From Candidatus Woesearchaeota archaeon (GTDB taxonomy: Archaea > Nanobdellota > Nanobdellia > Pacearchaeales > GW2011-AR1): a stretch of DNA of 32,000 nt. Positions within the stretch are counted from its first letter, which is position 1, and each line of letters begins with the position of its first letter. The notes under the pieces are model-generated. The model made no database searches. It was given only the letters and a program-made list of their open reading frames with translations, and was not told the origin of the DNA. A program made the translations under genes and the position numbers. Location: NCBI GenBank assembly GCA_964497435.1, contig CAZCCD010000002.1:84602-116601 (forward strand), given 5' to 3'. Shown here piece after piece: positions 1-32,000 of this stretch.

Positions 1-381
1 ATGTTCAAAACCTCTTCCAATTTTAGCACTAGCTACGAACTCTAATTCCTGGTCTTTTCCTAACATAGTAATTGGTATTTTTTTATATACTACTTTAGAA
101 CTTCCTTTAATATCTCCACTGTAAACCATTCCTTCTTTATTTACTGATAATTTTAATGTTTCTGATGTTTTTTCACTGGCAGAACCAGAATCAAGAGGTA
201 TTAATCCGAGTCTGTGAGCTATTGTTTCATCATATAAGGGAGAATCATTTTTAGATATCTCTACCTCAACAATCGCAAGAATTGGTATATGATAAACATA
301 TCTTCTTATGGCATTTGCCAGATGATCTTCTATTTCAAGGGAAAATACAATTTGGTTTTGTTTTTTTTCAAGCATTTTCAT
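1..381 (-). CDS. rpoD: DNA-directed RNA polymerase subunit D (Rpo3), N-terminal 127 codons; the 3' end runs off the window
   Basis: My translation of the minus strand from the ATG (complement of 379-381) gives MKMLEKKQNQIVFSLEIEDHLANAIRRYVYHIPILAIVEVEI...DETIAHRLGLIPL. It sits directly downstream of S13-S4-S11, as in the conserved archaeal operon. Confidence 0.8.
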   Translation of the reverse strand, partial: MKMLEKKQNQIVFSLEIEDHLANAIRRYVYHIPILAIVEVEISKNDSPLYDETIAHRLGLIPLDSGSASEKTSETLKLSVNKEGMVYSGDIKGSSKVVYKKIPITMLGKDQELEFVASAKIGRGFEH

Positions 382-447
382 TTTTAAAATCATAAATAAC
401 CTTTTTAAACTCTTCTACCTCTAGAACGTGTCAGCGTTCTTGGCAGA

Positions 448-882
448 TTAAACTCTTCTGCCTCTTCTTCCTCCTTTATTTTTAGGCCCCCCTCTTGGAA
501 TCCTTGTAGTGTCTAATATATTTATTATTTTAAATCCTTCTCTTGAAAGGCTTTTTATTATTGCATGTGCGCCAGGACCTGGCGCAGGACTCCTAGTTTT
601 AGCCCTTATCCTAGCATAAAGAAACCTAACTCCTAACTCTTTTATTTCTTCACTAACTCTTTTTGCTATAAACATAGCTATAGTTGGATTAGCCTTAAGT
701 CTATCATGCTTTGTGATCATTCCTCCAGTGACTTTGGAAAGAGTTTTTCCAGACATATCAGTAACATGGACAAGTGTATTGTTAAATGAGGTGTATATGT
801 TAACTATTGCCTCTCTATTTTTTTCCTTTTTTTTTGGTTCGTCAGCCAAATTTCTTTCTTCTTCTATTATTTCTGTTTCCAT
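448..882 (-). CDS. rps11: 30S ribosomal protein S11 (uS11)
   Basis: ORF-track protein has an uS11-like core (NIYTSFNNTLVHVTD...GGMITKHDRLKANPT...IRAKTRSPAPGPGA) and the expected operon position. Confidence 0.95.
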   Translation of the reverse strand: METEIIEEERNLADEPKKKEKNREAIVNIYTSFNNTLVHVTDMSGKTLSKVTGGMITKHDRLKANPTIAMFIAKRVSEEIKELGVRFLYARIRAKTRSPAPGPGAHAIIKSLSREGFKIINILDTTRIPRGGPKNKGGRRGRRV

Positions 883-884
883 AT

Positions 885-1346
885 TTAAATCATCTCTGTT
901 TTAATTTTTTTCTTTATATGAATTTTATTTTCTAAATTTGCAGGCACGATGTATGAGGGACTATCTACAACTTTTCCATCAACAAGAATTTTTTTATGGA
1001 CTATTAATTGCCTTGCAGCCTTTATAGTTGGCACAAGCCTTTTTTTTGTCACTATTGTCTGAAGCCTTCTTTTGAGATAATCTTTTTTATCTAACGAAAG
1101 AACTTCTGGAAGAGAGTTTATATTAAAACCTATTTTGTTTAGATTTTCAAAAAAATCTTTTTGTTCTTCTTTAGAAGAGATAATTTTTTTTGCCTTGTCT
1201 CTTATTGATTTTGTTTCAGATTCTGCCTTCCATATCTCTTTCTTGTTTTTTAATCCAAATTCTTTTTTTATCTTAGCTTCTTCATCAATCCTAGCCTTTT
1301 CAAACGGTCTTTTTGGTTTTGAATATGTTTTGTGTTTTCTCTTCAT
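885..1346 (-). CDS. rps4: 30S ribosomal protein S4 (uS4)
   Basis: S4 RNA-binding domain signature RLQTIVTKKRLVPTIKAARQLIVHKKILVDGKVVDSPSYIV, between S13 and S11. Confidence 0.9.
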   Translation of the reverse strand: MKRKHKTYSKPKRPFEKARIDEEAKIKKEFGLKNKKEIWKAESETKSIRDKAKKIISSKEEQKDFFENLNKIGFNINSLPEVLSLDKKDYLKRRLQTIVTKKRLVPTIKAARQLIVHKKILVDGKVVDSPSYIVPANLENKIHIKKKIKTEMI

Positions 1347-1429
1347 TTTAAAAACCTACGGTTTTTGATCCCTCAAGCGATTTTCTCTAATTGCCTCCGG
1401 TGAAAATCTGATAAAATTTAATTTACTTT

Positions 1430-1924
1430 TCATTTTAAACCCTCTGTTTTCTTTTTCTTTTTAATCCCAACTCCTTTACTCTTATTCTTTCTGAAATGGC
1501 TCTTTGTTCTCTGCCCTCTTACAGGAAGCCCTGCAGCATGCCTAATTCCCCTGTAACTTTTTATTTTTTTTAATCTTTTAATATCAAAATCTTTTCTTAA
1601 CTCAAGATCACTTCCTATTAGATGCCTATTCACTCCTGTTTCTGGATCTATTTGTCTGTTAAATAAATGACTAGGTACAGAAGGATTTTTCATAAATTCT
1701 GATATTTTTTTTATTTCCTCATCACTTAAAGAACCCATCTTTCTATTTTTATCAATATTAAGTTTTTTACATATGGCATTTGAAATGCTCCACGAAATTC
1801 CGTTGACTTTTGTTAAACCAGAGTAAACACTCATTTTACCCTCTATGTCTTTAGAAAGAATTCTTACTATTCTTTCTTCATGTTTTTTTACTTCAGATTT
1901 TTGTTCATACATTTTTGCTTCCAT
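1430..1924 (-). CDS. rps13: 30S ribosomal protein S13 (uS13)
   Basis: IVRILSKDIEG...SYRGIRHAAGLPVRGQRTKS is typical uS13; first gene of the S13-S4-S11-RpoD block. Confidence 0.95.
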   Translation of the reverse strand: MEAKMYEQKSEVKKHEERIVRILSKDIEGKMSVYSGLTKVNGISWSISNAICKKLNIDKNRKMGSLSDEEIKKISEFMKNPSVPSHLFNRQIDPETGVNRHLIGSDLELRKDFDIKRLKKIKSYRGIRHAAGLPVRGQRTKSHFRKNKSKGVGIKKKKKTEGLK

Positions 1925-1925
1925 A

Positions 1926-2459
1926 TTATTTCAAAAATAAATTATATCTTTCTAAGCTTGTTAGCTCTTTAAAAATCCTTCTTTCAATAGCCTTTTTTGG
2001 ATCAGGAAGATTTTGGATTCTTTTTTTTAAATCTTCGAATGACTCAAATGGCCTTTCTTCTCTAATCTTTATTATTTCTTGCATATGTTTTTTTCCCATT
2101 CCAGGAAGTAATTCTATTTGATGAACTCTTTTATTTATTGCCTGGGCCTTGTTGAAGAAGTCAACATATTCTTTTTCTCTTTCAACAACTACCTTTTCTA
2201 TGAATTCTTGCAACTGGTTTTTTGCACCCTCTGTAAGCTTCTCTCTCTTTAATCTTCCATAGATATAGTATATTTGAGGTCTTTTTCCCTCTCCAATATA
2301 GACCTCTTCTCCTATCTTTAAAGTCACTCCTCTTCTAGGGACTAATTCTAAAAGAGTAAGGTTTTCTTTCCCTACAGCCTGCGCTATAGGGAGCATTTTC
2401 TTTTCTAATGGGTAACCATTTGGTAAAAACTCTAATATTATTGCATATTCTTCTTTCAT
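1926..2459 (-). CDS. DUF655/COG1491-family helix-hairpin-helix nucleic-acid-binding protein
   Basis: N-terminal OB-like segment (ILEFLPNGYP...LLELVPRRGVTLKIGEEVYIG) plus C-terminal HhH (LLPGMGKKHMQEIIKIREERPFESFEDL). Sits in the conserved archaeal L21e-RpoF-DUF655 neighbourhood. Confidence 0.7.
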   Translation of the reverse strand: MKEEYAIILEFLPNGYPLEKKMLPIAQAVGKENLTLLELVPRRGVTLKIGEEVYIGEGKRPQIYYIYGRLKREKLTEGAKNQLQEFIEKVVVEREKEYVDFFNKAQAINKRVHQIELLPGMGKKHMQEIIKIREERPFESFEDLKKRIQNLPDPKKAIERRIFKELTSLERYNLFLK

Positions 2460-2465
2460 TTTCTA

Positions 2466-2771
2466 TCATTTAAACTCCCTTACAAGTCCAAAAATTTTTT
2501 CACTTTCTTCACTATCTAAGCTTATTCCAACAAATATTTTATTTAATTCTTCCTGATTTTCAGGAAGAGCATCTATTATTTTGCTTATACTTCTATCATC
2601 TAATTTCAAGATCCTTAATTCCTCAATCTTTTTCCTTAGTTCCTTTGCATCCTCTATTTTGATATTTGAAAACTTTTTAATAAATCCTTTTATCTCTTTT
2701 CCTTCATCTTTTGAGCTTTTTATATACTCTAAAGATTCTATCATGCTTAAAGCTTTGTTATTTTTTATCAT
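2466..2771 (-). CDS. rpoF: RNA polymerase subunit F (Rpo4/Rpb4-like)
   Basis: About 100 aa and helical, with the pattern ...KKFSNIKIEDAKELRKKIEEL...ISKIIDALPENQEELNKIF...; lies between L21e and DUF655 as in other archaea. Confidence 0.65.
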   Translation of the reverse strand: MIKNNKALSMIESLEYIKSSKDEGKEIKGFIKKFSNIKIEDAKELRKKIEELRILKLDDRSISKIIDALPENQEELNKIFVGISLDSEESEKIFGLVREFK

Positions 2772-2778
2772 CTTAACT

Positions 2779-3030
2779 TTACCCCTTTATCTTTTTTAAA
2801 TGTATAGGCTCTATCAAGAATCTTTTTTCTTGGTTTACATCCTTTAATTTAACTATAATAGAATTTCCTACTTTTCCATTAACAATCCCTGTTTTTCCCC
2901 GAAGCCTTTCTGGAAAATTTGACCTCAAAGAAAGTTCTTTAACAATAGACACCCCGTCTCCTTTATTCAATTCTTGAAAGTACCTACTAAGTTTAAGTTT
3001 TCCTTTCTCTCTAATTTTCTTCATTCTCAT
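2779..3030 (-). CDS. rpl21e: 50S ribosomal protein L21e
   Basis: KLSRYFQELNKGDGVSIV...FPERLRGKTGIVNGKVG is an eL21 SH3-like pattern of the right size. Confidence 0.85.
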   Translation of the reverse strand: MRMKKIREKGKLKLSRYFQELNKGDGVSIVKELSLRSNFPERLRGKTGIVNGKVGNSIIVKLKDVNQEKRFLIEPIHLKKIKG

Positions 3031-3085
3031 AAAATACCGAGAAATAATCCATTTAAAAACCTATCTAAGAACTAACTTCATTCTT

Positions 3086-3262
3086 TTAAAAAGAATTTTT
3101 AGGGTCAGAGAATTTTAAATCTCCTCTTTCATTAGCATCTTCCATATTTTTTAATATAACATTAAACATCCTTTCACCCCAAACCCCTTTACCACACGAG
3201 GCACAAAAATCAATAACACTCTCATCATTAACACCAGCACCACAATAAATACATTTCTTCAT
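3086..3262 (-). CDS. Small zinc-ribbon protein (58 aa), below the ORF-track length cutoff
   Basis: My codon-by-codon translation gives MKKCIYCGAGVNDESVIDFCASCGKGVWGERMFNVILKNMEDANERGDLKFSDPKNSF*. It has CxxC...CxxC and fills an otherwise empty 290-nt gap. Confidence 0.4.
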   Translation of the reverse strand: MKKCIYCGAGVNDESVIDFCASCGKGVWGERMFNVILKNMEDANERGDLKFSDPKNSF

Positions 3263-3372
3263 TTTTCACCAGTTTTATAATTTCGTTAATCTTCAAAACA
3301 AAATTAGTTTATAAAGATTTGTATGAACTCCAACACAACAACATTAAAATATGCTGTTTTTTTATCCAGAAA

Positions 3373-4488
3373 ATGGATGCTGAAGTTACAATAATTGGTG
3401 CAGGAATTATCGGCCTTTCAATAGCAGAAACGCTTTCAAGAAAATACAAATCAATCTATGTTTTAGAAAGAAATCCTAAATTTGGCATGGAAACTAGTTC
3501 AAGAAATAGTGAAGTGATTCATTCAGGCATTTATTATCCAAGAGATTCTTTAAAAGCGAGATTTTGTGTCAGGGGAAACAGACTTTTATATGAATTATGT
3601 GAGAAAAATAAAATTCCATATGCAATGTATGGAAAACTTACTGTTGCAACAACAGAAGAAGAGATATTAGAATTAGAAAGATTAAAAAAACAAGGTGAAG
3701 AAAATGGTGTTAAAGGTTTAGAATTATTATCACAAGAAAAAATACAAAAAATTGAACCAAATGTAAAAGCAATCTCAGCCATCTTTTCACCCTCGACAGG
3801 AATCATTAATCCTGATTTATTGATGAGATATTTTGAGGCTAGCTCCAAAGAAAATGGAGTAGAGCTTGTTTACAGTACTGAAGTAAAATCAATAGAAAAA
3901 ATTTCTGACGGATTTCAAATTGAAATTCAAGATCCTGATAGAGAAACATCAAGTTTTACAACCCAGTATCTAGTAAATTGTGCTGGTTTAGAAGCTGACA
4001 CGATTGCTGAAATGGCTGGTATGGATATTGATAAACATGGATATAGGCAGTATTTTTGCAAGGGAGAGTATTTTTCTGTTTCTGGAGGAAACAGCATTGT
4101 TAAACATTTGATTTATCCTACTCCAAATCCTAATAAAGCTGGTTTAGGAATTCATGCAACTCTTGATTTAGGAGGAAGATTAAAACTAGGGCCTAATGCA
4201 CATTACATAGAGAGAACAAATCCTCCTTATGATTATAGAGTTGATGAGTCGCATAAACAAGAATTTTTTGATTCTGCTCAAAAATATTTATCTGGATTTA
4301 ATCTTTCTCAGTTAGCTCCAGACACAGCCGGCATTAGACCTAAATTACAAGCGCCAGATTTTATTATTAATGAAGAATCTGATAAGGGTTTTCCTGGCCT
4401 GATAAATCATTTAGGAATAGAATCTCCTGGATTATCTTGTTGCCTTACAATTGCAGAGTATGTTGACGGTTTGATTGATAATTTATGA
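3373..4488 (+). CDS. FAD-dependent oxidoreductase, DAO family (L-2-hydroxyglutarate oxidase-like)
   Basis: Rossmann GxGxxG at the N-terminus when started at ATG 3373 (MDAEVTIIGAGIIGLS). SSRNSEVIHSGIYYPRDSLKA resembles LhgO-type enzymes. The ORF-track start at 3319 is a TTG with a non-homologous extension. Confidence 0.8.
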   Translation: MDAEVTIIGAGIIGLSIAETLSRKYKSIYVLERNPKFGMETSSRNSEVIHSGIYYPRDSLKARFCVRGNRLLYELCEKNKIPYAMYGKLTVATTEEEILELERLKKQGEENGVKGLELLSQEKIQKIEPNVKAISAIFSPSTGIINPDLLMRYFEASSKENGVELVYSTEVKSIEKISDGFQIEIQDPDRETSSFTTQYLVNCAGLEADTIAEMAGMDIDKHGYRQYFCKGEYFSVSGGNSIVKHLIYPTPNPNKAGLGIHATLDLGGRLKLGPNAHYIERTNPPYDYRVDESHKQEFFDSAQKYLSGFNLSQLAPDTAGIRPKLQAPDFIINEESDKGFPGLINHLGIESPGLSCCLTIAEYVDGLIDNL

Positions 4489-4531
4489 TTTATTCATACC
4501 TCAGTTCAAATCAGAGATTTTCACTACGCCA

Positions 4532-5740
4532 CTATTCGTAGCGTAACGCATCAACAACATTTGTCTTCGAGGCTTGTCTTGCTGGAAGAACGCCTGAAGC
4601 AGCTCCCACTAAAAATCCAAATATCAAACATCCAACAATTAAGTAAAAAGGAGCAGCTGCCTGCAGAAGATTTGTTCCAAGAGAGGTTACTGCAAGGTAT
4701 TCTATTCCTTTGCTTATACCAAATCCAAGAACAACTCCAATTATTCCCCCAACCAAACCTAAAAGCCCAGACTCAATTAAAAAAATAAGCAATATATCTT
4801 TATTTTTAGCTCCAATTGCCTTCATGACTCCAATTTCTCTTGTCCTTTCAATTACACTAGTATACATTGTATTCGCAATTCCAATTCCTCCGACAAAAAG
4901 AGAAATTGCAGCAACACCCGCCAAGAAAGCTGTGACAATGTTGAGTATGTTTTGAAAACTCTCCAAAAACTCTTCAGGAGTTAAAATAGAAAATTGTTGG
5001 GTGTCTTCTGTTTCTCCTCTTGCTTTCCTAAGTTTTTCTTCGACTCTTTCAGCAATTTCTTTAATATCTTGATTTTCATTAACTTGAACAATTATCCAGT
5101 CAATCCTTTTCGGAATTTCAAATAACTCTCTTGCTTTTTCAATATCCATATAAACAGCTCTGTCATCATCAGGATTGCCTATTTTTTCTAATATTCCTTT
5201 AACTTTGAAATCTTGTCCATTAATTGTTATTCTTTCTCCAACCCTGACTGGCTTTTCAAATAAATTTCCTGTTTTATAGAGAATGCCTATGGTTATTCCA
5301 GAATCTCCCTCTTCTATGAATCTTCCTTCATTTATTTTTAAATTGCCGATTTCAAAAACCAGATTGTTTTCAAGAGAAACTCCCCACACTATCTGATATC
5401 TGGTTATATCATTAAATTCTATTTTTGCATTTCCTGCAATATAATAAGCAACTTGTCTTACTCCTGCAACTTTTTCTATTTCTCTTACATCTTTTTCAGT
5501 TAAAATAATTTTGTCAATGCTGCCAGGAGGACCTAAAAAACCTGTTGCAGGCTGCACAAAAAACTTATCAGTTCCAAGAGTTTCAAATTGTTCTTGAACA
5601 GCGTTTTGCAAGCCAAGTGAAAGAGAAACCAGCATGAATATTGTTGCTATTGAGACAAAAATCCCAATTAGAGTCAGCCATGTTCTTAGTTTTCTCTTTC
5701 TTAGATTTCTGTATGCTAGTTTAAAATAATCTTGAATCAT
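4532..5740 (-). CDS. ABC transporter permease, MacB/FtsX family (paralogue B)
   Basis: N-terminal TM helix, large extracytoplasmic domain and C-terminal FtsX 3-TM module (FVGGIGIANTMYTSVIERTREIGVMKAIGA...VLPARQASKTNVVDALR). Confidence 0.85.
   Translation of the reverse strand: MIQDYFKLAYRNLRKRKLRTWLTLIGIFVSIATIFMLVSLSLGLQNAVQEQFETLGTDKFFVQPATGFLGPPGSIDKIILTEKDVREIEKVAGVRQVAYYIAGNAKIEFNDITRYQIVWGVSLENNLVFEIGNLKINEGRFIEEGDSGITIGILYKTGNLFEKPVRVGERITINGQDFKVKGILEKIGNPDDDRAVYMDIEKARELFEIPKRIDWIIVQVNENQDIKEIAERVEEKLRKARGETEDTQQFSILTPEEFLESFQNILNIVTAFLAGVAAISLFVGGIGIANTMYTSVIERTREIGVMKAIGAKNKDILLIFLIESGLLGLVGGIIGVVLGFGISKGIEYLAVTSLGTNLLQAAAPFYLIVGCLIFGFLVGAASGVLPARQASKTNVVDALRYE
4742..4912 (-). repeat. 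Conserved 171-nt block (57 identical codon positions) shared with 6657-6827
   Basis: Both encode AAISLFVGGIGIANTMYTSVIERTREIGVMKAIGAKNKDILLIFLIESGLLGLVGGI. I counted about 12 nucleotide differences, all silent. Confidence 0.85.
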
Positions 5741-6453
5741 TTTTTACTTCTTATATCTTTATAGAGCTCTTTTAATTCGGGATATCTCTTAACATATTGA
5801 TAAATCTCTTGCCTGACAACTCTTCTTTTTTTAGCTATTTCAACTTGTGTTAGTTCTTGAGAAATTAAATCTTGAATTTCTTTATACAATTGTTTATCTT
5901 GTGGTCTCCCACTATTTAATCCTCTTCCATCAATAAGATTTTCCTTTAATTCAGGATGTCTTTGAATATAACTATAAATGGTACTTGAAGGAACATTTCT
6001 TATCATCGCAATTTCCTGCACTGTTTTTCCCTTTAAGATTAAATCAAGAACTTCATTGTAAATTTTTTCATCTTTCTTTTGGCCATTTTCACTTCTCCCG
6101 TCAACAAGGTTTTCTCTTAACTCAGGGTACTTATTTAAATATTTAGTAACGGTGTAACGACAAACCCCAAGAATGCTGGATATTTCAGAGCAAGTATCTC
6201 CTTCATCTACTAGTCTTTTTATTAAACCATATGATTTAGGGCCGAGTTTCTGCCTCTCTTTTAAATTAACATTTATCTCTAATTCTGGATGTTTTCTAAT
6301 ATACTGATATAATGTGGGATAGGAGGTTGCCAAAATCTGTGCTATTTTATATCTTGTTTTTCCTTCATCCACCAATTTTTTTACCAATCCATAAGTTTCG
6401 GGGTTATTAGAAAATCTTTTCCTAGCTAGTCTAATTCTTCTTCCTCGTTTCAT
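5737..6453 (-). CDS. Four-fold tandem helix-turn-helix repeat protein (IS30/Hin-like HTH modules), putative DNA-binding regulator
   Basis: Four ~58-aa repeats of the form Y-x3-V/I-x2-L-x3-G-x-T-x2-EIA...STIYxYIxRHPELKENLIDGR, with a basic N-terminus MKRGRRIRLARKR. It has 4-nt ATGA-type overlaps with both flanking permease genes. Confidence 0.65.
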   Translation of the reverse strand: MKRGRRIRLARKRFSNNPETYGLVKKLVDEGKTRYKIAQILATSYPTLYQYIRKHPELEINVNLKERQKLGPKSYGLIKRLVDEGDTCSEISSILGVCRYTVTKYLNKYPELRENLVDGRSENGQKKDEKIYNEVLDLILKGKTVQEIAMIRNVPSSTIYSYIQRHPELKENLIDGRGLNSGRPQDKQLYKEIQDLISQELTQVEIAKKRRVVRQEIYQYVKRYPELKELYKDIRSKK

Positions 6454-7667
6454 TTCCTCAACGCATCCACAACATTTAATTTACTCGCTTGAATAGCAGG
6501 AAGAACTCCTGACAAGACTCCCACAAAAAAAGAAAATCCAATTGCAGCAAATATTAATGGATATGAAATTGTTACCTTAAGCAAGTCAGGACCAATTGCA
6601 GAATTTGCAACTTGAGAAGCTCCTAGAGCAGTACCAATACCAATTAAAGCCCCGACAATTCCCCCAACCAAACCTAAAAGCCCAGACTCAATCAAAAAAA
6701 TAAGTAAAATATCTTTGTTCTTAGCTCCAATTGCTTTCATTACACCAATTTCTCTTGTCCTTTCAATTACACTAGTATACATTGTGTTTGCAATTCCAAT
6801 TCCTCCGACAAAAAGAGAGATTGCTGCTATTCCAATTACAATAATGTTTACAACATCAAGAATATCATTGACAGCATCTATTGCTTGAAGAGGGGTTTCG
6901 ACTGTAAATGTTTCCTCTCCAATTTCTTCGTTTCTATCATTTCTTAACTTTCTCTCAATTTCTTCTGCAACATCTTCTATATTATCTTTATCTCTAACTT
7001 GAACAGCGATTAAATCATATTCATTATTGATTCCTTTTAATTCTTCAAGGTCATCATTCATCATTAAGACAACAGAATTTAATGTAAATGTGCTTGTTTT
7101 TTCAAGAAAGCCAATAATTTCAAAATCTTTTCCATCTATCTTAATTGTTTTTCCTAATCTAAATTCTTTTTTGAAATCATCTGTTTCTAAATAATCATTT
7201 CCCAAAACAACTTTTCCTTTATCTCCTCCTTCTAAAAGTCTTCCCTCCTGAGCTTTTATGTTAAAGCTCAGATAAATAAAATCAGAGAGCTCTTTTTCTT
7301 CAGGAATATCTCCGACATATCCGAATCCAGTAACATCATTGTATTCTATGCTTATGATTCTTATTATTCTTGGGATAACTATGTCAATTCCAGAAACACT
7401 TTCTATAATATCTAGGTCATTTTTGTTCAGCTTTTCTACGACTGTTGAACCCGGAGGCCCGAATCCAGTTCCTTTGTTTTGTATTGTGAGCCTGTCAACA
7501 GATAAATCACTAAATTGGCCTGTAATAGCTGTCCTTAAACCCTGCCCCATCGTAATAAGGGCGACAACAGCAGCTATCCCTATAAAAATTCCCAGTATAG
7601 TTAGCCAGCTTCTCAATCCTCTATGTCTTAAGTTTCCGAAAGCAAGAGAGAAGTAGTCGCGGAGCAT
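6450..7667 (-). CDS. ABC transporter permease, MacB/FtsX family (paralogue A)
   Basis: Same architecture as 4532-5740 and shares a 57-aa identical block with it. Confidence 0.85.
   Translation of the reverse strand: MLRDYFSLAFGNLRHRGLRSWLTILGIFIGIAAVVALITMGQGLRTAITGQFSDLSVDRLTIQNKGTGFGPPGSTVVEKLNKNDLDIIESVSGIDIVIPRIIRIISIEYNDVTGFGYVGDIPEEKELSDFIYLSFNIKAQEGRLLEGGDKGKVVLGNDYLETDDFKKEFRLGKTIKIDGKDFEIIGFLEKTSTFTLNSVVLMMNDDLEELKGINNEYDLIAVQVRDKDNIEDVAEEIERKLRNDRNEEIGEETFTVETPLQAIDAVNDILDVVNIIVIGIAAISLFVGGIGIANTMYTSVIERTREIGVMKAIGAKNKDILLIFLIESGLLGLVGGIVGALIGIGTALGASQVANSAIGPDLLKVTISYPLIFAAIGFSFFVGVLSGVLPAIQASKLNVVDALRK
6657..6827 (-). repeat. Partner of the 4742-4912 block
   Basis: See 4742-4912. 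Confidence 0.85.
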
Positions 7668-7730
7668 TTTTAATCAAGATTAAGCGTAGCCTTTGTTTTA
7701 ATTAGTTTGCTAATGAGAATCATGGAGAGT

Positions 7731-8201
7731 TCAGCTCCTTTGTTGTCTCTCAAAATATTTTAAACATTTCATAAAGGCGATATCTCTTAACTTAAGATCC
7801 CAATAAAAAGTAATTGCTCGATTAAAGGGTCCATATTCAGAGAATTTTTTATAATCAACTTCGCCAATCAAAACATGTTCTGGATGTATCCGCATACCGT
7901 AAGCTGATTCGTTAAAATATTTTCCCCTATTTTCAAAAATATCTCTTTCTAAAGGGATTCCGCCTGCAGCTAAAATTAACTTAATACCAATTAAAGATTT
8001 TTTCCCAAAGCTTCTTATGCTAATCATCTCTTCCTCAGAAAGATTTAATATATCCCCAATTGTTGGATAAATATCGTTGCGTGATTTAAAGAATTTCCAT
8101 TTGATGCCTCTTAACCAATTTGACATCCTTAAATCGAAACCGCCTTCGTCAATATATGAAGAAAAGACGTCTTCCAAAAGTTTTGGCCTTTCCATTTTCA
8201 T
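7731..8201 (-). CDS. Hypothetical protein with an RNA polymerase alpha-subunit CTD-like helix-hairpin-helix domain
   Basis: DLRMSNWLRG...IYPTIGDILNLSEEEMISIRSFGKKSLIGIKLILAAGGIPLE follows the bacterial alpha-CTD pattern (L-x-L-SVRSANCL...TIGDL...SEEELL-x-I-x-NFGKKSL-x-EIK-x-L...GL-x-L). Has a 4-nt overlap with the upstream gene. Confidence 0.5.
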   Translation of the reverse strand: MKMERPKLLEDVFSSYIDEGGFDLRMSNWLRGIKWKFFKSRNDIYPTIGDILNLSEEEMISIRSFGKKSLIGIKLILAAGGIPLERDIFENRGKYFNESAYGMRIHPEHVLIGEVDYKKFSEYGPFNRAITFYWDLKLRDIAFMKCLKYFERQQRS

Positions 8202-9106
8202 CTCCCCTCCAGCTTCTTCTTACTTCTTCTTGCCTTTCTAATTCTTCTAAAAATTACCCAGATTATTATTAAAGCAACTATAATTCCTATATACAATCCT
8301 GTCCTGTTGTTTTTAATTATTCCTTTTTCAAGAGCTTCTTCTCTTGTGTAAACCTTGAAAGGCAGGCTAACACTTTCAGTTTGGTCTTTGTTGTCAAAAT
8401 CCTTGTATGTGATTTCTGCCTTTAAGACAGGATTTGTCGCTGTGTAAATTACATCAAATGTTGCAATGTCTGTGTCATCTGCATTTACACTTCCTATGAA
8501 AACCTTGTCTTTTGATATTAAATCAAAACCTTGAGGAAACAAGGTTACAGACACGGATTTTAAATCTCCAAGCCCCTTGTTTATCACTTCTAATGAAACA
8601 GAACCCTCTTCTCCAACTATTGCGTTGTCTTTGACTTCAACTGCAAAATCAAGTTCTGTCTTTGCACTAACTCTTATTCCAAAACTTCCTTCTTTAATTA
8701 ATTCATCGTTTTCTCCTTTCTCGAAAAATTCAATAGTGTAAGGAATATTGTAATCTCCAGGAGTTATGTCTGAAAAAGGCTTTAAAGTAAAACTCACTCT
8801 GTCATCATCATCTTCGTCAATTTCGTCTATTGTTTCTGTAGAGCTTCCAATGGCTGTGAAAGGCAGGGCAGGGGTTTCTGAAACCAAGACACCAAAATCA
8901 TTAAATTCTCTTTTTCCAGCCAAATCTAGTCTTACTGAAATATCTTCAATATCAAAATTCTCATTGTTTTCAATTTCAAGAGTTATTTTTCCTGTCTCGC
9001 CAGGAAAAATTGTTATGTAATCTGCATCAACAGAAAGGGATGAAATAAGGTTGAAGCTGAGGAGAAAGACTAATGCAAAAATAAAAAAGTGTTTAGTGGG
9101 TTTCAT
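8198..9106 (-). CDS. Secreted, C-terminally membrane-anchored Ig-like/COG1361-type ('S-layer domain') surface protein
   Basis: Signal peptide MKPTKHFFIFALVFLLSFNLISSLS. Two beta-sandwich-like repeats (PGETGKITLEIENNENFDIEDISVRL / GEEGSVSLEVINKGLGDLKSVSVTL). C-terminal TM helix plus basic tail (IGIIVALIIIWVIFRRIRKARRSKKK). This is the usual partner of archaeal MacB-type transporters. Confidence 0.6.
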   Translation of the reverse strand: MKPTKHFFIFALVFLLSFNLISSLSVDADYITIFPGETGKITLEIENNENFDIEDISVRLDLAGKREFNDFGVLVSETPALPFTAIGSSTETIDEIDEDDDDRVSFTLKPFSDITPGDYNIPYTIEFFEKGENDELIKEGSFGIRVSAKTELDFAVEVKDNAIVGEEGSVSLEVINKGLGDLKSVSVTLFPQGFDLISKDKVFIGSVNADDTDIATFDVIYTATNPVLKAEITYKDFDNKDQTESVSLPFKVYTREEALEKGIIKNNRTGLYIGIIVALIIIWVIFRRIRKARRSKKKLEGR

Positions 9107-9848
9107 TTTTGTTCAACACCCCAAAAGCAAAGCCGACGTCGCCGCCGCCCCAGTCGCCACAGACAAGAAGCCTGTCCCTGTCCAAGAGCCCGCTGGGGAC
9201 AAGGCTAGCAACCTTTAAAACGGGTTTTTTAACTTCATTAAAACCCAAAACATTAACTCCTTTCTTATAGAATTTAGGTGAAGCAATTTCTCTTAAATCT
9301 GTAGCAGTTTTTTCATGAGTATGCTCTAAGACTCTTGCCAAACCTCCTTGTGCAAAAGTATCACAATCTTGCTCCCCTCTTTCAAATGATTTATAAGGAG
9401 CAAATCCAACACCATTTTCAAGAAGATAAATTCCATTGACTTTTTCAACTCCATTAAGAAGTTGTTTTAATCTTGTTTCATCTGTTTCAGTAGTGTTTGT
9501 GAAAACTCCGTTTTGAGTCCTGACAATATATCCTGCCTGAAGCCATCTTGGATCAAAAATTTGAGGTTTCGCCATATTTCCAAAATCATAAGCAACAGCT
9601 GAAATAGATTCAGAAGTTGTTGCTGGTGTGAAAGAAATCCTCTCCCCTGTTACAGGATGAGAATATGATCCACTCATGCTTTGTAAATTTCCTTTGTAAG
9701 TATTTGAACCAAAAGCAGGAAAACCAACAATTAAATCTCCCTTTTTATGCGGAACTCTAAGTAATTCTCTTGCTGGAAATTGAGGTTTTGTTTGTGCTAT
9801 TATTCCATACTTATTCGTCATTTTCTTACATCCTCTCCTTATCAACAT
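9093..9848 (-). CDS. Hypothetical soluble protein with no family I recognise; likely true start at ATG 9821 (MTNKYG...)
   Basis: Long ORF with no TM helix or signal peptide. AAGGAGAGG lies about 10 nt upstream of the 9821 ATG, and a TTTATAAATA box abuts the 9848 ATG. Overlaps the downstream surface-protein gene by 14 nt. Confidence 0.6.
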   Translation of the reverse strand: MLIRRGCKKMTNKYGIIAQTKPQFPARELLRVPHKKGDLIVGFPAFGSNTYKGNLQSMSGSYSHPVTGERISFTPATTSESISAVAYDFGNMAKPQIFDPRWLQAGYIVRTQNGVFTNTTETDETRLKQLLNGVEKVNGIYLLENGVGFAPYKSFERGEQDCDTFAQGGLARVLEHTHEKTATDLREIASPKFYKKGVNVLGFNEVKKPVLKVASLVPSGLLDRDRLLVCGDWGGGDVGFAFGVLNKNETH

Positions 9849-9913
9849 TATTTATAAACATTTCTATTTTGTTACTTTTAAATAGTTATGACAAGAAGAA
9901 GATTATTTTAAAA

Positions 9914-10249
9914 TCATTTGGGCTCTATAACAATCTTATTTCCGACTTTTGAAATAGTTATAGGAACATTTTCATTTAGATTAAATTGTTTTTCTATATC
10001 TGATGGGATTCTTAGTATAAGGCCTCCTCCGCTCTTTGATAAATGGCGATGTAATTTTAACGGTTCTGGCCATACCCCTGCTTTTCTAGCTATATCAATA
10101 GCTTTTTGCGCTTCATGTTCGTAAGGAAATTCCTCATTACAATCACTACATCGCTCTCCTTTTAATATAATGATATAACCTTCTATCTCAAAAGCGATAT
10201 TTTCAGTACTTTCCAAAGTTCCTTTCTCACATATTGGACATTTTTTCAT
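9914..10249 (-). CDS. Putative antitoxin: N-terminal YgiT/MqsA-type zinc ribbon fused to a C-terminal SpoVT/AbrB-like domain
   Basis: CPICEKGTL...CSDCNEEF zinc ribbon, then SKSGGGLILRIPSDIEKQFNLNENVPITISKVGNKIVIEP (AbrB swapped-hairpin pattern). Has a 4-nt overlap with the upstream small gene. Confidence 0.6.
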   Translation of the reverse strand: MKKCPICEKGTLESTENIAFEIEGYIIILKGERCSDCNEEFPYEHEAQKAIDIARKAGVWPEPLKLHRHLSKSGGGLILRIPSDIEKQFNLNENVPITISKVGNKIVIEPK

Positions 10250-10488
10250 TTTCCTTCTGCTCCTGTTATAACAAATATTTCTTTATACTCATCATCTTTA
10301 ACAAGTATCAGTTTTCTACTTTTTCCTTTTTCTCTTACATATAATTCATATTTATTTTTACCGACTTTATCAACTTTATATGAATTTTCCAAAGCATTTT
10401 TTAATGAATATACATCGTAGTTCCATTTTCTCATCCAGGTTAATATGAAATGTTTACTGGGTCTAATTTTGTATCCAGTAATATCCAT
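10246..10488 (-). CDS. Putative toxin, DUF4258-like / RelE-barnase-fold small protein (80 aa)
   Basis: IRPSKHFILTWMRKWNYDVYSLKNAL...KYELYVRE...RKLILVKDDEYKEIFVITGAEG follows the DUF4258 pattern (x-KH-x...R...; ...iVVITa-y). It is translationally coupled to the zinc-ribbon/AbrB gene. Confidence 0.5.
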   Translation of the reverse strand: MDITGYKIRPSKHFILTWMRKWNYDVYSLKNALENSYKVDKVGKNKYELYVREKGKSRKLILVKDDEYKEIFVITGAEGK

Positions 10489-10561
10489 ACTATTTTCACC
10501 TGTTATTATGATGTTTTTGTTATATTTAAATCTTCCTATTTAAAAATATCATAAAATCTTA

Positions 10562-10693
10562 TTATTTTATCACAGAATTAATAAGAATGTTTTGTTGCCT
10601 GCTCCACTCTTTATCAGAATGAGTCTTCATATATTTAACCCAATACTTTACAAAATTTATTCTATCCTCTTTATTTGTTTTTCCAGGCTTCAT
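10562..10693 (-). CDS. Small ORF (43 aa), hypothetical
   Basis: My translation gives MKPGKTNKEDRINFVKYWVKYMKTHSDKEWSRQQNILINSVIK*. It starts 12 nt after the stop of the nucleotidyltransferase gene. No family assigned. Confidence 0.3.
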   Translation of the reverse strand: MKPGKTNKEDRINFVKYWVKYMKTHSDKEWSRQQNILINSVIK

Positions 10694-10704
10694 GAACAAT
10701 CTTT

Positions 10705-11310
10705 TTAATTTTTTGGGTTTCTTGTTTTCCATTTTTCTCTTAATTTAATAAGCTCTTTTATTTTATTAATTTTTCCTTTATCTATCTTATCTTTAAACAA
10801 ATCTTCTAAGTGTATTGCATCTTCTATATCTTTGTCAGAGCCCAGCCCAAATTTCTTGAAAGCTATGTTTCTTTCCAAAGAAGATATCTTTATCTCTCCT
10901 TCACCAGTTTTCAGAGTTATAAAATCATCAAAAACTTCCTCATCAAGCTCGTCTTTAGGAAATTTCACTTCAAAATTAGGAATAGAAGATCCTTCTCTGG
11001 AAAATCTTATTGCCAGGCCATCTTTTAAATAACTAAAAATATCTCTATCTTTTTCAGCGTTTATACACCAAAAACCATTTTTTATTAAATCAGTGTAAAG
11101 AGCAGAAAATCTCTCAAATGAAATTTTCCTTATAAATACATCGACATCCTCTGTAGTTCTGGTTCTTCCAAGAATAATAGAGACATATCCTGAGACAATC
11201 ACATAATCTGCATGTTTTTTTAAAATTCTTATAAAATCTAATACAAACTTATCTAAATTATTCAATTCTTTTTCGCATATTATCTCTTTCTTATCAAGAT
11301 TATATTTCAT
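10705..11310 (-). CDS. Pol-beta-superfamily nucleotidyltransferase-like protein (AbiEii/DUF6036-like)
   Basis: VIVSGYVSIILGRTRTTEDVDVFI matches the G-[GS]-x9-13-D-x-D nucleotidyltransferase signature. The C-terminal ISSLERNIAFKKFGLGSDKDIEDAIHL resembles the family tail. Confidence 0.6.
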   Translation of the reverse strand: MKYNLDKKEIICEKELNNLDKFVLDFIRILKKHADYVIVSGYVSIILGRTRTTEDVDVFIRKISFERFSALYTDLIKNGFWCINAEKDRDIFSYLKDGLAIRFSREGSSIPNFEVKFPKDELDEEVFDDFITLKTGEGEIKISSLERNIAFKKFGLGSDKDIEDAIHLEDLFKDKIDKGKINKIKELIKLREKWKTRNPKN

Positions 11311-11360
11311 TAAAGATAAAACAACAAAAACTATTAATACTTATTGTTTTTATTAAAAAA

Positions 11361-12083
11361 TTATTTCACGACTCTTCTCCAGCTTCCGCCAACTTTTCTT
11401 TCAACACTCGAAATTCTCCCGTCTCTTAAAGAATAAATTTTCCTTGCATGTTTTCTTGCTACTTCTTGATCATGGGTAACAATTATTATTGTAGTACCTT
11501 TTTTATTTAGTTCATCTAAAAAACCCATGACCATTTCTCCTGTTTTAGTGTCTAAATTTCCTGTTGGTTCATCTGCCAGAATCACTTCAGGGTTATTAGA
11601 TAATGCTCTTGCAATAGAAACTCTTTGTTGCTCTCCTCCAGAAAGCTGATTTGGATAATGGTTTATTCTGCCTTTCAGTCCAACTAATTCTAAAAGTTCT
11701 TCAGCCCTTTCTTCTCTATCATAAAAATCAATTCCCTGAAATAACATAGGCAACATGACATTTTCCTTGGCTGTTAAATTAGGAATTAAATTAAACTGTT
11801 GAAATATAAAACCAATTTTCTTTCCCCTTAATTGAGCTAATTCAGACTCTCCTAATAGTTCAATATTCTCGCTATCAAGATAAATATCTCCTTTTGTCGT
11901 TAAATCAAGGCTTCCTACTAGATTTAGGCTTGTTGATTTTCCAGAGCCAGAAGGTCCCATTATAGCAACAAAATCACCTTTTTCAATACTAAGATTGATT
12001 CCATCAAGGGCTTTTACTATTGCCTCGCCCATCTCATAATATTTCGCAGCTGATTTCAGTTCTATTAGTTTGTCTGGGGCCAT
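11361..12083 (-). CDS. ABC transporter ATP-binding protein, MacB/LolD subfamily
   Basis: Walker A GPSGSGKST, signature LSGGEQQRV, Walker B ILADEPTGNLD and H-loop VTHD. Confidence 0.95.
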   Translation of the reverse strand: MAPDKLIELKSAAKYYEMGEAIVKALDGINLSIEKGDFVAIMGPSGSGKSTSLNLVGSLDLTTKGDIYLDSENIELLGESELAQLRGKKIGFIFQQFNLIPNLTAKENVMLPMLFQGIDFYDREERAEELLELVGLKGRINHYPNQLSGGEQQRVSIARALSNNPEVILADEPTGNLDTKTGEMVMGFLDELNKKGTTIIIVTHDQEVARKHARKIYSLRDGRISSVERKVGGSWRRVVK

Positions 12084-12193
12084 GATTTCACAAACTACAT
12101 TGCGCTTTTAAATTTAACTGAAGAAATAATGAGGAATAAAAGTAAGGTTTAAAAAGCAATTTTAACCATTATTTCTATGATAATTCCAATAAG

Positions 12194-13657
12194 ATGTTTT
12201 GCAATAAAATTTATAAACCTCTTTCGTTTAATTATAGTATGAGAGTTCTTAAAAAAGGAGAGGATTTGATGGTGGAGTTAAAAGAGAATTTTCAAAGAGA
12301 TTTATTTACAAATTTAATTAATAAGTATGGAAGATTTTTTCTATCTAAGAAACTTAACAAATCCCCTTCAATTTTATACCTTTATAAGAACAATTATGTA
12401 AAATCAATTCCCTTAAGAGTTATCAATAAAGCAGTTAGACTCTCTACATTTTCTAAAGATAATCTAAAAATAAACACAAAAAGAATGTTTTCGGCAAAGG
12501 ATTTTATACATAAAATAATGTACGATGGAGCAAAAATAAAACATCAAAAGATGAAAGAAGATTTATCTATAAAAATAGGAGCCTTCAGCCTTCTGGAAGA
12601 AAATAATGGTTTATTTATTCTGGATATGCTAAATTGGTTGAATAAAAATTCTTGGATTGAAAAATTACAAAGACAAAAAGGATTAGTAAATAATGCAAAA
12701 ATAGACAAAATATCAAAAAAACATATAGTCATTTCTTATACTGCTTATAATAGAAGAACAAAAAAAGGTGAGCATTATATTATTTCTTTGCCAAGAGAGT
12801 TGCAATTAAATACTGATTTTTGTTATTTTTTAGGTCTTCTTTATGGTGATGGTTTGAATGGAGCAAGAGTAGGGATAGTAAATAAAGATAAAAGCCTCAT
12901 CAATTATACTGCGAATTTTCTAAAAACATTTTTTAAAAATAATAAGATTAAATCTCAAGTTAATATATACAATCCAAAAATAAATCCTAATGAGTTTCGT
13001 CAATGGTTAAAATCTATTTCTGATGAATTTGGGGTTTATTATAATGATAAAGCAAGAGGTTCGTACGTTTTTAATATTTTTATAACTAATAAAATTTTAA
13101 GAAGAGCAATTGATGATTTATTAGAAAATTTGGAATATTTATTTGAAAAATTAGAATCTAAACAAAAGGGTGCATTTCTGGCAGGTTTATTTGATGCTGA
13201 AGGGAATGTTAATAAATTAGATAAAAATTTAAGATTCAGCCAAAAAATCGAAACTAAAGTTAAAGTAATACAAAATATATTATCTAAAGAAGGTTACCAT
13301 CAGAGATATGATGGGAGTAACATTTTGATCGGTTACAGAAACGAATATAAGGAGGATTTAAAACTTTTTGAAATACAGGTCCTTCCATTTTTAAAACATT
13401 CAGAAAAATCAATTCAAGCTAAAGAATTATTATCAGGATATTTTGTAATGGAAAGTTACAAACAATTGCTTAAAATTATCTCTACAAATTCGAACATTTC
13501 TCAAAAACAAATTGCAAAATTAGCAAACAAAGTAAAATGTCATAGGGAATTAAATGCCTTAGCAGATGCTTATTTAGTTAAAAAAACAGGAAAGCTCGGC
13601 GAAAGCTTTAAATACACAATTACAGATGAAGGTTTAAGATATTTGGAGGAAAAATAA
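12194..13657 (+). CDS. Free-standing double-motif LAGLIDADG homing-endonuclease-like protein with N-terminal HTH-like and C-terminal winged-helix-like extensions
   Basis: Motif 1 is FLGLLYGDGLNG and motif 2 is FLAGLFDAEGNV; both keep the acidic residue. The C-terminus ISQKQIAKLANKV...YLVKKTGK...YTITDEGLRYL is wHTH-like. An alternative start at ATG 12269 is preceded by GGAGAGG. Confidence 0.75.
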   Translation: MFCNKIYKPLSFNYSMRVLKKGEDLMVELKENFQRDLFTNLINKYGRFFLSKKLNKSPSILYLYKNNYVKSIPLRVINKAVRLSTFSKDNLKINTKRMFSAKDFIHKIMYDGAKIKHQKMKEDLSIKIGAFSLLEENNGLFILDMLNWLNKNSWIEKLQRQKGLVNNAKIDKISKKHIVISYTAYNRRTKKGEHYIISLPRELQLNTDFCYFLGLLYGDGLNGARVGIVNKDKSLINYTANFLKTFFKNNKIKSQVNIYNPKINPNEFRQWLKSISDEFGVYYNDKARGSYVFNIFITNKILRRAIDDLLENLEYLFEKLESKQKGAFLAGLFDAEGNVNKLDKNLRFSQKIETKVKVIQNILSKEGYHQRYDGSNILIGYRNEYKEDLKLFEIQVLPFLKHSEKSIQAKELLSGYFVMESYKQLLKIISTNSNISQKQIAKLANKVKCHRELNALADAYLVKKTGKLGESFKYTITDEGLRYLEEK

Positions 13658-13658
13658 T

Positions 13659-13856
13659 ATGATCTGTCCTGTGCGCTGTTTTTCGTGTGGCCGTCCAGTA
13701 GCACATTTATGGGAAGAATTTAAGAAAAGAACTTCTGAAGGCGAAAACTCTAAGAAAGTTCTAGACGAGCTGGGTCTGGAGAGATACTGCTGCAGATCAA
13801 TGTTTTTAGGACAAGCTGATTACATAGAGTTGATTGGGAAGTTTAAGAAAAGCTGA
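13659..13856 (+). CDS. rpoN: DNA-directed RNA polymerase subunit N (Rpo10/Rpb10)
   Basis: CPVRCFSCGRPVAHLWEEF...LGLERYCCRSMFLGQAD is the canonical RpoN zinc-bundle sequence. Confidence 0.9.
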   Translation: MICPVRCFSCGRPVAHLWEEFKKRTSEGENSKKVLDELGLERYCCRSMFLGQADYIELIGKFKKS

Positions 13857-13915
13857 TTATATTCATGTATATGCAGTGTAATTAATTATTTAAACAACTA
13901 AACTATTTTTATTTT

Positions 13916-14164
13916 ATGCCAGAATATTTAGCTATTTACAAAGGAGTTAGAATGCTTCCATGTCCCACCGCTCGCAGAATTATTCAAATTCCCCAAACCT
14001 TTGTAACTTATACAGTTGATGAAAGGTACAAATTTACTGCAGAGAATCAGGAGAAAGCAAAAGAGGGGGCAGAAATGTATAGAAAATTCATCTCTAATCC
14101 ACGAATAGGGGCTAAATTTACTCTAGAGGGACTCTTTGAAAGTAAAATGATTAACTTATCTTAA
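13916..14164 (+). CDS. Hypothetical protein (82 aa)
   Basis: ORF only. There is an A/T-rich TATA-like box about 27 nt upstream of the ATG. No recognisable domain. Confidence 0.35.
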   Translation: MPEYLAIYKGVRMLPCPTARRIIQIPQTFVTYTVDERYKFTAENQEKAKEGAEMYRKFISNPRIGAKFTLEGLFESKMINLS

Positions 14165-14442
14165 TTATTCATATTAATAAAACTTGTTAAACCCATATAA
14201 ACTATTATAATAATGTGCATTTTAACGTAAATATTCATTATTGAATTAATCAGATTTAGATACAGCTGCTTATACTTTTATTTTATATTTCGTATCAAAT
14301 TTCATGAAAGAAAATTAATCTGTTTCAAGCTGCAGGTATTTCCATTTCATCTATTTGGCTTTCTTCTTGCTCTTCTGTTTGTTCTTCTTGTGAATGGCTT
14401 TCTTGCTTTGGTATATTTTCCCAAATCCCAACTATATTTCCA

Positions 14443-14748
14443 TTAACACTCACACTCTTCTTCATCTCTGTCAGGTAAAATAGGCCTGTCTTTAAATTTC
14501 CACCTAGCTTTACTTTCACACTTCTCGCAAGTTAATGTTATGAAATCATTTTTTATTCTAATACTAGGTTCAACAAAAGGATGATAACATTCTTTGCAAA
14601 ATAATTTCCTTTTCTCTCCTAGCTTTATGTTATGAGACATAGCCAGCTTCTTGATTTTCCTTACCTCTTTTGGAGTTTTTTCTTTAATATGACGAAAGAA
14701 TTCTTCAATAAGTTTTTCAGCTTCTTTTTTTGAGAGAGACTTTTTCAT
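14443..14748 (-). CDS. rnp4: RNase P protein component 4 (Rpp21/Rpr2 family)
   Basis: Helical N-terminus followed by a zinc ribbon, CKECYHPFVEPSIRIKNDFITLTCEKCESKARW (CxxC...CxxC with the internal basic strand typical of Rpp21). Confidence 0.7.
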   Translation of the reverse strand: MKKSLSKKEAEKLIEEFFRHIKEKTPKEVRKIKKLAMSHNIKLGEKRKLFCKECYHPFVEPSIRIKNDFITLTCEKCESKARWKFKDRPILPDRDEEECEC

Positions 14749-14797
14749 AAACTAACTAAGAAATTAGATTTTATAAAAATATAGAAATATAAAAAGT

Positions 14798-14912
14798 GAG
14801 AGACAGCACCGTAGTTTCGCAGCTTGTCGGCCACTAACACAAACGGCGTAGGAAGCTTATCTTCTGAGATCGGAACGGGATCAGGAGTTTCCAACCTACT
14901 ATGGCCGTCTCC
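14798..14912 (-). rRNA. rrf: 5S ribosomal RNA, not linked to 16S/23S in this window
   Basis: Reverse complement reads GGAGACGGCCAUAGUAGGUUGGAAACUCCUGAUCCCGUUCCGAUCUCAGAAGAUAAGCUUCCUACGCC...GGUGCUGUCUCUC. The terminal helix GGAGACGGC/GCUGUCUCU closes it, the loop C/helix III consensus is recognisable, and a T5 run follows. Confidence 0.85.
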
Positions 14913-14932
14913 AAAATTCAATAATATTTTGT

Positions 14933-14942
14933 ATTTATAAAG
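14933..14942 (-). promoter_or_regulatory. Archaeal TATA box (TTTATAAATA on the minus strand) for the 5S rRNA gene
   Basis: Centred about 26 nt upstream of the inferred 5S 5' end at 14912. Confidence 0.45.
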
Positions 14943-14997
14943 CTTTTTATATTGCTAATTTGTCGTATTTTTAGCTACCTTTTTAAGGGAGAGGTAT

Positions 14998-15095
14998 GCG
15001 GGATTGCCGGAGTGGTCAAACGGGCGTGGCTAAGGAATAATTTTTAGAAACCACGTGGCTTAGTGCCTGCACAGGTTCGATCCCTGTATCCCGCA
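14998..15095 (+). tRNA. tRNA-Leu (type II, long variable arm) with a 14-nt intron at the canonical 37/38 site; apparent anticodon AAG
   Basis: Acceptor GCGGGAT/ATCCCGC plus A73. Anticodon stem CGTGG/CCACG, with loop CTAAGGA after removing intron 15036-15049. Variable arm TGGCTTAGTGCCTGC. T-arm ACAGG-TTCGATC-CCTGT. Confidence 0.85.
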
Positions 15096-15117
15096 TCTTA
15101 GAAAATATTTGATAATT

Positions 15118-15141
15118 ACCCCTGTAGCTTAGTCAGTATAG
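15118..15141 (+). pseudogene. tRNA 5' remnant (acceptor 5' strand plus D-arm-like sequence) with no anticodon or T arm
   Basis: ACCCCTGTAGCTTAGTCAGTATAG resembles a tRNA 5' end (xCCCCxGTAGCTyAGTCAGGTAGAG type). It matches 16 of the first 22 positions of the tRNA-Arg 5' end at 16154. It stops where the TATA box of the LAGLIDADG gene begins. Confidence 0.35.
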
Positions 15142-15146
15142 AAAGG

Positions 15147-15154
15147 TATAAATA
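15147..15154 (+). promoter_or_regulatory. Archaeal TATA box (TATAAATA) for the LAGLIDADG gene; implies a leaderless or near-leaderless mRNA
   Basis: Centred about 25 nt upstream of ATG 15176. Confidence 0.45.
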
Positions 15155-15175
15155 GTAATTTCCCTTTCTCACAGA

Positions 15176-16201
15176 ATGAGATTTTTATTATCCATAGATT
15201 CTAAAAAATTCTTATTCATTTTTTTGAAGAAAAAATACGGATGCAATTCTTATAATAGTCTTTCAGTTCGATTAAAAATTTCCTTTAGAACGTTACAAAA
15301 TTGGATGTACGATAAATCAAGGTATATTCCAGAAAAGATAATTCCAGAAGAGATTAAATCAAAATTAAACATTTTAGATAAACAAAATGATAATTGGGGG
15401 GCATCTAAGGGGGGTAAAAGAGTCTATAAAATACTTGTTCAAAAGTATGGCATCTCTGAAATAAGAAGAAGACAATCCAAAGGGGGTAAAAGAGCTACAC
15501 AATTAAAGATAAATTCAGAGCCCAAAATAAACATGGAGATAATTCATGACCCAATATTTCTGGAATTTTATGGGGCACTATTAGGAGATGGTTGGCTAAG
15601 CCAATTAAAAAATAAAAACAAGATAATAAGAATTATCGGCCTTTGTGGCCATATTCAATTAGACAGAGAATATTTATTCTACTGGAAAAAAAATTTAAGC
15701 AAGATGTTTCTTAGAACCCCTTATATTAAAGATATTCCGAAAGACAATGGAATGCAACTTACTTTTGGTCATTTTCAATTATTCAAATTTTTGACAGAAT
15801 ACCTAAATTTTCCAATAGGTAAAAAAGAAAAGTTATATTTAGTCTCAGATTTAGAAAAATTAGGTTTTGAGAAATTAAAGTATGTTATTCGGGGTATTTT
15901 TGATACAGATGGATGCTTTTATCTTGATAAGACCCCTGTTGGAAGACCTTATCCTGGAATAGTTATAACGATGAAAGAACCTATTTTAATAAGACAGATA
16001 TACTCTATTTTAATAAAGAAAGGTTTTAAGGTATATCACTATAAATCTGAAAAGATAGAAAGGTTATTTTTAAAAGGCACCAAACAATTAAGAAAATGGA
16101 TTAATGAAATAGGATCCTCAAATCCCTCTAAGTTTAATCGCATGATTAAATATGCCCTTGTAGCTCAGCCGGGATTAGAGCGGCGCACTCCTAATGCGTA
16201 G
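15176..16201 (+). CDS. Free-standing double-motif LAGLIDADG homing-endonuclease-like protein; the last 48 nt overlap tRNA-Arg
   Basis: Motif 1 is FYGALLGDGWLS and motif 2 is VIRGIFDTDGCFYL. The N-terminal HTH-like segment is paralogous to that of 12194-13657. The C-terminal residues ALVAQPGLERRTPNA are read from the tRNA sequence. Confidence 0.75.
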   Translation: MRFLLSIDSKKFLFIFLKKKYGCNSYNSLSVRLKISFRTLQNWMYDKSRYIPEKIIPEEIKSKLNILDKQNDNWGASKGGKRVYKILVQKYGISEIRRRQSKGGKRATQLKINSEPKINMEIIHDPIFLEFYGALLGDGWLSQLKNKNKIIRIIGLCGHIQLDREYLFYWKKNLSKMFLRTPYIKDIPKDNGMQLTFGHFQLFKFLTEYLNFPIGKKEKLYLVSDLEKLGFEKLKYVIRGIFDTDGCFYLDKTPVGRPYPGIVITMKEPILIRQIYSILIKKGFKVYHYKSEKIERLFLKGTKQLRKWINEIGSSNPSKFNRMIKYALVAQPGLERRTPNA

Positions 16202-16229
16202 GTCCACGGTTCAAATCCGTGCAAGGGCA
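16154..16229 (+). tRNA. tRNA-Arg (anticodon CCT), no intron
   Basis: GCCCTTG-TA-GCTC-AGCCGGGATTA-GAGC-G-GCGCA-CTCCTAA-TGCGT-AGGTC-CACGG-TTCAAAT-CCGTG-CAAGGGC-A folds as a complete cloverleaf. Confidence 0.9.
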
Positions 16230-16293
16230 TTTTTATGAAATTTTTTAAACTCAAAACATTTAAAAAACTATCAAAATTACATTCAACAATGAG

Positions 16294-16381
16294 GCGTGGA
16301 TAGTTCAGTGGTAGAATCTCTGGCTTCCAAGATTTAATTTGAAGAAACCAGATGACTCGGGTTCGAATCCCGATCCGCGCA
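16294..16381 (+). tRNA. tRNA-Gly (anticodon TCC) with a 17-nt intron at the canonical 37/38 site
   Basis: Acceptor GCGTGGA/TCCGCGC. Anticodon stem TCTGG/CCAGA, with loop CTTCCAA after removing intron 16330-16346. T-arm TCGGG-TTCGAAT-CCCGA. Confidence 0.9.
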
Positions 16382-16422
16382 TCTTTTTAAATAACAATTT
16401 CTTATCCTAATAGTAAAAAGAG

Positions 16423-16899
16423 ATGAAACAAACAAAAAAATATGCAGGCCCTATTGTCTTAGGAGTAAACGATGCTTTAGTTGAACTTACAGGGGCTTTA
16501 GCAGGATTAACTTTTGTCTTGAATAATGGAAGAATAATTGCCATAACAGGAATAATAATTGGTTTTGCAGCAGCATTATCAATGTCAGTTTCTGAATATT
16601 TTTCATCAAAGGAAGAGGGAAAAAAATCAAACCCTATAAAAAAGGCGTTTTACACAGGAATTGCATATCTTATAACTGTCCTTGTCCTTGTTTTACCTTA
16701 TCTTTTAATAGAAAACGCATTTAAGGCTTTGACAGGAACAATAGCATTATCAATTTTAATAATAGCATTTTATACTTATTTTATTTCAACATTAAAATCC
16801 AAACCATTTTGGAAGAGGTTTATTCAAATGTTAGCAATAGCTTTTACAGTCGCTTTCATTAGTTTCTTAGTTGGAATTCTTTTAAAGAAATATCTTTAG
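16423..16899 (+). CDS. VIT1/CCC1-family membrane protein (putative Fe/Mn transporter, short form)
   Basis: GVNDALVELTGALAGLTF motif, an acidic SEYFSSKEEG loop, and about 4-5 TM helices. Confidence 0.75.
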   Translation: MKQTKKYAGPIVLGVNDALVELTGALAGLTFVLNNGRIIAITGIIIGFAAALSMSVSEYFSSKEEGKKSNPIKKAFYTGIAYLITVLVLVLPYLLIENAFKALTGTIALSILIIAFYTYFISTLKSKPFWKRFIQMLAIAFTVAFISFLVGILLKKYL

Positions 16900-16935
16900 T
16901 TAATAGCATAAATACTTTTAAAAGGAGTTTATATT

Positions 16936-18105
16936 TTGTATACTTATCTTAAAATGGAAGAGAGTAAAATTGAAAAGGATAATCAAGATTCAATTCCTGA
17001 AAAAAAAGAAGAATTAGGAAATTTAAATGAAGAAAAAAAAGAATCAGAAATAATTGAGCATAAAGAGGAAGAAGATAAAGAGCATAAAAAAGAAAAAATT
17101 TATGAGAGTAAAGAAAAACACCACGACGAAACTCCAAAATATCCAGAAGAGAAACAGATTAATGAAAAACATAAAACAAAATTCCATTCAAAGGAAAAAA
17201 AACATGATGAAGTCCATGAGCATAAAAAAATCCACTGGCATGATAGGCATTATAAAAATCTTCTTTTATTACCCTTAGCCATTATATTAGCTTCAATAAT
17301 TTACTTATTTGTTTTTTATCAAGCGAATGGAGACTTTTTTAAAAAGGACATTTCTTTGACAGGAGGAACAAGTGTCACACTCTATGATAAATTAGACGCC
17401 AAAAAATTAGAGTTAGATCTATCTTCAAGGCTAGAAGAGGTTGGTGTGAGAGATGTTTATGACATAATAACTAGAGAGCAAAAAGCGATCGTAATTCAAA
17501 CAAAGTCAGACGGAGAACTAACAAAAAAAATCCTTGAGGATTATTTAGGTTATGGACTTACAGAAGAAAATAGTAGCTTTGAATTTACTGGCTCTTCTTT
17601 AAGTGAGAGTTTTTATAAACAGCTTTTGACAGCGCTTTTAATAGCGTTTTTATTAATGGCAATAGTTGTTTTTCTTATTTTTAGAACATTTATCCCATCA
17701 ACAGCAGTGATTGTCTCTGCTTTTGCAGATATTGTAATGACTATTGTTTTTATAAATTTCTTAGGAATTAAAATATCTAGTGCAGGAATAGTTGCTATAT
17801 TAATGTTGATAGGTTATTCTATTGACACAGATATATTACTTACAAACAGAGTCCTCAAAGGAGCTTCTGGCTCATTAAATGAGAAACTATATGGAGCTTT
17901 TAAAACAGGAATCACAATGACCCTAACAGCCATAGCTGCTGTTGGGATTTCTTTGATAATAACTTCATCTTTTTCACCGGTGTTAGGACAGATTTTTACT
18001 ATAATTTTGATAGGTTTATCATTCGATATATTTAATACTTGGATTACAAATGTTTCAATACTTAAATGGTATGTATTGTCCAAGGAGAAAAAAAATGAAG
18101 CTTAA
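16936..18105 (+). CDS. secF: Protein-export membrane protein SecF with a ~105-aa Lys/Glu/His-rich N-terminal extension
   Basis: The C-terminal 280 aa look like SecF (first TM, periplasmic domain, then FIPSTAVIVSAFADIVMTIVFINFLGIKISSAGIVAILMLIGYSIDTDILL). The TTG at 16936 follows GGAG by 8 nt; ATG 16954 is an alternative start. Confidence 0.8.
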   Translation: MYTYLKMEESKIEKDNQDSIPEKKEELGNLNEEKKESEIIEHKEEEDKEHKKEKIYESKEKHHDETPKYPEEKQINEKHKTKFHSKEKKHDEVHEHKKIHWHDRHYKNLLLLPLAIILASIIYLFVFYQANGDFFKKDISLTGGTSVTLYDKLDAKKLELDLSSRLEEVGVRDVYDIITREQKAIVIQTKSDGELTKKILEDYLGYGLTEENSSFEFTGSSLSESFYKQLLTALLIAFLLMAIVVFLIFRTFIPSTAVIVSAFADIVMTIVFINFLGIKISSAGIVAILMLIGYSIDTDILLTNRVLKGASGSLNEKLYGAFKTGITMTLTAIAAVGISLIITSSFSPVLGQIFTIILIGLSFDIFNTWITNVSILKWYVLSKEKKNEA

Positions 18106-19618
18106 ATTAACATTAAGAATTTGGATTTTAATAATTTCTATATTATTTTCTATGCTAGCAATATTTGGAATTCCTGATTTTCAGAAAGGAGTTTTAATTA
18201 ATAGTATCGAAACAAACTCAACAGCCTTTGAACAAGGTTTAAGACAAGGACAAATAATAACTTATATAGATGGAATTAGAATTAATAGCTTGGATGATTA
18301 TTCAAAGGCTTTTGAAGGAAAATTTATTTCAAATGAAAGCATTAAGATAACAATAAACACAGATAAGCTAGAGGCAATACTTTTCTCTAATCATCCGCCA
18401 AACATAACTGTAGAGGAAATTAAAACAACTAATATAGAATTTGGTTTAGATATTGAAGGAGGGGCAAGAGCATTGATTAAAGCCAAAGATGTTTCTCTTT
18501 CAGGCCAACAAACAAACGACCTAGCAGATATCATAAATAACAGATTGAATGTTTTTGGAATAACTGACTTAAAGGTTCTGCCTGTTTCTGATTTAAGTGG
18601 AAATAATTTCTTACTTATTGAGATTGCAGGGGCAACCCCAAAAGATCTTGAAAATTTAATTTCTCAACAAGGGAAATTTGAAGCTAAAATAGGTAACGAA
18701 ACTGTTTTTATAGGAGGAAATAAAGATATTGCTTCTGTATGCAGGAATGACGCAACCTGTGCAGGTATTGAAAGTTGTCAACAATCTCAAGGAGGATATT
18801 TTTGTAATTTTAGATTTTCAATATACTTAAGTGAGGAGGCTGCAAAAAAACACGCAGAAATAACAAAAAACCTTTCACTCAATGTTTCTGCTCAAGGAAA
18901 TTATCTCTCAAAAAATTTAGATCTTTATCTTGATGATAATCTTGTTGATACTCTTTTAATCAGCGAAAGTCTTAAAGGAATAGTCACAACACAAATCTCA
19001 ATCTCTGGTTCTGGCACTGGAATAACGCAAGAAGAAGCTTTTGACAATGCAGAAGAGGAAATGCACAGACTTCAGACAATTTTGATTACAGGAAGTCTTC
19101 CTTATAAATTAGAAATAATCAAGTTAGATACAATTTCTCCTGTTCTAGGAGAGGAATTTATTAGGATTATTCTTTTGGCAGGAGCCGGTTCTTTATTAGG
19201 AGTATCTTTAATAATATTCTTTAGATATAGAAAAATTAAGATTTCCTTGGCATTATTAATGGTCAGTTTCTCTGAAATTATAATTATTTTAGGGGTTGCC
19301 TCTCTTATAGAGTGGAACATAGATCTTCCAAGCATAGCAGGTATACTAGCTACAATTGGTACTGGAATTGATCAGCAAATAATAATAGCCGATGAATCTA
19401 AACAAGGGGCAATATTAAGCATAAAACAAAGAATGAGAAGGGCTTTAGCAATAATTATTGGAGCTTACTTTACAGCTGTCGTTTCCTTGATGCCTTTATT
19501 ATGGGCTGGAGCAGGCCTTCTAAAGGGTTTTGCAGTTACAACTCTTATAGGATTGACCATTGGAATTTTAATAACAAGGCCGGCTTTTACAGACATAATA
19601 AGGAAGATGGAAGAATAA
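18095..19618 (+). CDS. secD: Protein-export membrane protein SecD
   Basis: N-terminal TM helix, large periplasmic domain, and C-terminal 5-TM module (IAGILATIGTGIDQQIIIADE...). ATG 18095 is preceded by AAGGAG 7 nt upstream and overlaps the secF end by 11 nt. Confidence 0.8.
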   Translation: MKLKLTLRIWILIISILFSMLAIFGIPDFQKGVLINSIETNSTAFEQGLRQGQIITYIDGIRINSLDDYSKAFEGKFISNESIKITINTDKLEAILFSNHPPNITVEEIKTTNIEFGLDIEGGARALIKAKDVSLSGQQTNDLADIINNRLNVFGITDLKVLPVSDLSGNNFLLIEIAGATPKDLENLISQQGKFEAKIGNETVFIGGNKDIASVCRNDATCAGIESCQQSQGGYFCNFRFSIYLSEEAAKKHAEITKNLSLNVSAQGNYLSKNLDLYLDDNLVDTLLISESLKGIVTTQISISGSGTGITQEEAFDNAEEEMHRLQTILITGSLPYKLEIIKLDTISPVLGEEFIRIILLAGAGSLLGVSLIIFFRYRKIKISLALLMVSFSEIIIILGVASLIEWNIDLPSIAGILATIGTGIDQQIIIADESKQGAILSIKQRMRRALAIIIGAYFTAVVSLMPLLWAGAGLLKGFAVTTLIGLTIGILITRPAFTDIIRKMEE

Positions 19619-19669
19619 GATGTATTTCTAATAGAAAAGAAATAAAAACAAAAATTTTCTCTATTTATA

Positions 19670-21175
19670 ATGGGAAAAAATAAGCCTTTATCTAAAATAG
19701 TTTTTAAAAATACCTTTTATAATTTTACATCAAGAATTATATCTAAAATTTTAGGATTAATATTTGTGGTTGTTCTTGCAAGAGCACTTCAACCAGAATT
19801 GTTTGGATTGTACAATATTGTTTTTTCTGTAGTATTTATTTTTCTTACATTTAGTGATTTAGGAATTAATACAGCTCTTATAAAGTATGTTGCTTCTAAT
19901 CTCAACAAAAAAGAAATAGCAGCTTCTTATGTTTCTTATTTATTTAAACTAAAGGTATATTTATCCTTAGGTTTTTCTGCTTTGTTAATAATTTTAGCAA
20001 AGCCTCTAGCAGACTTAGTTTTTAAAAAACCAGAGTTATTTTCTTTGTTTTTATTAACTTCTTTGTATATTTTATTAGCGTCTTTAATTGATTTTTTCTC
20101 TTCGTTTTTCTACCCATTCAATGAGATAAAATATGTCCCGATACAAGAATCCGTCTTTCAAGTCATCAGGATTTTGGTTGTCTTTTCTTTCTTATTCTTA
20201 ATTTCAAAAACCCTAATAAATGTTTTCTTTGCGTTAATAATTACTAACATCTTTATGTTGGCTTTTGTTTTTTTCATTGTTAGAAAAAAATATTTTTTTC
20301 TTTTATCTTTTAAATCATTCTTAAATAAAAAAGAAAAGAAAAAAGTTATTTCTTATACTATTTATTTAACAATAGCAAATCTTTCCGCAATATTCTTTAC
20401 CTATATTGATGTAATAATGTTAGGTATATTCCTAGATGCTAGCTATGTTGGTTTTTACAAAGCAGCACAGTCTTTAGTAACGACTGTTTCAGGATTAATG
20501 GCAATCACTTCTATTCTTTTTCCGATTTTTTCACAACTAGATGCTAAAAGATCTGGGGATGCTTTTAGAAAAGTTTTTAGGTATTCTGCAATATTATCCT
20601 TTCCAGCTTCTTTTGGATTGGCTTTAATTGCTAAACCTTTTATAAATGTGCTTTATGGAACAGAGTATTTACCTTCTACATTGCCATTATTTGCTTTATC
20701 CTTTCTTATTTTAGCTCCAACAGCAAGTTTATTCCCTGTTTTTTTTAGCGCTAAAGAAAAACCAGAATGGCCAGCAAAAATGATGATAATCGCAAGTGTC
20801 TTAAACTGTGTTTTAAATTTCATTTTAATAAAAACTCTTTTAAATATTAGTCCTCTTTACGCAACTCTTGGGGCAGCAATTGCAACTCTTGCTAGCAATT
20901 TCTTTTTTTATTTAAGCCTTGTGATTATTGCAAAAAAAGAATTTAAATTATTCTTAGAACCATCTTCTATTTACAAACCACTTATCGCTAGTTTAGTTAT
21001 GGTTGTTTTCTTAATATCTTTTAATATTGTTGTGGGTCTAACCTGGCCAATGGCAATATTTGAAGTTATATTTGGCGCTATAGTTTATTTTATTATCTTA
21101 TTTTTTATAAATGGCATAAAAAAATCAGATTTTGTGTTATTTAAAAATCTTTTAGGATTTAATCCTGGCAATTAA
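19670..21175 (+). CDS. Polysaccharide/oligosaccharide flippase, MOP (Wzx-like) superfamily
   Basis: 501 aa with about 12-14 TM helices and a Wzx-like N-terminus (NTFYNFTSRIISKILGLIFVVVLARALQPELFGLY). Adjacent to the sugar-modification genes. Confidence 0.75.
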   Translation: MGKNKPLSKIVFKNTFYNFTSRIISKILGLIFVVVLARALQPELFGLYNIVFSVVFIFLTFSDLGINTALIKYVASNLNKKEIAASYVSYLFKLKVYLSLGFSALLIILAKPLADLVFKKPELFSLFLLTSLYILLASLIDFFSSFFYPFNEIKYVPIQESVFQVIRILVVFSFLFLISKTLINVFFALIITNIFMLAFVFFIVRKKYFFLLSFKSFLNKKEKKKVISYTIYLTIANLSAIFFTYIDVIMLGIFLDASYVGFYKAAQSLVTTVSGLMAITSILFPIFSQLDAKRSGDAFRKVFRYSAILSFPASFGLALIAKPFINVLYGTEYLPSTLPLFALSFLILAPTASLFPVFFSAKEKPEWPAKMMIIASVLNCVLNFILIKTLLNISPLYATLGAAIATLASNFFFYLSLVIIAKKEFKLFLEPSSIYKPLIASLVMVVFLISFNIVVGLTWPMAIFEVIFGAIVYFIILFFINGIKKSDFVLFKNLLGFNPGN

Positions 21176-22214
21176 TTACAGCCCTAATTATCTTTCCTTC
21201 TTCTAGATCGTGAATTGCTTGGTTTATTCTAGTTAAAGAATAGGTTCTTGTTATTAGTTTTTCAAGTTTTAATTTACCATCTATATACATCTTGGCATAA
21301 AAAGGTATGTCTCTATCGGGATTTGTGGAACCCCCCCATGAACCCCTTATCCTTTTACCCTTTATTAAATCAAAAGGATAAATTTTTATTTTTTCATTTC
21401 TACCAATATTCCCAGCGATTATTGTTAATCCTCCATCCCTTCCGTCTTTGCCTTCTTTTATAACACTAAATGCTTCTTCCATTGCTTTTTTTGAGCCAGC
21501 GGTTTCTATAGAATAATTAACACCAACCCCATTAGTCAAATCACTTATTTTTTTATAAACATCTCCTTCGGCAGCATTTATTGTATGGGTAGCCCCTATT
21601 TCTCTTGCAAAATCAAGTTTGCTTTTGTTTATATCGACGGCAATTAAAGGATTAATGCTAATAGCAGCTGCATACAGCAATGCACTAGATCCAATACCTC
21701 CTATACCAAATATTGCAATAGAATCTCCAAGGGCAGGATTAATATCATTTTTCACTATTCCTCCTCCAGTAGGAATTGCACAACCCAAGAGAGAAACAAC
21801 AGGACCAGAAATGATTCTTGGAATTTTTGTTAGTCTGTTCTCAGAAACCACTGCATAATTTAAAAAAGTCGCTGCAGATCCAGAGTTTATTTTTTCTCCG
21901 TCTTTATTGTATTGTAAGTCTTTGGTATCCAAACCACTTCCCTTTATCCATGAAACAACAACATAGTCCCCACCCCCTACTTTAGTGACCGTCTCATGAG
22001 TTCTTTGAACTATAGCCGAGGCCTCATGTCCTAATGTGTGTGGTAAATATCTATCCGGACCATTTAAGGCTCTTACCTCATTTATTTGGCTGTGGCACAA
22101 ACCAGAATAAAGTACCTTAACTAAAACCTCCCCCATTCTCAAATCCGGAATTTCTATTTCTTCTATAGAAAGAGGTTTATTACTTTCACGTAATATTGCA
22201 GCTAATGTTTTCAT
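21159..22214 (-). CDS. Zinc-dependent medium-chain alcohol dehydrogenase/reductase family protein
   Basis: GLCHSQ...GHEASAIV zinc-site motifs and Rossmann IFGIGGIGS. The ATG at 22214 (MKTLAAIL) lies 2 nt after the upstream stop; the ORF track extends to 22232. Confidence 0.8.
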   Translation of the reverse strand: MKTLAAILRESNKPLSIEEIEIPDLRMGEVLVKVLYSGLCHSQINEVRALNGPDRYLPHTLGHEASAIVQRTHETVTKVGGGDYVVVSWIKGSGLDTKDLQYNKDGEKINSGSAATFLNYAVVSENRLTKIPRIISGPVVSLLGCAIPTGGGIVKNDINPALGDSIAIFGIGGIGSSALLYAAAISINPLIAVDINKSKLDFAREIGATHTINAAEGDVYKKISDLTNGVGVNYSIETAGSKKAMEEAFSVIKEGKDGRDGGLTIIAGNIGRNEKIKIYPFDLIKGKRIRGSWGGSTNPDRDIPFYAKMYIDGKLKLEKLITRTYSLTRINQAIHDLEEGKIIRAVINCQD

Positions 22215-22216
22215 TT

Positions 22217-22843
22217 TTAGGTTGTAAACCAATGATAATCCCCATCATAGCCAACTTCTTCGAAAAGACTTTTCCATTGATCAACCGAGTAAACAGTTTT
22301 AATAGTTGGTGCCCATGCAAGAAGCCTTTCCTTTTCTCTTTCATTATTAAATGCATCCACATTAACAAAATAGTTTCCTCTTCCTACCCGCATAATTTCT
22401 TGTAAAGCTACTTTAGCTCTCTCTGGGGTCAAGAAATGTATGGTATTAAATGCAGCTACAAAATCAAAAGAATTATCTTCGAAGTCTAGTCTATCAGCAC
22501 TTCCAATTAAGAGAAAAGGCTTAATTTCTTCAGGAGCTTTTGAAATAGCATATTCAGATACGTCAATGCCACGAACAGCCATATTGGGATATAGCTGGAC
22601 TAAATCGTAGAGAAAGAATCCCTTTGCACATCCAACATCTAAGACACTGCTATTGGGTTTTAAATCATATCTCTTTACCACTTCTTCAGCAATAGGTTTC
22701 CATCTACCATCATAATTGTAACCTCCATAACCTTGGTCTCTTGTGCCATCAAAATAATCATGTCCAAATGCCGGATCCATATTACGAACAGGACCATCAT
22801 ACATTTTATGTTGTGCTCTCAAAAGATTATATAATTCCCCCAT
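22217..22843 (-). CDS. Class I SAM-dependent methyltransferase
   Basis: Motif I VLDVGCAKGFF, post-I acidic residue, and motif II/III region FDFVAAFNTIHF. Confidence 0.8.
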   Translation of the reverse strand: MGELYNLLRAQHKMYDGPVRNMDPAFGHDYFDGTRDQGYGGYNYDGRWKPIAEEVVKRYDLKPNSSVLDVGCAKGFFLYDLVQLYPNMAVRGIDVSEYAISKAPEEIKPFLLIGSADRLDFEDNSFDFVAAFNTIHFLTPERAKVALQEIMRVGRGNYFVNVDAFNNEREKERLLAWAPTIKTVYSVDQWKSLFEEVGYDGDYHWFTT

Positions 22844-22999
22844 ATCAAATCTATCTGGACTTCCTTTATATCCTTTTTTATAGTGAATAATATATCTTAT
22901 TTTATCTTTCTTCTAACCCCTTTTTGTCATAGAATAAAAATAAAATGGTTGTTAGTCCATCAAGTCTTTCAATATTTACTCTTTCTTTGATTGAAGAAC

Positions 23000-24844
23000 T
23001 TAAGCCACTATTAATTCTTCTAATTTTTTTCCTTCTGCAAAAGATATTAGTTCAGGGAATTCTTCAGCACGCCTTCTCCAATAAGCTGACTCATCAAGTA
23101 GTTGATAAAATCTTCTCTTATAAAATCCAGCATTTTTGTTATCACCACTAATTGTATAACCTCTTACAAGAGCTGCACACATAGAAGCATCATAAGGATA
23201 AGCTTGATATATTGAATCAAACCATCTTATCATTTTGTCAACTCTTCCATCAGAAGTAAAGTTGTAGTTTTGGAAAAAATTAGTCATTAGGTTAAAGGTA
23301 AACCATATTTCTTTAATTTGTTCTTGACTTGGAACAGAATCTTCTGGTATATTAAACACATCTTTTCCAGTTCTTATTTGTTCTCTATTTTTGTCAAATT
23401 GATATCCAAATTCCCCTCTAGCAGCAGCCTTGCCAGGGTTTAATGTTCTGTCATAACTGTCAACATCTACTCTTTCGTCACCCAAAGCTTGGAAAGCTGA
23501 GAACATTTCAGTTCCTTTAAGCGGTTGACAGATATAAAAGCTTGACCAATCCCATTTCAGTTCATTAGCGAAATTGTAAGTATCCATCATTTGTGCAAAA
23601 GTTTCATTCGGAAAGCCTACAATAAAATTTGCACTTACAAAAACTTCAGGATATCTTTTGAATAATTCGCTTTTTTCTCTTAGTTTTGGTTTTGTTGTTG
23701 GTTTCTTTATATCTTTAAGTATTTTATCATTCCCTGATTCGATTCCTATTTTAAAGGCCTTCATTCCTGATTTTACCATTGAGTACATTATTTCATCTGT
23801 AATTGCAGCCGCAATTAACCCATTATTACATATCCACTCAATCTCAGGTACTTCTGTTGATAATCCATTAAAAAGCTCAACAGCCCTACTAGGATTCCAC
23901 AGAAGATCATCATCTAACCAATCTATCTGTTTTATTCCTTTTTCTTTAACAAGAAATTTTATTTCATCTATAACACTTCTAACAGACCTTTGCCTGACTC
24001 CAAAGCCATTAAAGTCTCTTACTGTGCAAAAAGTACATCTAGCTCTACAACCTCGATTACTTAAAACCGTGGCAAAACTCTTATCTTCGCCGTTATAGCG
24101 CGAAAATGCAGCAAGTGAACCGTATCTATGATAGTTTTCTACAGGTATTAAAGAATAAAACTCTCTAATATCTTCGTCAATTGGAACTTCTTCTGTATTT
24201 TCCCCTAACTCATAAACTTTATCTTCCAGAGAAATGGCAATACCATTTGGCACAGAGATAACTTTCCCAGAAAAACAACTTTCCATAAAAGATTTGAACT
24301 GTAATTCTGCCTCTTTTCTGAAAACAATATCTGCATGACCTTCTTTTAGAATTTCTTTATAATCATAAGTTGCTTGCACACCTCCAGCCAAAAGAGGTAT
24401 CTTTGGATAGTTTTCTCTAACATACCTTGCAACATCTACAAAGCAAGATTTAGTTGCACTGAACATGTAAGTAATTCCTACGTGAGCTTCTTTACACTGC
24501 TCTATTGTTCTGGAAACAATTTCTTGCCAGTGTTTGTAAGAAAATTCTTCATCATGAGCATGACGAAGTAGTTCATAATTAAGATCAATTATTTTTATAT
24601 CTATTGAAGGATTTACCTTTTTTGCTGTAGCAGCTAGGTATAAAAGACCAACCGGAGGATAAGCATAGTACCCTTTATTTCTTGCTACTAAAACATCAAA
24701 ATTTTCTTCCGGTACTAGCTGGGGGTTTATAAGTACAAGGTCTGTAGGACTTCTAACAGGCAGCTTGTCTAGAAAGGATTGAAATACCTCACTACTATTA
24801 ACGCCATTCTTTTTCACCAATAAATTTTGAAGATTGTTTTGCAT
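23000..24844 (-). CDS. B12-binding-domain radical SAM enzyme (class B, methyltransferase-like)
   Basis: N-terminal cobalamin-binding-like Rossmann region (YPPVGLLYLAATAKK...). Radical SAM cluster motif CRARCTFC (CxxxCxxC). Has a ~200-aa C-terminal extension. Confidence 0.85.
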   Translation of the reverse strand: MQNNLQNLLVKKNGVNSSEVFQSFLDKLPVRSPTDLVLINPQLVPEENFDVLVARNKGYYAYPPVGLLYLAATAKKVNPSIDIKIIDLNYELLRHAHDEEFSYKHWQEIVSRTIEQCKEAHVGITYMFSATKSCFVDVARYVRENYPKIPLLAGGVQATYDYKEILKEGHADIVFRKEAELQFKSFMESCFSGKVISVPNGIAISLEDKVYELGENTEEVPIDEDIREFYSLIPVENYHRYGSLAAFSRYNGEDKSFATVLSNRGCRARCTFCTVRDFNGFGVRQRSVRSVIDEIKFLVKEKGIKQIDWLDDDLLWNPSRAVELFNGLSTEVPEIEWICNNGLIAAAITDEIMYSMVKSGMKAFKIGIESGNDKILKDIKKPTTKPKLREKSELFKRYPEVFVSANFIVGFPNETFAQMMDTYNFANELKWDWSSFYICQPLKGTEMFSAFQALGDERVDVDSYDRTLNPGKAAARGEFGYQFDKNREQIRTGKDVFNIPEDSVPSQEQIKEIWFTFNLMTNFFQNYNFTSDGRVDKMIRWFDSIYQAYPYDASMCAALVRGYTISGDNKNAGFYKRRFYQLLDESAYWRRRAEEFPELISFAEGKKLEELIVA

Positions 24845-25054
24845 TGGCTTTTTTTAAAAGTAACCTATTTTTTATTAACATCACTGCTAAATAAATCTTT
24901 CTACGATAAAGTAAAAACTTATTTAGTTAACTATAGTTATGATTGAATGAGGATTTAAATAATTATAGTACCAAAACAGAATATGTAAATAAGGTCTTTA
25001 CATTAGATAATTTAGAGAAATATTTCAAGAGGAGTATAATCATTTAGGTAATTA

Positions 25055-26158
25055 CTACTCAAAAAATGTTTTAATTTTATTTATGACATATTCAATTTGC
25101 CATTCTTTTAATCCAGGATATATTGGTAAACTTAAGATTTTCTTTGCTTGGCTTTCTACTACTGGAAAATCTCCTTCTTTATAACCAAAATATTTTGAAG
25201 CTTCTTGCAGATGTATAGGGATTGGATAATGGATTTTGGTTTCAATACCATTTTCTAACAAAAACTTTTGCAATTCGTTCCTTTTTTCAGTCATTATAAC
25301 AAAATTATGGTAAACAGGTTCTTCATACTCTTTATCTACAGGAACCTGAACGACATCTTTTAAAAACCCTCTATAAATTGACGCTATTTCTCTGTGTCTT
25401 TTATTCCATTCTTCAATGTGTTTTAATTTAATATTTGCTATACCTGCTTGAATCCCATCTAGTCTAGAATTATATCCGAAAAATTCACATTCATCTCTAT
25501 TTTTTAGTCCGTGATTATGTAGCTTTTTTAACTTTTCGTAAAGTTCTTTATTATTAGTTGAAATAAAACCCCCATCTCCCTGAACGTGTAAATTTTTTAA
25601 AGGATGCAATGAAAAACATCCCACAATTCCAAAAGATCCGACTCTTTTATCTTTGTACTTAGCTCCTATAGCTTGAGCAGCGTCTTCTATTACATATAAT
25701 TTGTATTTTCTTGCTATTTCAAATAATGGATCTATTTCTACAGGTCTGCCTGTTAAATGTATAGGCATTATTGCTTTCGTTTTTTGAGTTATTACATCTT
25801 CTATTTTTGATGTATCTATATTATAATCCTCTTTTACATCAACAAAAACAGGTTTAGCTCCTGCTGCAACTATTGATCCTACACTGGCGATAAAAGAGTT
25901 TGGAGCTGTAATAACCTCATCTCCTTGTCCGATACCTAAAGCCTCCATCACAAGAAATAATGCATCCGTACAATTTCCTACAGCAATAACATAATCTGTT
26001 TCACAAAACTTTGCTATATTTTTTTCAAATTCCTCTACCTCTAGAGTATTAACATAAGCTCCTTGGCTAGAAAGCTCATCAATTTTATTTATTATTTCCT
26101 CTTTTAATTCCTTGTATTCCAAGCCTAAATTTACAAATCTTACTTTAATTTCATTCAT
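25055..26158 (-). CDS. DegT/DnrJ/EryC1/StrS-family PLP-dependent sugar aminotransferase (paralogue 1)
   Basis: Family-typical layout with the PLP lysine context GCFSLHPLKNL and ...VIEDAAQAIGA.... Confidence 0.9.
   Translation of the reverse strand: MNEIKVRFVNLGLEYKELKEEIINKIDELSSQGAYVNTLEVEEFEKNIAKFCETDYVIAVGNCTDALFLVMEALGIGQGDEVITAPNSFIASVGSIVAAGAKPVFVDVKEDYNIDTSKIEDVITQKTKAIMPIHLTGRPVEIDPLFEIARKYKLYVIEDAAQAIGAKYKDKRVGSFGIVGCFSLHPLKNLHVQGDGGFISTNNKELYEKLKKLHNHGLKNRDECEFFGYNSRLDGIQAGIANIKLKHIEEWNKRHREIASIYRGFLKDVVQVPVDKEYEEPVYHNFVIMTEKRNELQKFLLENGIETKIHYPIPIHLQEASKYFGYKEGDFPVVESQAKKILSLPIYPGLKEWQIEYVINKIKTFFE
25773..25866 (-). repeat. 94-nt tract identical to 26878-26971
   Basis: Read base by base: GCTTTCGTTTTTTGAGTTATTACATCTTCTATTTTTGATGTATCTATATTATAATCCTCTTTTACATCAACAAAAACAGGTTTAGCTCCTGCTG occurs in both aminotransferase genes, and the flanks diverge immediately. 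Confidence 0.9.
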
Positions 26159-27305
26159 TGTAAAATTCCCTTATTTTTTCTACAACATAATTTCTTTGTT
26201 CACTAGTTATAAACTCGTGAACAGGTAAAGATATAATCTCTTTACAAATCATTTCGGTAATTGGAAAATCCCCTTCTTTATAACCTAATGCTTTTGAAGG
26301 CTCTTGTAGATGCATTGGAATTGGGTAATGGATTTTTGCATCTATTCCTTTACTTCGTAGAAATTTAATTAACTCACCCCTTCTTTCAGCCCTTATAACA
26401 TAAATATGAAAAACATGTTTGATGTTAGGGTTTCTATAAGGTATTTTTATTTGGGGTATTTTTCTTAGTTCTTCATCAAAAAATTTAGCGTTCGCTATTC
26501 TTGCATTTGTGATCCTATCTATTCTTTTTAGTAAGTGATTGGCGACTATTGCTTGTAAACTGTCTAGCCTAGAATTATATCCAAACAAGATCTGTTCATC
26601 CCTATTTTTTAATCCATGATTTCTTAATAAAGCAATTTTATCATGTAGCTCTTTATTATTTGTTATCAAATACCCACCATCCCCCCAAATATTTAAGTTT
26701 TTTAGTGGATGCATCGAGAAACACCCAATATCTCCTAGAGTACCAGGAGGTGAGCCATAATAAAGAGCATTAATCGTGTGACAAGCATCTTCTATTATAT
26801 ATAAATTATGTTTTTTTGCTATAGAGATTATTTTTTTCATATCACAACAATATCCACTCCAATGAACAGGAACAACAGCTTTCGTTTTTTGAGTTATTAC
26901 ATCTTCTATTTTTGATGTATCTATATTATAATCCTCTTTTACATCAACAAAAACAGGTTTAGCTCCTGCTGTTGCTATAGCTCCAACAGTTGCAAAAAAA
27001 GTATAAGGGGTTGTAATAACTTCATCACCCTCTTTAATCCCAATTGCTTTTAATGCTAAGAATATAGCATCTGTTCCACTGCCAACTCCTAAACAATACT
27101 TAGCCCCTGTTAAACCTTCTATGTTTTCTTCAAATTCCAAAACACTTTCACCAAGAGTGTAATCACAATTTTTAATTAACTTTTCTATCTCTTTAAATAT
27201 CTCTTTATAATCTGAAAATTGTTCCTTCAAGTAATTATGGTTGACTTTATGTTTTCCTGCTTCTTCATACTGTTTAACTAAATAATCTTTTTTGATTTCC
27301 GTCAT
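26151..27305 (-). CDS. DegT/DnrJ/EryC1/StrS-family PLP-dependent sugar aminotransferase/dehydratase (paralogue 2)
   Basis: GCFSMHPLKNL lysine context and IIEDACHTINA. Has an 8-nt overlap with paralogue 1. Confidence 0.9.
   Translation of the reverse strand: MTEIKKDYLVKQYEEAGKHKVNHNYLKEQFSDYKEIFKEIEKLIKNCDYTLGESVLEFEENIEGLTGAKYCLGVGSGTDAIFLALKAIGIKEGDEVITTPYTFFATVGAIATAGAKPVFVDVKEDYNIDTSKIEDVITQKTKAVVPVHWSGYCCDMKKIISIAKKHNLYIIEDACHTINALYYGSPPGTLGDIGCFSMHPLKNLNIWGDGGYLITNNKELHDKIALLRNHGLKNRDEQILFGYNSRLDSLQAIVANHLLKRIDRITNARIANAKFFDEELRKIPQIKIPYRNPNIKHVFHIYVIRAERRGELIKFLRSKGIDAKIHYPIPMHLQEPSKALGYKEGDFPITEMICKEIISLPVHEFITSEQRNYVVEKIREFYNE
26878..26971 (-). repeat. Partner of the 25773-25866 identical tract
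   Basis: See 25773-25866. Confidence 0.9.
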
Positions 27306-28306
27306 ATTTTATGAATATACTCTAAAGGCTGTTTTTTTAATTCTTCCCAAGATTCATTAATCCAATCTATCACTTCCTTAATTCCGGACTTTAAATCAAT
27401 TGTTGGTTTCCAATCTAGCTCTTTTTTAGCTTTATCTATGTTTAAGGAGTACATATCATCCTGACCAAAATTTTCTTTTATCATTTCCACTGATTTTTCA
27501 AAATCATATCCCATTATATTACAAATCATATCAATCAAATCTCTTATACTTATATTTTCTCTTTCTGGAGCTAAATGATAGGCCTCTCCATTTTTTCCTT
27601 TCTCAATTGCTTTAAGAGTAGCGTCTGAAATATCCCGAATATTAATAAATGACCTAACGGCTTTGCCATCCCCATGCAATTGTATTTTCTTTCCCATTTT
27701 AAGGTATATTATTGTTCTTGGAATTATTCTATAAAGTTGTTGATGTACCCCATAAACGTTTGCAGATCTAGTGCTAACAAAAGGAAATCTATATTTTTTG
27801 AAGAGTGAGAATAAAAATAATTCCCCTGCCAATTTTGAGGCTGCATAAGGAGTACTAGGATAGAAATTATAATTTTCTTTTATATTTTTCTCAGTGCTTC
27901 CATAGACTTCTGGGGTGGACACATTAATGTATCTCTTCAAATACCCCCTGTCTTTGAGGTGATTAGCTATATTAACAATACCAATACAATTTGTTTTAAA
28001 CCATTGTTCAGGCCATTTCCAGCTATTCCTTACCTCTCCTTGGGCAGAATAATTAGCCACTATTTCTGGTTCAAATTTATCAAGAATTTTTTTTATTTCT
28101 TCAATATTTTTATTCACATCTAATTGATAAAATTTGAATCTTTTTGATCTTTCTTTTTTGTATAAATAAGGAAGGAAGATTTTATTATATTCTGGAGACC
28201 TACTAATTCCAATAACTTCTGCATTAGTTTTTTCCAAAACATGATTAACAAAATGCGCCCCTGTAAAAGAATTACTTCCAATAACAGCTACTCTATTAAT
28301 TTCCAT
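27302..28306 (-). CDS. Extended SDR NAD-dependent epimerase/dehydratase (sugar 4,6-dehydratase-like)
   Basis: VIGSNSFTGAHFV Rossmann motif, STPEVYG and YAASK (YxxxK). Has a 4-nt overlap with the downstream aminotransferase gene. Confidence 0.85.
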   Translation of the reverse strand: MEINRVAVIGSNSFTGAHFVNHVLEKTNAEVIGISRSPEYNKIFLPYLYKKERSKRFKFYQLDVNKNIEEIKKILDKFEPEIVANYSAQGEVRNSWKWPEQWFKTNCIGIVNIANHLKDRGYLKRYINVSTPEVYGSTEKNIKENYNFYPSTPYAASKLAGELFLFSLFKKYRFPFVSTRSANVYGVHQQLYRIIPRTIIYLKMGKKIQLHGDGKAVRSFINIRDISDATLKAIEKGKNGEAYHLAPERENISIRDLIDMICNIMGYDFEKSVEMIKENFGQDDMYSLNIDKAKKELDWKPTIDLKSGIKEVIDWINESWEELKKQPLEYIHKI

Positions 28307-28307
28307 T

Positions 28308-29294
28308 TTACTTTAGATTTATTTCTTTCATTCTCTTAATATTATGGTATATTGGATTATTAAAAGGATCTTTAATAAGGCCTTTATTAAAAGCTTTAAC
28401 TAAACTTTGGATTGCATCATTAATTCCATAATGACATTCAAAACCCAAGACCTTCTTCATTTTATCTGTATTTATGTGATAAGATCTAAGGTCGTCTGTC
28501 GGAACAACTTCTATTTCAATTGAGTCATCTTTCAGTGTTTTTTTTACCTCTTCAGCTATTTCTATCATAGTATAATTTTTGTAAGAGACATTAAATGCTT
28601 GTTTGTGGATTTTTTTAGCTGGTTCTTCTAGCATTAACTCATAAAATCTAACCATATCTTTTATGTTTAAAACAGGCCTCATTTGACTCCCTCCAAACAC
28701 TATTATCTTTTTATTGGTTAGGGCATGAGATGTTAAAGTGTTTACAGAAAGGTCTAACCTCAATCTTGGAGAATATCCACATAATGTTGCAGGCCTTACG
28801 AAAACATACTCAAAACCAGGATCTTGTTTTAGAAGTTTCTTTTCACATTTTACTTTATATTTTGCATAATCTGTTATTGGCTCTGCTTTTGTTTCTTCAG
28901 TAACTTCTACATTGATTGGTTTTATCCCATACTGCGCTGTTGAACTAGCAACTATTAACCTTTTTATTCCATTGACAGTGCAAGAGTCAATTACATTTTG
29001 AAAAGCCCTGTAATTTATTGACTTTCCTAATTTTGTATTTAAATCAAAACTAGGGTCATTAGATATGCAAGCTAAGTGTATAAATGCATCATGATTTTTT
29101 GATGCGTCTATAAGTTTTTCCCTGTTCCTTATATCCCCTTTTATTTCTTTGAGATTTTGATGGGGTTTTAAAACATTTCCATAAATGTACAAATCATAGA
29201 CTGTGACTTCGTATCCTTTATCTAATAAACTTGGGACTAATAAACTTCCAAGGTATCCTGCACCACCAGTTATAAATACTTTTTTGAATAGCAC
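28308..29294 (-). CDS. Extended SDR NAD-dependent epimerase/dehydratase/reductase
   Basis: ITGGAGYLGS Rossmann motif and YAKYK (YxxxK). GTG start at 29294. Confidence 0.85.
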   Translation of the reverse strand: MLFKKVFITGGAGYLGSLLVPSLLDKGYEVTVYDLYIYGNVLKPHQNLKEIKGDIRNREKLIDASKNHDAFIHLACISNDPSFDLNTKLGKSINYRAFQNVIDSCTVNGIKRLIVASSTAQYGIKPINVEVTEETKAEPITDYAKYKVKCEKKLLKQDPGFEYVFVRPATLCGYSPRLRLDLSVNTLTSHALTNKKIIVFGGSQMRPVLNIKDMVRFYELMLEEPAKKIHKQAFNVSYKNYTMIEIAEEVKKTLKDDSIEIEVVPTDDLRSYHINTDKMKKVLGFECHYGINDAIQSLVKAFNKGLIKDPFNNPIYHNIKRMKEINLK

Positions 29295-29394
29295 AAATTT
29301 TGAAAAGGGTATTATTTTATAAGCTTATCTATGAATTAATACATATACTATTTATAACATAAAAATATAAAAATGTTGGAAGGACAAACCTAAT

Positions 29395-30360
29395 ATGGAT
29401 GAAAAAACTCTTGTGGATTTATTTAGAGATTTGTTGTATATCAGAATGGTTGAGGAGAGAGTTTGTGATCTTTATTCTGAACAAGAAATGAGGTGCCCGG
29501 TTCATATTTCAATAGGGCAAGAAGCAACAGCCGTAGGATTGTCGAAAGCATTAAATAAAGAAGACCTTGTTTTTAGTAATCATAGATGTCATGGACATTA
29601 CCTTGCTAAAGGCGGCAATTTAAAGAAATTTTTTTCAGAACTTTATGGAAAAGCTACTGGTTGCTCTGGTGGAAGGGGTGGATCAATGCATTTAATTGAT
29701 ACTGATGTTGGTTTTTCCGCATCAACTCCCATAGTTTCGGGCACAATTCCTATTGCAGTAGGTTCAGCTCTGGCATTTTCAATTAAAAATGAAAATAAAA
29801 TTGCAGTTAGCTTTTTCGGCGAGGCTGCGATAGAAGAAGGATCTTTTCATGAAAGTATTAATTTTGCTAAATTAATGAATCTACCAATAATTTTTTTCTG
29901 TGAGAATAATCTTTATTCTGTTTATACTCCTTTAGAAGAGAGACAACCTAAAAAAAGGATTTCTAACATTGCTAGAGCAAACGGTTTAATTACCTATGAA
30001 ATTGATGGAAATGATGTTGTTCAAGTTTATAAAGTATGTAAAGAAGCTGTTGAAAAAATTAGAAATGATGAAGGGCCTATCTTTATTGAAGCATCAACTT
30101 ATAGGTGGAGAGAACATTGTGGACCAAATTATGATAATCATCTTGGTTATAGAAGTATAGAAGAATTTTTTTATTGGAAAGATAAAGACCCTTTAAAGAA
30201 AATGAAAGACTGCCTACTTAAATCGGGAACTATAACGGAAAATGAAATAAGAAAAATGGAACAAGAAATAAATATTTTGATAAGTGAGGCTGTAGAATTC
30301 GCAAAAGAAAGCCCATACCCTAACAAAGATGAGCTAAATAAATTTGTATATGCTGATTAA
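29395..30360 (+). CDS. ThDP-dependent dehydrogenase E1 component, alpha subunit
   Basis: E1-alpha family features: HISIGQEA, HRCHGHYLAKGG, GGRGGSMHL and the ThDP motif GEAAIEEGSFHESINFA...FFCENN. Confidence 0.85.
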   Translation: MDEKTLVDLFRDLLYIRMVEERVCDLYSEQEMRCPVHISIGQEATAVGLSKALNKEDLVFSNHRCHGHYLAKGGNLKKFFSELYGKATGCSGGRGGSMHLIDTDVGFSASTPIVSGTIPIAVGSALAFSIKNENKIAVSFFGEAAIEEGSFHESINFAKLMNLPIIFFCENNLYSVYTPLEERQPKKRISNIARANGLITYEIDGNDVVQVYKVCKEAVEKIRNDEGPIFIEASTYRWREHCGPNYDNHLGYRSIEEFFYWKDKDPLKKMKDCLLKSGTITENEIRKMEQEINILISEAVEFAKESPYPNKDELNKFVYAD

Positions 30361-30361
30361 A

Positions 30362-31414
30362 ATGACAAGACTGATAAGATTTACAGAGGCAATAAGAGAA
30401 GCAATAGATCAATCAATGAAAATTGATTCAAGAGTTTTTGTAATTGGTGAAGGTGTTCCAGATCCTAAAGGAATATTTGGAACAACCCTTGGTTTAAGAG
30501 AGAAATATGGTAAAGAAAGAGTCTTAGATATGCCTCTTTCTGAAAATGCTTTAACTGGAGTTTGTATTGGTGCAGCAACACAGGGATTGAGACCAATTTT
30601 GACTCATCAAAGAATTGATTTCGCATTACTTTCAATGGATCAAATAATAAATAACGCCGCCAAGTGGCATTATATGTTTAATGGTGTTTATAAAATTCCT
30701 TTAGTCATAAAAATGACAATAGGTATGGGATGGGGTCAAGGAGCGCAACACTCTCAAAACTTGCAAGCACTTTTTTCCCACATCCCTGGATTAAAAGTCG
30801 TCATGCCATCAACAGCTTATGATGCTAAAGGTTTGATGATAGCCTCTATTAAAGACAATAATCCTGTAATTTATATTGAACATAGATGGCTTCACAATAC
30901 TCTTGGAGATGTTCCTGAAGAACCCTATGAAGTTCCTCTCGGTAAGGTAAAGATAGTTAGGGAAGGAAAAGATTTAACGATAGTTTCAACTTCCTATATG
31001 ACTCTTGAAGCACTAAAAGCTGCAAATTTACTTAAAGAACAAGGTGTTTTTATAGAAGTCATTGACGTTAGAACATTAAAACCATTGGATATAGAAACGG
31101 TTATTTCTTCTGTTAAGAAAACAGGACACTTACTTGCAATAGACTCTGGCCATAGTTTTGGAGGATATGCCTCTGAGATTATCTCACAGGTTTCTGAGTT
31201 AGCTTTTACAAATTTGAAATCTGGTCCAAAAAAAATATCCCCACCAGATATTCCTACTCCATCAAGCCCGGGATTAACTAAATTTTATTATCCCAGATAC
31301 CCAGACATAATAAGGAAAATATCTTTAATTCTTGGAAAAGAGTTAATTGTTCCAGATATTATGGAGAATATTCCTTTAGATGTACCAGACTCTACATTTA
31401 CAGGACCATTTTAA
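30362..31414 (+). CDS. ThDP-dependent dehydrogenase E1 component, beta subunit (transketolase-like Pyr and C-terminal domains)
   Basis: IGEGVPDPKGIFGTT...RVLDMPLSENALTGVCIGAA...IEHRWL...VIDVRTLKPLD. The ATG at 30362 lies 1 nt after the alpha-subunit stop. Confidence 0.85.
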   Translation: MTRLIRFTEAIREAIDQSMKIDSRVFVIGEGVPDPKGIFGTTLGLREKYGKERVLDMPLSENALTGVCIGAATQGLRPILTHQRIDFALLSMDQIINNAAKWHYMFNGVYKIPLVIKMTIGMGWGQGAQHSQNLQALFSHIPGLKVVMPSTAYDAKGLMIASIKDNNPVIYIEHRWLHNTLGDVPEEPYEVPLGKVKIVREGKDLTIVSTSYMTLEALKAANLLKEQGVFIEVIDVRTLKPLDIETVISSVKKTGHLLAIDSGHSFGGYASEIISQVSELAFTNLKSGPKKISPPDIPTPSSPGLTKFYYPRYPDIIRKISLILGKELIVPDIMENIPLDVPDSTFTGPF

Positions 31415-31415
31415 A

Positions 31416-31943
31416 ATGCCAAAACTTTTTTTACCAGAAGATTTTAAGTCGGAAAAAGTTCTTGATATCAATGAATGTGCTAGAGTTGTAGATCATTTAA
31501 TAAAAGAAGGAAAAATTGTAGGTTTATGTCACGGTCGTTTTGACTTACTCCACCCCGGTCATGTTAAACATTTTCAATCATCAAAAAAATTATGTGATAT
31601 TCTAGTTGTTTCTATAACATCTGACAGATACGCCGAATCTAGAAAAAAAAGATCTAATTTATATGATCAACATTTAAGAGCGTACATAGTTTCTAATATA
31701 AGATTTGTGGATTATGTAACAATTTCTGATTTTGATTTAGCTGTAGAAGTTATCAAAATGTTAAAACCATCATTGTACATAAAAGGCCCGGATTATACAA
31801 AAACAAGAGATAATGTTGAAAAAGAAAGATTAGAACGTGAGATAGAATCAATAGAAAGTGTTGGGGGAAGAATGGTATATACTAATGACACAACCTTTTC
31901 AACAACAGATATATTGAGGGTTATAAAAAATGGACCAGTTTAA
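31416..31943 (+). CDS. Cytidylyltransferase-fold sugar-phosphate nucleotidyltransferase, RfaE domain II-like
   Basis: GRFDLLHPGHVKHF (HxGH), ...IKGPDY... and a C-terminal STTDIL, as in heptose-1-phosphate adenylyltransferase domains. The ATG at 31416 lies 1 nt after the E1-beta stop. Confidence 0.7.
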   Translation: MPKLFLPEDFKSEKVLDINECARVVDHLIKEGKIVGLCHGRFDLLHPGHVKHFQSSKKLCDILVVSITSDRYAESRKKRSNLYDQHLRAYIVSNIRFVDYVTISDFDLAVEVIKMLKPSLYIKGPDYTKTRDNVEKERLEREIESIESVGGRMVYTNDTTFSTTDILRVIKNGPV

Positions 31944-32000
31944 AAAAGTACTTACTATCTTAGACAGAGACGGTACCATAATAAAAAATGATGATTTCTT
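31930..32000 (+). CDS. HAD-IIIA phosphatase, GmhB/histidinol-phosphatase-like; N-terminal fragment that continues beyond the window
   Basis: My translation gives MDQFKKVLTILDRDGTIIKNDDF.... LDRDGTI is HAD motif I as seen in GmhB-type enzymes. Overlaps the upstream gene by 14 nt. Confidence 0.55.
   Translation, partial: MDQFKKVLTILDRDGTIIKNDDF

Follow-up and report, generated by a model that had tools for sequence, protein, structure and literature searches.

The window, that is, the whole stretch of 32,000 nucleotides analysed here, contains a 12-kb gene set in two divergent, closely packed operons flanking a short intergenic region (Table 1). ORF and profile checks recovered all 12 of the genes that the original prediction had named, each in the position and of the family given there, which establishes gene content and families directly; the divergent arrangement is likewise borne out by the ORF coordinates. 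Nearly every junction had been described as overlapping or 1–2 nt wide, and this holds for most: the tails of the flippase and ADH genes overlap by 17 nt, the AT1/AT2, AT2/SDR1 and NT/HAD junctions overlap by 8, 4 and 14 nt, respectively, ADH and MT are separated by 2 nt, and gaps of 1 nt are found at SDR1/SDR2, E1 alpha/E1 beta and E1 beta/NT. However, wider gaps flank the radical SAM gene, 156 nt on one side and 210 nt on the other.

Table 1. Genes and features of the sugar-tailoring locus (window coordinates).
Feature	Position	Strand	Basis of assignment
Wzx-like MOP flippase	19670..21175	+	Polysacc_synt 9.9e-42; Polysacc_synt_3 4.3e-30 (Pfam)
Zn-dependent alcohol dehydrogenase, MDR family (ADH)	21159..22214 (alternative start 22232)	-	ADH_N + ADH_zinc_N
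Class I SAM methyltransferase (MT)	22217..22843	-	Methyltransf_25/11/31
B12-binding radical SAM enzyme (class B methylase type), 614 aa	23000..24844	-	B12-binding + Radical_SAM domains
DegT sugar aminotransferase AT1	25055..26158	-	DegT 5.6e-110
DegT sugar aminotransferase AT2	26151..27305	-	DegT 1.7e-105
SDR1, RmlB-like extended SDR	27302..28306	-	Best PDB matches dTDP-glucose 4,6-dehydratases (6bi4, 147.5 bits)
SDR2, extended SDR	28308..29294	-	Best PDB match 6vo6, 133.9 bits, residues 3-307
Divergent intergenic region (putative promoter)	29295..29394	.	100 nt, AT-rich, TATA-like boxes
ThDP-dependent E1 alpha subunit	29395..30360	+	E1_dh 7.9e-72
ThDP-dependent E1 beta subunit	30362..31414	+	Transket_pyr + Transketolase_C
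Stand-alone cytidylyltransferase-fold nucleotidyltransferase, RfaE domain II-like (NT)	31416..31943	+	CTP_transf_like 6.4e-13
HAD-IIIA phosphatase, GmhB-like (HAD), 5' end	31930..32000	+	DxDGT motif (LDRDGT)

Conservation of the gene set among bacteria

The enzyme combination had been regarded as unusual for a small archaeal genome. It is not restricted to this archaeon, as the genes constitute a widespread bacterial cassette present in at least eight phyla. Carriers in culture include Microcoleus sp. BROC3 and Tistlia consotensis. The radical SAM protein has 759 homologues at E ≤ 1e-20, of which all named ones are bacterial and the best non-self ones are 67–68% identical. The comparison set comprised 24 bacterial loci from eight phyla, in each of which the radical SAM orthologue reaches at least 50% identity (53–68% to the protein of the window), and partner genes were counted within 10 kb of the radical SAM gene. 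MT was present in 22 of these loci, ADH in 20, SDR1 in 19, E1 beta in 16, E1 alpha in 14, SDR2 in 11 and NT in 10, mostly co-linear on a single strand (e.g. L008, L015, L019, L053). Because the same genes are co-linear across the 24 loci, their grouping goes beyond chance, and the claim that they serve one pathway is upheld by this synteny across phyla, which is a direct observation. AT1 and AT2 occur in 6/24 and 7/24 loci, AT2 orthologues always adjoining AT1, and the two together are optional to the cassette. For the flippase, gene and family stand, but it has no counterpart in the 24 bacterial loci and is part of an archaeal glycan island, not of the conserved cassette. Bacterial cassettes often close with a small GT2 and a GT-C/PMT_2 protein, which suggests a polyprenyl-phosphate delivery route. 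In a second, distant cassette class (class B), a split transketolase-like pair replaces E1 alpha/beta and adjoins NT-kinase and SIS genes; because of this exchange, we regard a two-subunit ThDP enzyme as integral to the system.

The synteny also bears on whether the locus could be a chance mosaic of a central 2-oxoacid E1, a fermentation ADH and separate sugar genes, or a fosfomycin-like phosphonate pathway consisting of a ThDP decarboxylase, an ADH, a cytidylyltransferase and a B12-radical SAM methylase. E1 beta passes the cutoff of the PDH E1-beta subfamily NF006667 (325.1 bits, cutoff 321), the top NCBIfam match of the radical SAM protein is the Sden_1168 P-methyltransferase family, the Fom1 cytidylyltransferase domain (5x3d) is a weak match of NT, and several cassettes contain NUDIX hydrolases. 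Nevertheless, the P-methyltransferase match, at 140.9 bits, falls short of the cutoff of 575, the PEP-mutase signature (EDKxxxxxNS) is found in 0 of 56 loci, the window has neither an E2 nor an E3 gene, and the operon itself includes four enzymes of sugar-nucleotide type (two SDRs, two DegT). With the same set being co-linear across eight phyla, such an origin appears extremely unlikely.

Activation and tailoring enzymes

The best NCBIfam match of NT, a 175-aa gene call on three short contigs, is rfaE_dom_II (88.9 bits, cutoff 181.5), and its solved relatives are weak and mixed, including TagD, ECT and the Fom1 domain. It is 32–41% identical to the N-terminal domain of NT-PfkB fusions found in 10/24 cassettes; that is, in bacterial cassettes NT is fused to a PfkB kinase, beside a GmhA-like isomerase. 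The full HAD protein has 193 aa (L003:750-1331, a short contig of the same organism); it passes HAD-SF-IIIA (47.2 bits, cutoff 44.6) and scores 62.5 against a cutoff of 178 for GmhB PRK08942. The original prediction had pointed beyond position 32,000 for GmhA, a sugar kinase and glycosyltransferases. Indeed, a convergent SIS-domain (GmhA-like) gene adjoins the HAD gene on L003, but the window and this 1.5-kb extension show neither a kinase nor a glycosyltransferase. The proposal of a heptose is supported by the GmhA-, GmhB- and RfaE-II-like genes, the bacterial kinase fusion and the similarity of SDR2 to 6vo6. However, because all activation-gene assignments lie below curated equivalog cutoffs, with no protein of the module reaching its own NCBIfam cutoff, heptose is put forward as the best candidate substrate on sequence grounds.

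The low scores are compatible with another chain length, and the ThDP pair might act upstream, as a transketolase- or DXS-like enzyme making the ketose phosphate for activation, perhaps no ordinary heptose. This would parallel the lincosamide octose route; in addition, sedoheptulose 7-phosphate may not be accessible through a pentose-phosphate route in a DPANN archaeon, and the class B pair adjoins NT-kinase and SIS genes. We nevertheless consider such a role quite improbable: the proteins are PDH-E1-type rather than transketolase-type, the E1 genes in most loci are flanked by sugar-nucleotide SDRs and not by SIS/kinase genes, and the cassette is intact in cyanobacteria and proteobacteria, which possess ordinary transketolase.

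Returning to tailoring of an activated heptose, the closest structure to SDR2, 6vo6, carries the PDB title 'putative sugar-nucleotide epimerase/dehydratease' and is, we assume, the Campylobacter GDP-heptose C4-dehydrogenase Cj1427; the runner-up, at 80.7 bits, is far below. The function of Cj1427 has been described (PMC10680097). SDR2 usually lies directly upstream of E1 alpha in cassettes that carry it, and we propose that it may provide the 4-keto-forming step. SDR1 scores 197 bits against TIGR01181 (cutoff 365) and belongs to a distinct subfamily, in which T-D-E is replaced by (S/T)-(P/A)-E and GGAGFIG by GSNxFxG; 18 orthologues share the altered motif, unlike a true RmlB in L037, which retains TDE. 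Of the predicted oxidation or dehydration, dehydration by SDR1 is uncertain because the canonical Thr-Asp-Glu dehydratase triad is missing (no Asp).

Catalytic motifs retained in the other enzymes can likewise be read directly. ADH, whose ATG start at 22214 agrees with the gene call on L005, has the catalytic Zn ligands and lacks the structural-Zn cysteine loop (no Cys4). Its motifs GxCxSQ, GHE and LGCA are kept in orthologues, and its best NCBIfam matches are NDMA-dependent and class III ADHs, all under cutoff; a side-chain ketoreductase or a primary-alcohol oxidase is proposed. Both DegT proteins retain the PLP lysine (within HPLKNL in AT1), in line with amination up to twice, but the pair is confined to 6–7 of the 24 cassettes. 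AT1 best matches 7b0d and the 3-aminotransferase QdtB (3frk), and AT2 best matches 3uwc (379.7 bits), presumably a Coxiella aminotransferase.

Methylation by both polar and radical chemistry, as had been suggested, is encoded in the form of MT and the radical SAM enzyme. The CxxxCxxC motif of the latter (C266/C270/C273) is invariant in 15 homologues, and the family measures 600–640 aa with a conserved C-terminal extension. GenK and GenD1 (gentamicin) and Fom3 have the same architecture, an N-terminal B12-binding domain followed by a radical SAM core with CxxxCxxC. These B12-dependent radical SAM enzymes C-methylate sugars or nucleotide-activated substrates, cytidylyl-hydroxyethylphosphonate in the case of Fom3. 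By analogy, a sugar or nucleotide-linked substrate is plausible here, although the protein of the window matches named families only distantly (see the best match above). MT constantly accompanies the radical SAM gene, and most loci whose radical SAM homologue is distant have it as well; since cassettes devoid of aminotransferases keep it too, N-methylation is probably not its role.

E1 alpha (315 bits against TIGR03182, cutoff 394) conserves the ThDP motif G(D/E)x...EEG...ENN and the YRWxEH histidine, and E1 beta the catalytic Glu in DMPxSEN. The predicted two-carbon branch gains support by analogy, as E1 alpha/beta pairs without E2/E3 have precedent as branching systems: AviB1/B2 (avilamycin) and Pau11/12 (paulomycin) are assigned to C4-ketone branching (PMC4425429). 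Ketone acceptors with downstream reductases and transaminases also have precedent (PMC9306805). Like these pairs, the PDH-E1-like subunits of the window lie inside a sugar cluster, and a 4-keto acceptor and a reductase for the acetyl branch would be available, as in avilamycin/paulomycin, YerE/YerF and ErwE/ErwF. However, the likeness is one of gene architecture: the Avi and Pau systems make actinomycete antibiotics and act on 6-deoxyhexoses or pentoses, perhaps once glycosyl transfer has taken place, and YerE and ErwE belong to another ThDP family (flavoprotein, acetolactate-synthase-like).

The acceptor of the ThDP enzyme could be a C4 ketone, a C7 aldehyde or a sugar phosphate. If ADH oxidised the C7 alcohol to an aldehyde and E1 added two carbons there, acyloin condensation of the DXS or transketolase type would give a nine-carbon 8-keto sugar, subsequently reduced, aminated and methylated. 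ThDP carboligases, like transketolases, usually take aldehydes as acceptors. Furthermore, ADH is of the primary-alcohol/aldehyde Zn-ADH class (best matches class III and class P ADH) and accompanies 20/24 E1-type cassettes, and the distant cassette class has its split transketolase-like pair at the same position. We judge this chain extension rather unlikely, as the only characterised E1-type sugar enzymes are those assigned to C4-ketone branching, and E1 alpha/beta mostly adjoin the ring-acting SDR2 and SDR1, whereas ADH is at the far end of the operon.

Proposed pathway and known heptose systems

Overall, the original interpretation is partly supported, and we consider it fairly probable that the region is one biosynthetic cassette whose product, a nucleotide-activated higher-carbon sugar with extensive tailoring, would enter a surface glycan. 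We infer its substrate, the order of steps and the site of each modification as follows. The SIS protein just past the window would isomerize a ketose of the sedoheptulose-7-phosphate type, which would next be phosphorylated at C1 (by the kinase fused to the nucleotidyltransferase in bacteria); the HAD phosphatase would remove the C7 phosphate, and the RfaE-II-like transferase would attach the nucleotide. SDR2, resembling presumed Cj1427, may then form the 4-keto sugar, and E1 alpha/beta may decarboxylate pyruvate and transfer the two-carbon unit to a sugar carbonyl, in the manner of AviB1/AviB2 and Pau11/Pau12. ADH and SDR1 could tune oxidation state and stereochemistry, both DegT enzymes would convert keto groups to amines, the radical SAM enzyme would place a methyl group on an unactivated carbon and MT would add an O-methyl group. 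The predicted product is most likely an activated heptose that is C4-oxidised, two-carbon extended or branched, aminated and C-/O-methylated. Assembly on a lipid carrier would follow, and the Wzx-like protein would flip the product to serve in S-layer or lipid glycosylation.

Parts of this scheme are found in known systems. The C. jejuni heptose pathway likewise starts from a nucleotide-activated heptose, with C4 oxidation by an SDR first, and shares the tailoring logic on a 4-keto intermediate (PMC10680097). However, it lacks a ThDP enzyme, a radical SAM methylase and transaminases, all three of which the window has; its activation is GDP-type (GHMP kinase and guanylyltransferase) instead of RfaE-type, and its cupin epimerases are absent from the window. 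The Coxiella burnetii phase I O-antigen region contains the phosphoheptose isomerase CBU0674, the SDRs CBU0676/CBU0677 and the reversed-domain HldE CBU0678, which is essential for full-length LPS and whose role is still called unknown (PMC5843353, PMC13252051). Bacterial cassettes share this NT-then-PfkB 'reversed HldE' fusion (L019:4357-5889) beside a GmhA-like gene and SDRs, whereas NT of the window is not fused to a kinase; Coxiella was not found among the radical SAM relatives. In septacidin L-heptosamine formation, which employs the 4'-oxidase SepI, the epimerases SepJ and SepA and the aminotransferase SepG, heptose C4 oxidation is also followed by DegT-type transamination (PMC9978623). 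There, the oxidase is a FAD/GMC enzyme working once the heptose is adenine-attached, and ThDP and radical SAM steps are missing. Thus, in agreement with the original prediction, no characterised pathway was found that explains the whole enzyme set, and the product is probably an undescribed surface sugar.

Origin of the archaeal copy

The host is a nanoarchaeon (DPANN, Nanoarchaeota), the top named matches of SecD being Nanoarchaeota. The backbone is syntenic with two relatives up to secD, and the glycan genes beyond it differ; the cassette is thus seen to lie in a variable nanoarchaeal island. In the relative L055, a flippase 33% identical is located in a different island. In a neighbour-joining tree without support values, the radical SAM enzyme falls within bacterial sequences. 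Given this placement and the differing genes beyond secD, the cassette was probably acquired from bacteria into the variable glycan island, the direction of transfer being what we infer from them. Composition does not support a transfer, because GC and GC3 of the cluster match those of the remaining window. The archaeal copy most likely represents an old horizontal acquisition. Taken together, the locus is neither a one-off archaeal assortment nor an archaeal invention, but a conserved uncharacterised cassette.

Gene content of the cluster and its putative activation module

The cluster extends over 12.3 kb and comprises twelve genes (19670-32000), all of which match the families that the original prediction had listed for them (see the table below). 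The proposed arrangement in two divergent operons was likewise confirmed, with a 100-nt AT-rich spacer separating them. That nearly all junctions overlap or measure 1-2 nt proved correct for most of them, but not for the two spacers (156 nt and 210 nt) that flank the radical SAM gene, the sole gene of the minus-strand operon bordered by long gaps. Searches for a riboswitch or other RNA in these two spacers yielded no Rfam match at E ≤ 1 and no repeat; they may represent internal promoters or insertion scars.

Features of the window, with the number of bacterial loci (out of 24) carrying an orthologue within 10 kb of the radical SAM gene
Feature	Position	Strand	Loci	Remark
MOP/Wzx flippase	19670-21175	+	0	
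Zn-ADH	21159-22214	-	20	
Class I methyltransferase	22217-22843	-	22	
Spacer	22844-22999			156 nt
B12-binding radical SAM protein	23000-24844	-		614 aa
Spacer	24845-25054			210 nt
Two DegT aminotransferases	25055-26158, 26151-27305	-	6-7 (pair)	
Identical stretch in both DegT genes	25773-25866, 26878-26971			94 nt
Extended SDR, SDR1	27302-28306	-	19	
Extended SDR, SDR2	28308-29294	-	11	
Spacer between operons	29295-29394			100 nt, AT-rich
E1 alpha	29395-30360	+	14	
E1 beta	30362-31414	+	16	
Cytidylyltransferase-fold protein (nucleotidyltransferase)	31416-31943	+	10	top family RfaE domain II
HAD phosphatase	31930-32000	+	0	first 23 codons
FAD oxidase	3319-4488	+		
Repeated helix-turn-helix protein	5737-6453	-		238 aa
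LAGLIDADG-like ORF	12194-13657	+		free-standing
5S rRNA gene	14798-14912	-		lone
LAGLIDADG-like ORF	15176-16201	+		free-standing
tRNA-Arg(CCT)	16153-16230			
tRNA	16294-16381	+		88 nt

The HAD phosphatase is complete on L003, a 1.5-kb contig from this organism reaching 1.4 kb past the window, and comprises 193 aa. It scores above the cutoff for the HAD-IIIA domain (47.2 versus 44.6) and is GmhB-like, yet stays below equivalog level for the GmhB models (62.5 and 43.4 versus cutoffs of 178 and 149.6). Directly after it follows a convergent SIS-domain gene, seen as a 73-aa C-terminal fragment (L003:1280-1501(-)), whose relatives carry the Pfam domains SIS and SIS_2; searching proteins with this fragment retrieved no complete version of it, and the JGI metagenomes gave no match to an exact 35-nt pattern or to the HAD protein. 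The orthologous SIS gene in a bacterial locus (L019:1492-2103) reaches 106.9 bits against gmhA, the cutoff being 209. Of the genes to be looked for upon extension of the contig, a candidate for GmhA, the SIS gene, lies in the additional 1.4 kb; a kinase and glycosyltransferases were not seen there. Neither a PfkB nor a GHMP kinase, which could act as anomeric sugar kinase, is encoded in the window (1-32000) or on L003, and such an enzyme may be located beyond the window. The nucleotidyltransferase retains the HxGH motif (GHVKH) and has rfaE_dom_II as its top match (88.9 bits, cutoff 181.5), while its solved relatives are weak matches of mixed specificity. Each assignment within the activation module (SIS, HAD and nucleotidyltransferase) scores under the curated equivalog cutoff.

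A cassette conserved across bacterial phyla

Searches with the radical SAM protein retrieved 759 relatives at E ≤ 1e-20, the best non-self matches being 67-68% identical, and all named matches were bacterial. With a single genome scanned for each species, 45 loci were obtained, for which all window proteins were compared by tblastn and ORFs were clustered. The counts in the table refer to the 24 bacterial loci possessing a radical SAM orthologue of at least 50% identity. Orthologues are 32-68% identical and mostly form one co-linear operon, for example in Elusimicrobia (L008) and Nitrospina (L019) as well as at loci L015 and L053, and the orders SDR2-E1a-E1b-SDR1 or E1a-E1b-AT-AT-SDR1, where AT denotes a DegT aminotransferase, recur across phyla. 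Neither the flippase nor the HAD phosphatase occurs at any of these loci, and both stand outside the bacterial cassette. The hosts belong to Cyanobacteria (Microcoleus, Prochlorococcus), Elusimicrobia, Omnitrophota, Planctomycetota, Nitrospinota, Alphaproteobacteria, Verrucomicrobiota and Lindowbacteria; plasmid-borne copies were absent from PLSDB. The co-linearity of the same genes at 24 bacterial loci shows that the cluster does not serve several unrelated pathways, an outcome that would have refuted the original prediction. The cassette is not an archaeal peculiarity, being conserved and widespread in bacteria. A chance mosaic of genes or a phosphonate pathway, either of which we regard as very improbable, is opposed by this synteny and by the lack of the PEP mutase signature EDKxxxxxNS in six-frame translations of all 56 loci (the window and 55 others). 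A Fom-like phosphonate pathway was rejected because this signature is missing.

In the bacterial cassettes, the nucleotidyltransferase forms the N-terminal part of a fusion protein that also contains a PfkB kinase. HldE and RfaE domains I and II are the top families of this fusion, and a GmhA-like SIS gene adjoins it. Several cassettes additionally contain a NUDIX hydrolase, and several have a small GT2 together with a GT-C/PMT_2 protein at their end, pointing to transfer via a polyprenyl-phosphate sugar. The domain order of the fusion is that of CBU0678 from Coxiella burnetii, a reversed HldE of stated unknown function that is essential for phase I LPS and encoded near the phosphoheptose isomerase CBU0674 and the SDRs CBU0676 and CBU0677 (PMC5843353, PMC13552124, PMC13252051).

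Tailoring enzymes and the predicted product

The best solved relative of SDR2 is PDB entry 6vo6, which it matches over its full length (residues 3-307; 133.9 bits, runner-up 80.7). This structure is annotated as a putative sugar-nucleotide epimerase/dehydratase, and we take it to be Cj1427, the GDP-heptose C4-dehydrogenase of Campylobacter. Cj1427-type dehydrogenases have tightly bound NADH that is recycled with 2-oxoglutarate, and they convert 2-oxoglutarate to L-2-hydroxyglutarate. A FAD oxidase encoded elsewhere in the window has L-2-hydroxyglutarate oxidase as top NCBIfam match (250.9 bits, cutoff 299) and could, speculatively, recycle this by-product of SDR2; its gene is absent at the syntenic position in both relatives described below (L054 and L055). 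The chemistry of Cj1427 has been described (PMC10680097), and oxidation of a heptose at C4 followed by transamination has been reported for septacidin (PMC9978623).

SDR1 resembles dTDP-glucose 4,6-dehydratases, but its score against TIGR01181 (197 bits, cutoff 365) and the loss of the Thr-Asp-Glu triad led us to reject an assignment as RmlB. In place of the T-D-E of RmlB it carries S-T-P-E, and its orthologue group (S/T)-(P/A)-E; the group further shows GSNxFxG where RmlB has GGAGFIG, and retains YxxxK, which is YxxxR in three orthologues. SDR1 may be an epimerase, a reductase, or a dehydratase relying on Glu alone, as has been proposed for dehydration by GDP-mannose dehydratase. The Zn-ADH keeps the catalytic zinc ligands and lacks the structural-zinc cysteines. 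Both DegT proteins (368 and 354 bits in Pfam) carry S(L/M)HPLKNL, so that the Schiff-base lysine is kept and not replaced by histidine, and the solved structures nearest to them are chiefly those of 3-aminotransferases (QdtB, DesV, WbpE), in addition to 3uwc. The tandem DegT genes share a 94-nt stretch of 100% identity encoding AGAKPVFVDVKEDYNIDTSKIEDVITQKTKA, while they are otherwise 73-77% identical at the DNA level even in the best-matching segments; the stretch resembles a tract of recent gene conversion between the paralogues. The radical SAM protein combines an N-terminal B12-binding domain (PF02310, 2.2e-10) with a radical SAM core (PF04055, 2.3e-18) whose CxxxCxxC cysteines C266, C270 and C273 are invariant, an architecture shared with class B (cobalamin-dependent) radical SAM methylases. 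It is far from all named families (top score 140.9 bits, cutoff 575).

The E1 subunits retain the ThDP-binding motif, the activating Glu and the active-site His. E1 alpha scores 242 bits with E1_dh and 315 bits with TIGR03182 (cutoff 394), and E1 beta 325.1 with NF006667 (cutoff 321). Partners of a dehydrogenase complex were not detected: the 32-kb window contains no E2 (biotin_lipoyl/2-oxoacid_dh) or E3-type ORF, and the recurrent gene families of the cassettes include neither. As in the AviB-type setting, the E1 pair resides in a sugar-nucleotide tailoring cluster together with a predicted 4-keto-forming enzyme. Precedents for two-carbon sugar branching by E1-type pairs are AviB1/AviB2 of avilamycin and Pau11/Pau12 of paulomycin (PMC4425429), and for YerE-type enzymes ketone acceptors as well as downstream reductases and transaminases have been described (PMC9306805). 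A 6,8-dideoxy-octose with a hydroxyethyl branch was rejected as product, because erwiniose, which inspired this idea, is made by a YerE-type enzyme that uses a C5 keto acid (PMC9306805).

A more distant cassette class, class B (loci L030-L047), occurs in Magnetococcales, Omnitrophota, Planctomycetes and one archaeal MAG, and encodes a radical SAM enzyme 32-39% identical to that of the window. It keeps the methyltransferase, the nucleotidyltransferase-kinase and the SIS gene, whereas E1 alpha/beta are swapped for a split transketolase-like pair, indicating that a two-subunit ThDP enzyme is integral to the system. This class, which also appears to be uncharacterised, adds two to three radical SAM-SPASM enzymes, a WbuC cupin and a TIGR04372 glycosyltransferase, e.g. 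in L031:4000-12000. The transketolase-like pair favours extension of the chain by two carbons at a C7 aldehyde generated by the ADH, a route that we nonetheless consider unlikely. It is less likely still that the ThDP enzyme operates upstream in a transketolase-like manner to make a ketose phosphate.

What is directly observed are gene content, motifs and synteny. On this basis, we think it reasonably probable that the cluster specifies a nucleotide-activated heptose pathway, whose substrate, step order and regiochemistry are inferred. SIS, kinase, HAD and nucleotidyltransferase would activate the sugar, SDR2 would provide a 4-keto sugar, the E1 pair would place a two-carbon unit derived from pyruvate on a sugar carbonyl, and ADH and SDR1 would carry out reduction or epimerisation. 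The optional DegT pair would add amination, the radical SAM enzyme C-methylation and the class I methyltransferase O-methylation. Tentatively, the product could be a novel branched or extended C9-C10 sugar, that is an activated heptose that gains two carbons through E1-type ThDP carboligation and one through cobalamin-radical methylation and is aminated in some lineages. It would decorate cell surfaces in DPANN archaea and in members of at least eight bacterial phyla, among them Prochlorococcus, Microcoleus and Nitrospina. In agreement with the original prediction, a literature search found no characterised archaeal pathway, and no bacterial one either, combining heptose, radical SAM and ThDP chemistry; the closest known systems each share one module only with the cassette. 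All enzyme families have been described before, and there is a precedent for every chemical step; what appears to be new is their combination in a surface-glycan nucleotide-sugar tailoring cluster.

Genomic setting and implications

SecD, encoded directly upstream of the cluster, is 65-73% identical to Nanoarchaeota MAG proteins. In two such relatives, L054 and L055, the genes S11-S4-S13-DUF655-RpoF-L21e-FtsX-FtsX-ABC...SecF-SecD follow one another as in the window, and amino-acid identity is 56-84%. Downstream of secD, L055 carries RmlA/B/D, Wzx and NeuB plus a CMP-sugar synthetase, and L054 has PfkB, radical SAM-SPASM, AMP-binding/inositol-P, B12-radical SAM and PdxA genes. When the window from 19619 onward is compared with L055:11522-21521 and L054:11528-21527, the three genomes thus contain three unrelated sugar gene sets behind a shared backbone, which places the cluster in a hypervariable glycan island of this nanoarchaeal lineage.

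Both LAGLIDADG-like ORFs are absent from L054 and L055; the 3' end of the second enters the tRNA-Arg(CCT) gene, making its true stop and extent doubtful. For the 88-nt tRNA, which may contain an intron, ARAGORN gave no normal anticodon, and the 5S rRNA gene stands alone. The 238-aa helix-turn-helix protein, encoded between two MacB/FtsX permease genes, has weak matches to helix-turn-helix regions of transposases/invertases; at its position L054 has a 105-aa ORF only and L055 none.

In a neighbour-joining tree calculated without support values, the radical SAM protein of the window falls inside a clade of Elusimicrobia, Omnitrophota, Planctomycetes and cyanobacteria, the simplest reading of which would be acquisition of the cassette from bacteria. 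Comparison of the cluster with the rest of the window provides no compositional evidence for transfer, as GC (0.316) and GC3 are the same in both, unlike the closest bacterial cassettes with a GC of 0.47-0.54; any transfer must therefore be old.

Taken together, the cassette is widespread and conserved. If the prediction holds, it would constitute a new route to higher-carbon sugars with a wide distribution, uniting E1-type ThDP carboligation, cobalamin-radical C-methylation and heptose C4 oxidation, each of which has, to our knowledge, been reported only for individual antibiotic pathways. Because both have a reversed HldE module, the cassette provides a concrete hypothesis for the requirement of CBU0678 in phase I LPS, as the same logic might explain why the O-antigen of Coxiella needs this protein. 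The cluster would also clearly exemplify how a bacterial cassette for surface glycans became fixed in a DPANN archaeon with a reduced genome, at a locus behind secDF that behaves as O-antigen hot-spots do in bacteria. In symbionts living attached to the cells of a host, contact with that host is likely to be determined in part by the surface glycan.

Follow-up and report, generated by a model that had tools for sequence, protein, structure and literature searches.

Two-subunit thiamine-type (ThDP) enzymes of the alphaKADH2 family add pyruvate-derived acetyl branches to sugars at C3 or C4, as KbDH-alpha/beta does in vitro, and the resulting branch ketone can undergo reduction, methylation or transamination (PMC12247030; PMC4753412). 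Pairs of the AviB1/B2 type are found mainly in specialised natural products, and the enzyme type is so far without any structure (PMC12247030). Here we analysed an E1alpha/E1beta pair from a DPANN-type archaeon, which is located in a window of 32,000 nucleotides (the whole stretch of DNA under analysis) and surrounded by genes of sugar metabolism (Table 1). By analogy with AviB1/B2, Pau11/12 and KbDH-alpha/beta, we consider it rather probable that the two subunits form a ThDP carboligase that works alone and independently of lipoyl groups, its most likely role being to equip an activated sugar with a two-carbon branch.

Table 1 Features in and around the E1alpha/E1beta locus, with coordinates given as positions in the window
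Feature	Coordinates	Strand	Evidence
Wzx/MurJ-type flippase, glycan-export end of the cluster	19670..21175	+	PF01943 144 bits
Zn-dependent alcohol dehydrogenase (candidate reductase of the branch ketone)	21159..22232	-	Profile match
Class I SAM methyltransferase	22217..22843	-	Profile match
B12-binding radical SAM enzyme (candidate C-methyltransferase)	23000..24844	-	PF02310 + PF04055
DegT-family sugar aminotransferase B	25055..26158	-	PF01041 368 bits
DegT-family sugar aminotransferase A	26151..27305	-	PF01041 354 bits
RmlB-like extended SDR (SDR46DH)	27302..28306	-	TIGR01181 197 bits, below cut-off; top PDB matches dTDP-glucose 4,6-dehydratases
Extended SDR (SDRepi)	28308..29294	-	Pfam Epimerase; top PDB match 6VO6/6VO8, 134 bits
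AT-rich divergent intergenic region between SDR operon (minus) and E1 operon (plus)	29295..29394		Sequence and ORF layout
E1alpha-like ThDP subunit (PP domain), 321 aa	29395..30360	+	Pfam E1_dh, 242 bits, full length
ThDP-Mg binding motif G142-E143-A144 ... N171-N172	29818..29910	+	GEA replaces GDG
E1beta-like subunit (Pyr and C-terminal domains), 350 aa	30362..31414	+	Transket_pyr 116 bits, Transketolase_C 110 bits, full domain length
HldC/RfaE-domain-II-like sugar-1-phosphate nucleotidyltransferase, 175 aa	31416..31943	+	CTP_transf_like; TIGR02199 rfaE_dom_II 88.6 bits, below cut-off
GmhB-like HAD-IIIA phosphatase, start	31930..32000, continuing to window coordinate 32511 (L002:3532-4113)	+	NF006506 GmhB 62.5 bits, TIGR01656 71 bits

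A preliminary description of this DNA held that both subunits are intact and that alpha carries a ThDP motif of the form GEAA...NN. Both points stand, as the ORFs are uninterrupted with Pfam domains at full length in alpha and beta, and the motif is read as the residues listed in Table 1. From its domain architecture, which is E1-type, the pair is a predicted member of the E1 alpha/beta (alphaKADH2) ThDP superfamily; the PP domain is of the E1_dh and not the Transketolase_N/DXP_synthase_N type, and transketolase and dxs models scored 30 bits or less on the alpha subunit. Top PDB matches were human PDH E1alpha for E1alpha (160 bits) and 1W85_B/3DUF_B for E1beta (244 bits). E1alpha fell below the cut-offs of both TIGR03182 (315 vs 394 bits) and TIGR03181 (219 vs 411 bits), and E1beta was barely above that of NF006667, a broad subfamily model (325 vs 321 bits). 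Identity of the pair to its relatives is 60–64% over the whole length, and the closest metagenomic homologues show 52–68% identity. The ORF lister placed the E1beta start at TTG 30344; the start is probably ATG 30362, as the N-terminus MTRLIRF matches the family consensus and this codon lies one base past the E1alpha stop.

Alignment to PDB E1 structures showed the catalytic Glu and His residues to be present. The cofactor-activating Glu (beta E67) aligned with Glu59 of 1W85_B and beta His136 with His128 of the same chain, and alpha His241, in a “REHC” stretch, aligned with the second His of “HGHS” in human E1alpha. The superfamily motif GDG-X26-NN appears here as GEA-X26-NN, an Asp to Glu change with the spacing and NN retained. 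Glu occupies this position in 4 of 18 members of the clade described below, representing four separate lineages, versus none of the 60 other pairs in the alignment, and in locus L009 the position is occupied by Arg. Glu is a conservative metal ligand, and its replacement of the Mg-binding Asp (or that by Arg in L009) could lower or change activity.

The E1alpha–E1beta and E1beta–HldC junctions both read TAA-A-ATG, with the HldC-like gene starting one base past the E1beta stop and the GmhB-like gene overlapping the HldC-like gene. The pair is thus laid out for co-transcription with activation genes (HldC, GmhB) and not with tailoring genes, and we count this predicted arrangement against a branching role. 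The tailoring genes face the pair as an operon on the opposite strand, including two extended SDRs, two DegT aminotransferases and the B12-radical SAM enzyme. All neighbours had been described as sugar-modifying, and indeed every neighbouring gene from position 19670 to the end of the window belongs to a sugar pathway. None of the four heptose-activation genes reaches its equivalog cut-off, so a sugar other than a heptose is possible. SDRepi is without the dehydratase acid/base pair and is a candidate C4-dehydrogenase producing a keto-sugar; its PDB match 6VO6 we take to be the GDP-heptose C4-dehydrogenase Cj1427. SDR46DH has T-P-E where dehydratases have T-D-E, and TPE is retained in five of five cassette orthologues. 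A pseudaminic-acid (2-oxoacid sugar) cluster was also observed directly downstream.

The preliminary description reported no lipoyl-E2 or E3 gene in the window, and none was found there in our analysis. The same picture extends to the genome, a 0.97 Mb assembly that is 92% complete, in which no match was detected to the E2 core (PF00198), the lipoate/biotin ligase family (PF03099) or lipoyl synthase LipA. The sole Pyr_redox_dim ORF in the assembly, on a 2.3 kb contig (C18), was considered as an E3 and rejected as MerA-like (492 bits vs the MerA cut-off of 454); it also fails the lipoamide dehydrogenase cut-off (353 vs 409 bits). The only Biotin_lipoyl match, a weak BCCP-like ORF of 153 aa, was likewise rejected as a lipoyl candidate. 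The genome encodes a pyruvate/2-oxoacid:ferredoxin oxidoreductase and, separately from the pair, a true transketolase (612-aa ORF, contig C6), while TPP_enzyme_N (PF02776) had no match anywhere in the genome.

Phylogenetic placement was determined with IQ-TREE on concatenated alpha and beta sequences. The pair lies outside the catabolic E1s in a clade of 20 rows with 100/100 support, set apart from all E2-linked pairs in a tree that does not include the named AviB1/B2, Pau11/12, AlmDI/DII and KbDH sequences. No E2 or E3 neighbours were found among the 20 clade members. One member (L163) comes from an actinomycete, where RmlA, RmlB, an NDP-hexose 2,3-dehydratase, DegT, KAS III and a PKS surround the pair. 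Such deoxysugar/polyketide clusters are where AviB1/B2-type enzymes are known to occur, and judged by this one actinomycete proxy the clade may share descent with them. L163 carries the clade signature, P35/C90/E147/R183/G243 in alpha and H88/R90/W130/R181/D267 in beta, whereas E2-linked pairs do not; beta H88 (30605–30607) and R90 (30611–30613) are replaced by Ile/Phe in E2-linked E1s. Six clade members, L163 and five with DegT/SDR neighbours only, are without nearby heptose-activation genes. Branches among the E2-linked subclades had support below 90, hence we make no sister-group claim for the acetoin E1. For a DPANN pair that does have E2/E3, the TIGR03181 score is 444 bits, above the cut-off. 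The catalytic residues, the E2-free clade and the lack of E2, E3 and lipoylation genes in the assembly lend support to the original reading of the pair as a sugar-branching candidate.

A survey of 185,579 species genomes recovered 80 related loci. In those with at least 44% identity, SDRepi, GmhA, HldA/HldE, HldC and DegT genes lie beside the pair, and the carriers include Elusimicrobia, Rhodospirillaceae, Bdellovibrionota, Nitrospina, Patescibacteria and Gammaproteobacteria. The cassette of SDR, E1alpha, E1beta, GmhA/HldA/HldC and DegT was present in other DPANN archaea and in at least eight bacterial phyla, and is widespread in bacteria rather than peculiar to archaea. Synteny of the pair with sugar genes is retained in at least 12 loci. 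Within the same archaeal phylum, pairs of the type seen in the window occur beside SDRepi (67–70% identity) and heptose genes, and SDRepi orthologues (44–70% identity) adjoin E1alpha/beta in eight other loci. Pairs at 28–36% identity adjoin E2 and E3. Tailoring genes recur as well: orthologues of aminotransferase A (47–51% identity, beside the E1 pair) and aminotransferase B (48% identity) in L007 and L008, homologues of the B12-radical SAM enzyme adjoining the E1 pair in L011, L017 and L106, of the class I methyltransferase in L106, L109 and L162 (35–45% identity) and of the Zn-alcohol dehydrogenase in L006 and L106 (40% identity).

We propose a pathway in which GmhA-, HldA-, GmhB- and HldC-like enzymes would convert sedoheptulose 7-phosphate, supplied by the genome’s own transketolase, to an NDP-heptose. 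SDRepi would oxidise this to an NDP-4-keto-heptose, which is probably the acceptor of the pair; alternatively, the RmlB-like SDR may yield a 6-deoxy form. E1alpha/beta would then decarboxylate pyruvate on ThDP and join the hydroxyethyl carbanion to the sugar ketone, leaving a tertiary alcohol that bears a C-acetyl branch. The product could then be tailored by both DegT aminotransferases together with the B12-radical SAM enzyme, methyltransferase and Zn-alcohol dehydrogenase, before the flippase would export it on a lipid carrier. Here we infer pyruvate as the donor, the acceptor, the position of attack and every tailoring step. We give slightly less than even weight to the specific proposal that the product of the cassette is a C-branched heptose, with nine carbons in all and with acetyl, hydroxyethyl or 1-aminoethyl as the branch on its tertiary carbinol, displayed on the surfaces of DPANN archaea and many uncultured bacteria. 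To our knowledge, such a sugar is unreported from any organism, and our literature search combining heptose with E1 or ThDP enzymes found nothing relevant.

Were the pair instead an ordinary catabolic E1, from a pyruvate, acetoin or branched-chain dehydrogenase, its E2 and E3 would have gone unassembled or been lost. The marginal NF006667 score of E1beta, the 92% completeness of the genome and the presence of E1-E2-E3 operons in other genomes of the phylum favour such an explanation, yet we regard it as close to refuted and give it hardly any probability. It is opposed by the missing E2, lipoate ligase and LipA in the assembly, by E1alpha scores under both PDH equivalog cut-offs, by the 100/100 separation from all E2-linked pairs and by synteny with sugar genes that is conserved across domains; furthermore, a ferredoxin oxidoreductase is available for 2-oxoacid oxidation. 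It is also very unlikely that the pair has decayed or become inactive, with the GEA motif abolishing cofactor binding. Asp143 has become Glu, L009 has Arg at the same motif position, and E1beta of the relative L106 (genome G097) is split into two ORFs, all of which fit decay, but in the window the two ORFs are uninterrupted and closely coupled, the catalytic Glu/His and NN motif are retained, the 60–64% identity to relatives runs along the whole length, and the Glu is a conservative ligand that recurs in four separate clade lineages.

Other alternatives accept an active enzyme with a different reaction. The pair may perform other ThDP chemistry, such as decarboxylation of a sugar-derived 2-oxoacid, acyloin-type C–C cleavage in a keto-heptose or chain extension at an aldehyde in place of branching at a ring ketone, which we judge unlikely. 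Acetoin-type E1s cleave acyloins (PMC12247030), a point we count towards this chemistry, as we do the sigma-54-regulated acetoin-type operon (L029) among the nearest E2-linked relatives and the 2-oxoacid sugar cluster just downstream. The conserved partners of the pair, however, are heptose-activation genes and a keto-forming SDR rather than NeuB/PseI, the clade includes a TDP-deoxyhexose cluster (L163) where a sugar 2-oxoacid is not expected, and acetyl addition to a ketone is the sole documented sugar role of this enzyme type (PMC12247030). Acting as a transketolase- or DXS-like synthase, the pair would instead produce some unusual ketose phosphate for subsequent activation by GmhA/HldA/GmhB/HldC, comparable to the octose route to lincosamide. 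Such a synthase would suit the predicted co-transcription with HldC and GmhB, the superfamily shared by E1, transketolase and DXS, the clade-specific Arg/His that could bind phosphate, and activation genes scoring below the heptose equivalog cut-offs. We nevertheless find it distinctly improbable, since the role of supplying sedoheptulose or another ketose phosphate is weakened by the bona fide transketolase, which would already provide sedoheptulose 7-phosphate, and by the six clade members without nearby activation genes; in other loci SDRs and DegT flank the pair in place of activation genes, and a pyruvate-derived 1-deoxy-ketose should not be isomerisable by a GmhA-type enzyme.

If the cassette does make such a branched heptose for display at the cell surface, this would be the first case of ThDP-dependent C–C branching in an archaeal glycan, and the “antibiotic” enzymes of the AviB1/B2 type would be one offshoot of a far larger cell-surface family. 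An undescribed, branched higher-carbon sugar would be indicated on the surfaces of host-attached organisms, and the clade may offer new carboligases for tertiary alcohol synthesis. Routine annotation labels E1alpha/beta pairs as pyruvate or acetoin dehydrogenase, which here would wrongly imply oxidative pyruvate metabolism in genome-reduced archaea and candidate-phyla bacteria; assigning a well-supported E2-free clade to glycan synthesis would correct such metabolic reconstructions.

The proposed route resembles several described systems in part. As in the GDP-heptose tailoring pathway of Campylobacter jejuni, sedoheptulose 7-phosphate would undergo isomerase, kinase, phosphatase and nucleotidyltransferase steps before C4 oxidation by an extended SDR (PMC10680097). 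The C. jejuni pathways (Cj1427 C4-dehydrogenase, epimerases, reductases) involve no ThDP enzyme, however, and use activation genes of the GHMP-kinase/GDP type, whereas those in the window are of the RfaE type (PfkB kinase and cytidylyltransferase-fold). Acetoin dehydrogenase E1 (AcoA/AcoB, Ao:DCPIP oxidoreductase) and PDH E1alpha/beta share fold, domain order and catalytic Glu/His with the present pair at approximately 40–45% identity. In those enzymes, however, the acyl group goes on to a lipoyl-E2, the genes lie beside E2/E3 (L029, L032, L112–L116), and Ile/Phe stand where the present pair, which has no E2/E3, carries beta H88/R90. YerE and YerE-like lyases (yersiniose, erwiniose, caryophyllose) carry out the same reaction as proposed here, between a 2-oxoacid-derived ThDP acyl anion and an NDP-4-keto-sugar, for surface polysaccharide (PMC12247030). 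YerE is a single-chain, ALS-like member of the decarboxylase superfamily (TPP_enzyme_N, M, C), in contrast to the E1-type pair in a genome without TPP_enzyme_N; the likeness is one of function and not of descent. Further parallels are AviB1/AviB2 (avilamycin), Pau11/Pau12 (paulomycin), the aldgamycin pair and KbDH-alpha/beta (kibdelomycin), which are likewise two-subunit E1alpha/beta ThDP enzymes without E2/E3, encoded among NDP-sugar tailoring genes beside keto-forming SDRs and DegT aminotransferases. These pairs act on TDP-6-deoxyhexoses of actinomycete secondary metabolites, whereas the pair described here is accompanied by a heptose-activation cassette and a flippase, a context that suggests a glycan of the cell surface, both in this DPANN-type archaeon and across many Gram-negative and candidate phyla.

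Both subunits of the ThDP enzyme pair are intact, as the preliminary description had observed. E1alpha (321 aa) matches the Pfam domain E1_dh with 242 bits and carries the ThDP motif as G142-E143-A144...N171-N172, and E1beta, in the following frame, matches Transket_pyr (116 bits) and Transketolase_C (110 bits). The ORF lister started E1beta at TTG 30344; we prefer the alternative ATG at 30362, one base past the E1alpha stop, because its N-terminus (MTRLIRF...) agrees with the family consensus. Both operon junctions read TAA-A-ATG, which points to stop-start translational coupling, hence the upstream starts given by the lister (TTG 30344 and ATG 31380) are probably incorrect. An alignment to solved E1 structures pairs beta E67 and H136 with Glu59 and His128 of 1W85_B, and alpha H241 with the latter of the two His in human 'HGHS'. 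Variation at the Mg-binding Asp (GDG motif) is confined to the sugar clade described below, the other 60 aligned pairs being invariant at this position; the residue is Glu in four clade members (the window, L006, L017 and L109) and Arg in a Nitrospina member, where the NN box is SEDN.

Locations of the E1 pair, its neighbours and features of compared loci (L-numbers); positions without an L-number are window coordinates
Feature	Position	Strand	Remark
Archaeal ribosomal-protein and DUF655 genes	left end of window		
SDR46DH, RmlB-like extended SDR	27302-28306	-	
SDRepi, extended SDR	28308-29294	-	
Two extended SDRs, two DegT aminotransferases, B12-radical SAM enzyme, methyltransferase, Zn-ADH			divergent from E1 operon
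Wzx flippase	after tailoring genes	+	opposite strand to these
E1alpha	29395-30360	+	
E1alpha/E1beta junction	30358-30364		
E1beta	30362-31414	+	
E1beta/HldC junction	31412-31418		next gene from 31416
RfaE-domain-II-like nucleotidyltransferase, then GmhB-like phosphatase	downstream of E1beta	+	same strand as E1beta
GmhA-like isomerase, RfaE-domain-I-like PfkB kinase	after GmhB-like gene		opposite strand
Pseudaminic-acid set	L002:8055-11894		just past window's right end, directly behind heptose genes
MerA-like flavoprotein disulfide reductase	L004:201-1619		lone gene of 2.3 kb contig C18
Nitrospina E1 variant	L009:9995-10963		
Alpha-beta fusion, 686 aa	L107:8616-10676		G209
Alpha-beta fusion, 641 aa	L014:10001-11926		Patescibacteria
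Split E1beta, ORFs of 215 and 163 aa	L106:8772-9915		G097, close DPANN relative
Radical SAM enzyme, ~375-420 aa	L008:6342-7466		
Radical SAM enzyme, ~375-420 aa	L007:13051-14319		
Radical SAM enzyme, ~375-420 aa	L018:8739-9938		SPASM domain
Fused E1alpha-beta (688 aa), short E2-like protein, GT4 glycosyltransferase	L048:6493-14357		Kutzneria

The sugar-modifying character of the neighbours, also noted earlier, holds for the genes around the pair in this assembly (0.97 Mb, 19 contigs, 92% complete), where the window spans 84602-116601 of contig C2. Such a small genome, like those of other members of the phylum, is in keeping with a DPANN-type archaeon. Isomerase, kinase, phosphatase and nucleotidyltransferase together form a predicted full RfaE-type heptose-activation set; all four score under equivalog cut-offs, hence the identity of the sugar as a heptose is uncertain. 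In the adjoining pseudaminic-acid set, PseI clears its equivalog cut-off; the other members are a PseH-like GNAT and a fusion of CMP-sugar synthetase with class III aminotransferase. In a PDB search the best solved relative of SDRepi, which lacks the dehydratase acid/base pair, was 6VO6/6VO8 (134 bits); we take 6VO6 to be Cj1427. The function described for Cj1427 is that of a GDP-heptose C4-dehydrogenase (PMC10680097). In SDR46DH, T-P-E replaces the dehydratase T-D-E near residue 131, and since the five cassette orthologues examined all share the change, SDR46DH is possibly not a 4,6-dehydratase of the classical type.

The preliminary description had found no E2 or E3 gene in the window, and the genome-wide check agrees: profile searches of the 92%-complete assembly detected no 2-oxoacid_dh (E2) domain, BPL_LplA_LipB ligase or LipA. 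The sole Pyr_redox_dim ORF was rejected as E3, being above the MerA cut-off and under that for lipoamide dehydrogenase. It lies on a 2.3 kb contig and may stem from contamination or belong to a mobile element. The sole Biotin_lipoyl match, a weak BCCP-like ORF, was likewise rejected as a lipoyl partner. With E2, lipoate ligase, LipA and a true E3 absent from the assembly, the pair would be unable to act in a lipoyl complex. Also encoded in the genome are a subunit of a 2-oxoacid:ferredoxin oxidoreductase and a transketolase of 612 aa, so the pair appears dispensable for pyruvate oxidation and for sedoheptulose 7-phosphate supply; a genome-wide search found no ALS/YerE-type ThDP enzyme.

Homologues of E1alpha number in the thousands, the closest being metagenomic proteins of 52–68% identity. 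Scanning a single genome for each species gave 80 loci, the ORFs of which were blasted against the window's cluster proteins and a verified E2 and E3. At loci of at least 44% identity (Elusimicrobia, Rhodospirillaceae, Pseudobdellovibrionaceae, Oligoflexia, Nitrospina, Gammaproteobacteria and Patescibacteria), an SDRepi orthologue (47–53%) adjoins E1alpha, along with GmhA, HldA/HldE, HldC and a DegT pair; at lower-identity loci E2 and E3 are typically nearby. A radical SAM enzyme of ~375–420 aa recurs in bacterial cassettes where the window carries a B12-binding one.

Within the window's phylum, an E1alpha-like gene occurs in 62 of 301 genomes and in none of 13 from the same family. Window-type pairs (44–63% identity; G011, G097, G209, G186 and G138) are accompanied by SDRepi (67–70%), SDR46DH, an HldC-GmhB fusion, GmhA and DegT, a clean split from pairs of 28–36% identity, which lie in E1-E2-E3 operons, one of them clearing the PDH E1alpha equivalog cut-off. 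This patchy distribution suggests horizontal transfer. Two clade members are alpha-beta fusions, and the split E1beta of L106 reflects a frameshift or else a fault of the assembly. Tallies for the phylum and for the 401 actinomycete-class genomes below include unpublished genomes (G244; G565, G326, G675, G606, G338, G317, G334, G309), of which locus-level claims are independent.

A concatenated alpha and beta tree of 79 pairs grouped the window within a clade of 18 rows (SH-aLRT 100), with contexts of heptose (12), other sugar (5) and a short contig (1), none E2/E3-linked. To test the link to antibiotic-type enzymes, 401 actinomycete-class genomes were searched using an E1beta profile built from the clade, and two matches stood above the continuum: L162, where an actinobacterium of 2.6 Mb carries a heptose cassette, and L163, a pair from a 9.3 Mb genome of 70% GC. 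A careful IQ-TREE analysis put both within the sugar clade, now 20 rows with 100/100 support and still zero E2/E3-linked members. Alignment columns that are constant throughout the clade and hold other residues in 36 E2-linked pairs define a signature (alpha P35, C90, E147, R183, G243; beta G37, H88, R90, W130, Q135, R181, D267, Y316), nearly all of which is also present in L163. Beta H88 and R90 stand where the 'EIQF' stretch has Ile and Phe, and Q135 is adjacent to the catalytic His; such basic residues gained near the active site would fit an anionic nucleotide-sugar acceptor.

A distant E1alpha/beta clade (L078, L052, L079; Pirellulales, Halochromatium, Desulfovibrio) also holds pairs without E2 nearby in pseudaminic-acid-type clusters (PseI, DegT, CMP-synthase), which suggests that E1 pairs were recruited to sugar pathways a second time, independently. 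In the Kutzneria locus the E2-like protein has a lipoyl domain and a truncated catalytic domain, with an adenylation-PCP protein and MFS transporter upstream; this looks like a natural-product cluster employing an E1-E2 module.

Our preferred reading of the pair is a lipoyl-independent carboligase tailoring an NDP-keto-heptose, for which we infer reaction, donor, position and product; the candidate branch-forming role proposed earlier is supported and sharpened. Our literature search found no paper tying such a pair to heptose pathways or archaea. Known sugar-branching enzymes of the alphaKADH2 superfamily (aldgamycin, kosinostatin, kibdelomycin, avilamycin, paulomycin, trioxacarcin) add a pyruvate-derived acetyl branch to sugar C3 or C4, the ketone being afterwards reduced, methylated or transaminated; KbDH-alpha/beta has been assayed in vitro, no structure of the type is reported, and ~120 clusters were counted, mainly for specialised natural products (PMC12247030, a 2025 review). 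Proposals for AviB1/B2 and Pau11/12 are set out in PMC4753412. The L163 pair is flanked by RmlA, RmlB, NDP-hexose 2,3-dehydratase, DegT, KAS III and a KS-AT-ACP polyketide synthase, a cluster of the kind known to house AviB1/B2-type pairs, and sequence comparison places the window's pair in a large, uncharacterised, cross-domain clade together with this antibiotic-type pair.
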